From UHGV virus genome UHGV-0011768: a stretch of DNA of 50,190 bases. One strand, 5' to 3'. The first letter of the stretch is position 1, and the number at the start of each line of letters is the position of its first letter. A program made the position numbers and the translations under genes. This document shows positions 1 to 50,190 of the stretch, in pieces. This DNA comes from a virus. Under the pieces are notes generated by a model. That model was not told the DNA's origin. It saw only the letters and a program-made list of their open reading frames with translations, and did no database searches.

Positions 1-77
1 ATGTGAGCCCTGATGTTATCGCTATACCAGTTCCCAGGATCACCTTTACTGCCCGGCGCCCAATTTCGGAAAAACTG
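1..77. repeat. Terminal inverted repeat, copy B (exact reverse complement of 50114..50190)
   Basis: Read directly: bases 1-77 are the perfect reverse complement of 50114-50190; identity breaks at 78/50113. Repeat runs to the window edge so true length may be larger. Confidence 0.9.
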
Positions 78-119
78 CTGGTTAACACAAATAAACAATA
101 TGTTCCAAAGGATAGAGAT

Positions 120-695
120 ATGCCTTCCATTCCGATGATGTACACTTTTGACCCGCATACCCGTGTCCATACTGGGAGCCGTCCTGCCCAGGTGGTGGGC
201 GGCAAGGCGTTGACGCAAAGCTCCTATGCCACCACGATGCCGCCGCCTGCCTCGATCCCGGAAGGCCACGTAGCCCGCTGGACAGGGACAGCCTGGGAAA
301 CGGTAGAAGACCACCGCCAGCATATGGATAGCAAAGGTACCAAAACCGGCGGCACACCATACTGGCTGCCCGCCAAAGGTGATGACTGGCAGAGCCCACC
401 CCGCTACACCGATGATCTGGGGCCGCTTCCTTCCGGCGCTGTCACGGTGCGCCCGGAAAAGCCAGCGCCGACGGAAGCAGAGCTTTTTCAACAGCTCCGC
501 GCCGAGCGTGACCGGCGCCTGTCCGCCACGGACTACCTGTTGATGCCGGACTACCCGCTGAATGATACGCTCAAGGGGGCTGTGCAGCTCTACCGTCAGG
601 CCCTTCGGGATCTCCCGGCCCAGTCCGGTGCGCCCTGGGATGGCGGTGGCGAGGCCACGCCGTGGCCGGAGCTGCCTGCCGATCTCAAGGCATAG
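120..695 (+). CDS. tfa: Tail fibre assembly chaperone (lambda Tfa / Mu U family), 191 aa
   Basis: ATG at 120 preceded by AAGGA 7 nt upstream. Recognisable similarity to lambda Tfa (VEDHRQ, DLGPLPSG, W..L..W motifs and conserved C-terminal region). The listed ORF 3..695 opens inside the inverted repeat; the internal ATG gives a Tfa-sized product. Confidence 0.75.
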   Translation: MPSIPMMYTFDPHTRVHTGSRPAQVVGGKALTQSSYATTMPPPASIPEGHVARWTGTAWETVEDHRQHMDSKGTKTGGTPYWLPAKGDDWQSPPRYTDDLGPLPSGAVTVRPEKPAPTEAELFQQLRAERDRRLSATDYLLMPDYPLNDTLKGAVQLYRQALRDLPAQSGAPWDGGGEATPWPELPADLKA

Positions 696-776
696 GTAGC
701 AGGGCATGAGGATGCAGCATGACCGCGTGAAGCACGGCGCGCTGGGTAAATGTCGCCAATGATATCATCAAAAAAA

Positions 777-812
777 GGCCCCATTCACGACAGGATGGGG
801 CCTTTCCTTTTT
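777..812. terminator. Rho-independent terminator, probably bidirectional
   Basis: GGCCCCA-12 nt loop-TGGGGCC stem followed by TTTCCTTTTT; A-run on the upstream side so it also works on the minus strand after int. Confidence 0.7.
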
Positions 813-891
813 GGTTTCGGCAGGTTGCAACTATGTCGTCTGGCTTAATAGTCGAATCAGTGGAAAAGAGAGAGGGTGGGGAGGAGGCGGG

Positions 892-1116
892 ATGTGCCCG
901 TGGGCACATAGTTGGGAAGGGGATTAGGCCAAATTGGGCACATTTGGCACATTTTTAATTTGAAAAGATATGTTATTTCAATATGTTAATATGCAGAAAC
1001 GGGGCCATGCTGGCCCAGCGGCTTTACAAGATGGCTATATTTTTATTCATTGTTTTCAGTATGTTGCGATGCGCCGTCTCTGCACCCTGTTTTGGGCACA
1101 TGCAGCTTGGGCACAT
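892..1116. repeat. Putative attP: TGGGCACAT arm-type repeats flanking an AT-rich core
   Basis: TGGGCACAT at 901, 935, 945 (variant), 1094 and 1108. Inverted copy ATGTGCCC at 892-899 forming a palindrome with 902-909. AT-rich 955-1075 with ATATGTTA x2. The two right-hand copies lie within the int 3' end. Confidence 0.4.
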
Positions 1117-2185
1117 CTGAGATGCTGGGGAGTGCCTCGACCGCGGCCCTTTTCTGCTTGTCCATCACATACTGGTAATGGGTCAGGAGCATCGTTGGGT
1201 TGCTGTGTCCCATGAGGCTTGCCACAGTGCCCACGTCCACACCGGCCGCGACCATCTCCGTGCCGAAGGCATGGCGCAGATCATAGGGGCGGATACGGCG
1301 GGTTATTCCGGCCCGGCACAGGGTATTCGTCCATGCCCTGCATATCCTGTCCAGAGGCCTGCCGTTGTAGCTGACAAGGTAGTCCACGCCTTCTTGCCTG
1401 TCCTGATCGCGCCATGCCTGGAATACGGGCAGGAGGCTTTCCCGGATAGGCACCTCACGCCACGGCGCTTCCAGGTTTTTCTTGGCCCCGTGGACGCGCA
1501 AGACGCGGCGTTCCAGGTCAACGTCTTCCCATGTCAGGGAAAGGAGCTCCGAGCGCCCTACACGCACGCCAAGCTGGGCCCCAAGGATGATGACCCTGAT
1601 GATATGCGGAGAGGCATGGGCTAGGATGGCGTGCAGCTCTTCTGGTGTCGGCGGTATGAACTTCTCATAGTGAGCCGGCGGCAGCTTGGGGAAGACCACG
1701 GCATCACAGAAGCCGTTGGTGTGGCACCAGCGCAAAACGCTTTTCAGGACCTTGATGTAGTCCCTGACGGTGACGGCCTTGATCGGTCTTTGCCGGAGCT
1801 TTTCTACCACGGCTTCGATGTCCCTTGTGGTGATCTGGGTTATCGGTGTGGCTCCTAGGAGCTCCAAGGGGGTACGCATGCACTTCATTTGCCATTGCAG
1901 CCCGACCTTGGTAAACTGCTTCTGCTTCAGGTAGGCAAGGTAGCATGTCTCCAGTGTGAGTTCCTGGGGAGCTTCTTCCTGCTCTTCGCTTTCTCCTTTC
2001 TCCCTTTCGAACGATTCCCTGTCAAACCTGATACGGTGTTTGATCAGGGAATCGTGCTTTTCAGCTTCTCGCTTCGTCAAAAAATTCGCGCACTCCCGCT
2101 TCCCGGTGATGGGATTGTTCCAGTAGCATTGCCACGGTGAGGCGCGGCCCTTCCGTTCACGTATGGCCATGATGTCCTCCATCAC
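1043..2185 (-). CDS. int: Tyrosine integrase (phage integrase family)
   Basis: 380 aa. C-terminal catalytic region with R...HxxR...Y context (YDLRHAFGTEMVAAGVD...LMGHSNPTMLLTHYQYV). GTG/ATG start at 2185/2182. Confidence 0.9.
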   Translation of the reverse strand: MMEDIMAIRERKGRASPWQCYWNNPITGKRECANFLTKREAEKHDSLIKHRIRFDRESFEREKGESEEQEEAPQELTLETCYLAYLKQKQFTKVGLQWQMKCMRTPLELLGATPITQITTRDIEAVVEKLRQRPIKAVTVRDYIKVLKSVLRWCHTNGFCDAVVFPKLPPAHYEKFIPPTPEELHAILAHASPHIIRVIILGAQLGVRVGRSELLSLTWEDVDLERRVLRVHGAKKNLEAPWREVPIRESLLPVFQAWRDQDRQEGVDYLVSYNGRPLDRICRAWTNTLCRAGITRRIRPYDLRHAFGTEMVAAGVDVGTVASLMGHSNPTMLLTHYQYVMDKQKRAAVEALPSISDVPKLHVPKTGCRDGASQHTENNE

Positions 2186-2209
2186 GCGCCAAATGTGCCC
2201 GGAGGTAGG

Positions 2210-2506
2210 CTACTGGACACATTGGCCTGTGGTCAATCGGTAGATGTCGTCCGTGCTCATGCCTGCCAGACCGCAGACAGGCTTCGGACATGGGCGACGG
2301 GTTGTCTTCGGTTTGGGCTGGGCTTCGCTGTACATGTCGCGCATAGCTTGCTGTACGGCTGATTCCAGCCAGCGCAGGCCACGGCTGCGTCCGGCGCCGA
2401 GGTCGATAGGGTGGATTCCCTTGCCTGCCAGAATGGAAGCGGCCACACCGGGGGAAGTCCCCAGCATGGCCGCAATGTCTCGCTTGCCGATGAGACGGTC
2501 AGTCAT
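2210..2506 (-). CDS. xis: AlpA/Xis-like excisionase or transcriptional regulator
   Basis: Start at MTDRLIGKRDIAAMLG (AGGAG RBS upstream). HTH of the AlpA/excisionase type, immediately upstream of int. The longer listed ORF 2210..2620 has an implausible G/P/R-rich N-terminus. Confidence 0.6.
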   Translation of the reverse strand: MTDRLIGKRDIAAMLGTSPGVAASILAGKGIHPIDLGAGRSRGLRWLESAVQQAMRDMYSEAQPKPKTTRRPCPKPVCGLAGMSTDDIYRLTTGQCVQ

Positions 2507-2735
2507 GGGCGTGGCTCCTGTATCGCCGCTCCGGGCAGCCCTGGCAGTCCACGGAGTTGGGCGTGATCTCGTTGCGGCGGGGGAGGGAGTTCCAGGCCTG
2601 AACGGCATTCTCTGCCCCATAAAGATGCGGCCCTGTCATCCGGCAACCTCTACACAAAATATAATTTTTCCCGAACCCGTACTCGATGATGACGTCCGTG
2701 CATCCGCAATGCGGGCAGGGCTTCAATTCGCCCAT
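2499..2735 (-). CDS. Lar-family restriction-alleviation-like Zn-ribbon protein
   Basis: 78 aa. CPHCG...CRGC four-Cys ribbon. Strong AAGGAGG RBS. Start codon abuts the stop of the upstream paralog. Confidence 0.6.
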   Translation of the reverse strand: MGELKPCPHCGCTDVIIEYGFGKNYILCRGCRMTGPHLYGAENAVQAWNSLPRRNEITPNSVDCQGCPERRYRSHAHD

Positions 2736-3077
2736 TTATTCTCCCTCCTTCGGTGGCGGAATGATAGGGCCAGCCCATCTTGTCCCATCTTGGCTTTTTT
2801 TACCGTGAGTAAAGCCGCAAATGTAGACAAAACCTGGAATACCTTTTCCGCCCTTCGTCTCAAAATAGTAGCCAACTTCCTTGATTTCATCACTCCATTC
2901 AAGTTTCCGGGGCAGATTGTTCCAAGCTTCGGATGCGGCCTCTCTTCCGTAGATCTCAGGCCCCTGCATCCGGCAGTTGTAGCAGCGCACATAGTGATCC
3001 TCGTAGACGCTGTTCCAGTATACTTGCAGGTCAGTGCTGCCGCAGGCCGGGCATGGTTTGAGCTTGGGGCTATCCAT
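2736..3077 (-). CDS. Lar-family Zn-ribbon protein, paralog 2
   Basis: 113 aa. CPACG...CYNC ribbon, then extended C-terminus. Tandem paralog of 2499..2735. Confidence 0.6.
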   Translation of the reverse strand: MDSPKLKPCPACGSTDLQVYWNSVYEDHYVRCYNCRMQGPEIYGREAASEAWNNLPRKLEWSDEIKEVGYYFETKGGKGIPGFVYICGFTHGKKSQDGTRWAGPIIPPPKEGE

Positions 3078-3522
3078 GACGTTCTTCCTCCTCCACGGCC
3101 TTGCGGGCGCCCTCTTTCATCTCGTCTTCTGCTTTGGTGATTACATGCTGCATGGCATCTTTCTTCGTCTGGAACGTTTCTCCATGCGCAGACCACCAGC
3201 CTTCCACGGTCTGGCATACTGACCTGGATACAAGGTGTGCAAGCATGTCTTCCAGCCGCTTCACCTCAGCCCGCAGCCGCAGGATTTCCTCGATGTCTGC
3301 CCGCACCACATCGGGGGAGCTGGCGGCGATATGGGCGGCATTTGCTTGCGGGTCGCCTGAGCATCCCCATTCAGTGAAGCAGATGCACGTCGCATCGTTG
3401 TCTTCAGGGCTTTTTTTCGTACCCACAATAGCCGCAAGGGTATGATACCACGGCCCCTGCGTAGCCTTCTCGGCCAGCTTCAGCCGTTCGCGCAGGGCGG
3501 CCTCGCTGCGGTTATTCGGCAT
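3070..3522 (-). CDS. ead/Ea22-like protein
   Basis: 150 aa. GPWY...NAAHIAASSPDVVRADIEEILRLRAEVKRLE motif typical of the lambdoid ead/Ea22 family. Confidence 0.6.
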   Translation of the reverse strand: MPNNRSEAALRERLKLAEKATQGPWYHTLAAIVGTKKSPEDNDATCICFTEWGCSGDPQANAAHIAASSPDVVRADIEEILRLRAEVKRLEDMLAHLVSRSVCQTVEGWWSAHGETFQTKKDAMQHVITKAEDEMKEGARKAVEEEERHG

Positions 3523-3952
3523 TGCTCACCTCTCTGTTGGCCTCGTCGAGCCACGACTGGGCGGCTTCGTCTTTCGTGGGATATGCTCCATACTCGCCGC
3601 CGTAGTATGCTCTCCCCGCAGGCCCAGGCAAGACCAGGCGCTCTGCAAGGTATCGAGACACCCTTTTTAGTCGCTCCACCTCGGCCAGCAGGCGGGCAAT
3701 GTCGGAAGGGGCGTTGGCGATGAAAGCTGCGTCTGCCTCGCTTTTGATACCACCTGCATCCTCTCCGAGTTCTACAGCATCCAAAACTTCGGGAGCATCG
3801 CTATCATCAAACAGCCTCTTGTTCGTGATCCCCATTCGATGGCGGACGCCAGACCTGCAGAAGGCTATCCACGGCCACTCGGTTATGGCCGCAAGCCTGC
3901 CCTTGATCGCGTCCAGCTCTTCGTCGGTCATCGGCTTGTGTTTGTCGCTCAT
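3512..3952 (-). CDS. ead/Ea22-like protein, paralog 2
   Basis: Start MSDKHKPM chosen (ATGA overlap with upstream stop). EWPW...DAAFIANAPSDIARLLAEVERLKR motif. Confidence 0.55.
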   Translation of the reverse strand: MSDKHKPMTDEELDAIKGRLAAITEWPWIAFCRSGVRHRMGITNKRLFDDSDAPEVLDAVELGEDAGGIKSEADAAFIANAPSDIARLLAEVERLKRVSRYLAERLVLPGPAGRAYYGGEYGAYPTKDEAAQSWLDEANREVSNAE

Positions 3953-4584
3953 GCCACAAGCTCCTCGTAAATCTTGTCGCCTTCCTCGTCGCATCCGGGG
4001 CACATTTCCATCATCCCCTCAACCCATTTGCCGGACAGCCTGCGCAGCTTCCGCCAGTCCGGCGTGCTGGTGTAGTTGGGGCACAGTCCGGCGGCGCCGC
4101 AGATCATCAAGTCCGCAGCGCAGAACAGGGCGGCCCAGCGGTCTACTTTTTCCGAGGGGTCGGAAGGGAAGCGGTAGCTCTCGTACATGGCATCGCAGGC
4201 CGCATGGAGGTCTCGTTGTGCGCCTGCCGAAGTCCTGCGTTTGCGGATGGGGGTCCCGCAGGCTTCGATGATTTCCCGCATTTCGTCGAGGTGGCTCAGG
4301 ACTTTGGGCTGATCTTCGACCAGGGGCCGGAACTGGTGGAGCAAGGCATCCAGCATGGTCAGGGCCACGATGGCACGCGTATGCTGGAAAGCATCTCTCG
4401 GCAGCGTCACCGGCCCGATGTCGTAGGGCATGGTGTCCGCAAACTTGCCGCGCGTCGTCCAGATGGCGCCGCAGGATTTGCAGCGGATGACTGCGGTGCC
4501 GTCGCCGGGCTTGCTGCAAACCTCCCAGCGGCGGGAGGTGATGGGTGCCCGGCGTTCCGGGCACTGGCATGATTTGACTGGCAT
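3949..4584 (-). CDS. Hypothetical Cys-rich protein (N- and C-terminal CxxC pairs)
   Basis: 211 aa ORF in the operon. CQCP...CKSCG and CPGCDEEG motifs. No family recognised. Confidence 0.5.
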   Translation of the reverse strand: MPVKSCQCPERRAPITSRRWEVCSKPGDGTAVIRCKSCGAIWTTRGKFADTMPYDIGPVTLPRDAFQHTRAIVALTMLDALLHQFRPLVEDQPKVLSHLDEMREIIEACGTPIRKRRTSAGAQRDLHAACDAMYESYRFPSDPSEKVDRWAALFCAADLMICGAAGLCPNYTSTPDWRKLRRLSGKWVEGMMEMCPGCDEEGDKIYEELVA

Positions 4585-4586
4585 GG

Positions 4587-5123
4587 CTACCTCCCTGTGC
4601 TGCCATAGCCCTTTGCCCCGCGCTCAGTTTGGGAAAGCTCGGGGACTTCCACGAATTCGACCTGTTCCAGTTGCATGGGCAGCCTGTAGGCTATCTCCAT
4701 ATCCTGACGCACCTTCTGTGTGGGCACCACGCACGGCTGGATGATGAGCTGGGCGATTCTGTCGCCCGGCTTGTAGGGGTGCATGAGCCCCGTCTTTCCG
4801 GGGAACAGGGGGTGCAGGGCCAGACGGCGGGCGTGTTGGTCGCCGGGGACTTCGCGGAACATGACAAGGATGCTGCCCCGGTAGTCACTATCCACGACGG
4901 TAACGCCGCCGCACTTCTCAAGCCCTGTGAAAAAGATGCTGGAGCGGGCGTAGATTCCTCCCCAGTAGCCGGAGGGTATTTCCAAGGCCAGCCCCGTGTC
5001 GTAGATGTAGATATCTGCTGCGCGGCGCAGGCTGACCGCGGTCAAGTCGAAACCGGCGGCCCCGGCGCTGCCACGGGTGGGGATGACGGCGTCTGGATGG
5101 GTTTTGGTGAATTTGATTTGCAT
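4587..5123 (-). CDS. dut: dUTP diphosphatase (trimeric dUTPase)
   Basis: All five dUTPase motifs readable: AGFDL, ARSS, VVDSDYRGSI, GDRIAQLII, RGAKGYGSTGR. Confidence 0.9.
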   Translation of the reverse strand: MQIKFTKTHPDAVIPTRGSAGAAGFDLTAVSLRRAADIYIYDTGLALEIPSGYWGGIYARSSIFFTGLEKCGGVTVVDSDYRGSILVMFREVPGDQHARRLALHPLFPGKTGLMHPYKPGDRIAQLIIQPCVVPTQKVRQDMEIAYRLPMQLEQVEFVEVPELSQTERGAKGYGSTGR

Positions 5124-5140
5124 GGAGCCTCCTTGGGCAA

Positions 5141-5165
5141 CAAAAAAGGCCGCACGGGGCGGCCT
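5141..5165 (-). terminator. Rho-independent terminator (minus strand) after Bro-N gene
   Basis: Minus-strand reading: AGGCCGCCCCGTGCGGCCTTTTTTG. Confidence 0.55.
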
Positions 5166-5202
5166 GTTGGGTTGGGGTGGTGGGTGTACGGAAAGCCGCG
5201 GG

Positions 5203-6054
5203 CTACATGCGGGCGGCTATGAGCGTTGTCTTTGCGGTGCGCTCAAGGACGGCGATATTGTGGCCGATGGCCCCGGCGGCGTCCTCCATGCTGTAGATGG
5301 AGGCAAGAGCAAGCTCCCGGCGGTCGCCGGGCGTCCGCAGGTCGGGCCTGCCCTTGCGGGCGCTGCGGGAAATATTGAAGATCTCATCCATATGCACGTT
5401 GAGCTGGCGGACAAGGCCGCGCATGGCGGCGCAGTGGGCCTCTATCTCAAGCTCCGCATTGGCCGGTACGGCGGCTGCGGTCTTGGTGGGGTAGCTTTTC
5501 ATCTGCATCTCGATGAGGTAGTCCCGCGCCTCCGGCATGCGGCAGGCGGGGAGTTGGGCGTATTCGGCGATTTTGAAGTGCCGGTTGAAGCGCGTCCAGA
5601 TCTCGGCCCGCGCCTTGCCCTGGACATCCGCCGGAGCGGTGGAGAGCTTGGCGTCCACGATGGCCTTGAGCTCGGCGCGCAGGGCGGGGGTGAGGGGGCC
5701 GTCGGTGGTGGGCTGGGGTTGGGGGGCGGGATGGTCGGAAGCGGCCAGCATATCCAGAACATCCAGAACCCACTTTCTGAACGCCTTTGCCACGGGTGTG
5801 CGGGCAAACATCGCCAGCAGGTGGCACCCCCTCAGCGAGAAGATGCGTGTGTCCTGCGGGCCGCCCTCCGTGGGCAGGGTGACAACCGCCGTCATGGCGT
5901 CGTTAAATTCGTCGGCGTGGGATTCGTAAAGCTTAGCAATTGAGATGCTCCCTTTTGTGTAGCCCAAGGCTTCCCCGATTTGGGGAGACCTTACCCACGG
6001 CTGATTGTTGCGGTCGATGACATCAAACTGGACGTCGTTGAAGGTGAGTTCCAT
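5203..6054 (-). CDS. Bro-N domain protein (antirepressor-like), paralog 1
   Basis: N-terminal Bro-N (FNDVQFDVI...WVRSPQIGEALGY). Shares RIFSLRGCHLLAMFARTPVAKAFRKWVLDVLD block with 32886..33773. Confidence 0.7.
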   Translation of the reverse strand: MELTFNDVQFDVIDRNNQPWVRSPQIGEALGYTKGSISIAKLYESHADEFNDAMTAVVTLPTEGGPQDTRIFSLRGCHLLAMFARTPVAKAFRKWVLDVLDMLAASDHPAPQPQPTTDGPLTPALRAELKAIVDAKLSTAPADVQGKARAEIWTRFNRHFKIAEYAQLPACRMPEARDYLIEMQMKSYPTKTAAAVPANAELEIEAHCAAMRGLVRQLNVHMDEIFNISRSARKGRPDLRTPGDRRELALASIYSMEDAAGAIGHNIAVLERTAKTTLIAARM

Positions 6055-6282
6055 GTACTTGCTCCTAGTGAGGTTGACGATTTTTGAGCAACAAAAAAGG
6101 CCCCAGACTTGTCAACGGTCACTAGGCCGCCCCCATGCCTCACGACATGAGGAGTCTGGAGCCAATATGTGCAGAAAGACCACGCTTTCCGAACGGCTCA
6201 AAAAACGAAAACCTCCGTTGAGGCGGGAGGAGCGCCCTAGTGATTGTTGACGCCCCCACCATGCCGCAGGCCGGGGCCGGTG

Positions 6283-6609
6283 TCAAGCGTCCATTTCAGC
6301 CTCGGCTGCGAGGCGGGCGAACATCAGCATGGTGCCCCTGTCGGGAAGGAAACCGTCCGACACTTCCTTGCACTGATAGGCTTTTTCGTATTGGTACATC
6401 AGCCATTTCTGGACGCGGGCCTCGAACTCGGCAGCGTCGCGGAAGTCATGCTCGGTGAGCGGGCAACGGCTGTCATCGTCACAGTGACCGAGGTACGGAT
6501 CACGCTCAACGTTGAATTGCTCGCAGTGCGGGCAGAAGAAGGCATCGAATGCCATTTCATTTGCTGCCCGCCGCTCCAGCCAGTCCTTTTCCTTCTCACT
6601 CAGCGCCAT
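6283..6609 (-). CDS. Hypothetical protein
   Basis: 108 aa ORF, CPHCEQ..HCDDDSRC motif, in-operon position. Confidence 0.4.
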   Translation of the reverse strand: MALSEKEKDWLERRAANEMAFDAFFCPHCEQFNVERDPYLGHCDDDSRCPLTEHDFRDAAEFEARVQKWLMYQYEKAYQCKEVSDGFLPDRGTMLMFARLAAEAEMDA

Positions 6610-6790
6610 GCGGAGCCTCCTTCATCATCACCGCCCGCGCGGCATCGCAGGTGTGGCCTTTCTTCGCGGCCACCCCCCACTTGAGGCACTGCACCCGTCC
6701 GGCACCGGCCCGCATGAGGCCGTAGATGCACCAGCGGCAGGGCGTCTCCGCCTTGCGGGCGCGGCGGTAGTTGTGGTTTGTGTTGGTCAT
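6596..6790 (-). CDS. Hypothetical small Cys protein
   Basis: 64 aa, CRWC..C..C. 14-nt overlap with downstream gene. Confidence 0.35.
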   Translation of the reverse strand: MTNTNHNYRRARKAETPCRWCIYGLMRAGAGRVQCLKWGVAAKKGHTCDAARAVMMKEAPHGAE

Positions 6791-6945
6791 ATCGTTTGCT
6801 TTGGCTGCTCATCAGGCCGTGGCCGCCACGCCACGACGACGCCCCAGGGAGGGGCGTTTCGCTTGTGTCACATGGATTTGCAGCAATCCCTTTTGTTGCT
6901 CAAAAAACGGGCTTTGAGTTGACACAAGGCCCGTTCAACGGAGGG

Positions 6946-7662
6946 CTAGGCGATAACGTTCAGTCCGTCCACGGCGTTCTGCATGAACTGCTTGATGTTG
7001 GCCATAGCCTCGCTGCGCCACGCGCCGCCGTCGGATTCCACCAGCATGAAGTGCATCCCGTCCTTGTCCTGGGCGCGGAAGACAAAGCTGCTGGCGGGCT
7101 GCTCCACTTCCGTAAAAGTGCGGAAGGGACGCAGAGTGACGGGGTTGGGCATCGTGGTATTCTCCACGCTGACGAGGTTCTTGCGGACGGTGACGCCCTG
7201 GGTCACGCCATCATCGGACAGCGTGTTTTCCAACGTGGTCTTGACGTTCGCGGCGAATTTCAGGACAAGGCCGCGATCCGTGGGCGTGGGGGCTTCATCA
7301 GTGAAGCAAGCCTGAAGGGCGATGCAGAACGATTCAGCAGGAACCCATTTGTTGAACGGGAGCTCGATCTGGTCGAGCTTGGCAATGATGTAGGTCTTGC
7401 GGTCTTCATGGTCGCCCACAAGGGCGGACTTGATGCTCACGGTATCAGGGGATTCGACGTGGCAGATGAGCTTATCCAGGGGAAGGTCGTCCACATTGCG
7501 ACTCAGGAAGTCCACCAGGGACGACAGGTTTTTCACCGTGATCGCTTCGGGCTTGGGCTCACGGACGGGTTTCAGGTCGCTGGTGGAATATTTTTTGCCG
7601 TCGACTTCGACAATAACGGGCTTGGCGTCCTTGCGGATGGCGTTATACAGGGCTTCCAGCAT
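6946..7662 (-). CDS. Hypothetical protein (possibly DUF2303/YfdQ-like)
   Basis: 238 aa. Strong AAGGAGG RBS. Family assignment is from memory and weak. Confidence 0.5.
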   Translation of the reverse strand: MLEALYNAIRKDAKPVIVEVDGKKYSTSDLKPVREPKPEAITVKNLSSLVDFLSRNVDDLPLDKLICHVESPDTVSIKSALVGDHEDRKTYIIAKLDQIELPFNKWVPAESFCIALQACFTDEAPTPTDRGLVLKFAANVKTTLENTLSDDGVTQGVTVRKNLVSVENTTMPNPVTLRPFRTFTEVEQPASSFVFRAQDKDGMHFMLVESDGGAWRSEAMANIKQFMQNAVDGLNVIA

Positions 7663-7679
7663 AGTTTTTCCTCCTTGGT

Positions 7680-8066
7680 CTAGTTGCCGGCACTGGCGGT
7701 TTTGGCATCAGGGAAACGGGTAATCTTCCCGTTCATGTGGACTTCCACATCAGGCAGGAGATTCTGGTTGGGATCCTCGTCGCTGGTGATCTCCGACGCG
7801 GCGACTTCGCCGGTCCTGGGATCGTTGCCGATGTAGATGCTGGTTTCCAGCGGTTCCGGCGGGCAGAGGGTGGACGAGGTGTTGACAACGACTTCCGCCA
7901 TATTGCGCTGCTCGTTGGGTTTGACCACGAGCTCCAATTTGATCTTGCGGACCTTCTTGGCCGGAGTGTTGGGGTCGCAGATGTTGGCGATGACGCGCTG
8001 GATCTCTTCCTGGAGCCGTTCAACGGCTCCTCCGCCGTACAGGGTTTCGATTTTCAGAGGAATCAT
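7680..8066 (-). CDS. Hypothetical protein
   Basis: Start MIPLKIE with AAGGAGA RBS immediately after a terminator. 128 aa. Confidence 0.5.
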   Translation of the reverse strand: MIPLKIETLYGGGAVERLQEEIQRVIANICDPNTPAKKVRKIKLELVVKPNEQRNMAEVVVNTSSTLCPPEPLETSIYIGNDPRTGEVAASEITSDEDPNQNLLPDVEVHMNGKITRFPDAKTASAGN

Positions 8067-8081
8067 GCATGTCTCCTTGAT

Positions 8082-8120
8082 AAAAAAGGCCGCCCTCAAG
8101 ATGAGAGCGGCCTGTATTTG
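8082..8120 (-). terminator. Rho-independent terminator (minus strand)
   Basis: Minus strand GGCCGCTCTCATCTTGAGGGCGGCC followed by TTTTTT. Confidence 0.65.
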
Positions 8121-8183
8121 TTGGATGGATGCCGGGTACGAGGCCCCCGGCGGGGCGCTTGGGGGAGGGAGGATGGCTGAAAG

Positions 8184-8861
8184 CTAAAAAGGCACACCGT
8201 CCGTCCCGTAATCAGGCGCACGGTCGGCATACCCGCCGGAGGGGTATCCGGTGTCAGCATAGCCGACGGACTGTCTGGGGGCCTGTTGGCGCGGCTGCTG
8301 GTCGCCCACCACGGGGCCGTCGGTGATGACCTCGCCGCCGTTCATGATCTCCTGATATTCCTTGTCCGTGCAGGGGAGGATGCGGCCCAGGGTATTCGAC
8401 CAATACATGCGCCCGTCCCTGCCCTCGTAGGGCTCCCTGCTGATGCCCAGACGGGCCGGGAACTCCATGCCGTCCAGATCGCTCCAGCTATTCAGGACAC
8501 GCTTGCGGTCTGCCTCCGGGCTCTTGTCCTTGGGATCAACACACCGGACAGCTTCCACGATGGCCCGCAGGGTACGTCCGCCGCTGCCGCAGGCTTTCTG
8601 CTGGCCTTCTGTGAGGCGGATGTTCTGGGCTCTGCTGGGCAGGGTGATATTTTCATACCAGGCAACGCCCTCGTAGCTCCCTGCTGCCACTTCCAGCCTG
8701 CAAAAAAGCTGGAGCAGGCCGGTCTTGGCCATAGCCACCATTTCGTCGTCACGGCTGGCGTATTTGGGCTTCTCGATGGTGAGGCGCACCAGCACACGGC
8801 TGCCGCCCGGGACGGGTCCGTAGGCGCTTTTCTGTTCCTGTTCCTGGCTGAGGTCGATCAT
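8184..8861 (-). CDS. Putative ssDNA-binding protein partner of Sak4 (SSB-like acidic tail ...DYGTDGVPF)
   Basis: ATGA-coupled to the Sak4 gene. C-terminal Gly/Tyr/Asp-rich tail ending in PF like the SSB protein-interaction tip. The body has no SSB OB-fold motifs I can verify. Confidence 0.4.
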   Translation of the reverse strand: MIDLSQEQEQKSAYGPVPGGSRVLVRLTIEKPKYASRDDEMVAMAKTGLLQLFCRLEVAAGSYEGVAWYENITLPSRAQNIRLTEGQQKACGSGGRTLRAIVEAVRCVDPKDKSPEADRKRVLNSWSDLDGMEFPARLGISREPYEGRDGRMYWSNTLGRILPCTDKEYQEIMNGGEVITDGPVVGDQQPRQQAPRQSVGYADTGYPSGGYADRAPDYGTDGVPF

Positions 8862-9721
8862 TTGCGGTATTCTCCTTCGCTTGCTTCGTTGAGGGCATCG
8901 TGGAATGCCTGCCACGTCTTGTCGTGTCCGATGGTGATAGATTCAGGCAGCGGCCACCGGCTCTTGGCAAGGTACGCAGGGCGCTCCTGCGTGTAGATGA
9001 CGCGCTCTCCTTTGCCGATGGCCTTCCCTTTGCCGCCGTTCTCCCCGCTGATGACCTTGGCCTTGTAGTTGAGGAACAGCAGCATCTCGGCCCATTCCGT
9101 CCAGAGGGCGGCGGCCCGCTTGTGGAGTTTGATGTTGTATTTCTGGTAGGGGTCGGCATCCGGCGGGTCGAAGGTGACGGGCACGGCGTGGGCGATGCAG
9201 ACGATGTGCATACCGCGTTTCTCGCGCAGCATGTCGAGGCCGGTCTGGATGGCCTTCCATTTATCGTCCACTTTGATGTACCCCTTGCCGAAGCCGAAGT
9301 CCTCGATATTCACCTTCCCGCCTTCGCTGCAGACCTCTTTCCAGACAAACGGCTCGGCCCAGTCCAGGGAGTCCAGGATCAGCGTCTTGAAGCTGTGCTT
9401 GCCATTGAGGAGGGCATTCAGGGCGTCCCGCATGTCCTTCATGGATCTGCCGACCTGCGGGAACGTGGGAACGTCGAGCGCCCCGGCGCCGTCTTCGGTG
9501 CGGAGCAGGATAGGGGCAGGCCAGGTGGCGGCGAAGGACGTTTTCCCAACGCCGGGGACACCATAAACAACGACCTTCTGTGGGGGGAATTGTTTGCTGC
9601 TCACGATGGCTTCCAGGGAAAAAGGGGCAGGATTGAAGCCGAAAGCCTCTTCAACATCCTTGACCTTCTGCTTCATCGCAGAATCGCCGGCCTGCTCCAA
9701 AAGCGTCGCTGCTTGTGTCAT
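8858..9721 (-). CDS. sak4: Sak4-like RecA-fold ATPase (AAA_24 family single-strand annealing/recombination protein)
   Basis: Walker A GVPGVGKTSFA, Walker B-like LILDSLD. Size and architecture fit phage Sak4/AAA_24. Confidence 0.7.
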   Translation of the reverse strand: MTQAATLLEQAGDSAMKQKVKDVEEAFGFNPAPFSLEAIVSSKQFPPQKVVVYGVPGVGKTSFAATWPAPILLRTEDGAGALDVPTFPQVGRSMKDMRDALNALLNGKHSFKTLILDSLDWAEPFVWKEVCSEGGKVNIEDFGFGKGYIKVDDKWKAIQTGLDMLREKRGMHIVCIAHAVPVTFDPPDADPYQKYNIKLHKRAAALWTEWAEMLLFLNYKAKVISGENGGKGKAIGKGERVIYTQERPAYLAKSRWPLPESITIGHDKTWQAFHDALNEASEGEYRK

Positions 9722-9856
9722 GGGTCAATTCTCCTTCGGGGCCGGTGAGCGGCCCCACATAGCTGTAATCGATGTCCTCAACGAGCGGACAGAACAAAGC
9801 CCCGGCGCAACGTGGTGTCGCGTCGGGGCATTCGGTTGCGTGCTGGCACATGGCGG

Positions 9857-10204
9857 CTACCAGGCCGCGGCTTCGCGGCGGAGTTCGGCGTCCAGGCTGC
9901 GCAGGGTGGCCTTGTAGGATTGCGCCATGTGTTCCTGCATGATGAGCTCGGTGACGGGAACAAATCTTTGCCGCACGGCGTCCGGGGTGAAACAATTGGA
10001 CCCCTGCTTGAGCAGCACGACCGGATCACCGGGGGCGTCGATTTCGAAACACTGCATCATGCAGAGGCCGAAGGTCTGGGGCAGTGCGTCCCCGTAGACG
10101 ACCGGGCGCCAGTTCTCGCAGTTACGGCAGCAGACATTTTCTTCTCCGAACCTGTCGCACAGGTGGTCAAATTCATCCATCATGGACATAGCTATTTCTC
10201 CCAT
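9857..10204 (-). CDS. Hypothetical Cys-rich protein
   Basis: 115 aa (CDRFGEENVCCRNCENW). Protein-like composition. Chosen over the overlapping 9651..9995 ORF. Confidence 0.4.
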   Translation of the reverse strand: MGEIAMSMMDEFDHLCDRFGEENVCCRNCENWRPVVYGDALPQTFGLCMMQCFEIDAPGDPVVLLKQGSNCFTPDAVRQRFVPVTELIMQEHMAQSYKATLRSLDAELRREAAAW

Positions 10205-10280
10205 CCCCGGCGCCTGAGCGCGTCGAGGGCTTGTTTCAGGTCACGGGCCTTGCCGACGTACACGAAGCGCAGGCGGAGCA

Positions 10281-10925
10281 TCAGCGTTGCCCCTTGCGGT
10301 AGGCCGTGGCCACGAGGCTGTAGCCTGTGAACAGTTCACGGGGCCACTCCTGCCCGCTCTCGAAGCGGGCCATGGCGTGCAGCAGCTCCGGCAGCCGTGC
10401 CAGTACGTCGAATTTGACGTCTGAGGGGATGCCTAAACGTCTGGAAAGGAACGTCGCATACTCCGCCCTGTTGCCGGTACAGAAGCGGCTCAGGATGCCT
10501 TCCAGCGTATCCAGCCCGTGTACGGCGTAGTAATTGAGCAGGACGTTGGCCCCGGCCCGGATGCCGTGTTCCGGCGTATCGAAGACAGCGTGCCCATGCC
10601 TGTCCACGGCGATCTGCCCGAACCACGGGCGGCCCTTCACTGTCTTGACGTTGAGGGGATTGTTGTTGCGGATGGCGAGCGTCTGCACGGCAGCCACGGC
10701 CATTTCTCCGCCACTGTCAGCGCCCTGATCTTCGCCCTGTTCCCCATCCCGTGCGGCCATGGCCTCCTGGAGCCGGGCAGCCAGGGCGCTGGAGCGGGCC
10801 TGTTCGGCGCGATAGGCCTCTTTCATTTCGAGGTATCCGAAACTCGTAGCCGCTCCGGCAATGGCCGAGATGGCTGCCAGACAGGCGAACGTGTAGGCCT
10901 GCACTCGTAAGGTGCGCTCTGACAT
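10281..10925 (-). CDS. Membrane-anchored hypothetical protein (NNPLN motif)
   Basis: Start MSERTL with GGAG upstream. N-terminal hydrophobic anchor (ACLAAISAIAGAATSFG). IRNNNPLNVKTVKGRPWFGQ motif. The longer listed ORF runs through the tRNA genes and is not credible upstream of 10925. Confidence 0.5.
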   Translation of the reverse strand: MSERTLRVQAYTFACLAAISAIAGAATSFGYLEMKEAYRAEQARSSALAARLQEAMAARDGEQGEDQGADSGGEMAVAAVQTLAIRNNNPLNVKTVKGRPWFGQIAVDRHGHAVFDTPEHGIRAGANVLLNYYAVHGLDTLEGILSRFCTGNRAEYATFLSRRLGIPSDVKFDVLARLPELLHAMARFESGQEWPRELFTGYSLVATAYRKGQR

Positions 10926-11253
10926 AGACGACTCCTTGAAAAAATGACGCCCGGCGGGAAGGTAGGCCGCCGGGCGTGTTGCCGCTGTGTTGGCATGGCT
11001 GACGACGCAAAACACATGAAGCGCCGCCCCGCCTGCACCTGGGCAGGCTATCAGCGGCTGTCGCCTGCTCTCCACGGGGAGCGGGAGCAGAGGGGAAAAA
11101 GAAAGGCCGCCTCCCCGATGGAAGCGGCCCGCAGCAATTTGAACCGAGGGGAGGTCTGGTTTGCTGCTCCGGTCGCTCTCACGATCTCGCGGGAGCTGTG
11201 AAACAACAAAGGCCGCCAGCCCTCCGCAGACCAATTTCGTGGCGTCACGAAAA

Positions 11254-11327
11254 TGGTGGAGCCAGTGGGACTTGAACCCACGTTGCCGCCGTGCAAAGGC
11301 GGAGTTCTCCCGCTGAACTATGGCCCC
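11254..11327 (-). tRNA. tRNA-Ala (anticodon UGC)
   Basis: Manually folded: acceptor GGGGCCA/TGGCTCC with G3:U70, D-arm GTTC/GAAC, anticodon stem CCGCC/GGCGG, loop TTTGCAC, T-arm GTGGG-TTCAAGT-CCCAC, encoded CCA. Confidence 0.85.
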
Positions 11328-11337
11328 GTGAAAATCA

Positions 11338-11412
11338 TGGTCGGAGCGGCGGGGCTTGAACCCGCGCCCACCTGCTCCCAAAGCAGGTGCGCTGCCGCTG
11401 CGCTACGCTCCG
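11338..11412 (-). tRNA. tRNA-Pro (anticodon UGG)
   Basis: Manually folded: acceptor CGGAGCG/CGCTCCG, D-arm GCGC/GCGC, anticodon stem CCTGC/GCAGG, loop TTTGGGA (G37), T-arm GCGGG-TTCAAGC-CCCGC, encoded CCA. Confidence 0.85.
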
Positions 11413-11995
11413 ATGCTGTTACCTTGCCTTGCACTGCTCTACCTTGCCGAGCCGTTCCGTGCCACACATTGGCGAGCATTGCTCCACTTTGCCTTGCCAA
11501 GCAAAAACTCAAAGGCCGCCAGCCCAACGCCGACGGCCCCGGCCACGACGACAGCCTTTGCTCGTTCCCGAGCATTCCATCGCGGCCCCAGTCCCGGCAA
11601 CGACGGTAGGGAGTGTCGCTGCCGGTCAGGGGGTGAAGTTTCAGCCTCCATCCCCGCCGCCCATCGCTGCGCGGCGGTGTGAAATCTGAAACGGTTGTCG
11701 AACTCTTTTGCCGGAAGTCTCCCGGTGGGGTTAGTCACCTCCCCCAGCGCCCGCAACGCTCATCACCCTGCTTGATACGCCCGCCGTCCCGTTGTGCGGC
11801 CTGTCTGCGGTCTTTCCCGCCGTCTGGATACCCGCCCTTGTGAGCCTCGTTCGCGCTTGCGGTGGGGCCTCTTTTGCTCCCACACCCCGATTGCTCAGGG
11901 CCTCCCTGCCGCTCAGGCGGTATGTCCGGCGGGTTGGCGTTGGTACTTGGCCCCGTGGGGCCGTGTTCCCGGCCTTCCCCGTCGTCCATGAAGAT

Positions 11996-12043
11996 ATTTT
12001 ACAAAAGTAAAAATCAAAGTCAATAAAAAATTTACTTTTGTAG
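11996..12043 (-). promoter_or_regulatory. Putative PL promoter with OL-like operator (11-bp inverted repeat ACAAAAGTAAA ... TTTACTTTTGT)
   Basis: Minus strand: TTGACT (-35, plus 12018-12023), 16-nt spacer, TAAAAT (-10, plus 11996-12001). Inverted repeat 12001-12011 / 12031-12041. Half-site closely resembles the OR half-site TGCAATAGTAAAA at 14291. Confidence 0.55.
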
Positions 12044-12224
12044 AATACGCTGCTATAAAAAAATCACGCCACACCTCGTGGCGCGGTACAGGGCATCCCC
12101 GGCCCGGCGGAGAAGCGAAGACGGGGGGAGAGATCGTGCAGGGCGGAAACCGGACGCACGTTAAATGGAGCCGGGGAGATGAAAGGGCCGTGGGAACTCA
12201 GTGAGGAGTGACACACCTTTGGAA

Positions 12225-12279
12225 AGCCCCCTTCCTCCCATAGAGCGTGGGGGGTAAGGGGGGGGGGCTTTTCAGAACC
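12225..12279 (+). terminator. Possible GC-rich hairpin terminator upstream of the methyltransferase gene
   Basis: AAGCCCCC ... GGGGGGGGGGCTTTT; C-tract/G-tract stem followed by T-run. Structure is irregular. Confidence 0.3.
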
Positions 12280-12313
12280 GGAGAATCTAGTGAGGAGTTA
12301 TAGAGATTAGGAG

Positions 12314-13087
12314 TTGGATGTGAGAGTTGAACGAATAGGCAAGGCGACGCTGTACTGTGGGGACTGTCTGGACATACTGCCGGAAGTTCCGGCGTTCGGG
12401 CATGTCGTAACCGACCCGCCCTACATGCTGAAAAGCTCCAGTGACCACAAGAGCAAGCTCAACCCGTGGAACGACCTGTGCAATGGCGCGGTATTTGTCA
12501 GCCAGTGGCTGAAGCTGTGCGCGGACAGGATGGAGAACGGCGGAGCGTTGTGGAGCTTCTGCAACTGGCGCGGCCTGCCCGCCTTCATGAAAGGCGGCTA
12601 TATGGCCGGGCTGGACATGAAGAGCCTGCTGGTATGGGACAAGGGCTATCCTGGGCCGGGCCACTATCTCCGCTCCCGGTATGAGCTTATAGCTTTCTAT
12701 ACCGTGGGCGGGTACCGCATAGCGGACAGGAACGCCCCGGATATTAGGGAGGAAAAGTGGCCAGCCATAAAGCCGCATGGGCATCCGGCGGAAAAACCGG
12801 AAAAGCTCGTTGACTGGCTTCTCTCCCTGTCCGGCGCGGATGAAAGCGTATGCGATCCCTTCATGGGCAGCGGAACAGTGGGCGTTTCCGCCCTGAAGGC
12901 CGGACGCGGGTTTATCGGCATCGAAGCGGACGAGCATTGGTTCGATGTTGCCTGCCGCCGGATCGAAGAGGCGGCGCGGGAGATCACCGATACCGCCATC
13001 CCCCGCTTGCGCCATCCGAATCTCAGGAAAGGCAGTAGGGATAACAAAAAGCCCCTCGTGATGAGAGGCAAAGGAGAATACAGATGA
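12314..13087 (+). CDS. DNA N6-adenine/N4-cytosine methyltransferase (beta-class, DPPY motif), orphan
   Basis: DPPY catalytic motif near the N-terminus and C-terminal FMGSGTVGV AdoMet motif (pfam01555-like order). TTG 12314 or GTG 12320 start with AGGAG RBS at 12309. No restriction partner nearby. Confidence 0.8.
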   Translation: MDVRVERIGKATLYCGDCLDILPEVPAFGHVVTDPPYMLKSSSDHKSKLNPWNDLCNGAVFVSQWLKLCADRMENGGALWSFCNWRGLPAFMKGGYMAGLDMKSLLVWDKGYPGPGHYLRSRYELIAFYTVGGYRIADRNAPDIREEKWPAIKPHGHPAEKPEKLVDWLLSLSGADESVCDPFMGSGTVGVSALKAGRGFIGIEADEHWFDVACRRIEEAAREITDTAIPRLRHPNLRKGSRDNKKPLVMRGKGEYR

Positions 13088-13296
13088 AAATTAAGAGATC
13101 AAAACCAGGCGTCTATTTTGTTGAACCTGTATGTGATGAGGATGTTCGGTTCATGGATGCGCTGATGGCCGCTGTCGATGCCTTCGAAAAAGCGTATTAC
13201 CCCATGGATACTGCTGAGGGAGAGATTACTACTGCTTCCCAGGACATGGATGGCGGCCACTATCCCGAGACGGCAACAGGTATTAACCTTTCTTAA
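13084..13296 (+). CDS. Hypothetical acidic protein, translationally coupled to MTase (ATGA)
   Basis: 70 aa ORF, stop codon inside the terminator hairpin. Confidence 0.4.
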   Translation: MKIKRSKPGVYFVEPVCDEDVRFMDALMAAVDAFEKAYYPMDTAEGEITTASQDMDGGHYPETATGINLS

Positions 13297-13319
13297 TACC
13301 AAGCTTTTCTTCAATTTTT
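13279..13319 (+). terminator. Rho-independent terminator
   Basis: GGTATTAA-CCTTTC-TTAATACC perfect 8-bp stem then AAGCTTTTCTTCAATTTTT. Confidence 0.7.
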
Positions 13320-13528
13320 GCAAGGCGGATATTAACAAGGCGGGCTTCGTAGAATGCTCCGATGATGACGCAAACACCTTCAACTTGGAATCTGCATGAA
13401 GGCTCGGAACAGTGAAAAGGTTCCTTCATCGGGATATTATTGATCTTGCCATAGAAGGGACATTTTTTGTTCAGATACATTGCAACTCCTTTCCCCGCTT
13501 CGGCGGGGTTTTTATTTCTCCCGCACAT
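13283..13528 (-). CDS. Small Cys-rich ORF in AT-rich DNA directly downstream of the repressor gene
   Basis: 81 aa (CPFYG...HCSEPSC). Markedly lower GC than flanks. Overlaps the cI stop by 16 nt and the plus-strand terminator. Confidence 0.3.
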   Translation of the reverse strand: MCGRNKNPAEAGKGVAMYLNKKCPFYGKINNIPMKEPFHCSEPSCRFQVEGVCVIIGAFYEARLVNIRLAKIEEKLGIKKG

Positions 13529-14270
13529 CCGTCCATGCCCAGATCACACGGCCGGCAATCACCTTGTCCCAGTCCCCGGCGTAGTCCTTGAGCAGGCTGT
13601 AGACCATAGGCGGGTGCTTGAGGCCGTTGTCGGAGTAGAAGGTGATCCGGTAGTCCCCGTCCTGCTTGTCCTCGATGGACACGCGCTTGACCATCCCGGC
13701 CCCGTCGGGATCCGTCACCAGCATCATATGGCCGGGGCGCAGCACGTCACGGTCGTCCCTGTCCACCAGCACGATGTCGCCGGGGTTGAGGGTGGGCTGC
13801 ATGGAGGTGGAATGCGCTCCGATCTCCACGGCTATCAGGTTGCGGCGGAAGCGGACGGCAGGGTGGTGGCGGTACGCCAGGAACCAGCTCTTCACCTCGT
13901 CCTGCGGGATGTAGCCCAGCCCGGCGCCCACCTCGCCCACCATCGGGGCGGCGATGTAATCCTCAGACTGCGGCGGTTCGATGCCCTCACCGATAGGAGC
14001 GATGCGAGCATTCACGAAGCACACGTCTCGGTCTGCTTCTGGATTGGATGACGGCAGAACAATTTTGGCATTCAGCATGTCCAAAATAGGGGACAGCTTT
14101 TCCAGACTGGGCTTCCTGTCCCCCTTTATCCATGTGTGGAGAGTTGGGACGCTCATCCCGAACGCCCTTGCAGCTTGGCTGACGTTGCCGCCGTACTTTT
14201 CGGATATGGCGTTTTTTATCGTCAAGATCGCAGAATCAAAAAAATTTCCCATGCTTCCACCTGACTTCAT
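13512..14270 (-). CDS. cI: CI-like repressor (N-terminal HTH + C-terminal S24 LexA-like peptidase domain)
   Basis: HTH (VSQAARAFGMSVPTLHTWIKG) and S24 core (GDIVLVDRDDRDVLRPGHMMLV). Divergent from cro across the operator. Alternative start 14252 has a GGTGG SD. Confidence 0.85.
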   Translation of the reverse strand: MKSGGSMGNFFDSAILTIKNAISEKYGGNVSQAARAFGMSVPTLHTWIKGDRKPSLEKLSPILDMLNAKIVLPSSNPEADRDVCFVNARIAPIGEGIEPPQSEDYIAAPMVGEVGAGLGYIPQDEVKSWFLAYRHHPAVRFRRNLIAVEIGAHSTSMQPTLNPGDIVLVDRDDRDVLRPGHMMLVTDPDGAGMVKRVSIEDKQDGDYRITFYSDNGLKHPPMVYSLLKDYAGDWDKVIAGRVIWAWTDVREK

Positions 14271-14290
14271 ATTTTACATTTGTCAAATTC

Positions 14291-14338
14291 TGCAATAGTA
14301 AAAACTTTCTTGAAATAAATTTTACTATTGCATAAAAT
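14291..14338 (+). promoter_or_regulatory. OR operator (13-bp perfect inverted repeat TGCAATAGTAAAA / TTTTACTATTGCA) with PR promoter
   Basis: Inverted repeat 14291-14303 / 14320-14332. PR: TTGAAA (14310-14315), 17-nt spacer, TAAAAT (14333-14338). cro ATG at 14345 about 7 nt after the -10, so the mRNA is probably leaderless. TTGACA at 14281-14286 on the minus strand is a candidate PRM -35. Confidence 0.65.
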
Positions 14339-14344
14339 GCGCGT

Positions 14345-14572
14345 ATGAAAAAGCAAACACCTCTTCGCACAGCGCTTTCAAAGCGCGGGATTTCGTTAGC
14401 GGAAGTCGTGAAAAAGGGTATCCCCTTCGGGACTGCGGCCTCTCATTTTTACGGCTACAGGGAGATGACTGTTTCCTATGTCCAGCGTTACGCCTCACTT
14501 TTTGGCATTCCCCTTGAAGAGCTGATTCCTACCCCCCCCACCCCCCCGGAGAAGGAGGCGCCCCATGCGTGA
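14345..14572 (+). CDS. cro: Cro-like HTH regulator (XRE family)
   Basis: 75 aa. HTH ISLAEVVKKGIPFGTAASHFYG. Position divergent from cI. Confidence 0.7.
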   Translation: MKKQTPLRTALSKRGISLAEVVKKGIPFGTAASHFYGYREMTVSYVQRYASLFGIPLEELIPTPPTPPEKEAPHA

Positions 14573-14720
14573 CTTCCCCCTCTTCGACCTTGCCCCGGCG
14601 GTCTACTGGCTGCGCGGGGTCTTCCCCTTTGACCTGCTGGCCCTGTTCGCCGTCATGCTGTTCGGATTCTGGACGGCTGCCGGGGCGGCATGGGTCGTGG
14701 GCATGATTGGAAGGAGGTAA
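14565..14720 (+). CDS. Possible small membrane protein (51 aa), not in the ORF track
   Basis: ATG overlaps the cro stop. Two hydrophobic stretches (LLALFAVMLFGFWTAAGAAWVVGMIG). Confidence 0.25.
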   Translation: MRDFPLFDLAPAVYWLRGVFPFDLLALFAVMLFGFWTAAGAAWVVGMIGRR

Positions 14721-14824
14721 CACATGGAAGGCGTTCTTATCCCGGCATCCTGGTCGCTGGCTTCGTCGCTACGCTCTACGTCATCTGCAAATACCTCTAA
14801 CCGGGCTCCAAAGGGGGGCCGCCT

Positions 14825-15628
14825 ATGAACATCGAAATCACACTGAAAGAGCTCAATGGTAAGCAAATCCCGGCTGTGACCAGCCTTCAGGTGGCGGAGG
14901 CGTTCGGGAAGGAACACAAGCATGTTCTGCGCGACATCGGGCAGATTTTGCCGCAAGTACCTGAAATCTTCGAGAAGTCCAATTTTGGACTGACCGAGTA
15001 CGAGCTGAAAAACAACCTCGGCTTCCCGGTGAAGCGTCCCATGTACATCATCACCAAAGACGGCTTCACCCTCCTGACCATGGGCTACACCGGCGAGAAG
15101 GCCATGAAGTTCAAGGTGGCCTACATCAACCGCTTCAACGAGATGGAGGAGCAACTGCGCAGCGGTTCCCCGGCCATTCCCGATTTCCAGAACCCGGCTC
15201 TTGCCGCACGCGCCTGGGCAGAGCAGTACGAACGTCGCCAGATTGCCGAAGCCCAGCGGGATGAAGCCATCCGCACCAAGGCGGAGATCGGCAGCCGACG
15301 CGAAGCTACCAGCATGGCCACGGCGTCCGCCGCCGTTCGCCAGCGCGACGCCTTGGCCGACAAGCTGGGCGAGGGGAAGCACTACAAGCAGGTGAAGGCC
15401 ATCCCGTGGCTGCTGGAGGTGTTCCACGAGTCCGCGGGCATGTATTCGCAGGTGGGCCGCAAGCTTTCCGACCTGGGCGCCCGCATGGGCCTCTCCCCGC
15501 GCATCAAGGAAGACAGCCAATACGGCACCGTCAAGATCCACCATGTGGAAGTCATCGAGGCGCTCCGGCTGGCCCTCAAGCAGGATCACAACCTGCTGGG
15601 GAAGTATCGCAAGATGAAGGCGGCGTAG
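14825..15628 (+). CDS. rha: Rha-family phage regulatory protein
   Basis: N-terminal Rha domain (LQVAEAFGKEHKHVLRDI ... MYIITKDGFTLLTMGYTGEKAMKFKVAYINRF). Confidence 0.75.
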   Translation: MNIEITLKELNGKQIPAVTSLQVAEAFGKEHKHVLRDIGQILPQVPEIFEKSNFGLTEYELKNNLGFPVKRPMYIITKDGFTLLTMGYTGEKAMKFKVAYINRFNEMEEQLRSGSPAIPDFQNPALAARAWAEQYERRQIAEAQRDEAIRTKAEIGSRREATSMATASAAVRQRDALADKLGEGKHYKQVKAIPWLLEVFHESAGMYSQVGRKLSDLGARMGLSPRIKEDSQYGTVKIHHVEVIEALRLALKQDHNLLGKYRKMKAA

Positions 15629-15637
15629 GAGGACACC

Positions 15638-16408
15638 ATGAACGACATGAAGATTTTCGAGAACTCCGAGTTCGGCGCCGTGCGCGTCGTGGATATGAAC
15701 GGTGAACCCCGGTTCGTGGCCAGGGACGTGTGCGAATGTCTGGAACTTGGCAATCCGCGCACGAGCATTGCCCTTTTGGATGAGGATGAAAAGGGCGTCC
15801 ATACTATGGACACCCCTGGCGGGGCGCAGGAAATGTCCATCGTTTCCGAAGCCGGCCTGTATTCCCTGATCCTGCGTTCCCGCAAACCAGAGGCCAAGGC
15901 TTTCAAGCGCTGGATCACGCACGAAGTCCTGCCCGCCATCCGCAAGCACGGCGGCTACCTGACCCCGGCCAAGCTGGAGGAGGCCCTGACCGATCCTGAC
16001 ACCATCATCCGGCTGGCTACCAACCTCAAGGCAGAGCGGGAGAAGCGGCAGGCCCTTGAAGCGCAGGCAGCGGCCGACAGGCCCAAGGTGGTGTTCGCGG
16101 AATCCATCGAGGTGGCGAAGACCTCCATCCTCGTGGGGGAGATGGCGAAGCTCATCAAGCAGGCCACGGGCTGCGACATGGGCCAGAACCGCTTCTTCGA
16201 GTGGCTGCGTGCCAACGGCTACCTGCACAAGGGCGGCAGCGCCCGGAACATGCCCACGCAGCGCTGTATCGACGCGGGCTGGATGGGGATCAAGGAAGGG
16301 ACGCGCATCGGCTCCGGCGGGGAATGCCACATCACCCGCACGCCCAAGGTGACGGGCAAGGGCCAGATCTACTTCGTGAACCTGTTCCGTGAAATGAAGG
16401 CGGCGTAG
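15638..16408 (+). CDS. ant: Antirepressor Ant (Bro-N + KilA-C domains)
   Basis: Bro-N N-terminus (FGAVRVVDMNGEPRFVARDVCECLEL) and KilA-C-like C-terminus (NRFFEWLRANGYL). Confidence 0.75.
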   Translation: MNDMKIFENSEFGAVRVVDMNGEPRFVARDVCECLELGNPRTSIALLDEDEKGVHTMDTPGGAQEMSIVSEAGLYSLILRSRKPEAKAFKRWITHEVLPAIRKHGGYLTPAKLEEALTDPDTIIRLATNLKAEREKRQALEAQAAADRPKVVFAESIEVAKTSILVGEMAKLIKQATGCDMGQNRFFEWLRANGYLHKGGSARNMPTQRCIDAGWMGIKEGTRIGSGGECHITRTPKVTGKGQIYFVNLFREMKAA

Positions 16409-16412
16409 CGTC

Positions 16413-16643
16413 ATGGGCGACCTCGTGCTGTTGAATTTCAAGGTGCCCCCGGAGAGTGCGTACAGCATCCAGCGGGAGATGGGATTCCATGACCTGAACC
16501 GTTCGGAGTTCGTGCGGCAGTGCATCCGTATCGCCGGGCCGCTGCTGCGAGAGGCGCCGGGGTTGTTGGAAGCTGATGATAAGAGAGTAGCCGACCTGAT
16601 GAGCAAAGTCGGTAAGATTCTGGTAACACTGGAAAAAGTCTAG
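16413..16643 (+). CDS. Ribbon-helix-helix (CopG/Arc-like) protein
   Basis: FKVPPESAYSIQREMGFHDLNRSEFVRQCIRIA fits a beta-strand plus two-helix RHH. Confidence 0.45.
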   Translation: MGDLVLLNFKVPPESAYSIQREMGFHDLNRSEFVRQCIRIAGPLLREAPGLLEADDKRVADLMSKVGKILVTLEKV

Positions 16644-16653
16644 AGGGACGACC

Positions 16654-17073
16654 ATGGATGCAGACACGTTTCTGACGGCCCATGCCCGCCAGCTCCAGCA
16701 CTGCCCCCGGATGCACCTGACGGCTCTCCGCCTGCCGTGCGGTGAGCGTGAGGAGTGCGTGGCCGGGAGCCGGTGCCCTGTCATCGCCAACGGTGAGCCC
16801 GCTCTGCCCAAGCCTGAGAATGCGCCTTCCCACGGGGCCGCCGTGCTGCGCAAGGCGGTTGTGGACAGCGGTCTGACGCTCAAGGCGTTCTGCCGGGCCC
16901 ACGGCCTTTGCGAGAATACCGTGGGCCAGCACATGCGCGGGGACATGCGGATCAGCCCCTACATGCTGCGCCAGTACGAGCGCAAGCTGGGCATCCCCCG
17001 CAAGGACCTGGAAGACGCCACGGCCCTGAGTGCGCGGGGCATCCACCGCACACCCAGAAAACGGTGCTGGTGA
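16654..17073 (+). CDS. HTH DNA-binding protein (possible CII-like regulator)
   Basis: HTH LTLKAFCRAHGLCENTVGQHMRG. Position after cro/ant. Confidence 0.4.
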   Translation: MDADTFLTAHARQLQHCPRMHLTALRLPCGEREECVAGSRCPVIANGEPALPKPENAPSHGAAVLRKAVVDSGLTLKAFCRAHGLCENTVGQHMRGDMRISPYMLRQYERKLGIPRKDLEDATALSARGIHRTPRKRCW

Positions 17074-17076
17074 CGT

Positions 17077-17280
17077 GTGACCCCGCTCCAGATCGTCCGC
17101 ACCTTCTGGCCCTGCGTTGAGCTGCGCATCGATTACGACAGCAGTCCGGGATGGGAGGGGAAGCTCGTCATCCGTGACCCTGCCTGCCGCCGGGACGTGG
17201 CCGCATGGATCCGGGAACACGAGAGGGAGATCATGGACGAGATGCGGACAGAGGGAAGCCGCACAGGTCGCAGGAAATAG
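17077..17280 (+). CDS. Hypothetical small protein (GTG start)
   Basis: 67 aa ORF in operon context. Confidence 0.3.
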   Translation: MTPLQIVRTFWPCVELRIDYDSSPGWEGKLVIRDPACRRDVAAWIREHEREIMDEMRTEGSRTGRRK

Positions 17281-17402
17281 AAAAGCCCCCTGCGTGAACA
17301 GGGGGCAAACACTTTGTCGAACCACAACGACAAAGAAAGGATAACAGGAGTTAATCATGCACGAAAAAACAGTGGAACGCAAGCTTTTAAGGGGGTGAGG
17401 CG

Positions 17403-18182
17403 ATGAGAGCACGCGACATCAAGCCAGGATTTTACAAAAGCGATCAGCTTGCCGAATGCAGCATGACTGCCCGCCTGCTGTTCCCCGGCCTCTGGATGCT
17501 TGCCGACAGGGAAGGGCGTCTCGAAAATCGCCCCAGGAAGATCAAGGCCGAGATTTTCCCCTTCGATGACGTGGACGTGGCTCCGCTGCTGGTGGAACTG
17601 GAGAATGCGGGGCTGATCCGCACCTACGAGGCGAACGGAACGGCCCTTATCTGGATTCCTCAGTTCAAGCGTCACCAAAGTCCCCACAAAAACGAGAAAA
17701 ACAGCGAGTTGGCCGCACATCCTGACGACCTTTCCGCGACATGCCCGGTGCAGGAACAGGCCAAGGATAGAACAACTCCCGAAAAGGAGGGAACTGCTCC
17801 CGTAATTTCGGGACAAATCCCGCTGACTCCCTCTTCTCTGACTCCCTCTTCACTCTCTCCGAGAGATAATACCCCCCTTACCCCCCACGGGGGGGACGCC
17901 TTCGGCGATGCCGGTGGTTGTTTGGCTGCGGCACAGCCCGATGATGGCGGAAAGCCAAGGGCGCAGCGGAAGAGATTCGTTCCCCCCACGGTGGAGGAGG
18001 TCGCTGCCTACTGTCGCGAACGGCAGAACGGGATCGATCCTGAGGCGTTCGTGGATTTCTACACGGCCAAGGGCTGGCTCGTGGGAAAATCGCCGATGAA
18101 AGACTGGCGCTCAGCAGTGCGAACATGGGAGCACGACAGGAGGAGCCAGACCAGGCAAACGTACCAGATGCCGATAAACTAG
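17403..18182 (+). CDS. Putative replication initiation/organiser protein (N-terminal wHTH, C-terminal FxPPTxEEV...GW domain)
   Basis: N-terminal LFPGLWMLADREGRLE...AGLIRTYE. C-terminal FVPPTVEEVAAYCRERQNGIDPEAFVDFYTAKGWLVG, typical of phage replication proteins. Sits immediately upstream of the primase-helicase. Confidence 0.55.
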   Translation: MRARDIKPGFYKSDQLAECSMTARLLFPGLWMLADREGRLENRPRKIKAEIFPFDDVDVAPLLVELENAGLIRTYEANGTALIWIPQFKRHQSPHKNEKNSELAAHPDDLSATCPVQEQAKDRTTPEKEGTAPVISGQIPLTPSSLTPSSLSPRDNTPLTPHGGDAFGDAGGCLAAAQPDDGGKPRAQRKRFVPPTVEEVAAYCRERQNGIDPEAFVDFYTAKGWLVGKSPMKDWRSAVRTWEHDRRSQTRQTYQMPIN

Positions 18183-18192
18183 GGGGCGGACG

Positions 18193-19887
18193 ATGCAGCA
18201 CGGGAAAAGCCTTGCCGATTACGGCATCAGCATCCGCCCTGGGGAAACGCGGACACAGTGCCCGCATTGCTCCCCCGACCGGACGAAGAAGTACGAGAAG
18301 TGCCTGTCCGTGGATCAGGAGAAGGGCGTGTGGTTCTGTCATCACTGCGGCTGGTGCGGTGGCCTGGGCGGCACACGGGAAGAACAGGAGCATGCCCGGA
18401 AGACGTTCAGCAAGCCGCATTTCGTCGAAAGCGAGGTCACGGACAGGAACGTCATCGCCTGGTTCGCAAAGCGCGGCATCCACCAGCCGACGCTGGCGGC
18501 GTTCCGCATCAAGAGCGGTCGCGCATGGATGCATGGCCCCAACGGCGGGGGGGAATGCCAGACGATCCAGTTCCCGTTCTATCTCGACGGGCAGGTGGTC
18601 AACGTCAAGTACCGCTCGTCGGACAAGCGCTTCCGGCAGGAGAAGGGGGCGCGGAAGTGCCTCTACAACGTGGACATGGCGATGAAGGCCGGTGGTGACA
18701 GGCTCATCATCACCGAGGGCGAGATGGATTGCCTGGCGCTGTACGAGGCCGGATTCCGCGCCGTTGTCAGTGTGCCCGACGGGGCCCCGTCGCCCGATGC
18801 AAAGACCTACGCCAGCAAATTTGACTTCCTGCACGGCATGGAAGAGCTGTTCGAAAAGTTCCGCTGGGTCGTGCTGGCCGTAGACAACGACGCGCCGGGG
18901 AAGAAGCTGGAGGAAGAGCTGTCGCGGCGTATCGGCCTGGACAAGTGCTTGCGCGTGTTCTGGCCGAACGGTTGCAAGGACGCCAACGACGTGCTGGTCA
19001 ATTACGGGCCTGAGGATCTCAACAAGTGCATCCACGCCGCGGCTTTCTTTCCCGTGGACGGGGTGAAGACCGTCGGCGACCTGTGGAGCGACGTTTTCGC
19101 CCTGCATGGACAGCCTGAGCAGCCCGGTGCGGACATCGGCTGGCCTTCAGCCGTCGGGGTCTTCAACGTCGAGCCCGGCCAGATGACTGTCGTCACCGGT
19201 GTCCCGAGCCACGGGAAATCGACCTTCATCGACGCCGTGCGCGTCAACCTGTTCAAGCGGCATGGCTGGCCGTCCGCCGTGTTCTCCCCGGAAAACTGGC
19301 CTGCCCAACGCCACATGGCGGTCCTGGCGGAAATGTATGCGGGCCGGAATTTTCACGAGATGACCGAAGACGAGCTGTATTCCGTCATGGACAGCACGCT
19401 CTCCGGCTTTTTCTTCATCCAGCCGGAGCGAGACGAAGAGATGATGACCGTGGATGCCATCCTCAAGCGGGCGAAAGCCCTCGTCTACCAGTACGGCATC
19501 AAGGTGCTCGTCATCGACCCCTGGAATGAGATCGAGCACGACATGCCGGCCGGACAGCGTGAAGACCAGTACCTGAGCATCCAGCTTGCGAAGATCCGCA
19601 GGTTCGCCCGCGTGAACTCCGTCCACATTTTCCTGATCGCGCACCCGTCGAAGCTGGACAAGGACAAGACAGGCGGCTACCCGCCGCCCACTGCCTACGA
19701 CATCGCCGGTGGCGCCATGTGGCGCAACAAGGCGGACAACATCCTGTGCGTCTACCGGCCTGACATGAAGAGCAGCGAAACGCAGGTCTTTGTGCAGAAG
19801 ATCAGGTTCCGCCGCAATGGGACAGCCGGGGCGATGCTGAGGTTCTCCTTCCACGTCGGGACGTCAACCTATCACGAGAAAAAATGA
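18193..19887 (+). CDS. Bifunctional DNA primase / SF4 replicative helicase (T7 gp4-like)
   Basis: Zn-binding CPHCSPDR...CHHCGWCG. TOPRIM (ITEGEMDCLALYEAGF...VVLAVDNDAPGKK). Helicase Walker A GVPSHGKST and DnaB-like C-terminus. Confidence 0.85.
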   Translation: MQHGKSLADYGISIRPGETRTQCPHCSPDRTKKYEKCLSVDQEKGVWFCHHCGWCGGLGGTREEQEHARKTFSKPHFVESEVTDRNVIAWFAKRGIHQPTLAAFRIKSGRAWMHGPNGGGECQTIQFPFYLDGQVVNVKYRSSDKRFRQEKGARKCLYNVDMAMKAGGDRLIITEGEMDCLALYEAGFRAVVSVPDGAPSPDAKTYASKFDFLHGMEELFEKFRWVVLAVDNDAPGKKLEEELSRRIGLDKCLRVFWPNGCKDANDVLVNYGPEDLNKCIHAAAFFPVDGVKTVGDLWSDVFALHGQPEQPGADIGWPSAVGVFNVEPGQMTVVTGVPSHGKSTFIDAVRVNLFKRHGWPSAVFSPENWPAQRHMAVLAEMYAGRNFHEMTEDELYSVMDSTLSGFFFIQPERDEEMMTVDAILKRAKALVYQYGIKVLVIDPWNEIEHDMPAGQREDQYLSIQLAKIRRFARVNSVHIFLIAHPSKLDKDKTGGYPPPTAYDIAGGAMWRNKADNILCVYRPDMKSSETQVFVQKIRFRRNGTAGAMLRFSFHVGTSTYHEKK

Positions 19888-19983
19888 AGAGCATCCTGAA
19901 AATCATGATCGTTTCTGCAGGGTGTCGTGGCTGGTTGTCGGAACGGATGGCTTCGTACCTTCTGCATCGGTTGGGATTGGTCA

Positions 19984-20589
19984 ATGTTTGAGCCTTGTCG
20001 CCGCTGCGGCCAGTGTGCGGATGAGGCCATAGGCGGCCCGCTGGCCTGTATCGTTTGCGAGAGGGAGGGGAGATATGCCCGGAAAAGGATTCTGGATGAC
20101 GCTCTGGCTCTGCTGGCTGGCAACTGTGCTGGCCGTGTGCTGGGGAGCGGGGAAACTGTGGAGGTGAGCGACTTGAAAAGCCTGACGTACACATTGCCGT
20201 GGCCGCCCTCGGTGAATCACTACTGGCGCCGCGTCCTCATCGGCGGCAAGCCCAGGACGCTGCTCTCGAAAGAGGGCAGGGAGTTTAAGCAGACCGCTGT
20301 GAGGGCTGTCCTGCAGCAGCGACGGGGGCCGTCCGCGCCCTTGTCCGGGCGTCTCGCCATCGCGGTGACGCTCTTCCCGCCCGACAGGCGCCGCTATGAC
20401 TTGGACAACAGGCTCAAGGCCGTCCTGGACAGCCTGACCGAAGCCAGGGTGTGGGAAGACGACCGTCATGTGAAAATCATCCACCTGGAGGAAGGCGGGA
20501 TCGTGAAGGGCGGGGCGTGCCGCGTGTGCATCGCTCCGGCGCCGGATCAGGTGGCGTTGCTGGATGCCTACGGGCAAGGAGGTGAGTAG
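19984..20589 (+). CDS. rusA: RusA-family Holliday junction resolvase with N-terminal Cys-rich extension
   Basis: YTLPWPPSVNHYWR...DLDNRLKAVLDSL...EDDRHV RusA motifs. ATG 19984 chosen; 19927 also possible. Confidence 0.75.
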   Translation: MFEPCRRCGQCADEAIGGPLACIVCEREGRYARKRILDDALALLAGNCAGRVLGSGETVEVSDLKSLTYTLPWPPSVNHYWRRVLIGGKPRTLLSKEGREFKQTAVRAVLQQRRGPSAPLSGRLAIAVTLFPPDRRRYDLDNRLKAVLDSLTEARVWEDDRHVKIIHLEEGGIVKGGACRVCIAPAPDQVALLDAYGQGGE

Positions 20590-20591
20590 GG

Positions 20592-20840
20592 ATGCTGGTG
20601 GAAGTGCGGGTCAAAATGGAGGGCGGTCTTTTGAAGACCCTGGAGAAAACCAAGGAAGGGCTGGCCAGGGCCTTTCCGTTGTTCAAAGGCCTCTCCCGGG
20701 AAGAGCTGGCCGTGCATCACGCCGGGATACTCGTCACCAACAAAGGCCAGCGCACTGTCTGGCTGCGGTATCACGTCATGCCGGACGGGGACACTGTGGA
20801 TACTGCCAAAAAGCCGCAACGCATCCTGTGGGCGAAGTAG
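20592..20840 (+). CDS. Hypothetical protein
   Basis: 82 aa ORF contiguous with rusA. Confidence 0.35.
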   Translation: MLVEVRVKMEGGLLKTLEKTKEGLARAFPLFKGLSREELAVHHAGILVTNKGQRTVWLRYHVMPDGDTVDTAKKPQRILWAK

Positions 20841-20850
20841 GGGGGAGATC

Positions 20851-21057
20851 ATGCCTGATAATCGTATCCAGGGCTGGAAGGCCATTTGTGACTATCTGGG
20901 CCAGTCCGCCTACCGTATCCGGCGCCAGTGCTATCCGGTCTATCACATGCCCGAATCCAGGCTGGTGTGGGCTGTCCCGGAAGAATTGGACGCCCACACG
21001 GCCCGGCTGTTCACTCGGTGTCGGGAGAAGGTTGAGCGGCAAGGTGTGCCCGGATAA
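20851..21057 (+). CDS. Hypothetical small protein (possible DNA-binding)
   Basis: 68 aa. Convergent 47-nt overlap with 21011..21721. Confidence 0.35.
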   Translation: MPDNRIQGWKAICDYLGQSAYRIRRQCYPVYHMPESRLVWAVPEELDAHTARLFTRCREKVERQGVPG

Positions 21058-21721
21058 TGCGGGCCGCAAGTTTGTTCGCGCTGATCCCATAACGTTTGGC
21101 TTCTTGCCCCAACTCCTCCCATTCGACTGCGGCCAAAGTGACGCTGCGGTTGATGGCGTCCTCTCGGGTGCTATTCTCTCCACCCTTTTTTCGTCCAGCT
21201 CCGGGGCGCGCCCCGCCCCGGGGATCTTTTTTGGCTTTATCCTGCATCCTCCGCTCCTTCCTCCTGGCCTCAGATTTGACAAGAGACAAGCGCCTCCCCT
21301 CGCGTCTGCACGCCTCAGAGCAATAACTGTTTTTCCCGTGGGCCTGGTAGGCTGCCCCGCAAATGGGGCAGATGCGCTCTCCTTTGCGCCGCTTTGCATT
21401 GCGCAAGGGATTTATCGCATCCTTATGCTCGGCGTAGTAGGCCATCCCTTGTGCGCTATCGACGGCTTTGACGGCATCCGGGGCACACGCCGGGCAGTAC
21501 CGTTGGTTCGGCCCGGTGACAGTGTATGGCGCGCCACAGACGGCACAGCTATCCGTGCTGCCAAGCTCTCTCACATCCCCCGCCCTTTTGCGGGCCTTGT
21601 ACGCTGCCGACTGTTTTTTTCGCCTCTCCAAGCGGCACTGGGGGCAATACCATGCGCGTGGGCCGCCCAGAAATGAGCGGCCACATGCGCGGCAGGTGCG
21701 TTGCTTCAACGGGCACCCCAT
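21011..21721 (-). CDS. Triple zinc-ribbon repeat protein with basic region and C-terminal HTH
   Basis: Three tandem C-x2-CG-x-x-Y...YC-x2-C units (CRACG..YCPQC / CAVCGAPY..YCPAC / CPICGAAY..YCSEAC), then Lys/Arg-rich segment and ISANKLAARIIRAHLA HTH. Confidence 0.5.
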   Translation of the reverse strand: MGCPLKQRTCRACGRSFLGGPRAWYCPQCRLERRKKQSAAYKARKRAGDVRELGSTDSCAVCGAPYTVTGPNQRYCPACAPDAVKAVDSAQGMAYYAEHKDAINPLRNAKRRKGERICPICGAAYQAHGKNSYCSEACRREGRRLSLVKSEARRKERRMQDKAKKDPRGGARPGAGRKKGGENSTREDAINRSVTLAAVEWEELGQEAKRYGISANKLAARIIRAHLAAQPSPDTE

Positions 21722-21725
21722 ACCG

Positions 21726-21941
21726 TTATCCGATGATCAGGTCTTCGGGGGCCAGCTCCAGATAGCGGCGCAGGAATGCCAGGTTGGTGCAGGGGGCCAG
21801 CTCACTGTGAACGGCTTCGCGGGTCTCGGCGTCCATGACCTCGACAATGGCGTCCCAGAGGGTACGGTCGTCAATGGTGGGCATGGCTTCGTCGGCGCTC
21901 ATGTAGGAGCTGCCATTGTTCAGGCTGATTTCCTTGCTCAT
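21726..21941 (-). CDS. Hypothetical acidic small protein
   Basis: 71 aa, middle gene of minus-strand cassette. Confidence 0.4.
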   Translation of the reverse strand: MSKEISLNNGSSYMSADEAMPTIDDRTLWDAIVEVMDAETREAVHSELAPCTNLAFLRRYLELAPEDLIIG

Positions 21942-21957
21942 TTTTTACTCCTTGTTG

Positions 21958-22326
21958 TTACAGGGCCACGGTCACGCGGCCGGTGGTGATCTTGAGGTTA
22001 TAGGGGGCGAGGAAGGCTTCCATTTCCTCGATGTATTCGGAGGACATATAGCCCTTGCCGATGTTGACGGTCAGCTTGTCGTCATCGACGCGGGCCCAGG
22101 TCTTCTTGTCACCGGCATAGTTCCAACTGCGGTGCTGGAAGACCACGAAGCCCTTTTCGTTGGTGATGATCCGGGGCTTGTTAGATTCGGCCTTGATTTC
22201 GGCCCAAGCTTGGCGGAGACATTCGCCGAAGATGATCTCGGAGGCCTTGCAGTCAAAGCGGGCGGCAGCGGCGCGGCGGATGGCGTGGGCAAGCATCATA
22301 ACTCGGCGGGTGATGGTGGTCTTCAT
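21958..22326 (-). CDS. Hypothetical basic protein, first gene of cargo cassette
   Basis: 122 aa. AAGGGAGG RBS. Directly downstream of a consensus promoter. Confidence 0.5.
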   Translation of the reverse strand: MKTTITRRVMMLAHAIRRAAAARFDCKASEIIFGECLRQAWAEIKAESNKPRIITNEKGFVVFQHRSWNYAGDKKTWARVDDDKLTVNIGKGYMSSEYIEEMEAFLAPYNLKITTGRVTVAL

Positions 22327-22352
22327 GGTCTTTCCTCCCTTTCGTTAAATAC

Positions 22353-22399
22353 AATATATCTACCATTTTGAAAAATGTCAACTATTTTTTTCAAAATAG
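22353..22399 (-). promoter_or_regulatory. Near-consensus sigma70 promoter (TTGACA-17-TATATT) flanked by palindromes, driving 22326..21011
   Basis: Minus strand -35 TTGACA (plus 22376-22381), 17-nt spacer, -10 TATATT (plus 22353-22358). Inverted repeats TTTTGAAAAA (22366-75) / TTTTTCAAAA (22387-96) and CTATTTT/AAAATAG (22382-99) bracket the -35. Confidence 0.6.
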
Positions 22400-22405
22400 A
22401 CCATA

Positions 22406-22454
22406 TTTTTTTTTCTTCCCTTCCCCTCGCTTCCCTTCCTTTTCCTTCGCTTCA
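22406..22454 (+). repeat. Polypyrimidine (CT) tract
   Basis: About 50 nt of almost pure T/C (TTTTTTTTTCTTCCCTTCCCCTCGCTTCCCTTCCTTTTCCTTCGCTTC) between divergent units. Confidence 0.8.
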
Positions 22455-22525
22455 CGAATTTTTCCAATTAAGACAAAATCTTCCGAGTGTGCTACGATGG
22501 TCTCAAATTTATCAGGAGACCACCC

Positions 22526-23098
22526 ATGCCCAGAATCCCCTACCGCAAAGTACCCGGCAAGATCGTGGCAGGCGCGGCTCTCGTGGCCCTGCTGGGGGTT
22601 CGTGCCGCTACTCTGACTGTCGAGCAGGTGGCCGAGTTCGAGGGCTATGTGCCCCAGGCCTATCAGGATCCCGTGGGCATCTGGACGAAGTGTTGGGGCG
22701 ATACCACGGACGTGACGCCAGGGCAGACCTACACTTTCGACCAGTGCGTGCGCTCCCTGAACCGACAGGTGTTGGCCCATGCCAAGCCCGTCATGGAATG
22801 CGTCCCGGAACTTGAGCATCAGGACGATCTGGTCAAGGCGGCGTTCGTCAGCATGGCCTACAACATCGGGACTAACGGCTTTTGCAAGTCCACTGTGGCT
22901 CGTTATGCCAATGCCGGGGACTGGGAACGGGCCTGCAAGCGCATGGCCGAGATCTACAAGACGGCCAAAGGACAGGAGCTTCCGGGGCTCGTGAAGCGTC
23001 GCAAGCTGGAATCCGAGCTGTGCTTGGAAGGGGTGCGGGGGAAGGTTTTGCTTGAGGCGAACAGCGGGCCTAACTGGCAGCGCAGGGAGGTGCGGTAA
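22526..23098 (+). CDS. SAR endolysin (GH24 T4-lysozyme-like muramidase with signal-anchor-release N-terminus)
   Basis: N-terminal Gly/Ala-rich weak TM (KIVAGAALVALLGVRAA), then E...GYVPQAYQDPVGIWTKCWGDT catalytic motif. AGGAGA RBS. Confidence 0.8.
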   Translation: MPRIPYRKVPGKIVAGAALVALLGVRAATLTVEQVAEFEGYVPQAYQDPVGIWTKCWGDTTDVTPGQTYTFDQCVRSLNRQVLAHAKPVMECVPELEHQDDLVKAAFVSMAYNIGTNGFCKSTVARYANAGDWERACKRMAEIYKTAKGQELPGLVKRRKLESELCLEGVRGKVLLEANSGPNWQRREVR

Positions 23099-23403
23099 TG
23101 TGGGCCTTCCTGACCAAACTCCTGCCGTTCCTGGCTCCGCTGCTGGACAAGCTCTGGCCGTCCACACGCGCCGATGAACTGCGGGCCGAGGCGGAGCTCG
23201 AAGAGGCCCGCGCTTTCTCCCGTGGCCGCGTCGCCCCCCGTTATGTCGCAGGCTATGTGGGGGTCATCCTGCTGTCCCTCTTTGGGCTGGCCGTTCTGGT
23301 GGACGCCATAGTGCCGGGGCTCATCCCCGGCAATCCTCTGGCGGCTATGCGTGATTTCTCGGCGGCTGGCGCTGACTGGCTCGCGTCGGTCATGGATTTT
23401 TAG
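23098..23403 (+). CDS. Membrane protein, candidate (pin)holin or spanin
   Basis: 101 aa. Hydrophobic segments LLPFLAPLL and VGVILLSLFGLAVLV. Immediately after the endolysin. Confidence 0.45.
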   Translation: MWAFLTKLLPFLAPLLDKLWPSTRADELRAEAELEEARAFSRGRVAPRYVAGYVGVILLSLFGLAVLVDAIVPGLIPGNPLAAMRDFSAAGADWLASVMDF

Positions 23404-23411
23404 GAGAGGGC

Positions 23412-23639
23412 ATGGACGACAGGGATATTGTTCGCGAGATCGGCGAGGTGAAAGCCGGAATATCAGGTTTACAGGCGGAGGTTTCGGGGCTGCGTGAACG
23501 CATAGACGATATCGTAGTCACCCAGCTCCGCGATCACGGGAAGCGCATAGCTATCCTGGAGCGTCGGCAGGCATGGCAAATCGGCTGGATGGCCGGTGCC
23601 GGTGCCGTTGGCGCGGCTTTGGGAAAGTTTTTTTTGTAG
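23412..23639 (+). CDS. Coiled-coil protein with C-terminal TM anchor (lysis-associated?)
   Basis: 75 aa. Heptad-like N-terminus, C-terminal WMAGAGAVGAALGKFFL. Confidence 0.4.
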   Translation: MDDRDIVREIGEVKAGISGLQAEVSGLRERIDDIVVTQLRDHGKRIAILERRQAWQIGWMAGAGAVGAALGKFFL

Positions 23640-23778
23640 AGAGCCACGCGGCGGCACGCCCCCCGGCCGCCGATCGCTCTGGGAAATCGTGGGGCTAGGC
23701 CGACGGGCCGAAAGGGCGGCATCTCGCACCGCCTTGCCCCACACAAAACATGCGAGGCCATAAGCGAGATCGGCATGA

Positions 23779-24213
23779 ATGACGAACAGCTACGCGATAA
23801 TCCGTGCCATTGCGAAAGTCGAGGGGATGACACCGGCGGAACGGTGGGCCGGTGCAATGATTGCCGTGCACCTGGATACGAAGCGGAACCAGATCAGGGT
23901 CAGGCAAAGCCTGATCGCCGAAGAATCCGGCTTGAAGGAACGGTGTGTGCGCGGCGCGGTGGCAAAAATGGTGGCCGCAGGGATCTTTCGGAAGGTCAGA
24001 ACGCAAAAGGGGCTGGTGCTTGTCCCGACGCTCGTGGATCAGGGGACGCTTGTAAAAGAGTCTGTAATATATCCACCGGCACGCTCATGCCGGTCGGACC
24101 GGCACGTACATGCCGGTCGGAAAGGAGAAGCCCCCTGGGAATACGACCTCGAACTGAGCAGCAGGCCGGAAGAGGAATACAAGCGGCAGGAAGCACGGTT
24201 CGCGCAGGAGTGA
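23779..24213 (+). CDS. Winged-HTH DNA-binding protein upstream of terminase
   Basis: wHTH (QSLIAEESGLKERCVRGAVAKMVAAGIF). Contains the tandem palindromic repeats at 24076-24121. Confidence 0.5.
   Translation: MTNSYAIIRAIAKVEGMTPAERWAGAMIAVHLDTKRNQIRVRQSLIAEESGLKERCVRGAVAKMVAAGIFRKVRTQKGLVLVPTLVDQGTLVKESVIYPPARSCRSDRHVHAGRKGEAPWEYDLELSSRPEEEYKRQEARFAQE
24076..24121 (+). repeat. Two adjacent 23-bp direct repeats, each an 18-bp palindrome CCGGCACGnnCATGCCGG
   Basis: CCGGCACGCTCATGCCGGTCGGA / CCGGCACGTACATGCCGGTCGGA, differing at 2 positions. Lies inside the 3' part of the wHTH ORF, 210 bp upstream of terS. Confidence 0.85.
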
Positions 24214-24333
24214 CCACCTACTGCCCCACATCATGCCCCTATCTGGGCAAGAACGGCTGCAAGGTGGCCTGCGGAAATGAGGAAATCGAATGTCCGGTGA
24301 TGGCCGGGGTGATGAAGGCTGAGGAGGCCAAGG

Positions 24334-24840
24334 ATGCCAAAACTGACGGATAAGCAGACCGCGTTCGTGCGGGAATACCTGGTGGATTTGAACGCCACGC
24401 AGGCTGCTATCCGTGCAGGATACAGCGAGCGGACGGCCAGCAGGATAGGCCCGCAGCTGCTTGGAAAAACTTGTGTCCGTGAGGCCATCGAGAAGGCCCA
24501 GGCCAAACGGGCTCGGCGCGTAGAAGTCACGCAGGATTATGTCCTCTCAAATCTGGTCGAGATTGTGGAGCGCACCATGCAGCGTGCGCCGGTTCTGGAC
24601 CGCAAGGGCGAGCAGGTTACGGATGAAGAGGGCCGGGCCGTGTGGACGTTCGACGCCAAGGGGGCAAACCGCGCGCTGGAACTGCTGGGCAAGCATCTGG
24701 GCATCTTTACGGACAAGATAAGGGCAGAAGTATCGGGCCCGGACGGTGGGCCGGTGCAATCGTCCATGACCTTGGACATCAGCGGCATGGGGCCTGCTGA
24801 AATCGCAGAGCTGGCACGCAGCGCTTTCCGGGGGGAATAG
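24334..24840 (+). CDS. terS: Terminase small subunit (P27 / Terminase_2 family)
   Basis: LTDKQTAFVREYLVDLNATQAAIRAGYSERTA signature. Confidence 0.85.
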   Translation: MPKLTDKQTAFVREYLVDLNATQAAIRAGYSERTASRIGPQLLGKTCVREAIEKAQAKRARRVEVTQDYVLSNLVEIVERTMQRAPVLDRKGEQVTDEEGRAVWTFDAKGANRALELLGKHLGIFTDKIRAEVSGPDGGPVQSSMTLDISGMGPAEIAELARSAFRGE

Positions 24841-24870
24841 ATACAACTGACACAGAGCCAGCTCCATGCG

Positions 24871-26310
24871 TTGCAAATAGAGCTCGCCCGGCAGTCTCTC
24901 GTGGGGTTCGTCTATGCGACATGCCCCGGTTATTTGATGGGATGGGTCCACGAAGAGGTTTGTGCCGAGCTGGATGCATTTTTGGCTGCTGTGCAGCGTA
25001 AAGCGTCGCCTCGTCTGCTGCTGACCATGCCCCCACGTCACGGCAAGAGCGAAATAGCTTCTCGCCGTTTCCCGGCCTATGCCCTGGGGCGCTATCCTGA
25101 CTTGTCCATCATCGCCACCAGCTACAGCGCTGATCTTGCGAGCCGGATGAACCGCGACGTGCAGCGCGTCATCGATGACGAGGCCTACAGTGAGATTTTT
25201 CCCGGGACGCGCCTTTACGGGAAAAATATCCGCACCGTGGCATCAGGGGCCTACATGCGCAACTCTGATCTTTTTGAGGTCGTTGGGCGTCGTGGCGTTT
25301 ACCGGTCAGCTGGTGTGGGCGGTGGCATCACCGGCATGGGCGGGGACGTCATCCTTATCGACGATCCCATCAAAGACCGGGCCGAGGCGGATTCCCCCAC
25401 CATCCGCAACCGGGTGTGGGACTGGTACACCTCCACGCTTTACACGCGGCTGGCGCCGGGGGGCGGCATCATCGTCATCCAGACGCGCTGGCATATGGAT
25501 GACCTGGCCGGGAGGCTCCTGGAGGCAGCGCGCACGGGAGAGGGGGATCAATGGCGCGTGGTGAATTTCCCGGCCATCGCCGAGCAAGACGAGACGCACC
25601 GCAAGGCGGGCGAAGCCCTGCACCCGGCACGCTATCCACTGGAGCAGCTGCACGCCATCCGGGCGGCCATTGGCTCCCGGGACTGGGAAGCGCTCTATCA
25701 GCAGCATCCTACCCCCGATGGTGGGGGCATCTTCAAAGCCGAGTGGTTGCGCTTCTGGCTGCCGAAAGATTTGCCGCAGAACTTCGAGCGGATGCTCATC
25801 AGTTGGGACATGACCTTCAAGGATGGCGACGAGAGCGACTATGTGGTCGGTCAGGTTTGGGGACGCAAGGGCGCAGATTTCTACCTTCTGGATCAGGTTC
25901 GGGCCCGTATGGGCTTCACGGCTACGCTGGCCGCCTTTCGGGCGCTGGCTGACAAGTGGCCGCAGGCCCAGCGCAAGCTCGTGGAAGACAAGGCCAACGG
26001 TCCGGCGGTCATCGACAGCCTGCGCCATGCCGTGCCCGGCATCATCCCCGTGGAGCCCGACGGCAGCAAGGTTGCGCGGGCTCATGCGGTCACAACGTAC
26101 TTTGAGGCCGGCAACGTCCACATCCCGCATCCATCTGTGTGGGGTTGGGTCTCTGAGTATGTGGCCGAGCTGACCCAGTTCCCGGCCGCTGCCCATGATG
26201 ACCAGGTGGATGCGACAACTCAGGCTCTGCGTGACATGCAGACGGCCAAAACCCTGACTGTGGATCCCAGTATCCTGCGGCGCGGCGCCATGTTCGGGAG
26301 GATGATGTGA
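24871..26310 (+). CDS. terL: Terminase large subunit
   Basis: Walker A MPPRHGKSE, Walker B VILIDDP, nuclease half (IQTRWHMDDL ... DDQVDA). Confidence 0.9.
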   Translation: MQIELARQSLVGFVYATCPGYLMGWVHEEVCAELDAFLAAVQRKASPRLLLTMPPRHGKSEIASRRFPAYALGRYPDLSIIATSYSADLASRMNRDVQRVIDDEAYSEIFPGTRLYGKNIRTVASGAYMRNSDLFEVVGRRGVYRSAGVGGGITGMGGDVILIDDPIKDRAEADSPTIRNRVWDWYTSTLYTRLAPGGGIIVIQTRWHMDDLAGRLLEAARTGEGDQWRVVNFPAIAEQDETHRKAGEALHPARYPLEQLHAIRAAIGSRDWEALYQQHPTPDGGGIFKAEWLRFWLPKDLPQNFERMLISWDMTFKDGDESDYVVGQVWGRKGADFYLLDQVRARMGFTATLAAFRALADKWPQAQRKLVEDKANGPAVIDSLRHAVPGIIPVEPDGSKVARAHAVTTYFEAGNVHIPHPSVWGWVSEYVAELTQFPAAAHDDQVDATTQALRDMQTAKTLTVDPSILRRGAMFGRMM

Positions 26311-27854
26311 GCAAAAAAAGCAAATCGCGGCTTCGGGGCACCAACCGGGGGGCCGTTGTTTCTCCAGAGCTGCTGGCTGAAATGACGCATTTCCCTGCCA
26401 TTGCGGCGGCCACGCCTTCCGCCTCTCTGACGATCGAGGACGTGCGGCAGCGGTACGCACCACCCCGGACGCTGGGATGCAAAGAGGAGGTCCGGCTTGC
26501 CCTGGATAGCGCACTAGCCGACACCGGCGTCTATTCCCTGTTGCAGCATACGCTGCAAATGGGGATGGGGGTCTTCCCGCAGTTCATGGGCTACGGGGCA
26601 TTGCAGAACATCGCCCAGAATGGGCTTGTGCGCGCCTGCATTTCCACGGTGGCCGATGACATGACTCGTGAATGGATCACGCTGCAACGTGAAGGAGACG
26701 CTGTGCAGGGGGCTGATAACAACCTGCTGGCGGAATTGACGGGGCTTATGTCCAGGATGCGGGTAAAGGAACTTTTCGCGGAGGCCGTTGAGCTGGCGGG
26801 CTACGAGGGGGGCGCGTTCCTCTTTATCGATACCGGGGCCACTGGCGACACTTTGCGGGACCCCTTGGATATTTCCCCGAACTCTGGCGAGCTGGGGCAG
26901 GAAAAGAATTTACGTTTTGTCGTCATTGATCCGGTCAACTGCTTCCCCGGGGATTACAACTCGCTGAATCCTCTCCAGCCGGACTACTACGCACCTACGG
27001 AATGGTGGGTGCTGGGACAGCGGGTCCATGCCTCGCGCCTGCTGCGCGTCGTCGGCAATGAGGTCCCTATCCTGCTCAAACCTGCCTACAACTTCTTGGG
27101 CATCCCGCAAGCCCAGATCCTTTGGGATTACGTCCTGCACTTCCAGGAGTGCCGTGCGGCTGAAAACCGGCTGTTGAAAAAATTTTCCATGACCGTCTTC
27201 AAAACGAACATGTTTGACAGCCTCGGCAAGCTGGGCCCCCAAGAGGCATCGAACCTGGATTGCCGTATCAAGTACATGATCCAGAACATGAGCAATGACG
27301 GAGTGCTCGTTGTGGACAAAGAGGCCGAGGATGTTGTGAAGCTGGAGACACCGCTTTCAGGGGTGACAGACATTGTGCGTCAGGCCTTGGAGTTTTTGGC
27401 GGCTGTCAACCGGACGCCTGCGGTCAAGTTGCTGGGTATTTCCCCATCCGGTTTCAATTCCACGGGGGAAAGCGACATCAGGAACTACTACGACCATATC
27501 GCGACACGGCAGCAGAAAATGATGCTCGCCCCCCTCAAAACGGTGTTGGACTGCCTGCAACTGCATTTGACGGGTCGCATTGACCCAACAATTTCTTTCG
27601 CCTTCAACAAACTCGGGGAGGAGGACAAAAAACTCCAGGCTGAGATCCAGAAGGTGAAGGCGGATACGGCTGCGGTCTACACGGACAGGGGAATACTCTC
27701 CGTTGAGGAGGTGCGCCAATCCCTGGCTGATGATCAGCATAGCGGGTACAGCCATATCGACGTCGATGAGCTCCCCCCCATGCCGGATGCTTTGGTGCGC
27801 CAGGAGGGAGCGCCTCTGGATGACATGGACAAGGCAGGCGCCGTCTATGGATAA
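26307..27854 (+). CDS. Portal protein (probable)
   Basis: 515 aa immediately after terL with GTGA overlap. Size and position; no family-specific motif verified. Confidence 0.6.
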   Translation: MSKKSKSRLRGTNRGAVVSPELLAEMTHFPAIAAATPSASLTIEDVRQRYAPPRTLGCKEEVRLALDSALADTGVYSLLQHTLQMGMGVFPQFMGYGALQNIAQNGLVRACISTVADDMTREWITLQREGDAVQGADNNLLAELTGLMSRMRVKELFAEAVELAGYEGGAFLFIDTGATGDTLRDPLDISPNSGELGQEKNLRFVVIDPVNCFPGDYNSLNPLQPDYYAPTEWWVLGQRVHASRLLRVVGNEVPILLKPAYNFLGIPQAQILWDYVLHFQECRAAENRLLKKFSMTVFKTNMFDSLGKLGPQEASNLDCRIKYMIQNMSNDGVLVVDKEAEDVVKLETPLSGVTDIVRQALEFLAAVNRTPAVKLLGISPSGFNSTGESDIRNYYDHIATRQQKMMLAPLKTVLDCLQLHLTGRIDPTISFAFNKLGEEDKKLQAEIQKVKADTAAVYTDRGILSVEEVRQSLADDQHSGYSHIDVDELPPMPDALVRQEGAPLDDMDKAGAVYG

Positions 27855-29637
27855 GCTCCTGCGGCCGGTTTACGCCAATGCTGGTGTGGAAGCGGCATAC
27901 CGGAAAAAACTTGAGCGTCTGATCGACGAGATGCAACGCTCCACTGTCTGGTGGTTGCGTGCCGTCTACCGGAAGAATGAGACCAGAATCACACAAGACG
28001 CCATGCCCGGAACCGGTGGCGGAACGACGGAAACACCTTCTGAAACTCCATCCAACTGGCTGGCTTGGGTATTGCGCCGACTGCAAGCATACTGGCAGCG
28101 GCGGTGGCGAAAATCGGCGGAACGTATCGCGCGGGACTTTGTGGGCAGTGCGCAGCGCCACACGCTCAGTGCCTACGGTGCGGCGTTCAAGGCTGCCGGG
28201 ATGACGGTCAAAATGGATCCCGGGCGAGTGATGAACGACACAGTCCAAGCGTTGATAGCGGAAAACGTCTCCCTGATAAAATCCATCCCGCAGCAATATT
28301 TCGATGAGGTGACGGGGCTGGTGCAACGATCCGTCAGCATGGGGCGGGATGTGGCGTTTTTGGAAGAGGAGCTGGCCCGACGGTACGAAATAACCAGAAA
28401 CCGCGCCAAAACCATAGCCCGGGATCAAAACAACAAAGCGTGTGAAGCTATCAAGCGCACAGAGAACAAACAGTTGGGCATCACGGAAGGCATCTGGGTG
28501 CATGTGCCGGGAACCAAGAGCAGCCGCAAAGCGCATATGCAGATGAACGGCAAGCGGTTCAAACTGGACGAGGGGCTGTACGACAGCACCGCAGGCAAAA
28601 AAGTGCTGCCCGGGGAGCTGGTGAACTGCTTCCCCGGAGGGTCAAAGCTGCACGGCATTCCGTTTGCAGAAAAATTGTACAGGCGTTGGTATGCTGGAAA
28701 ATTGGCCCAAATCGTTACGGATGACGGTGGAATCCTTACGTTGACACCGAATCACCCAATACTCACGACCAAAGGGTGGACAGCGGCGGGCCTCCTGAAT
28801 GTGGGAGACAACATCGTCAAGACAGCGCAGGATAGCCTCTTTTTGACAGAACTCGATGCAAACGGGGTTGTACCCACATTCGAGGAGCTTTTTAATGCGC
28901 TTGTTCTCCTTGGTGTTGCCCCCACGGTATTTGACGGTTCCACAAGTGACTTCCACGGCGACGGAACCGACGGCAAAATCGACATTATAGATGTCAACAG
29001 CCTTTTGCCGAACATAGACAATGCCAAGCTCATCAAGTCGCTGTGCGATCTCGGCTTCTCCGTCTCCGAGGTGGGATTCATTTCCGCTCTGCTCTCTGGA
29101 AATGGCTCTCGCAAGGGCTTGTTTGCGAGTGATACTGCCTTTCACGGCTTCATGCGCCGCTGCCGTGAGCGCTTGCCGGTATTCTTTGGTCGTATTTCGG
29201 TAGCGGAGTTTGCTAGCCTCGCTCTTGCTGCGCAAGGGAATCCCGGCATGCACAAGGATGGGGCGAATGATGGTACGGCTACATCCAAATTTTTCGGCAA
29301 TAGCCTTTTCACTTGCGCCAGCTTGGTACATGGCTACGATTTCCTTTTTCGGGAGAGAATATTTGAACGGTTTTTTGCCCGTTTTGGGGATTTCGACACC
29401 TCTTTGCCGAATGTGACGGCTCAACGCATCGGTGCTGACGTGGAGCTCTTGCGCAAGCGTTTTCAGCAAGACGCCTCTACGTACCGCATCGCACGCGTAG
29501 TCGATAACCGCGCTGTCGATTTTACGGGACATGTATATAACCTCCAAACGGCTTTAGGATGGTATATAGCAGAAAAAACCGTAAGTTGCAACTGCAATTG
29601 CACCTACAGATCAATTATCCCCATTTTCGGAGAGTGA
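27847..29637 (+). CDS. Minor head / head morphogenesis protein (Mu F / SPP1 gp7 family) interrupted by an intein
   Basis: ATG 27847 overlaps the portal stop. Mu-F-like region ([24 protein letters not shown]...PGELVN) resumes as [10 protein letters not shown] after the insert, restoring the family PG..NC(R/N)C motif. Confidence 0.7.
28627..29592 (+). mobile_element. Intein (Hint domain with degenerate LAGLIDADG homing-endonuclease remnant), 322 aa
   Basis: Begins CFPGGSKL (block A-like), [12 protein letters not shown] (block B TxxH), [12 protein letters not shown] (degenerate LAGLIDADG), HVYNLQTA (block F), ends ...SCN followed by +1 Cys. In frame. GC drops well below the flanks. Confidence 0.6.
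28642..29532 (-). CDS. Antisense ORF inside the intein (297 aa from ATG 29532), dual HTH-like N-terminus, DUF559/Vsr-like C-terminus; may be a frame shadow
   Basis: Open for 301 codons with GGAGG 7 nt upstream of ATG 29532. HTH-like [21 protein letters not shown] and [18 protein letters not shown]-terminal [25 protein letters not shown] resembles the DUF559 nuclease core. Conflicts with the plus-strand intein reading. Confidence 0.25.
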   Translation of the reverse strand: MSRKIDSAVIDYACDAVRRGVLLKTLAQELHVSTDALSRHIRQRGVEIPKTGKKPFKYSLPKKEIVAMYQAGASEKAIAEKFGCSRTIIRPILVHAGIPLRSKSEASKLRYRNTTKEYRQALTAAAHEAVKGSITRKQALARAISREQSGNESHLGDGEAEIAQRLDELGIVYVRQKAVDIYNVDFAVGSVAVEVTCGTVKYRGGNTKENKRIKKLLECGYNPVCIEFCQKEAILRCLDDVVSHIQEARRCPPFGREYWVIRCQRKDSTVIRNDLGQFSSIPTPVQFFCKRNAVQL

Positions 29638-29641
29638 AAAC

Positions 29642-31045
29642 ATGCGTGAAAAAAACATGACCTTCGACGCCCAGCCGAGCGTCCGCAGTGTGGATGAAAA
29701 CGGTTACATGCATGTGGGGGCAAGTCATATCACAAAGGCCGTAGTCAACCCCTATTATGGCCGTGAAATTCCCGGTTGGCAGCAACGGGGGCTTGACCCG
29801 GAAAAAATCTACTACGGCTTCCGTAACCCGGACGAACTGCAAAAAAGCCTGACGACATGGGCAGGACTGCCGCTGCATATCGAGCACCATGTGGATAGCG
29901 CGGACGATCCCCAAAAGCTGACCCGGGTAGGGAGTGTCGGCACGGAAGTGGTCTGGAATGCGCCTTATGTGGATGCGCCGCTGACCATCTGGGACAAAAA
30001 AGCCATTGATGCGGTGGAGAGCGGCGCATATCGGGAGCTCTCCTGCGCGTACCGTTATGATCCCGACTGGACGCCCGGTGTCCACGAAGGGATCAGCTAC
30101 GATTTTGTCATGCGGAACATACGCGGCAATCACGTCGCCCTGGTGGAAGAAGGGCGGGCAGGCGCGGACGTGATCGTTGCGGACAAGAACATCAAACAGC
30201 CAGAAGGAGGGACACCTATGGCCGAGAACAAGCAGCACGTCAAAGACGGCGACCCCGAAATCGAGCAGAAGGAGGTGGATCTGGCGCAGGCGATTATCGA
30301 CCTGCACAAGGTCGATCCCAACACCGGTGAGGTCGTGGACATTATGGAAGACGAGGACAAGGCCAAGGCTGTCCGCGAAATCGTGGGCGAACTGGCCGGA
30401 AAGCTTGAGCCCGAGCAGCTCAAACGCCTCAATGATGCCCTGACGGACCTCGCGTATTCCAAGGCGACTGGCGACAAGACGCCCGTTGCCGATAATCCCT
30501 ACAAGGACGCCATGGACAAGTGCGGTATCGATGCCGAAAACGAAGAGTTCCAGAAGGCCTTCGCTGAGGGGGTGAAATTCGGCGAGCGCAAAGAAAAAGA
30601 AGAGCCTGGCAAGCTTGACCGTGAGCATGAATCGGAAGGGATGCAGAAATTTGAAGAACACCACGGCGAAGATCAGTTTGCTGGTGACGCCAGGCCGAAG
30701 GGCAGCCGCAAGCAGCCGATGGGGATGGATGCCGCCGCCATCAAAGCGCAGGCCGTGAAGGAGACGCGCCAGCATATGCAGGAGCTGTTTTCTGCGGTGA
30801 ATGCGGTGCGTCCCCTGGTGGGCAGTCTGGAGCCCATGAGCTTTGACAACGCCACCGCCGTCTATGGGCACACCCTCAAGACCAAGGGGATTGACCCCAG
30901 CAAGTACGACAAAAGCGCCTGGCGCGGTATGGTGGATATCCTGCTGCGGCAGCAGGTGTCCGGTTTCAAACCGCTGGCTGAGGACTCCGCTCCCGTCAAA
31001 TTCGACGGGGCTTTCCAGAACCTCAAGAACATCGACATTTCTTAG
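29642..31045 (+). CDS. Putative capsid scaffolding/maturation protein (DUF2213-like N-terminus, acidic coiled-coil C-terminus)
   Basis: [24 protein letters not shown] motif recalled from DUF2213 (from memory). Long acidic/Lys-rich helical C-terminal half. Sits between minor head and capsid genes. Confidence 0.5.
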
Positions 31046-31057
31046 GAGGAGCACACT

Positions 31058-31756
31058 ATGCCGCTTCAGACGAAAGTTGATATCGATCTCGCTCTGGCTG
31101 TTCCCGGCCAGAAGGCGACTCCTGACCAGAGCATCTACACTCCCATCAACTATGTGGCCGACGAAGCCGGTGTGCAGGTGGGCACGTTCTGCTGGGCGGC
31201 TGCGACCGCAGGTGTGGCCACTGCTACCACTGCCGGAGCCGCTGCCCCCCTGGGCTTCGTTGAGCGCGTTATCAGCACCTACATCTACAACGTCCTTGAC
31301 GGCGCAACCATGACCATTCCCGAAGGCCAGGGGCTCACCATCGCCGTGCGCGGTGACTACTATGTCGAAGCCCCTGAAACGGTCACTGCGGGCGGCCAGG
31401 TCTATGTGGACAAGACCAATGGCAAGATCCTCGCCTCTGCTGGTGCCAACGGCATCGCTGCTCCCGGCTGGGTCTTTAAAACCGCCGGCGCGGCCGGCGA
31501 TATGGTCATCATCAGCAACTGGAGCGTCCCGGCGTCCAGCGGCGGTTCTGGTGGTGGCGGAACCGTTGACCTGTCCAATGTGACCGGCACCCTGGCCGTT
31601 GCCAATGGCGGTACCGGTGCGACGGCGGCTGACGGCGCGCGCACCAACCTTGGGCTGGGAACGCTTGCTACCCAGAACAGCCCGCTGCCTGTGGCTAACG
31701 GTGGCACCGGTGCGACTGATGCCGCAGGGGCCAAGACCAACCTTGAAATTTCTTAG
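31058..31756 (+). CDS. Head decoration / head-fibre-like protein with C-terminal Gly-rich fibre repeats
   Basis: N-terminal about 150 aa between scaffold and MCP (DUF2190-like position). C-terminal duplicated AVANGGTGAT.A.G(A)RTNLGLG repeats of the type seen in phage fibre proteins. Confidence 0.45.
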   Translation: MPLQTKVDIDLALAVPGQKATPDQSIYTPINYVADEAGVQVGTFCWAAATAGVATATTAGAAAPLGFVERVISTYIYNVLDGATMTIPEGQGLTIAVRGDYYVEAPETVTAGGQVYVDKTNGKILASAGANGIAAPGWVFKTAGAAGDMVIISNWSVPASSGGSGGGGTVDLSNVTGTLAVANGGTGATAADGARTNLGLGTLATQNSPLPVANGGTGATDAAGAKTNLEIS

Positions 31757-31773
31757 TCAGAGGAGGTGGAAAA

Positions 31774-32790
31774 ATGTCTCTGACCATTTCCCAGGCCAAA
31801 CAGTACGGCTTCGTTTTCGAAGGGGCCCGCGACTGGAACACGCCCGAGAACCGCGCCCGTATCGTCCAGGACGCCGCGCTGGCGACCCAGCCCAATACGG
31901 CCGTGCCCGTCGAGTTCGCGGCGTATATCGACCCCATCGTCATTGAAATCCTGACGGCCCCGCGTAACGCGCGTCGCCTGTTCCGTGAGGAGAAAAAGGG
32001 GGACTGGACGACCCCTTATGCCAAGTTCCGCATCTCCGAAATGGTGGGCGGCACCGAGGAATACAGCGACTATGCCAACGGCGTCACGTCCGACGTGAAC
32101 AACGAATGGATGAGCCGCGCACAGTATCGTTTCCAGACCACCATTACCTATGGCGATCTGGAAGTGGCTCTGGCCTCTGCCGCGAAATTGAATCTGGCAT
32201 CGGATAAACAGCGGGCTGCCGCTACCCGTCTGGAAATCGATGCCAACAAATTCTATCTGCTGGGTGTCGCCGGTGAACCCATTTACGGCATCTTCAACGA
32301 CCCCAACCTGCCCAGTGCCATCACGGCAGGAGCCACGGGTACGGGGGATTCCACCAAATGGGCCGACAAGACCACCAAGGCCATCTATGACGATATCCTG
32401 GCCCTGTTCGCGGAACTGGCCGGGCAGTCCAATGGCCTGATTGACCAGACCACGCCGCTCAAGCTCTGTCTGAGTCCGGCGATGAACGCTTATCTGGGCT
32501 CCGCGACGGACTTCAACGTCAACGTCAAAAAGATGCTGGACAGCTACTTCACCAGCCTGGAAATCGTTATCGTTCCCGAGCTGGCGAGCCTGGACGGCGA
32601 CCAGACCGTTTTCCTGATCGCTCCGGTGGTGGGCGGCCAGAAGTCCGCCACGCTGGCCTTTGGCGAAAAAATGCGCTCCGGCCGCGTCATCCCCGATCTG
32701 TCCAGTTTCCGCCAGAAGTTCGTGGGCACCACCTACGGCGGCATCGTCTACATGCCCTTCGCCTTCGCCAGCATGACCGGCGTGGTCTAG
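31774..32790 (+). CDS. Major capsid protein (HK97 fold, DUF2184-like)
   Basis: 338 aa after scaffold and decoration genes. Co-occurs with the DUF2213/DUF2190 module. Terminator follows. Confidence 0.65.
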   Translation: MSLTISQAKQYGFVFEGARDWNTPENRARIVQDAALATQPNTAVPVEFAAYIDPIVIEILTAPRNARRLFREEKKGDWTTPYAKFRISEMVGGTEEYSDYANGVTSDVNNEWMSRAQYRFQTTITYGDLEVALASAAKLNLASDKQRAAATRLEIDANKFYLLGVAGEPIYGIFNDPNLPSAITAGATGTGDSTKWADKTTKAIYDDILALFAELAGQSNGLIDQTTPLKLCLSPAMNAYLGSATDFNVNVKKMLDSYFTSLEIVIVPELASLDGDQTVFLIAPVVGGQKSATLAFGEKMRSGRVIPDLSSFRQKFVGTTYGGIVYMPFAFASMTGVV

Positions 32791-32816
32791 GCAGAAGCTC
32801 CATCCCTCCCTTACAT

Positions 32817-32856
32817 GAGCGCCCCGTCCTCCATCGTGAAGGCGGGGCGCTTTTTG
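32817..32856 (+). terminator. Rho-independent terminator after the capsid gene
   Basis: GAGCGCCCCG-15 nt loop-CGGGGCGCT then TTTTGT. Confidence 0.7.
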
Positions 32857-32885
32857 TCCCAGGTGGGGCAGGCGGTTGTCCTGCC

Positions 32886-33773
32886 TTATCTCATTGCCAG
32901 CATGGTGCGGGCGGCGGATTCCAGGGCCCGCAGGGAGTAGTCCAGCGCACCGGCGCAGTCTTCCATGCTCTGGAAGGCGGTCAGGCCCGTGCGGCGGGCC
33001 GGGCTGAACATGTCTCCGGGCTTGCGGACAGCGGGCAGCGCCTTGCGCGCCAGCAGGAACAGGGCTTCCTCGTGGCGGTGGATATGGCGGATATGATCCC
33101 GGATGGCGGCAAGATGGCCTTCCACGTCATCGGGGGATGCGGGGGAAGAGGGCAGGGCCGTGGCCGGGGCCGGAGCGGGCAGCGCGTCGATACGCTTCTG
33201 CACCCAGTCGATGGCGTCCGGTATCCACTCCTGCGGCAGCTCCTTGATATTGGCGAGGTTGAAGGCGGCCTTGAGCTGGTTCCAGCAGGCGGCGAAGGGC
33301 AGGCCGGAGACCTGCGCCCACGAGCCCACCAGCGCACGCAGTGGCTTGCGGTCTTCGGTGGTGGACGGCGTGATGGACAGGGTGCCGGTGAAGTCGTCGG
33401 GGGTGGGGGCGGAAGAGGCGGCGTGCTGTTCGGCGTCGAGCTTGTCCAGCACGTCCAGCACCCAGCGGCGGAAAGCCTTGGCCACCGGCGTGCGGGCGAA
33501 CATGGCAACGAGGTGGCAGCCGCGCAGGGAGAAGATGCGGCAGCGGCCTGCGCTCAAATTTGGGAAAACCTCGTTTTGAGGTTCTACGACGTTTTCAATG
33601 AGTTGCGTCATGTCACTTGTAAATTCATCGGCATGACGCTGGTAGATTTGAGCAACCTTGTCCTCACGGGAAAGGCTCAGAGCGCGGGCCAGTTCAGCGG
33701 CGCGAATCCAGAGGCTGTTTTGATGGGGGATGGGGGTCAGGGTGATGTCGTTGAAGGTCAGGGCCATTTCCAT
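32886..33773 (-). CDS. Bro-N domain protein, paralog 2 (cargo gene between head and tail modules)
   Basis: N-terminus MEMALTFNDITLTPIPHQNSLWIRAAELARAL and RIFSLRGCHLVAMFARTPVAKAFRRWVLDVLD block shared with 5203..6054. Confidence 0.7.
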   Translation of the reverse strand: MEMALTFNDITLTPIPHQNSLWIRAAELARALSLSREDKVAQIYQRHADEFTSDMTQLIENVVEPQNEVFPNLSAGRCRIFSLRGCHLVAMFARTPVAKAFRRWVLDVLDKLDAEQHAASSAPTPDDFTGTLSITPSTTEDRKPLRALVGSWAQVSGLPFAACWNQLKAAFNLANIKELPQEWIPDAIDWVQKRIDALPAPAPATALPSSPASPDDVEGHLAAIRDHIRHIHRHEEALFLLARKALPAVRKPGDMFSPARRTGLTAFQSMEDCAGALDYSLRALESAARTMLAMR

Positions 33774-34020
33774 GATACAAACTCCAAGATTTTTCTATTG
33801 GCCCTTGCTGAGAAATAGCAAAGGCCGGGAGCTAGAAACCGTCTTGGAACGGCGGGCATATTCCCCTTGCGGGTATTGTATTAGCCCACTCCCGGCCATC
33901 AGATAGCCGACATCATAGCCCCAAAAAAGGGCAAAGAAAAAGCCTTGACTTACGGGAAAGGCGTCCGTCCAAGAGGAGTTTCTAGGCTCCGTAAGAAGAG
34001 GACGCCACAAAATGAGGGAA

Positions 34021-34053
34021 ATGTCAAGGGGAAGGGCGGCCAGGAGGCCGCCC
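34021..34053 (-). terminator. Possible terminator (minus strand) after the endonuclease I gene
   Basis: GGGCGGCC-TCCT-GGCCGCCC on the minus strand followed by TTCCCCTT; T-tract is weak. Confidence 0.35.
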
Positions 34054-34064
34054 CTACTGCGATT

Positions 34065-34814
34065 TTACCATAACCCCGCTTGCTGGCAGGGTTCCTTGAC
34101 GAATCGATTTTCATTGCCCTGGAGCCGTTCTATCCGTTTGGCGCGGGTACACTCCCACTGATCCACAGGATACATCTTGTCCCAGGCACGGAAGAGCTGC
34201 TCCTGCTGTCGGCTGAGGCGGTACTTGGCATAGCTATCAGCCATGTAGAACGCGGCGCGGGCCACCTGTCCTTTTGAACGGGCGGGAGGCTCGAACCTGT
34301 TCCCGTCCACCTTGGCCTCACAGGAGCCAAAGGCCGAGACAGAGCCGGGAAGCTCCGAATATTGCCTGTTGCTGCGGAGAGCATTTACAGCACCGATGGC
34401 GGGGAACAGGTTGTACATGTCAGCCTGCATGTGGCGGTACTCCTTGTTCACCTTCTCAGCGCACTTACGCCCTTTGAACGCCCTCCCCTTGCTCACGCAC
34501 TGAGGATGTCCCTCCCGCCATTCCACGAAGGCACGACCGAAGTTTTCAGCGGGGACAGCGTGCTCCCATTCGACCTTGCGAGCACGTTTTTGGTATTTGT
34601 CCGTCGCGAACCCTACAGGCAAGTCGATGTTTTTCTTTTCATCGAACAGGGCTCCACAATAGACCGTGACCCGGTGGTCAAAGTAGACCTGTTGCTCCAG
34701 CATCTTTTTAGCCTTTGAGAAGCTGTCGTTTGTCTCGTTACCGGCGGCGGTGGCTAGGCTGGCTACACAAAAGAGCAGGGCAGCAGCAATAAAAAGTGTC
34801 TTGATTTTTTGCAT
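34065..34814 (-). CDS. endA: Secreted endonuclease I (EndA/Endonuclease_1 family periplasmic/extracellular DNase)
   Basis: Signal peptide MQKIKTLFIAAALLFCVASLATAAG, then VYCG...VEWEHAVPAENFG...ADMYNLFPAIGAVNALRSNRQY pattern of the endonuclease I family. Lower GC than phage backbone. Confidence 0.7.
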   Translation of the reverse strand: MQKIKTLFIAAALLFCVASLATAAGNETNDSFSKAKKMLEQQVYFDHRVTVYCGALFDEKKNIDLPVGFATDKYQKRARKVEWEHAVPAENFGRAFVEWREGHPQCVSKGRAFKGRKCAEKVNKEYRHMQADMYNLFPAIGAVNALRSNRQYSELPGSVSAFGSCEAKVDGNRFEPPARSKGQVARAAFYMADSYAKYRLSRQQEQLFRAWDKMYPVDQWECTRAKRIERLQGNENRFVKEPCQQAGLW

Positions 34815-34825
34815 TATCTTCTCGC

Positions 34826-34850
34826 AAAAAAAGCCCCGCCGGAGCGGGGA
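34826..34850 (-). terminator. Rho-independent terminator (minus strand) between membrane-protein gene and endA
   Basis: Minus strand CCCCGC-TCCG-GCGGGG then TTTTTTT. Confidence 0.6.
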
Positions 34851-34856
34851 CATGGT

Positions 34857-35516
34857 TTACTGAACTAGGTATTGATCAATCCATTGAACCTCATCTGATT
34901 CAGCAGGATAGATAATAGCCGCACCGTATGAGACCTTTTTCCCCGTTCTTTTGCAGGTAGCAGAAGCAATAATCATGGTTTTTCTTTTTTTCATTTGATT
35001 TTCGCTGACCCCTTGCTCTTCCATACCTTTTAAAACGGCTAATGCTATAGCCTGTGATGCAAATTGAATCATTTCTTTTTGCAGGCTTTTGTTGAATTGC
35101 ACCTCAATAGCATAGGTCGTACCACCTTCAGCACCAAACTGATGCCACGAGATGTCGTACCTCCCTCCAGTTCTGCCGTACTTCTCATTCAGGGTCGCCG
35201 TAATCTGGCGCATGTCGCGCCTAAGCTTTTGAGTCAGTTTGTCTTTTGAAATCTTGTTACTACTTACCGGGGCACGGGATTCTACACGCGTCCCTTCCGA
35301 AGTTGTATTTATGACATTGGGCTCATTTCTTCCACTAGAGAAATACCAAATAAGAAGGAGTATCGCTAAAGGAATGCCGAATGCCTTCCAGATAGAATCC
35401 TTTTTCTTTTCGAGGGATTTCCTATCTTCGTCTGTGACAGGGCGGCCACATTTGGGACAGGCCGAAGCGGAGCTAGATATTTTGTTTTTGCAATCCGGGC
35501 ATTTAAACATAGCCAT
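34857..35516 (-). CDS. Zn-ribbon / single-TM membrane protein with extracytoplasmic domain
   Basis: CPDCKNK...CPKCGRP ribbon, TM IPLAILLLIWYF, about 150-aa C-terminal domain. GC roughly 42 %, clearly foreign to the phage backbone. Confidence 0.5.
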   Translation of the reverse strand: MAMFKCPDCKNKISSSASACPKCGRPVTDEDRKSLEKKKDSIWKAFGIPLAILLLIWYFSSGRNEPNVINTTSEGTRVESRAPVSSNKISKDKLTQKLRRDMRQITATLNEKYGRTGGRYDISWHQFGAEGGTTYAIEVQFNKSLQKEMIQFASQAIALAVLKGMEEQGVSENQMKKRKTMIIASATCKRTGKKVSYGAAIIYPAESDEVQWIDQYLVQ

Positions 35517-35614
35517 CTCTATTCACCCTCCTTCGCTTTTTTCGCGGCGTCATACTGCGTGGCCGTGGCGCGGATACGGTCGCCCAGGGGCAGAATGTCA
35601 TCCAGCTTGTCGAT

Positions 35615-36613
35615 TTACACCTTGGCGTCCTTGTTCTCCCCGTCGAACAGACCGACGAACCAGGGCCGTTTGTTAAAGTGCAGGCGCAGCAGGGGCTTGA
35701 ACCGGCCGTCGAGGACGATATTGCAGTACGCCTGCCAGTCCTGGAGCTTGATACGTTCGGCGTCCACTACGCCCATAAGCAGCGATTTGACCAGGTAGAA
35801 GGCTTCCCGCTCTTCCTCCGTTGTCACGATATTGGAGGTAACCGGTTTTTCTTGAGCCTCTTCGGGAAGATCCGCAGGCAGGCTTTCAGGGGCTTCCGGC
35901 CGCTGGGTCATGGCACTTTTGAGGCGCTCATTGATGCGGTCATTGATGAACTGATCCAGCGCGGCCACGAGGATCGGCGTAAACCGTTCGCGGACTTTCT
36001 GGGTGATCATCCCGTCATAGGTCTGGCTGATGAAGAAACGGGCAAAATCCTCGTGAGGATTGTCCATCTGTTCGGCCATGATGCGCTTGAACTCGCGGTT
36101 GTATTTCAGTTCGTTGGCCGCGCTCAGGCAGGCATCGCGGTCAAATTTGCCCTTGGCCAGCTTGCGCAGCTCGGGGATGAGCGTCTCGTCCATATCGGAC
36201 AGGCAAAACTCCATATAGGGCTTGCTGTCCATGCGGTTGGTGTCTTCGAGATCGGAGTAGAAGCGGTAGCGGTTCCCGTCCGTCAGGATGGCAATAGGGG
36301 CTTCCGTGCCGTGGAAATACAACTGGAGCTGGTTGCATTGCTTGGTGTCCAGTGCGGTGCCGAAAGCCTTGCACTCAATCAACAGAATCGGCTTCCCGTC
36401 AGCGAGGATGGCGTAATCAACACGAGCGTCTTTGTACTCACCGATAGGGGCTGAAAATTCCGGCACCACTTCGCTGGGGTTGAATACGTCGTAACCAAGG
36501 GCTGCAATGAACGGCATCACCAGTGCGTTTTTCGTGGCCTCTTCCGTCCCCAGGGTGTCCCCGATATTCCGTACTTTTTTAGTCAGCCCTGCGATTTTTT
36601 CAGAAAAATCCAT
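35615..36613 (-). CDS. Standalone PD-(D/E)xK nuclease-fold protein with HsdR-N-like N-terminal domain
   Basis: MPFIAALGYDVF...EYKDARVDYAILADGKPILLIECK matches the type I restriction HsdR N-terminal nuclease fold (D...E.K). About 180-aa uncharacterised C-terminal half. Own promoter TTGCGA-17-TTAAAT and AGGGAGG RBS upstream. Confidence 0.55.
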   Translation of the reverse strand: MDFSEKIAGLTKKVRNIGDTLGTEEATKNALVMPFIAALGYDVFNPSEVVPEFSAPIGEYKDARVDYAILADGKPILLIECKAFGTALDTKQCNQLQLYFHGTEAPIAILTDGNRYRFYSDLEDTNRMDSKPYMEFCLSDMDETLIPELRKLAKGKFDRDACLSAANELKYNREFKRIMAEQMDNPHEDFARFFISQTYDGMITQKVRERFTPILVAALDQFINDRINERLKSAMTQRPEAPESLPADLPEEAQEKPVTSNIVTTEEEREAFYLVKSLLMGVVDAERIKLQDWQAYCNIVLDGRFKPLLRLHFNKRPWFVGLFDGENKDAKV

Positions 36614-36709
36614 AGTATTGCCTCCCTATTTCCCCTCATTTAAGCAACTTTTCCTTCCCTTCGCAATCCTTTCCGAACTTTAACAAGTTTTGACAAACTT
36701 TTCATATAG

Positions 36710-36773
36710 TTGCCGTTACCGCGTGATGTGCTATACTAACCCCAAAATTGCAGACGGCATCCATGCCCGTCTG
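36710..36773 (+). promoter_or_regulatory. Promoter for downstream tail-joining operon plus leader hairpin
   Basis: TTGCCG (36710-15), 16-nt spacer, TATACT (36732-37). Imperfect hairpin CAGACGG-9 nt-CCGTCTG at 36751-36773. Divergent from the minus-strand promoter of 36613. Confidence 0.45.
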
Positions 36774-36796
36774 ACATATCCAGACATGAGGGCTCC

Positions 36797-37237
36797 ATGG
36801 CACAGAACAAGAAAAACAATCGCAAAATCGACAAGGTCGCCGACGCACCCACGTCCACGGCGGCTGAGGACATGGCTCCTGCCGCGACCGGGAAGGACAC
36901 GGTGACCGTGGCCCTCAACCGGGCCCAGGGAATCAAGTTTATCCTGGGTGACGGGCGCAGGGTGGAAATCTTTGGCAACGCCGTTCACCTGCGTGGCAAG
37001 GAAATGGGAGAGCTGCCCACCGGCGGAGCTTTTGGTCTGACCACCATCCCCGCAGAAGATTGGGAAGAAATCGTGCGCCGATACGGCGATACGAAGCTTT
37101 TTGCTTCCGGGCGGATTTTCGCCCAATCTACCCGTTCCAACGTACTGGCCCAGACCCGGGATCATGCCGACACCCGCCACGGGCTGGAACCGTTCAGGGG
37201 AGCCCACACCGAAGCCGCCAAGGCCGCCGGGGAATAG
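36797..37237 (+). CDS. Hypothetical virion/head-tail joining protein
   Basis: 146 aa, first gene after the cargo island. Confidence 0.4.
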   Translation: MAQNKKNNRKIDKVADAPTSTAAEDMAPAATGKDTVTVALNRAQGIKFILGDGRRVEIFGNAVHLRGKEMGELPTGGAFGLTTIPAEDWEEIVRRYGDTKLFASGRIFAQSTRSNVLAQTRDHADTRHGLEPFRGAHTEAAKAAGE

Positions 37238-37239
37238 CT

Positions 37240-37656
37240 GTGGCTGTTGTGGTGTTCGATCCGCAGCAGTTCCGGGCCATGTATCCGCGCTTTACGCAGG
37301 GTATCATCTCGGACGCCGAATTGCGGCAGGCATTTGATGTGGCTTGCCTCATTCTGGATAACACCAACGCCAGCGCTGTCCCCTACGACCCGGACAAGGA
37401 TGTTTTTGTCCGGCGTACGCTCCTCTATCTGTTGGTTTGCCACTTGGCGACTATGGCCCTGTGGCCAGCCGGGCAATCCGGCCCCATGAGCAATGCAACA
37501 CAGGGCAGTGTGTCCGTGGGATTTTCCATCCCGTCGCATCTTAACGGCCAATATTTCCAGAATACGCCCTGCGGACAGACCTTCTGGCAAGCAATCCAGC
37601 GTTACCTGTCCGGCGGGCGTTATTTCCCGGCTCGTTACTATCACCCTTGGGGGTAA
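37240..37656 (+). CDS. Putative head-tail connector/adaptor protein (gp6-like)
   Basis: GTG start directly after upstream stop. FDPQQFRAMYPRF...DAELRQAFDVACLILD pattern. Confidence 0.4.
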   Translation: MAVVVFDPQQFRAMYPRFTQGIISDAELRQAFDVACLILDNTNASAVPYDPDKDVFVRRTLLYLLVCHLATMALWPAGQSGPMSNATQGSVSVGFSIPSHLNGQYFQNTPCGQTFWQAIQRYLSGGRYFPARYYHPWG

Positions 37657-38123
37657 TCGTGGAAAACGGCATTGACCTGTGGGAGGAGCTGGGACTGGAG
37701 GAATACTGTCACGGCGAAAAAAGCGTCATTGCCGGAGTCTTGGAAGGCGCGACCAACCGCGAAACAGGGGAGTCCGTCGCGGAATATGCGGCGCACAACG
37801 AGTTCGGCACCAACAGGATCCCCTCACGTCCTTTTTTACGCCAGACCTTCGACGAAAAAGCGGAGGAATGGGCCAATAATCTGGGAAAGGCTGTTGAGGC
37901 CGGATATTCCCCTGCCGGGGCCTTCCAGCTTGTGGGGACCCGCATGGCTGAAGACATTCAGGCTACCATCAAGAGCAATATGCCCCCCAAAAATTCCGAG
38001 GCCACAATCGAGCAGAAACGCAAAAAAGTGGATGGCGGAGCCAAGGGGGAAAGCATGGTTCCCGGCACTCTCATTGATACCGGCTCTCTGTTGAGCTCCA
38101 TCGACCATGAGGTCCGCAGGTAA
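37647..38123 (+). CDS. HK97 gp10-like / tail completion (virion morphogenesis) protein
   Basis: NEFGTNRIPSRPFLRQTFD ... PGTLIDTGSLLSSI motifs of the gp10/Phage_tail_S families. Confidence 0.55.
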   Translation: MGVIVENGIDLWEELGLEEYCHGEKSVIAGVLEGATNRETGESVAEYAAHNEFGTNRIPSRPFLRQTFDEKAEEWANNLGKAVEAGYSPAGAFQLVGTRMAEDIQATIKSNMPPKNSEATIEQKRKKVDGGAKGESMVPGTLIDTGSLLSSIDHEVRR

Positions 38124-38560
38124 TGAATCTGCATGCCATCGTTCGCAACGCCATTACCGCGGTCAATCCCGATCAGACGGTCATCCTGCTGGCGAGCGCC
38201 GGGCAGGCCCAGGGAGAGGATTACACGCAGCGCCCCCTGTGGCATCCGGCGGTGTCCGTCCCGGCCCAGGTGCAGCCCGTGCCGGACAAGACCCTGCAAT
38301 GGCTGCTCCAGGCCCGCCGTAACGGCATCTGGCGCGACTGTTACCTGTACGGCCCCGTGACGGGCCTGGAGCGCGCCACGGCCCAGGGCGGCGACATGCT
38401 CTATTTCGAGGGCTTCGAGTGGCAGGTGGATCAGGTGCTGGAGGCCTGGAACGCCACGGCGGGCTGGACGAAGGTCCGCTGCATCCAGGTCCGGGCCACC
38501 ACCCCGCCGGAGACCGGGGCCACGGAGCGCCCCGGAGAGGTGCCCGCATGGCCGGGCTAG
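38123..38560 (+). CDS. Hypothetical tail-completion protein
   Basis: 145 aa ORF, ATGA coupling, position. Confidence 0.4.
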   Translation: MNLHAIVRNAITAVNPDQTVILLASAGQAQGEDYTQRPLWHPAVSVPAQVQPVPDKTLQWLLQARRNGIWRDCYLYGPVTGLERATAQGGDMLYFEGFEWQVDQVLEAWNATAGWTKVRCIQVRATTPPETGATERPGEVPAWPG

Positions 38561-39093
38561 ATACGGGCACGCAGCCCGTCGTCACGCCGCTGGACGCCGC
38601 GCTGGTCAAGGCCGTGGGGGATTTCTGCCGCTGGTGCGTGGGGGCCGGTCTGCCCGTCGTGCGGGGCTGGACCAACGCCGTCAGCCGCCCGCCGGGCGCC
38701 CATATCGTGGTGGCGCCGTTCTCCGCCACCTGGCACGCCACCACGTCCCGGAGCTACGACCCCGGAGAGGACGGCCGGGGCCGGGTCACGGTGGCACGCT
38801 CCATGAGCCGCCGTGTGCAGGTGGATTTTTACGGGCCGGATGCCCAGGCACAGGCCCAGGCCGTGGCGACGCTGGCGCAGGACATGACGGGGTGTGATTT
38901 CCTCAAACCCTACGGCCTGACGCCCCTCACGGTCACGGATCCGCAGGAGCTCACCGGCATGGCGGGCAACGAGCAGGCGGAACCGCGCTGGATGCTGGAG
39001 CTGGAGCTCCAGCCGGGGCCGGAGTTCGCGGGCGTGACCGTGGAACTGGATTTTTTCGACAACGTCAATTTGGGCCTGCATCCGCAGGCGTAG
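38548..39093 (+). CDS. Hypothetical tail protein (sheath-initiator/terminator position)
   Basis: Start MAGLDTG overlapping upstream stop. 181 aa. Confidence 0.4.
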   Translation: MAGLDTGTQPVVTPLDAALVKAVGDFCRWCVGAGLPVVRGWTNAVSRPPGAHIVVAPFSATWHATTSRSYDPGEDGRGRVTVARSMSRRVQVDFYGPDAQAQAQAVATLAQDMTGCDFLKPYGLTPLTVTDPQELTGMAGNEQAEPRWMLELELQPGPEFAGVTVELDFFDNVNLGLHPQA

Positions 39094-39102
39094 GAGGCGC
39101 AC

Positions 39103-40980
39103 ATGAGCGTCAATGCCGACAAACTGGTGCAGATCGTCCCGCGTGTCATCGACGCGGGCACGTCCGGCCTCACATTCTCCGGCCTGTTCCTGACACAAAG
39201 CGAGCTGCCGCCCACCGGGCGCGTGCTCCAGTTCGCCAGCGCCCAGGCCGTGGCGGACTATTTCGGCTCCGAGACCGACGAGGCCCGGGCCGCGCGGATC
39301 TATTTCCAGGGCTACACCAACACGCAGTATCTTCCCGGTTTCCTGTTGTTCGCCCCGTACCGGGCGACGGCGGCCGCCGCGTGGCTGCGCGGCGCGGCCT
39401 ATGAGGGCACGCTGGCCGATCTCAAGCTGGTGCGCGACGGCACCCTGAAAATCACCATCGACGGCATCGAGCGCACGGCCAACGGTGTGGACTTCTACAC
39501 GGCCACCAGCCTGAGCGACTGCGCCCAGCGTTTGCAGACGGCCCTCTCCCAAACGGCGGAGATCGAGGCCACGGCGGGTAAATTGACCGGCGGCCCCGTG
39601 GCGAACGTGGAGCCCCTCAAAGCCGTCAGCGCGGGCAAGCTGGACATCAGCGTGGACGGGACCGGGCAGAACCTGACCGCCCTGGATTTTTCGAGCGTCG
39701 CCAGCCTGACGGACGTGGCCGGGGTGCTCACCACGGCCCTGAGCGGCAAGGCCACGGTCACGGTCTCCGGCAATTCCCTAGTCATCACGTCCGCCACCAC
39801 GGGCGCGAGCTCCACCGTCTCCTATGCCTCGGACCCCGAGCCCACCGGCGGCGTGGCTGATCTGGCGGAAGCCCTGGGCCTCACGCAGGATACCGGCGCC
39901 GTCAGCACGGCGGGCACGGCTGCCTATCAGCCCAAGGCGCCCGTCGTGACCTATAGCTCCCAGACGCAGGCATTCCAGATCACGTCCGGGGAGACGGGCA
40001 GCGCGTCCGCCGTGGCCTACGGCCAGAGCGCGGGCAGCGGCACGGATCTTTCCCGGGTGCTCAACCTGACCGAGCAGCTGGGGGCCGTGCAGAGCGAGGG
40101 CACGGGCGGCCAGAGCCTCACGGACTGCCTGACAGGCGTGCTCAAGTCCGCTCGCGACTGGGTGTCGTTCTCCACCATCTGGGAGCCGGAGCGTGCCGAA
40201 AAGCTGGAGCTGGCGACCTGGTGCTCCGGGCATGACACCCGCTTCGTCTATGTCATGTGGGACACCGACAACACGGCCCGCGTCCAGGGCAGCACCGCCA
40301 GCGCCGGCTACGCCATCACCCACACGCTGGAACTGGACGGCGCCTGCTGCGTCTGGAACACGCTGGACATGGCCGCGGGCGTCATGGGCGCCATTGCCTG
40401 CCTCAACTTCGACCAGCGCGAGGGCCGCACGACCCTGGCCTTCCGCCAGTTCGAGGGCGTGGCCGTCACCTGCGACGATGACGGGGACTACGACGCCCTG
40501 ATCGCCAACGGCTACAACTGCTACGCGGATTTCGCCACGGCCTCGGCACAGTTCAAATTTTTCCAGAACGGACAGGTGTCCGGCAAGTTCGACTGGCTGG
40601 ACACCTACTGCAACGCCATCGCCTTGAAAGACGCGCTCCAGCTCAACATCCTGGATCTGTTCGCCGCCGTGCGCAGTCTGCCCTACAACGAGGACGGCTA
40701 CGCCAGCGTCCGCACCGCCTGCCTGGATACCATCAACCGGTTCATCAACTTCGGTGCCATCAGGACGGGCATCAGCCTGAGCCAGACGCAAAAGGTGCAG
40801 CTGTTGCAGGAGATCGGCAAGGACGTGAGCCAAACGCTGGAGAGCGCCGGCTGGTACATGCAGATCACGGACCCCGGCGCTGTCATCCGCGGACAGCGGC
40901 AGTCCCCCAACTGCGCGTTTTATTACATGGATGGCGGCAGCATCCAGAAGATCGTGATGAGCGCCACGGCCATCCAGTAG
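39103..40980 (+). CDS. Tail sheath protein (contractile tail)
   Basis: 625 aa immediately upstream of tube, chaperone-frameshift and tape-measure genes. N-terminal LVQIVPRVIDAGTSGLTF typical of sheath N-termini. Confidence 0.6.
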   Translation: MSVNADKLVQIVPRVIDAGTSGLTFSGLFLTQSELPPTGRVLQFASAQAVADYFGSETDEARAARIYFQGYTNTQYLPGFLLFAPYRATAAAAWLRGAAYEGTLADLKLVRDGTLKITIDGIERTANGVDFYTATSLSDCAQRLQTALSQTAEIEATAGKLTGGPVANVEPLKAVSAGKLDISVDGTGQNLTALDFSSVASLTDVAGVLTTALSGKATVTVSGNSLVITSATTGASSTVSYASDPEPTGGVADLAEALGLTQDTGAVSTAGTAAYQPKAPVVTYSSQTQAFQITSGETGSASAVAYGQSAGSGTDLSRVLNLTEQLGAVQSEGTGGQSLTDCLTGVLKSARDWVSFSTIWEPERAEKLELATWCSGHDTRFVYVMWDTDNTARVQGSTASAGYAITHTLELDGACCVWNTLDMAAGVMGAIACLNFDQREGRTTLAFRQFEGVAVTCDDDGDYDALIANGYNCYADFATASAQFKFFQNGQVSGKFDWLDTYCNAIALKDALQLNILDLFAAVRSLPYNEDGYASVRTACLDTINRFINFGAIRTGISLSQTQKVQLLQEIGKDVSQTLESAGWYMQITDPGAVIRGQRQSPNCAFYYMDGGSIQKIVMSATAIQ

Positions 40981-40990
40981 GAGGAGCGAC

Positions 40991-41437
40991 ATGGACAACT
41001 TCGGAAAACCGACCATCACGGCGGCCAATAGCACGTTCTTTTTGACCGTGCCTGGCCTCTACGACAGCCCGGTCAAGATCGAGGGCTACAGCACTGACGC
41101 CATGGTGAGCGGCGAGGCCATCACCCCGCTGGTGGCCGAGATGGGCGTTGACGGTCATCTCTCCTTCGGCTGGACGCCCACCGCCAAGACCATCACCGTG
41201 ACGCTGGCAGCCGACAGCCCCAGCCGCCAGGTCATGGAGGACTGGGTGATGTACCAGGACGCGAAACGCGAGTCCGTGCTGTGCAACGCCGAGTTCTGCC
41301 TGCCGGGCATCGGCCGCAAGTACATCGGGATGCGCGGGGGCATCACTAGCTCTCCGCCCATGCCCGGAGCCAACAAGACGCTCCAGCCCACGGCCTACAC
41401 CATCCAGTTTGAAAAATGGACGCCTGCCGTCATCTAG
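40991..41437 (+). CDS. Tail tube protein
   Basis: 148 aa, position between sheath and chaperone. Confidence 0.55.
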   Translation: MDNFGKPTITAANSTFFLTVPGLYDSPVKIEGYSTDAMVSGEAITPLVAEMGVDGHLSFGWTPTAKTITVTLAADSPSRQVMEDWVMYQDAKRESVLCNAEFCLPGIGRKYIGMRGGITSSPPMPGANKTLQPTAYTIQFEKWTPAVI

Positions 41438-41449
41438 GAGAGTTCCATC

Positions 41450-41935
41450 ATGCTCAACGAGAAATTCATTACCATCGAAAGCGGCCGCGACCAGGGAAAA
41501 ACGTTCGTCGTCCGGGAGATGCCCGCCAGCAAGCTGGAGAAGTGGTCCGCCCGGGCCATGCTGGCCCTGTTCAATGGCAACCTTCCCGCCGACATTGCCG
41601 AGCAGGCCAGGGGCAGCAACGCCGTTGCCCTGGCCCAGGCTGTGGCCTCTGGTCTTGGCGGTATCAGCTGGGAGCTGGTGGAGCCGCTCTACGACGAGCT
41701 CCTGGGCTGCGTGTACCGCGTCCCTGATCCGTCAACGCCCGACAAACGGGTGCAGCTCAACCCCGCCAACGTGGACAATATTATCCAGGACATGAGCACG
41801 CTGCTGCGCCTGCGTGCCGGTGTGCTGGAGGTGTGTTTCGATTTTTTCGGCAGGGACGGTGGGCTGTACTCCCGCCTGACAACAGCCGCCGACCGCCTGA
41901 CCTCCGGGACTACGAAGCCCTCCCGGCCTGCATAG
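41450..41935 (+). CDS. Tail assembly chaperone (gpG/gpE analog)
   Basis: 161 aa upstream of tape measure. Contains slippery heptamer T-TTT-TTC at 41842-41848. Confidence 0.6.
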   Translation: MLNEKFITIESGRDQGKTFVVREMPASKLEKWSARAMLALFNGNLPADIAEQARGSNAVALAQAVASGLGGISWELVEPLYDELLGCVYRVPDPSTPDKRVQLNPANVDNIIQDMSTLLRLRAGVLEVCFDFFGRDGGLYSRLTTAADRLTSGTTKPSRPA

Positions 41936-42078
41936 CCGTGCCCATAGCGCGCGGGATGGCGTCGCTCCGGGACATGCAATGCCATTACAGCCTGGGCGAT
42001 GCCCTGGACCTGTACGAGATAGCCCGCGTGGATGCCTATAACCGCGCCCAATGGGAGAAATTCCATGACCGTCCGTGA
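41450..42078 (+). other. Predicted -1 programmed-frameshift fusion product (gpGT/gpE' analog)
   Basis: Zero frame ...GAT TTT TTC GGC...; -1 slip at T TTT TTC continues FFRQGRWAVLPPDN... to a stop at 42078, overlapping the tape-measure start. Confidence 0.5.
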
Positions 42079-43690
42079 ACTCGTCGTCAAACTCGTGCTC
42101 GATAGCCTGGGGTTCCGGGAGCGCGTCCAGGATGCCCAGGGGGAACTGGACAAGCTGGGCACGACCTCGAAGGAGGCCACGGACAAGGCCGCCAAAGGCA
42201 TGGACAAAGCCGCGGACAAGGCCGACGACCTGGGCGGCAAGGCCCGGGAAGCCGGGAAATCCATGCAGCAGGCCGCCGAGCGCGGGGAACGCGGGTTCGA
42301 TGGTCTGCTGGGCACGCTCGGCAAGGTGGCCGCCACCCTGGGCGGCCTGGCGGCCATACAGGCCACGGTCTCGGGCTATGTGCAGGCCGTGGCCGAGATC
42401 GAGGAGACCAGCGACATGCTGGGCATGAGCATGGAGGAGTGGCAGGGCTGGGCCTATGCCGCCAAACAGGCCGGGCTGGAAGCCGAGGACGTGCGCGACC
42501 GGTTCATGGATCTGGGCGACTGGATGACGGATCTGAACGTCAACGACGCCGGGCCGCTCAAGGACTTTGCCGAAAAGACCAAGACCAGCTTCAAGGACGC
42601 CAAGGGCGCCACGGTCTCTATGGAGGAAGGTCTCATGCGCCTGGCCGATACCGTGGGCAAGATGGACCGCCAGCAGGCGACCTCGTGGCTCCAGCAGATC
42701 GGCTTCGACGAAAAGACCACGCCCCTGATCCTCAAGGGCCGCAAGGCCATCGAGGAATATATCAAGGTGGGCAAGGAGCAGGCGCTCTACACCAAACGGG
42801 ACGCCGAAAATGCCCGCAGGATGCGCGAGGCCTGGCAGAGTATCACCTACGTCTACAATGCCGTCTCCGGGGCCATCCTGCGGGCGTTGGGGCCTGCATT
42901 CGAGTGGTTGGCGGAGAAGGTGGGGAAGGTCTCCACCTGGGTGCGGGAAAACGAAGACTCCCTGGTGGTGTTCATCACGGCCCTGGCCGCCGCCATTGGC
43001 CGCCTCCTCACCCCGGCTTTGTGGGGTATGGCGAAGGCAGCGGCCGCCGCGTTGTGGCCGTTCGCTCCGCTCATCCTGGGGGCTCTGGCCCTGGCTGAGG
43101 CATTCGATGATTTGTGGGCCTTCGCCTCCGGCGGCAACTCGATACTCGAAAACCTCATGCGCGCGTTCGGCGCGACGGACAAGACGGTCGAAGAGTTTCG
43201 GCAGACCGTGCGCAGTGCGGTTGGTTTTGTGCTCGACCTGTGGGACGCGCTCACCGGCAACGAAAAAGACAGCCAAGCGGCGCTTGAGCGCGTGAAAGCA
43301 CAGGTCAAGGCGGTTGCCGACGCGATCTCCAATTTTGTGCGCAGCATCGGGCAATGGGTCGAGGACCTCTTGCCGCAGTGGATCAAGGACCTCCTGATCG
43401 GAGACAGCAAGCCCCCGGCGAGTGCCGGCAAAGCAAGCCAGTCTGCCGGGGGCGGCTATGACGGCCTTGACGCCGCGGCTACCGGCGGTGTGGGTCCTCT
43501 TATGAGCTACCGCGCCGGGGATGCGGCCAGGCCGGCGGGCGGCAATGTGACGAACAACCGCAAAGCCGAGTTCAATGTCCAGAATATGACCGTTGTCACA
43601 AATGCGCAGACCGGAGAGGGAACGGGGCGAGAACTCGCCCGTGGCTTTGAAAACCAGGTCGCGCAGGCGGATGGCGCCAACGGGGTATAG
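42065..43690 (+). CDS. Tail tape measure protein
   Basis: Long helical Ala/Lys/Glu-rich protein with hydrophobic central segments. GGGAGAAA RBS. Confidence 0.75.
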   Translation: MTVRELVVKLVLDSLGFRERVQDAQGELDKLGTTSKEATDKAAKGMDKAADKADDLGGKAREAGKSMQQAAERGERGFDGLLGTLGKVAATLGGLAAIQATVSGYVQAVAEIEETSDMLGMSMEEWQGWAYAAKQAGLEAEDVRDRFMDLGDWMTDLNVNDAGPLKDFAEKTKTSFKDAKGATVSMEEGLMRLADTVGKMDRQQATSWLQQIGFDEKTTPLILKGRKAIEEYIKVGKEQALYTKRDAENARRMREAWQSITYVYNAVSGAILRALGPAFEWLAEKVGKVSTWVRENEDSLVVFITALAAAIGRLLTPALWGMAKAAAAALWPFAPLILGALALAEAFDDLWAFASGGNSILENLMRAFGATDKTVEEFRQTVRSAVGFVLDLWDALTGNEKDSQAALERVKAQVKAVADAISNFVRSIGQWVEDLLPQWIKDLLIGDSKPPASAGKASQSAGGGYDGLDAAATGGVGPLMSYRAGDAARPAGGNVTNNRKAEFNVQNMTVVTNAQTGEGTGRELARGFENQVAQADGANGV

Positions 43691-43691
43691 C

Positions 43692-44273
43692 ATGAGCATT
43701 TTCAGTGTGCTTGGGCAGGGTATAGCGGGCAACTGGTCCATCTACGACAAGGACGGAGCCGCGGCCGTGCCGTTCGATACGTTCTTTGCCCTGACCCGCA
43801 AGGACGAGGGCAAGGTCACGTCGCATCCCACGGAGCCCAACGGCTTTTTTGCCTACAACAAAGTGGACAGCCCGGGCACCGTTGGCGTGGTGCTGGGCAT
43901 CACCGGCAACAGCGAGACGCTGGGGCGCACCCTGGAGGCCCTGGAGAAGCTCAAAAGCTCCACCGATCTCGTCAGCATCGTCACGCCGGAAAAAACGCTG
44001 CTGGACTACACGCTGGAGTCCTACGACTACCAGCGCAGCGCGGACAGCGGTGTGGATCGCCTGCTGGTCTCCCTCTCCCTCGTGGAGATCCGGCAAGTGG
44101 CCCAGGAATACAGCAACGAAAAGATCCCCAAAGCCAAGCAGGCCGCCGACAGCAAAACGACCGAGGCGGGCAAGCAATCCGCCCAGCAGGCGGACGCGGC
44201 CACCCAGGGCAGGTGGAGCAAAAAGCACAACAACATGCTTTTAGGGCCGCGCGAAGAAAAGGCCGTCAAATAG
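43692..44273 (+). CDS. Hypothetical tail/baseplate protein
   Basis: 193 aa directly after the TMP stop. Confidence 0.4.
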   Translation: MSIFSVLGQGIAGNWSIYDKDGAAAVPFDTFFALTRKDEGKVTSHPTEPNGFFAYNKVDSPGTVGVVLGITGNSETLGRTLEALEKLKSSTDLVSIVTPEKTLLDYTLESYDYQRSADSGVDRLLVSLSLVEIRQVAQEYSNEKIPKAKQAADSKTTEAGKQSAQQADAATQGRWSKKHNNMLLGPREEKAVK

Positions 44274-44283
44274 AGGGAACGCC

Positions 44284-44625
44284 ATGCAGGAAATACCGTT
44301 GCGCGCCACGGGCAACCAGACGCTCCAGGTGGTGCTGGAGGGCCAGAACTGTTCCTTGCGCCTCTATACCCGCAGTTTGTCGGATGGCGTGGAGACGCTG
44401 TTTTGTGACCTGAGCATCGACCAGGATCCCGTATTTTACGGCTGCCCGTGCCTCGACGGCCTGCCCATGCCGCTCTATGCGTGGCTGGGCATGACCGGGC
44501 AGCTCGTTTTTATCGACATGGAGGGCGACGAGGCCCCGCACTGGTCCGGGCTCGGGAGCCGCTGGAAGTTGCTCTACATGAGCCCGGCCGAGGCCGACGC
44601 CTACCGCGAAGGGACGATACTGTGA
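44284..44625 (+). CDS. Hypothetical small baseplate protein
   Basis: 113 aa, GTGA coupling to hub gene. Confidence 0.4.
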   Translation: MQEIPLRATGNQTLQVVLEGQNCSLRLYTRSLSDGVETLFCDLSIDQDPVFYGCPCLDGLPMPLYAWLGMTGQLVFIDMEGDEAPHWSGLGSRWKLLYMSPAEADAYREGTIL

Positions 44626-45533
44626 GCAGTTTTACCAAAAAAATGCTGGAGGCCCGCATCACACTGGCCGAGGGCGGGTTCAACCCCGGAACGGGAGAAG
44701 CCGCCAACACCAAGGTGGTGCGCCTGGGCATGGACGCCGAGATCAGCAAGCCGGGCGGCAAGGAAAAGCCCAAGTGTACGCTGAAGATCTTCAACCTGCC
44801 CCTGGACGACATGCAAGTGTTGACCACGCTGGCCTTCGACCCGCTGGCGGTCAAAAAAAACCGCCTCACGCTCATGGCCGGCGATGCCGACGGCATGACG
44901 CAGGCCTTCGTGGGCGACATCACCAGCGCGGTTCCCCGATTCAGCGCCGATGCTTCCAGCGTGTTCGAGGTCACGGCCATCACCGGCTATGTGGCGAGCG
45001 TGACCCCGGCCAAAACGCTGACGGCGGCCGGTGCGCAGGACGTGGCCACGCTGTTGCAGGGGCTCGCAAAGCAGATGGGATTTGCCTTTGTCAATCGCGG
45101 TGTGTCCGTGACGGTGCGCAACATCGCCCTCATGGGCGGTCCTATGGAGCAGGCCCGACAGCTGGCGGACGAGGCCCGCATCGACCTGATCCTGGACGAT
45201 GGGGAGATGATCGCCGCCCCGCGCGGCAAACTGCGCCAGGATGACGCCCAGGGCAGCACGCCGGTGCTCAAGGACAGGACGGGCCTGATCGGCTTCCCCG
45301 GATTCGACGCCAAGGGCGTGGTGGGGCGCTGTCTGTATGAGCCGCGCCTCATGCTGGGCGGCCCGGTGCGCATCGAGAGCATGGTCCCCAAGGCAAGCGG
45401 CCTGTGGCGCGTCACCAGCCTGAGCCATAAACTGCAAGCCAATTACGCGGGGGCATCGGCCTGGGAGACCAGTTTCAACGCGACGTATCCCAACCAGCAA
45501 AAGGGCGACGCCAAGAAGGACGCCAAAAAGTGA
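44622..45533 (+). CDS. Baseplate hub protein (P2 gpD / Mu gpP-like)
   Basis: 303 aa. Position upstream of gpV-like spike. Assignment from size and order. Confidence 0.45.
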   Translation: MSSFTKKMLEARITLAEGGFNPGTGEAANTKVVRLGMDAEISKPGGKEKPKCTLKIFNLPLDDMQVLTTLAFDPLAVKKNRLTLMAGDADGMTQAFVGDITSAVPRFSADASSVFEVTAITGYVASVTPAKTLTAAGAQDVATLLQGLAKQMGFAFVNRGVSVTVRNIALMGGPMEQARQLADEARIDLILDDGEMIAAPRGKLRQDDAQGSTPVLKDRTGLIGFPGFDAKGVVGRCLYEPRLMLGGPVRIESMVPKASGLWRVTSLSHKLQANYAGASAWETSFNATYPNQQKGDAKKDAKK

Positions 45534-46276
45534 GCGAGATCAAGGGGCAACAGGATTTCACCACCGGGGCCAGCGGCTACAACGCCCAGGAGTTCCAGAT
45601 CCAGCAGGCCCTGCGCAGGATCAACACGGCCGAGCCCGTGCGCGTGGTCAGCGTGCAGCCCGGCGCCGTGGGGCCGGTGGGCATGGTGAGCGTGCAGCCC
45701 CTGGTCAACCTGGTGACGGGAGCGGGCGATGGCATGGCACAGAGCGAGCTTTTTCAGCTCCCCTACCTGCGTATCCAGGGCGGCGAGAACGCCGTCATCG
45801 TGGACCCTAAGCCGGGCGACATGGGGCTCGCCGTCTACGCCATGCGCGACACCGAGGGCGTCAAGGCCAATCGCGACGGCAAGCCGGCCAACCCGGGCAG
45901 CGCCCGCACCTACAGCAAGGGGGACGGCTTCTACCTGGGTGGATTCCTCAACGGGACCCCGCAGCGCTACGTCATGGTGGACGATACGGGCATCACCCTG
46001 GATGACGGTCAGGGCGGCAAACTGGAGCTCAAGGGCGGCAAGCTGACCATCACGGCCCCGGCGGGCATCGAGAGCACGTCGCCCACCGAGGTGCACCACA
46101 CCCCGGCCCTTGTTTTTGGGGACGGGGAAGGCTCTACGGCCACCATGCATGCCGATTTGAGCATCAACGGCAGCGTTGAGAGCACGGGCGACCAGGTGGC
46201 CGGCGGCATCAGCCAGACAGGGCACACGCATACCGGTGTGCAGACCGGCAGCGGCAGCACCGGCAAACCGCAGTAG
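45530..46276 (+). CDS. Baseplate assembly protein V-like (spike/needle base)
   Basis: VRVVSVQPGAVGPVGMVSVQPLVN...PKPGDMGLAVY... resembles Phage_base_V/gp45 family. Confidence 0.6.
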   Translation: MSEIKGQQDFTTGASGYNAQEFQIQQALRRINTAEPVRVVSVQPGAVGPVGMVSVQPLVNLVTGAGDGMAQSELFQLPYLRIQGGENAVIVDPKPGDMGLAVYAMRDTEGVKANRDGKPANPGSARTYSKGDGFYLGGFLNGTPQRYVMVDDTGITLDDGQGGKLELKGGKLTITAPAGIESTSPTEVHHTPALVFGDGEGSTATMHADLSINGSVESTGDQVAGGISQTGHTHTGVQTGSGSTGKPQ

Positions 46277-46286
46277 GAGGCGGATC

Positions 46287-46634
46287 ATGGACAGCCTGGC
46301 ACTCTCCGGGGTCTGGGACCTCACGTTGACGCCCGGCGGCAACCTGGCCGTCGTGAGCGGTCCGGAGCGCATCGCGCAGGACGTGGCCTGCTATGAGCGC
46401 ACATTTTACGGCGAGCCCTGGTACGCCGCCGGGGACGGCGTTCCGTATCTCGTGAATGAGCTGGGCAGCCTGCCGCCCGCGGAACTGGTGCGGGAGCGGG
46501 CCGTGCGCCGGGCCATGCAGGTGCCGGGCGTGGCCGCCGCCACGGTGGAGCTGACGGAATTTGCCGCGCGCACCCTGCACGGACGCATCCGCGTGACCAC
46601 GGACGAAGGGGAAGACCTCAATGTCGCAGTCTAG
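46287..46634 (+). CDS. gp25/GPW-like baseplate wedge protein
   Basis: 115 aa between V-like and J-like genes (LTPGGNLAVVSGPERIAQDVA...). Confidence 0.55.
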   Translation: MDSLALSGVWDLTLTPGGNLAVVSGPERIAQDVACYERTFYGEPWYAAGDGVPYLVNELGSLPPAELVRERAVRRAMQVPGVAAATVELTEFAARTLHGRIRVTTDEGEDLNVAV

Positions 46635-47865
46635 CATCGAATATACGGATCTGGGGCCTGTGGCGCCCGACAGCGCCGACGTTCTCCAGGCGCAGCAGGA
46701 CATATGGCAGGCCGCGTTCGACAACAAGCTGAACCCGGACCCGGCCACGCCGCAGGGGCAGCTCATGGCCAGCCTGGCCGCCATCGTGCAGGACAAGGAC
46801 AGCCAGATGCTGTTCCTGGCGAATATGTTCAACCCTTCCACGTCGCGGGGCGTATACCAGGACGCCATCGCGGCCATCTATTTCATCACGCGCCAGACGG
46901 CCCAGGCTACCACCGTACAGGTGGTGTGCACGGGTCTGCCCGGGACGGTCATCGAGGGGCAGGACACCAGCGTGGCCCCGGCGCGGGTGAGGACGGCGGA
47001 CGGCACGGTGCTGGTCTGCCGGATGGGCGGCACCATCCCCGCCGGAGGCTCCATCACGCTGCCGTTCGCGGCACAGGAGCCCGGTCCTGTTGTGATAGAG
47101 GCCCACGCCGTCACCACCATCGTGCAGGCCCAGCCGGGATGGGACACCGTGGACAACCCCGATCCGGGCGTCACAGGCCGCAGTACGGAAGGCCGTCAGG
47201 CGTTCGAGACGCGCCGCCGCCAGTCCGTGGCCCTCAACTCGCGGTCCATGCTCTCCAGCGTCTATGCCCGTGTGGGTAACCTGTCGGGCGTCATCGACCT
47301 GCTGGCGCGCCAGAACCGCACCGACGCGCCTGTGGAAGACAACGGCGTCACATTGGCCCCGCATTCCATCTATATCGCCGTGCTGGGCGGTGCTGACGCC
47401 GAGATCGCCGAGGCCATCTACAACAGCGTGTCCGGGGGCTGCGATTACAACGGCGACACAAGCGTGGAGTACACGGACCCCGTGACCGGCGCGGTGGAGA
47501 CCATTTTTTTTGAGCGCCCGGAGGGGTACGCCTTCGCCATCGAGGTCACTGTGCAGGCCAATGCCAGCACGCCGTCAAATATCGTGGAACTGGTGCAGGC
47601 CAATATCCTGGCCGATTTCTACGGGCAGCAGTACCCCAATGCCGGCAGCGGCACGACACACGATACCACACCCACGCGTGTGGGGATCGGTGCGACGGTC
47701 TACGCCAGCCGCTTTTTCTGCCCGGCCATCAGCGCCGGGGCCACCCAGCTGGTGGGCGTGCAGATCGGGCCGGAAGGCGGCCCGCTGGGCAATGTGGTGC
47801 AGCTGACGAACGCCCAGTATCCCAGCCTGACGGCGGACAACATCACCGTCACCGTGCAGGAGTAA
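46621..47865 (+). CDS. Baseplate J-like protein
   Basis: 414 aa, order V-W-J typical of Mu/P2/PBSX baseplates. Confidence 0.6.
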   Translation: MSQSSIEYTDLGPVAPDSADVLQAQQDIWQAAFDNKLNPDPATPQGQLMASLAAIVQDKDSQMLFLANMFNPSTSRGVYQDAIAAIYFITRQTAQATTVQVVCTGLPGTVIEGQDTSVAPARVRTADGTVLVCRMGGTIPAGGSITLPFAAQEPGPVVIEAHAVTTIVQAQPGWDTVDNPDPGVTGRSTEGRQAFETRRRQSVALNSRSMLSSVYARVGNLSGVIDLLARQNRTDAPVEDNGVTLAPHSIYIAVLGGADAEIAEAIYNSVSGGCDYNGDTSVEYTDPVTGAVETIFFERPEGYAFAIEVTVQANASTPSNIVELVQANILADFYGQQYPNAGSGTTHDTTPTRVGIGATVYASRFFCPAISAGATQLVGVQIGPEGGPLGNVVQLTNAQYPSLTADNITVTVQE

Positions 47866-47868
47866 GCC

Positions 47869-48645
47869 ATGCCGATCGTTTTTTCCTATCAGCCCGCCAG
47901 CGGCCCGCTCTCCGGTGCCAGTTTTGAGGCTCAGACCGTGGCTTTTTTCGAGGCGTTGCAGGCCGAGTTTCAGGGGAAGTTGTCGTCCGTCTCCGCACAG
48001 CTGACCCAGCTCCAGCAGTCCGTGACCGCCCTGACCGCCACGACCCAGGCCAATGCGGCCGCCATTGCGGCATTGCAGCAGCGTTGCGCCACCATTGAGG
48101 CCGACGTGGCCGCCAACACCACTGAGCTGGGCCAGCAGGGACAGCAGATCAGTGATCTGAGCAGCACGCTGTCCAGTGTGTCCGGCCGTGTGGGGACCGT
48201 GGAAAGCGCCGTGGGGGCGCTCCAGACCGTGACCAGCCAACAGGGTGCCTCCATTAGCACCCTGCAAACGGACGTGCAGGGCCTGCAGAGCACCACCAGC
48301 AGCCAGGGCAGTAGTATCACCAGCCTGCAGGGCAGCCTCTCCACGCTCCAGGGTACGGTCTCCAGCCAGGGCACCACCATCTCCGGCCTGACCTCTGACG
48401 TGGACACCCTGCAAACGGACGTGCAGGGCCTGCAGAGCACCACCAGCAGCCAGGGCAGTAGTATCACCAGCCTGCAGGAGCAGGTCACGGCCCTGGAGCA
48501 AGGGGGCAGTGTGCCCGCCGGGCTGATCGCCCTCTATGACGGAACGACGCCACCGTCCGGCTACAAGGCCTGCGATGGCAGTAACGGTACTCCTGACCTG
48601 GCCGGATTTGTCGCGTCCCCTTTGACCTATATCAGTAAGGACTAG
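47869..48645 (+). CDS. Coiled-coil fibre-like protein with C-terminal phage tail-collar domain
   Basis: Ser/Thr/Gln-rich heptad repeats with a duplicated 73-bp segment. C-terminus GLIALYDGTTPPSGYKACDGSNGTPDLAGF matches the Collar domain signature (P.GW..CdG... LPDLRG). Confidence 0.55.
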   Translation: MPIVFSYQPASGPLSGASFEAQTVAFFEALQAEFQGKLSSVSAQLTQLQQSVTALTATTQANAAAIAALQQRCATIEADVAANTTELGQQGQQISDLSSTLSSVSGRVGTVESAVGALQTVTSQQGASISTLQTDVQGLQSTTSSQGSSITSLQGSLSTLQGTVSSQGTTISGLTSDVDTLQTDVQGLQSTTSSQGSSITSLQEQVTALEQGGSVPAGLIALYDGTTPPSGYKACDGSNGTPDLAGFVASPLTYISKD

Positions 48646-48654
48646 GGGGGCGGC

Positions 48655-49380
48655 ATGGCTATCCGCTGGAATATCATTGATTTTCGGGCGGCAGGCGATA
48701 TTCGGGAGCTGCCGGATATCCGCCGGGGGCAGCTCTGGCCGTCCACGGTCATCTCTCAGTACGACAATTCCCCCCGTCTGTGCGCGTTGCTGGCTGGTCT
48801 GGAAGGTCAGATAGATCCTTTTTGGGACATCCAGGAATTTTTGACGGAGGTCTTCGATCCGCGCACGGCCGTGGGCTGGGGCCTGGACTGCTGGGGCCAG
48901 ATTGTGGGCATCAGCCGCGACATCCAGCTGGCTGGCACCAACACGGCGTTCGGCTTTGACGGCTCCGGTCTGGAGCCCTTCGACCAGGCGCCGTTCTGGA
49001 GCTCGGACGCCACGTCCTACTACCGCCTGACGGACGAGGCCTACCGGCAGCTGATCTTCCTCAAGGCCGCCATCAATATCAGTGACGGGACGCTGGCCAG
49101 CCTCAACCGCATCATGTATACGATGTACGGCTCCCGCGGCACGGTCTGCGTGATCCATGTGGGCACCATGCGCATCCGGTTTTTCTTCGACTTCTATCTA
49201 CAGCCGTTCGAGCGTGCGCTGATCGCTCGTGATGACGTGCCGCCCAAGCCCGCGGGCGTGGGCTTCGATCTGTACGAGGTCAACCGCGCCGAGACGTTCG
49301 GCTTTGACGGCTCTAGCCTGCAACCCTTTGACCAGGGCAATTTCGCCCCCGGAGGACCGCAAGATGCCTATTCCCTCTAG
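48655..49380 (+). CDS. Baseplate/tail-fibre-associated protein (DUF2612-like)
   Basis: 241 aa. Internal duplicated (F/A)GFDGSxL(E/Q)PFDQ motifs. Precedes tail fibre. Confidence 0.4.
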   Translation: MAIRWNIIDFRAAGDIRELPDIRRGQLWPSTVISQYDNSPRLCALLAGLEGQIDPFWDIQEFLTEVFDPRTAVGWGLDCWGQIVGISRDIQLAGTNTAFGFDGSGLEPFDQAPFWSSDATSYYRLTDEAYRQLIFLKAAINISDGTLASLNRIMYTMYGSRGTVCVIHVGTMRIRFFFDFYLQPFERALIARDDVPPKPAGVGFDLYEVNRAETFGFDGSSLQPFDQGNFAPGGPQDAYSL

Positions 49381-50190
49381 CCCGGACCTGCTCACCAATG
49401 TGCTGGGGTACGCGGCTGACCTTAATTCCATACCGGCCACGACGCCCAGCGGCAGCGGGGCTTTCTCGTATCAGGCCGGGTTCCCGGCCATTACCGGGTT
49501 CCCCCTGACGGCAGGGGGGATAGCCCCCTCGCGCCAGGACTTTAACGGCGTTTTTAACCTGATCGGGCAGCATCTGTTCTTTCTGCAGTCCGGCAGCCTC
49601 TACCCGTGGAGCGCGTCTCTTGACTATCTGGTGGGGGCCCACGTCCTGGGCAGTGACGGCAAGGAATACATCGCCCAGAAAAGCAGCGGGCCAGACGTGC
49701 CCAGCGCCCCAGCGGTCAATCCCGTGGGGGACGAGTCCGGCACCTGGCTGGCGGCTACTCTGGCGTATGGCGCGCCTCTGGCCACGTCGTCCTCCCCGGG
49801 GCTTATGCAGCCTGACGGCATCACGACGTTTGTGAACTCCTCCGGCGTCCTTTCCACCACCCTGGACCCTACTTGGATCGGGGTGCCCCGCTACTGGCGC
49901 AGCACGACGCTCCCCCCGAACCATTGCTGGGCAAATGGGGATTTTGTGGAGTTCGCGGACTGGCCTGAGCTGCACGCAGTGTACGAGGCGGGCGGCCTGG
50001 AAGGCATGCTTCTGGGCTGGGATGCTACGGAAGAAGAGCAAGCCGCCAACCTGGGCAAATGGCGGCCCGATTCATCTATCCCTACGGGATTGTACACACC
50101 TGCCCTGAGCGGACAGTTTTTCCGAAATTGGGCGCCGGGCAGTAAAGGTGATCCTGGGAACTGGTATAGCGATAACATCAGGGCTCACAT
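49364..50190 (+). CDS. Tail fibre protein, N-terminal/constant part; runs off the window end through the inverted repeat
   Basis: ATG 49364 with GGAGG 8 nt upstream. Open in frame to the last base, reading ...GDPGNWYSDNIRAH across 50114-50190. Confidence 0.65.
   Translation, partial: MPIPSSPDLLTNVLGYAADLNSIPATTPSGSGAFSYQAGFPAITGFPLTAGGIAPSRQDFNGVFNLIGQHLFFLQSGSLYPWSASLDYLVGAHVLGSDGKEYIAQKSSGPDVPSAPAVNPVGDESGTWLAATLAYGAPLATSSSPGLMQPDGITTFVNSSGVLSTTLDPTWIGVPRYWRSTTLPPNHCWANGDFVEFADWPELHAVYEAGGLEGMLLGWDATEEEQAANLGKWRPDSSIPTGLYTPALSGQFFRNWAPGSKGDPGNWYSDNIRAH

Follow-up and report, generated by a model that had tools for sequence, protein, structure and literature searches.

The two ends of the window (the whole stretch of DNA that was analysed, 50,190 nt) are very probably the assembly scar of a real 654-bp segment, which flips and provides the tail fibre of the phage with alternative tips. 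Direct comparison showed that positions 50114-50190 are the exact reverse complement of positions 1-77 and that the identity ends at 78/50113; in this respect, a previous interpretation made from the sequence alone (the sequence-only reading) is borne out. These ends form the sole long inverted repeat of the window, the runner-up being 35 nt long at 80%, and a perfect match of 77 nt cannot be of chance origin. A 19-nt core within it occurs twice in exact form in the window, compared to an expectation of 0.01. The copy at the 3' end (50114-50190) lies in frame within the fibre open reading frame (ORF), which begins at 49364 and is cut off by the 3' end of the window; its 5' counterpart (1-77) stops 42 nt ahead of the ATG of tfa at position 120. 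The same reading had located one copy in frame in this ORF and the other just upstream of tfa, and both locations were confirmed. The features of the region are:

48655..49380, plus strand: baseplate wedge protein (DUF2612 / Phage_Wedge1, by domain), directly upstream of the fibre
49364..50113, plus strand: constant part of the tail fibre (250 aa, by sequence), ending ...PTGLYTPALSG right before the site
50114..50190, plus strand: left inverted repeat (50114-50139), then 51 nt from the beginning of cassette SvB, which continue the fibre in frame
50114-50132, plus strand: 19-nt perfect core CAGTTTTTCCGAAATTGGG of the left repeat, encoding Q-F-F-R-N-W
1..77, minus strand: start of SvB (1-51) and right inverted repeat (52-77; core 59-77), next to the tfa flank
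120..695, plus strand: tail-fibre assembly chaperone tfa (191 aa), PF16778
1005..1020, no strand assigned: attP core CCATGCTGGCCCAGCG, 16 nt, common to both prophage junctions (contigs L001 and L007)
1043..2185, minus strand: tyrosine integrase (380 aa, Pfam Phage_integrase), the sole recombinase in the phage

The exact Tfa protein is present on seven public metagenome contigs, among which is L001 (41.7 kb, k = 141). This independent contig is 99.99% identical to the window over 40810-50139 (9.3 kb) and 100% identical over 1-1020, and it spans the junction: a 26-nt repeat (L001 9305-9330) is followed by 602 nt, the inverted copy of the repeat (9933-9958), 42 nt, and tfa. The segment is 654 bp long with 26-bp inverted repeats, whose copies are complementary at 25 of 26 positions, the single mismatch being at position 20. 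The full genome, which is composed of window positions 78-50113 and the 654-bp segment, measures 50,690 bp. On the plus strand of L001, the fibre runs on for 138 codons, which constitute the tip SvA and give a total of 388 aa. On the minus strand, an 86-codon exon starts from the right repeat; it constitutes the tip SvB and would yield a 336-aa fibre. Both exons translate in frame; they are convergent and overlap by 24 nt at their stop codons. The segment contains these two C-terminal exons and nothing else, and the piece missing from the window, which does not include tfa, carries only their remainder. The sequence-only reading had joined the window ends via a short unseen piece, in which alternative fibre C-termini and a Gin/Hin-like recombinase were to be looked for. 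L001 supplies this piece with about 0.58 kb and the C-termini were found in it; a recombinase of this type is absent.

Positions 1-77 of the window correspond to L001 9882-9958. Both 77-nt copies are one and the same DNA stretch, namely 51 nt of one cassette plus the 26-bp repeat, which the assembler attached to both flanks. Positions 50114-50190 are the left junction of orientation B and positions 1-77 are the right junction of orientation A; the window combines the left junction of one orientation with the right junction of the other, and no single molecule has both. In the window, one exon is attached to the fibre as well as to tfa, and this requires that the sample contained reads of both orientations: a de Bruijn assembler generates such ends only if it is supplied with reads in both orientations. 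The number 77, which is a common largest assembler k, would then be the k-mer length of the assembler and not the length of the repeat. On two points the sequence-only reading has to be revised: it had postulated genomic repeats of at least 77 bp, while L001 contains 26-bp repeats with a 19-bp perfect core, and it had considered that an incoming exon could end in the repeat at 1-77, which is the start of the alternative exon on the minus strand. Its proposal that mixed orientations broke the assembly at the repeats is supported by contigs of both orientations. When both window ends were used as DNA queries against 50,697 phage records, no match was obtained, and the exact 77-mer was not found in IMG/VR.

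On the tfa side, orientation A is present in L001, L002, and L004. Orientation B is present in L005 and L006, which stem from two other assemblies; here, the reverse-complemented start of SvA abuts the tfa flank, and this junction is the one predicted for the flipped state. The right junction of orientation B rests on these two short contigs with 12 cassette-specific nt and one variant base; for the exact phage, the left junction of orientation B (fibre plus SvB) is known only from the window itself. The flanks of contigs having opposite orientations are 99.5-100% identical. In every contig, the repeat mismatch at position 20 stays with its own cassette, which places the exchange inside the 19-nt perfect core. 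The unitig L003, which originates from a further sample and was presumably built with a k of about 31, starts at the first base common to both orientations and ends at the att crossover. Such ends are expected if both orientations as well as integrated and excised forms were present in this sample. The structure of the contigs thus points to switching within a sample. Note that positions 1-18 of L006 are GATGTGTATAAGAGACAG, a remnant of the Nextera transposase adapter which was kept in the public contig.

In its N-terminal 160-190 aa, the fibre resembles annotated tail-fibre proteins from myophages of Acinetobacter and Ralstonia at an identity of about 30%. With the partial fibre as the query, 1,130 homologues were retrieved; common to them are the N-terminal part and a conserved block that ends in ...PTGLYxPxLxGQFFRNW. 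Past this block, the homologues diverge fully for about 90-140 residues and then reconverge on ...ILYLGRPA; both SvA and SvB end in a conserved ...ILYLGxxx. SvA-like and SvB-like tips each occupy the expressed position in other phages (P0028 and P0085). Pfam and PDB sequence searches gave no match for either full fibre form, and an AlphaFold2 model of the 388-aa fibre had a mean pLDDT of 48, which is too low for use. Judging from position and variability, the tips probably bind the receptor, and a swap of tips would alter receptor specificity; the region before the site may be collar-like. As tfa lies outside the invertible segment and is present as a single copy, one chaperone serves both fibre tips.

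Two observations concern the surroundings of the fibre gene. P0061, P0063, and P0077 have only the first 130-150 residues (approximately) of the fibre in common; beyond the shared part, they continue to a glycine-rich C-terminus (416 and 394 aa) or to a region (300 aa) with motifs that look similar to a tail-collar domain. This point of divergence marks one more mosaic joint of the fibre, ahead of the shufflon site. In addition, the gene 47869-48645, which encodes a coiled coil and closely precedes the wedge and fibre genes, contains a perfect 74-nt direct repeat (48258-48331 and 48405-48478, 147 nt or 49 codons apart); a heptad-rich stretch seems to have been duplicated here in frame and recently.

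With its two sites and two cassettes, the window phage represents the smallest form of a family of tail-fibre shufflons in Bilophila and Desulfovibrio phages. The loci collected were 25 from IMG/VR, 80 from metagenomes, and 7 from genomes; a direct-repeat pattern search contributed 10 extra loci, in which no new kind of recombinase occurred. None of the seven species-representative genome loci passed the strict inverted-repeat screen. An inverted copy of the site was found in 49 of the 63 loci that have at least 1.2 kb downstream of the site. The site TTTCCGAnnnTGG encodes F-R-x-W; its invariant 7-nt TTTCCGA precedes NNN-TGG and an inner arm that is conserved in part. The motif TTTC[CA]GANNNTGG occurs 287 times in 1.07 Mb, in both orientations and nearly always downstream of the constant part of the fibre. 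The sites form arrays of up to 11 per locus: L040 consists of four tandem invertible segments of about 580 bp, L090 has 11 sites, and in L116 and L123 five or six direct cassettes are followed by inverted ones. Within the arrays, direct-repeat sites are about 320 nt apart and are kept without collapse.

Every site is the start of a cassette. The complete cassettes number 309, have a median length of 97 aa, include 198 unique ones, and form 81 clusters at 60% identity; the strict x-YLG pattern at the C-terminus is present in 260 of the 309, and most misses listed are near variants such as AIYLG. The tfa gene always follows the last site, outside the array. Upstream of silent cassettes, only the end of the preceding cassette is conserved; due to this lack of conservation, the site is asymmetric. 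A site is found no more than 130 nt away from 30 of the 94 contig ends; in addition, there are several contigs of the family that fold back into the reversed constant region, which is the same scar as in the window. Near-identical phages differ only in cassette content. For the pairs L058 and L061 (10404-11600) as well as L035 and L075 (10386-10906), the flanks are 96-99% identical and the cassettes are dissimilar in either orientation; entire cassettes have been replaced at the sites between one genome and the other.

The codons of the site are informative. In the phage, CGA makes up 3.4% of the Arg codons and TTT makes up 28% of the Phe codons; the probability of TTT TTC CGA given FFR is 0.007. 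If the expressed gene contains the canonical site, further sites follow downstream in 51 of 52 loci; for a non-canonical fibre (QFLRCW or similar), further sites were found in none of 10 loci. These codon and locus statistics indicate that the site is under selection as DNA. With respect to isolates, the locus L016 of B. wadsworthia ATCC 49260 (NZ_JNJP01000025.1) belongs to a contig which ends 7 nt past the QFFR site of a related fibre (locus end 6475), and a second prophage of ATCC 49260 (L015/L041) has four sites. These findings hint at a switch that is active in pure culture.

Host-range switching by DNA inversion is textbook knowledge for Mu and P1, and recent work has extended it to phages of Bifidobacterium and Phocaeicola. 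As in Mu G, P1 C, e14 P, and p15B Min, inversion fuses a constant N-terminus of the fibre to alternative C-terminal exons; moreover, as in the Mu G / P1 C group, the crossover is inside the coding sequence, the frame is kept, and mixed orientations break assemblies. In contrast to this group (the Din family), the phage possesses no Gin, Cin, Pin, or Min gene and no serine recombinase. Whereas Din-family segments have their own tfa genes, a single tfa outside the segment is common to both tips here, and the 654-bp segment comprises two overlapping exons only. Inspection by eye in comparison with hix and gix identified no A-tract-CC-NN-GG-T-tract dyad of the hix/gix/cix type in the 26-bp repeat, the inner TCCRA-NN-TYGGA of which is weakly symmetric. 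The Mu G / P1 C layout assigned by the sequence-only reading was therefore abandoned: tfa is outside, the site is unlike hix/gix, and relatives contain shufflon-like multi-site arrays.

The R64 / IncI shufflon (Rci, sfx, PilV) likewise has short asymmetric sites at the constant/variable junction, which are conserved on the cassette side, and the relatives of the window phage resemble it in having multi-site arrays, both orientations, and cassettes of about 100 aa. Four to 11 sites exist in L040, L090, L100, L123, and L116, and the left arm is not conserved. The site is not identical to sfx: GTGCCAATCCGGTACGTGG (GTGCCAA + TCCGGTACGTGG) and TTTCCGAnnnTGG have only TCCG...TGG in common, and the spacing differs. 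Unlike R64, there is no adjacent Rci-like gene, the window phage has a single segment, and the target is a phage fibre instead of a pilin. Similarly, a dedicated Rin-like gene, as in the Rin shufflon of Bifidobacterium prophages, is missing. The second tail locus of Bifidobacterium Bb423phi2 / 689b-1 contains an inverted piece of about 500 bp, which carries the 3' end of a tail gene and is bounded by an 8-bp repeat; no recombinase flanks it, and the authors proposed a trans-acting invertase (PMC6109161). This locus is the closest published parallel, but it differs with respect to host phylum and the proteins, which are unrelated, and the case is based on two genomes, whereas the arrangement described here is family-wide and includes arrays and a defined DNA motif. 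A BV01-like Phocaeicola phage has a tail-fibre shufflon with its own flanking recombinase and the motif TGGGAGAACT (PMC13596623). This gut temperate phage also inverts multiple cassettes at the distal end of the fibre gene by means of short directional motifs; however, its motif is unrelated to our site, and no own recombinase is present in our case. Orphan invertible regions (the Mpi targets of B. fragilis; Bb423phi2) are comparable, as they have inverted repeats, both orientations, and no recombinase in cis. Altogether, the function corresponds to the idea of Mu G / P1 C, and the design is closer to shufflons.

In a Pfam analysis of 42 left-arm ORFs, Phage_integrase was listed a single time, and families of resolvases, of large serine recombinases, or of the IS110 type were absent. 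Precomputed Pfam assignments of the right-arm genes contained no Resolvase/Recombinase; all these genes are structural except for a small minus-strand island. Searches by means of tblastn and phmmer with Gin, Hin, and TnpR as queries gave no match in the window or in about 130 loci. In agreement with these results, the sequence-only reading had noted that a serine invertase is absent and that int is the sole recombinase. According to a profile search, many arrays have a tyrosine recombinase as a neighbour. The gene is 0.6-1.5 kb beyond the last site in at least 16 related loci; in about nine loci, it is located 564 nt past the last site, directly after tfa and on the same strand. These recombinases precede host genes (sensor kinase, PPDK, tRNAs) and score as generic integrases only. 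The ORFs which follow tfa in relatives were also considered as recombinases and dismissed, being DUF4942, metallopeptidase, DNA polymerase A, thymidylate synthase, and Bro-N. Next to integrases and in the att region, matches to the site or to its 7-mer did not exceed the chance level.

The integration site of the phage could be deduced from two contigs. L001 departs from the window at 1020 into comM (Mg-chelatase-like), with the core at L001 10886-10901; L007, the integrase of which is 96% identical, departs at 1005 into the other half of comM, with the core at about 17783-17798. The target of att is formed by the Walker-A 'KTMLAQR' codons of the host comM. The window is the excised or circular form, and L001 and L007 are the two prophage junctions.

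Several alternatives have to be weighed against a segment that is currently inverted at its site. The 77-bp repeats could be physical inverted terminal repeats of a linear genome, which is what tools seeking complete linear genomes flag on a contig, or a purely technical fold-back. The chance of either is practically negligible, as L001, L002, and L004 read through position 1, L001 passes 50113 into a different sequence, the prophage ends at the att core and not at the window ends, and both junctions were seen in independent assemblies made by other assemblers; a linear genome with inverted terminal repeats is refuted by the contigs spanning both window ends. It is very unlikely that the two orientations were fixed in separate, co-existing strains after an old inversion and do not switch at present. 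Every spanning contig does show a single orientation; however, the window requires both junction types in one sample, L003 breaks within its sample at the first base common to both orientations, opposite orientations have the almost identical flanks given above, and this pattern is found again in numerous phages and samples. Homologous recombination between the short repeats by host RecA, or by the Sak4-like annealing protein of the phage plus RusA, would require no dedicated enzyme. The phage encodes both an AAA_24 (Sak4-type) protein and RusA, no invertase was found anywhere, and the cassette-only differences between near-identical phages show that intergenomic exchange occurs at the sites. 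Nevertheless, this mechanism is improbable: the identity shared as a minimum extends over just 13-20 nt; on the outer side, identity breaks off abruptly and does so at one and the same base across many phages; rare codons are held constant as DNA, and this only in the presence of silent cassettes; and the many direct-repeat sites of the arrays are retained uncollapsed at the distance of about 320 nt. Moreover, one third of the contigs break at sites, which suggests frequent switching.

The lambda-type integrase of the phage (1043-2185) might itself flip the fibre segment, such that one enzyme performs both integration and host-range switching. The 50.7-kb genome encodes no other recombinase, tyrosine recombinases are found near the last site in the relatives mentioned above, including those directly after tfa, and the asymmetric site with its one-sided conservation and invariant TTTCCGA has the design of the sfx sites of Rci, which is a tyrosine recombinase. 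We consider this doubtful and do not favour the integrase as the candidate inversion enzyme, because its att core is unrelated to the site, the lone 9-mer common to the att region and the repeats being about as expected by chance. The array-neighbouring integrases share only 32-36% identity with that of the window and with one another and have different targets, yet the site is the same; about a dozen site-bearing loci have no tyrosine recombinase within 10 kb, and the genes behind tfa in these loci have no connection with recombination. Those recombinases that do lie beside arrays are followed by host genes and are thus positioned at prophage ends like ordinary integrases; in the integrated prophage, int is at the opposite end, approximately 50 kb away from the segment.

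The exchange is probably site-specific. Since the phage has no invertase and the target of its integrase is unrelated, the inversion enzyme would act in trans and most likely come from the host. As the same site travels with the fibre/tfa module across phages having different integrases, the enzyme may be common to their hosts. We tentatively propose, as a possibility that is somewhat less than even, a large family of recombinase-less fibre shufflons that share TTTCCGAnnnTGG despite unrelated integrases and different replication modules and depend for their inversion on an enzyme encoded in the chromosome of the Desulfovibrionaceae host. The overall reading of the switch itself is much firmer and very probable: the invertible 654-bp segment between the constant part of the fibre and tfa carries two promoterless convergent C-terminal exons, one orientation leading to the 388-aa fibre (SvA) and the other one to the 336-aa fibre (SvB). 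The exchange within the 19-nt core that codes for Q-F-F-R-N-W keeps both products in frame, and the single tfa outside the segment serves both tips. With both orientations in the sequenced sample, the assembler extended the fibre into SvB, extended tfa into that very end of SvB, and stopped, leaving the same 77-nt k-mer at both contig ends in opposite orientation. If a host enzyme does flip the segment, the bacterium and not the phage sets the rate at which the receptor specificity of its prophage changes.

In the literature searched, there was no description of such a switch in Bilophila or Desulfovibrio phages; these hosts are sulfide-producing gut bacteria that are linked to inflammation. 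The module is compact and portable: it combines an F-R-x-W site, cassettes of about 97 aa of at least 81 types, and one shared chaperone, and as it has no enzyme of its own, it raises the testable question of who flips the segment. For genome catalogues, the example indicates that 77-bp inverted contig ends should be taken neither for genome termini nor for a sign of completeness and that contigs of this phage family are expected to break at the sites.

Apart from the missing 0.58 kb (approximately), the window is in all likelihood the complete genome of a temperate myovirus of a Desulfovibrionaceae host. Its G+C content is about 60%. Among the species-representative genomes, relatives of the fibre occur in Bilophila wadsworthia, in Desulfovibrio isolates and MAGs, and in one MAG labelled Bacillota. 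The late region consists of terminase, portal, a Mu-F-like protein, capsid, an E217-like tail and baseplate, the gpV apex, and the DUF2612 wedge; the gene order, which the sequence-only reading had equated with the circular lambda map, is myovirus-like with an E217-type baseplate and not strictly that of lambda. In the left arm (1-24840), one ORF matches the anti-CRISPR family AcrIC5 (PF22147, E = 4e-9); this arm also encodes the Sak4-type AAA_24 protein (8858-9721), RusA, a DNA methylase, Lar, and a dUTPase. A minus-strand block between the capsid and tail modules (32886-36613) contains four genes, namely those for Bro-N, Endonuclease_1, a zinc ribbon, and an HSDR_N-like protein, and looks like an inserted accessory or defence island. 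The 34-36 kb bin has the lowest G+C content of the window (0.525).

Follow-up and report, generated by a model that had tools for sequence, protein, structure and literature searches.

The three-gene minus-strand cassette described below is, in our opinion, probably an autoregulated anti-defence operon of the acr-aca type in a temperate phage. Its middle gene, orfB, belongs by sequence to the AcrIC5 family of anti-CRISPR proteins. Its first gene, orfA, is a second candidate for anti-defence cargo, with a weak resemblance to AcrIIA3 and phage Gp111. The product of its last gene, orfC, ends in an RHH DNA-binding domain and probably switches the cassette off. An anti-CRISPR (counter-defence) role is most likely when set against toxin-antitoxin or abortive infection. 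Hereafter, the window is the whole stretch of viral DNA that was analysed (UHGV-0011768, 50,190 nucleotides).

Results

Location of the cassette and reality of its genes

The preliminary description of this DNA reported three minus-strand ORFs (122, 71 and 236 aa) encoding a basic, an acidic and a zinc-ribbon protein, and these are present where it placed them (pI 9.5, 4.2 and 9.9; Table 1). The cassette also runs opposite to the rightward replication-to-lysis operon, as had been claimed: it lies antisense between the RusA and lysozyme genes, and its neighbours are all on the plus strand. One flank is formed by primase/helicase, RusA and two small genes, and the other by lysozyme; besides the latter, the window encodes an integrase, a CI-like repressor and a terminase. 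Neither cas genes nor CRISPR arrays were found in the window, and a megablast search of its 18-26 kb region against GenBank phages gave no match.

The carrier is a temperate phage; its host is probably a gut Desulfovibrio-like bacterium, which follows mainly from one gene. The closest isolate-genome relative of orfC was found in Desulfovibrio piger (84% identity), and the solved type I-C Cascade 7KHA originates from the same genus. A literature search for the CRISPR types of D. piger yielded nothing useful.

The possibility that the ORFs are non-coding, raised in the preliminary description, is not the case. Against diverged homologous loci, dN/dS is 0.22-0.37 for orfA, orfB and orfC outside two uninformative orfB pairs, and the three ORFs are therefore real genes. 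The values are 0.23-0.37 for orfA and 0.22-0.29 for orfB in four informative pairs; the two excepted orfB pairs are that with L088 (0.88), which is nearly identical and has 8 differences in all, and that with L010, where dS is saturated.

Table 1. Positions of the genes, regulatory elements and protein domains of the cassette in the window
Feature	Position	Strand	Description
orfA	22326..21958	-	122 aa, pI 9.5, basic; first gene of the cassette
orfB	21941..21726	-	71 aa, pI 4.17, net charge about -9 (-9.4); middle gene
orfC	21721..21011	-	236 aa, pI 9.9, basic; last gene
Sigma70-type promoter TTGACA-17-TATATT	22353..22381	-	-35 at 22381-22376, -10 at 22358-22353
Ribosome-binding site AAGGGAGG	22334..22341	-	7 nt before the orfA ATG; conserved in related loci
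Putative operator	22363..22399	-	Inverted repeat CTATTTTGAAAAA (22399-22387) / TTTTTCAAAATgG (22375-22363) bracketing the -35 box
Three zinc-ribbon repeats of orfC	21308..21694	-	Residues 10-29, 59-79, 118-138
Flexible basic arm of orfC, GGARPGAGRKKGG	21182..21220	-	Residues 168-180; pLDDT <50 at model positions 175-184
C-terminal RHH DNA-binding domain of orfC	21032..21151	-	Residues ~191-230; AF2: extended segment, then two helices

orfB is a member of the AcrIC5 family

None of the three proteins was recognised in the preliminary description. This no longer holds for orfB, which matches the Pfam family PF22147 (AcrIC5) with E=4.2e-9 and 36.9 bits and thus passes its gathering score of 27; the same family is carried by 47 of the 51 orfB homologues. 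The best PDB match is AcrIC5 itself (7YHR), over residues 28-62 only; the orfB sequence by itself finds it weakly (E=0.095), and the profile of its family does so with E=0.0019.

AcrIC5 is small and strongly acidic (bioRxiv 10.1101/2025.06.06.658234). Its orthologues are scattered across Proteobacteria, Firmicutes and Actinobacteria, gut species included, and it blocks CRISPRi, i.e., DNA binding, and is active on divergent I-C systems (Leon et al. 2021, PMC7913775). We presume that orfB likewise inhibits CRISPR and that Cas8c is its target.

orfA as a second candidate

The AF2 model of orfA (pLDDT 82) shows a helical hairpin at the N-terminus together with a small alpha/beta domain; the models of orfA and orfC, as well as the first rows of alignments A1-A3, do not include Met1. 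Two anti-defence-related models are matched by orfA below their thresholds: PF07410 (Gp111) with 22 bits at a gathering score of 27.1, and NCBIfam AcrIIA3_fam (NF033948) with E=0.0011 and 19 bits at a cut-off of 70. The weak AcrIIA3_fam match recurs in 24 of 30 members of the orfA family, and the alignment to both models is limited to the hairpin. Foldseek with the orfA model gave nothing significant in the PDB, and in BFVD it gave a single match, an uncharacterised gut-phage protein, which lends no support to an AcrIIA3 fold; tblastn of orfA against phages gave no match.

Promoter and inverted repeat

The promoter was described as the strongest in the window, and indeed no other site in the 50 kb, on whichever strand, matches sigma70 at 11/12 or better. 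Dinucleotide shuffles contained 0.12 matches of this quality on average, and 10% of the shuffles had at least one. From the -10 box to the ribosome-binding site, the diverged cassettes L076, L084 and L088 do not differ from the window.

Of the two inverted repeats reported at the -35 box, the one formed by CTATTTTGAAAAA and TTTTTCAAAATgG does bracket the box and has a conserved core, while CTATTTT/AAAATAG is present but not conserved (L084 reads CGCTTTT). The window has one copy of the core TTTTGA-N15-22-TCAAAA, where 0.05 are expected; the region is 20% GC DNA, where A/T palindromes arise easily. Three diverged promoter versions (P1, P2, P3) retain the half-sites TTTTGA...TCAAAA around the -35 box, with a spacing of 17 to 20 nt, and a distant Bacillota locus (L047) has them as well.

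Promoter P1 is paired with version 1 of the RHH domain and P2 with version 2, but all versions have the same core half-sites, as does a locus whose orfC-like protein has AP2 as its C-terminal domain. The beta-strand of the RHH, in contrast, reads RSVTLA, NSIGLL or RQVTMT depending on the version. Considering that the half-sites are constant while the RHH strand and the spacing vary, the repeat and the RHH domain do not clearly co-vary. We infer that orfC may bind the TTTTGA...TCAAAA repeat and repress the promoter.

orfC: zinc ribbons, basic arm and RHH domain

The three ribbons attributed to orfC are all there, although the last one departs from the C-x2-C pattern and ends in CxxxC: C10xxC13...C26xxC29, C59xxC62...C76xxC79 and C118xxC121...C134xxxC138. 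In the AF2 model (pLDDT 87.9), each ribbon is a beta-hairpin followed by a long helix. Ribbons 1 and 2 carry the family signature CxxCG..F.GGPRAWYCPxCRxER / CxxCG..Y....Q.YCPxCA. The ribbon part is basic and has the look of a nucleic-acid binder; PHROG matches annotated as HNH endonuclease span this part alone.

The basic arm is, in our reading, reminiscent of an AT-hook. Its motif is conserved, both ahead of the RHH in each of its three versions and in genes that encode an RHH alone; one such gene, with the same basic arm as orfC, is found in D. piger.

The C-terminal domain had been taken for an HTH and is an RHH instead, on the agreement of profile, Pfam, Foldseek and AF2 results. The domain profile matches MazE6 (E=0.008) and EndoAI (0.014) in the PDB, followed by CopG and a NikR-like protein, and Pfam gives weak matches to RHH_4 and RHH_1. 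Foldseek of the orfC model against the PDB returned nothing significant, and the local matches of the C-terminus were the RHH proteins CdbA and NikA.

At E<=1e-3 the orfC family counts 2064 representatives, and a cut-off of E<=1e-30 leaves at least 318 clusters. Across it, the C-terminal partner is RHH (three versions), HTH_3, HTH_17, AP2, sigma region 4, or nothing. A literature search on the zinc-ribbon family (PF18912/DZR_2) yielded nothing useful.

Related cassettes

In related phage and prophage cassettes, the orfC-like gene is the constant 3' gene, and the small genes ahead of it have been exchanged, fused or lost. The combination of a 122-aa and an AcrIC5-like protein is common to the window, L001-6 and L088. 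In L010 the AcrIC5-like protein is accompanied by one of 114 aa, and in L080-83, which adjoin an integrase, by one of 67 or 102 aa. L076 and L078 carry a 144-aa protein and an unrelated 84-aa protein; in L077 the latter is preceded by a 37-aa remnant. Fusions are seen in L084 and L086, where an acidic 67-aa domain is joined to the AcrIC5-like one, and in L040, whose AcrIC5-like part is the C-terminal end of a longer ORF. L012 has an AcrIC5-like gene and, after it, a stand-alone RHH gene of 70 aa. An earlier assignment of the 84-aa protein to the AcrIC5-like cluster, obtained by BLAST clustering, was rejected: over-extended ORFs had translated the shared 5' leader.

The anchor gene and the repeat are thus conserved and the cargo turns over; a constant 3' anchor with cargo turnover is the signature of acr-aca loci. 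In the wider family, a minority of the orfC-like genes follow AcrIC5-like genes, and most follow small proteins without a known family, or HTH proteins.

Discussion

Proposed mechanism

We propose the following course of events. Upon DNA entry, the host sigma70 RNA polymerase would fire the near-consensus promoter, and the strong ribosome-binding site together with the tight gene spacing would give a burst of the orfB protein and of orfA as the second cargo protein. The likeliest site at which the orfB protein would bind the type I-C Cascade is the face of Cas8c that recognises the PAM; there, as a DNA-like competitor, it would stop Cascade from binding target DNA. The orfC protein would accumulate more slowly, dimerise through its RHH domain, bind TTTTGA...TCAAAA at the -35 box and shut the promoter. 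Such a shutdown would make it less costly to have a very strong promoter in antisense between early and lysis genes.

Other explanations

It is conceivable, though unlikely, that the cassette is an anti-defence one with a target other than CRISPR. The AcrIC5-like fold could have been re-used, e.g., against restriction-modification, or the effector could be the zinc-ribbon module or orfA, with orfB as an accessory. The match of orfB to AcrIC5 is confined to a helical core of about 35 residues, and neither the Pfam model nor 7YHR reaches the N-terminal block ISLNNG, which is conserved in the orfB subfamily. In L007, a more distantly related AcrIC5-like gene is located near an ArdA-like anti-restriction gene. 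The zinc-ribbon module, in turn, is the most conserved part and has many different DNA-binding domains as partners, which is what one would expect of the effector in an Acr-Aca fusion. Nevertheless, orfB passes the Pfam threshold for AcrIC5, its acidity and size fit AcrIC5, and the latter is documented as broad in host and target range; moreover, beyond AcrIC5 the three proteins matched no anti-restriction or other anti-defence family in Pfam, PHROG or NCBIfam.

Less likely again, we consider, is a phage regulatory cassette, in which orfC would control lysis or late genes or lysogeny and the small proteins would act as anti-repressor-like modulators. The location between RusA and the lysis genes is where lambdoid phages keep late regulators, and the palindromic region has weak promoter-like matches in both directions (TTGAAA-18-CAAAAT). 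In addition, orfC is strongly basic with several putative nucleic-acid-binding modules, and many of its relatives adjoin HTH proteins. However, the promoter-plus-cassette unit also occurs away from lysis genes: in L080-83 it adjoins an integrase, in Paenibacillus phage BN12 it is part of the lysin-integrase accessory region, and in L047 it forms a three-gene islet adjoining host genes. A well-known late regulator family, which the preliminary description had kept in mind, was not matched by any of the three proteins in Pfam, PHROG or NCBIfam (Q, Ogr/Delta and ArpU/RinA types), and cargo turnover is unexpected for a core regulatory circuit.

A lysogen-expressed toxin-antitoxin or abortive-infection module protecting the host, suggested in the preliminary description, has in its favour the small basic/acidic gene pair, the operator-flanked promoter and the antitoxins MazE6 and EndoAI as the nearest PDB relatives of the RHH domain by sequence, but we regard it as very improbable, since PADLOC gave nothing significant for the three proteins (the sole match is orfC, E=0.0024, 15 bits), for which reason both this and the defence reading were dropped; Pfam and NCBIfam revealed no toxin family in orfA, orfB or orfC; orfA occurs without orfB (L076, L078) and orfB without orfA (L080-84), which argues against a toxin-antitoxin pair, and deletion remnants of orfA are found in L077 and L087 with the locus retained; the acidic orfB belongs to an anti-CRISPR family; and the RHH domain is fused to zinc ribbons, not to a toxin-neutralising tail.

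The evidence thus favours counter-defence. As to the more general proposal of a moron-type accessory cassette, it agrees well with our results: there is a strong promoter of its own with an operator-like repeat, an acidic protein and a terminal DNA-binding protein. On the whole, the observation made in the preliminary description was confirmed, and its interpretation found support in part only.

Significance

Type I-C systems are common in gut anaerobes, and to our knowledge Acrs are hardly known from the phages of these bacteria. Among known Acr anchors, nearly all are Aca proteins of the HTH type, and they come from Proteobacteria and a small number of Firmicutes. The discovery of Acrs relies on anchor genes, and here a gene of the AcrIC5 family is tied to an uncharacterised zinc-ribbon/RHH protein whose family terminates small variable cassettes in many gut phages.

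It is tempting to see in the GGPRAWYCPxCR module the mark of a large, unannotated family whose members anchor anti-defence cassettes in the phages and mobile elements of gut anaerobes (Desulfovibrio, Oscillospiraceae, Negativicutes, Paenibacillus); we offer this tentatively and rather doubt it. The module might represent a novel class of Aca other than HTH, with the ribbons reading the AT-rich repeat, or it might be a novel effector to which exchangeable autorepressor domains have been fused.

If the orfC family does regulate or effect anti-defence operons, it would open a route to anti-defence genes in gut-anaerobe phages. The zinc-ribbon anchor would then be a guilt-by-association handle on the unassigned small proteins upstream of it, and the 122-aa, 84-aa and 67-aa proteins would become added anti-defence candidates. 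If the function is not borne out, the locus is still well explained as an ordinary accessory operon, and it is no new defence system.

Comparison with known systems

Like AcrIC5, orfB is small, strongly acidic, helical and phage-borne. It differs in length (71 aa against 60 in the 7YHR chain, of which the central ~35 residues alone align), in its conserved N-terminal extension (ISLNNG...), in the fusion of some of its relatives to another acidic domain, and in not being associated with aca1.

In Streptococcus, acrIIA3 shares its operon with the gene of an AP2-domain protein, and the operon promoter, TTGACA-17-TATACT, has an inverted repeat (PMC12658196). AP2 is joined to zinc ribbons in some relatives of orfC, and orfA matches the AcrIIA3 and Gp111 models weakly, far under the curated cut-offs (19 vs 70 and 22 vs 27.1 bits).

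Acr-Aca fusion proteins are known (PMC8934645). As in these fusions (AcrIIA1, AcrIIA13-15 and relatives of AcrIIA24/29/31/32), a conserved module is combined in the orfC family with a DNA-binding domain that is exchangeable or missing. The module is, however, basic with the look of a nucleic-acid binder and without known inhibitory activity, whereas a typical Acr is acidic.

An RHH-type Aca that binds AT-rich inverted repeats is established, namely Aca14 (Feussner et al. 2026, PMC13551039). By description, which is the basis of this comparison, orfC resembles it in having an RHH in the Aca position and a promoter with an AT-rich inverted repeat. Aca14 stands alone, with 66 aa, and its repeat is over the -10 box, while the RHH of orfC is its C-terminal fifth and the repeat brackets the -35 box.

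With respect to acr-aca operons in general, the anchor is the main difference. The repressors Aca1-Aca13 are HTH proteins, whereas orfC is not, and it belongs to no named Aca family; its 236 aa are three to four times the length of Aca1 (79 aa) or Aca14, most of it being the triple zinc-ribbon array. The architecture is otherwise the same: small cargo genes directly upstream and co-directional, then the gene of a DNA-binding protein, all on a mobile element, with an inverted repeat over a strong promoter, a conserved anchor and changing cargo.

Results

The three minus-strand open reading frames reported in the preliminary description lie exactly where it had placed them. Their dN/dS values against diverged homologous loci (0.22-0.37, two orfB pairs excepted: a near-identical one at 0.88 on only 8 differences and another with saturated dS) indicate genuine genes under purifying selection. 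All neighbours have the opposite orientation: a Toprim/DnaB primase-helicase, RusA and two small genes on one side; a phage lysozyme, two small genes and the terminase on the other. The phage is temperate, since both an integrase and a CI-like S24/HTH repressor are encoded in the window.

Features of the cassette and of the rest of the window
Feature	Position	Strand	Properties
orfA	22326..21958	-	122 aa, basic, pI 9.5
orfB	21941..21726	-	71 aa, acidic, pI 4.2, charge -9
orfC	21721..21011	-	236 aa, basic, pI 9.9
Promoter	22381-22353	-	TTGACA-17-TATATT
Polypurine tract	22410-22456	-	GAAGG/GGGAA-type, ~45 nt, ending in A9
Hairpin with T-run	21199-21233	+	inside orfC; -21.9 kcal/mol, z only -1.5
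Small hairpin	22499-22528	+	GGTCTC-N11-GAGACC
Integrase	1043-2185		left part of window
Type II hammerhead ribozyme	6799-6864	-	left part of window; strong match, 78.6 bits (gathering score 37)
tRNA-Ala(TGC), tRNA-Pro(TGG)	11254-11412	-	adjacent
int-alpA RNA motif (Rfam)	23688-23757	+	42.9 bits (gathering score 35.8)
144-aa ORF	23779-24213		no Pfam family
ORF	24334-24840		counterpart in related loci bears Terminase_2
sRNA-Xcc1 match (Rfam)	33815-33897	-	72.6 bits
Second cassette	34065-36613	-	GC 0.52-0.54 (~0.6-0.69 in flanking kilobases)

The product of orfB matches the Pfam family PF22147 "Anti-CRISPR protein AcrIC5" (E=4.2e-9, 36.9 bits; the curated gathering score is 27), and this domain is found in 47 of its 51 database homologues. 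The top PDB match is AcrIC5 itself (7YHR, residues 28-62), weak with the single sequence (E=0.095) and better with the family profile (E=0.0019). Judged by these sequence matches, orfB is a new member of the known AcrIC5 family. Weak tblastn matches to the AcrIC5-like core fall in two gut Microviridae/gokushovirus genomes, at sites without annotation (MG945373.1, 3814-3909, E=4e-3; KT264799.1, 3744-3839, E=0.2); gp12 of Bacillus phage Mgbh1 is more clearly homologous (51% identity, E=3e-15).

The identical cassette occupies the same site, between RusA and lysozyme in antisense orientation, in L001-L006, phages whose replication modules are of three different kinds. In more diverged relatives the orfC-like gene is constant as the 3' anchor and the upstream genes differ. 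Such a pairing of a constant DNA-binding anchor with small cargo genes that turn over rapidly is the classical hallmark of acr-aca loci.

Cargo genes in related loci
Loci	Cargo
L076, L078	144-aa orfA variant + unrelated 84-aa protein
L077	37-aa orfA remnant + 84-aa protein
L080-83	102-aa or 67-aa protein + AcrIC5-like gene; adjoining integrase
L084, L086	acidic 67-aa protein fused with AcrIC5-like domain
L010	114-aa protein + AcrIC5-like gene
L040	AcrIC5-like domain at end of longer ORF

This turnover rules out an obligate pairing of orfA with orfB and so speaks against a toxin-antitoxin system. The toxin-antitoxin or abortive-infection role proposed earlier is therefore very improbable; PADLOC defence models also gave no significant match to orfA, orfB or orfC.

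The acidic 67-aa and AcrIC5-like proteins are encoded by adjacent genes in L081-83 (L081, 573-1119) and form one protein of 132-153 aa in L084 (2603-3001) and L086; such a Rosetta-stone case suggests joint action. In L076-L079, L087, L013, L089 and L090, D. piger ATCC 29098 being among these loci, the place immediately before the anchor is taken not by an AcrIC5-like gene but by one for the 84-aa protein (MLLTFDFNGTSFRAKDTAQYNNCDERIAVV...; no Pfam family), a good Acr candidate. Two deletion derivatives of orfA show rapid decay and rearrangement inside the cassette: the in-frame remnant joining its N- and C-termini (L077, 2615-2728) and a fusion of its first ~10 codons with the 84-aa gene (L087, ~3200-3456). 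Near a more distant AcrIC5-like gene lies an ArdA-like gene.

With both strands of the whole window searched, the strong promoter noted earlier was the single sigma70 match to reach 11/12 or better, where a dinucleotide shuffle yields 0.12 on average; AAGGGAGG lies 7 nt ahead of the orfA ATG. Of the two palindromes described at the -35 box, the repeat CTATTTTGAAAAA/TTTTTCAAAATgG does bracket it, but the second (CTATTTT/AAAATAG) is not conserved. The repeat core, TTTTGA-N15-22-TCAAAA, occurs once in the window (0.05 expected). The three diverged promoter versions, P1 (window), P2 (L076, L077, L088) and P3 (L080-83), all retain TTGACA flanked by the half-sites TTTTGA and TCAAAA; L084 carries a P1 variant with TTTACT as the -35 box. 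P1 always accompanies version 1 of the ribbon-helix-helix (RHH) domain of orfC, and P2 goes with version 2. The half-sites are constant despite the changing RHH beta-strand, with spacing drifting from 17 to 20 nt, and are identical upstream of a distant Bacillota operon (L047) with a zinc-ribbon protein that has AP2 as its C-terminal domain. At the sequence level the repeat looks functional; its reader could be the RHH, the conserved zinc ribbons or the AT-hook-like arm. The polypurine tract, just upstream of the putative operator, is retained in L084 and replaced in P2-type promoters.

The AlphaFold model of orfC is confident (pLDDT 87.9) and comprises, from N to C, three beta-hairpin zinc ribbons with a long helix after each, then GGARPGAGRKKGG, a basic arm that is disordered, and finally two helices behind a short extended stretch. 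The triple ribbons proposed previously are thus present in the predicted structure, though the third ends in CxxxC. The C-terminal domain, previously taken for an HTH, is an RHH according to profile matches in PDB (MazE6, E=0.008; EndoAI, 0.014; CopG; a NikR-like protein), weak Pfam matches (RHH_4, RHH_1) and local fold matches limited to the RHH proteins CdbA and NikA. A fold search with whole orfC gave no match among solved structures.

Profile search places orfC in a family of 2064 representatives at E<=1e-3 (318 of them at E<=1e-30), mostly annotated as just zinc ribbons; a minority is fused to HTH_3, HTH_17, AP2, sigma-70 region 4 or MqsA-type domains. Members were present in 232 IMG/VR contigs and in 63 genomes, with Oscillospiraceae, Negativicutes and Desulfovibrio making up most of them. 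Cultured phages have examples too: in those of Paenibacillus larvae the gene lies in the accessory region from lysin to integrase, mis-annotated as a TnpX recombinase; in Flavonifractor phage Cormatin it is the last of an inverted three-gene cassette. Small proteins of varied kinds without a Pfam family, several with an acidic composition, are encoded upstream. Further arrangements, like the ArdA-like neighbour above, agree with an acr-aca locus. The orfC of the closest isolate genome (D. piger ATCC 29098, 84% identity) has no RHH, and a gene nearby encodes a separate RHH together with the same basic arm; in L012 a stand-alone 70-aa RHH gene comes after an AcrIC5-like gene. A Lachnospiraceae MAG encodes, ahead of an orfC-like gene, a protein (L056, 3312-3878) that carries a C-terminal HTH_3 and matches the C-terminal end of Cas8c/Csd1 very weakly and below threshold (E=0.0038), which is probably chance, if notable given the type I-C context.

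For orfA the matches are sub-threshold: PF07410 (Streptococcus phage Gp111; 22 bits vs 27.1) and NCBIfam AcrIIA3_fam (19 bits vs 70; weak in 24/30 relatives). Its model, a helical hairpin with a small alpha/beta domain, gave no informative match in fold searches. The link to AcrIIA3 is a lead only.

Several observations concern the surroundings. The 3' ends of orfC and a convergent 68-aa gene overlap by 47 bp, and ~140 nt past the end of the latter lies the GC-rich hairpin with a T-run (CTCCGGGGCGCGCCCCGCCCCGGGG ATCTTTTTTG), which could stop rightward early transcription before antisense passage through the cassette; read on the minus strand, these bases code for orfC's conserved KKDPRGGARPGAG linker. 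The lysozyme probably starts at ATG 22526, not GTG 22487, which yields a product of 190 aa, as called in related contigs; the 3' arm of the small hairpin, also present in L084, contains its AGGAGA ribosome-binding site. The int-alpA motif lies between the lysis genes and the 144-aa ORF, ahead of the ORF at 24334-24840. The tRNA pair may mark an attachment site between two integrated elements, or host flank. The second cassette, after the structural-gene region and just upstream of the sRNA-Xcc1 match, has genes for a 332-aa HSDR_N-like, a 219-aa zinc-ribbon and a 262-aa Endonuclease I family protein; it may have an accessory role in defence or as a nuclease cassette.

Discussion

AcrIC5, discovered in Pseudomonas, blocks CRISPRi (i.e., target-DNA binding), is also active against the divergent Eggerthella lenta I-C system and has orthologues in Proteobacteria, Firmicutes and Actinobacteria (PMC7913775). 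A prediction places this highly acidic protein on the PAM-binding site of Cas8c (bioRxiv 10.1101/2025.06.06.658234). We presume that the promoter would be active on entry, that orfB would inactivate type I-C Cascade by covering the face of Cas8c that binds DNA and the PAM, with orfA as a second cargo gene, and that orfC would then shut the promoter down via the repeat, as Aca proteins do.

An anti-defence cassette directed at a target other than CRISPR is an unlikely alternative to this course. Slightly less likely still is a developmental regulatory cassette, as the promoter-cassette unit occurs also away from lysis genes and even outside phages.

The cassette is probably an autoregulated anti-defence operon, of a kind already known. 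Its orfC anchor falls outside every named Aca family and has a domain architecture new for the Aca role. The presumed course has precedents: RHH-type Aca proteins (Aca14) were recently shown to bind AT-rich repeats (PMC13551039), and Acr-Aca fusions exist (PMC8934645). A Streptococcus acrIIA3 operon, which includes an AP2-domain protein, has an inverted repeat and a TTGACA-17-TATACT promoter (PMC12658196) very similar to that of the cassette.
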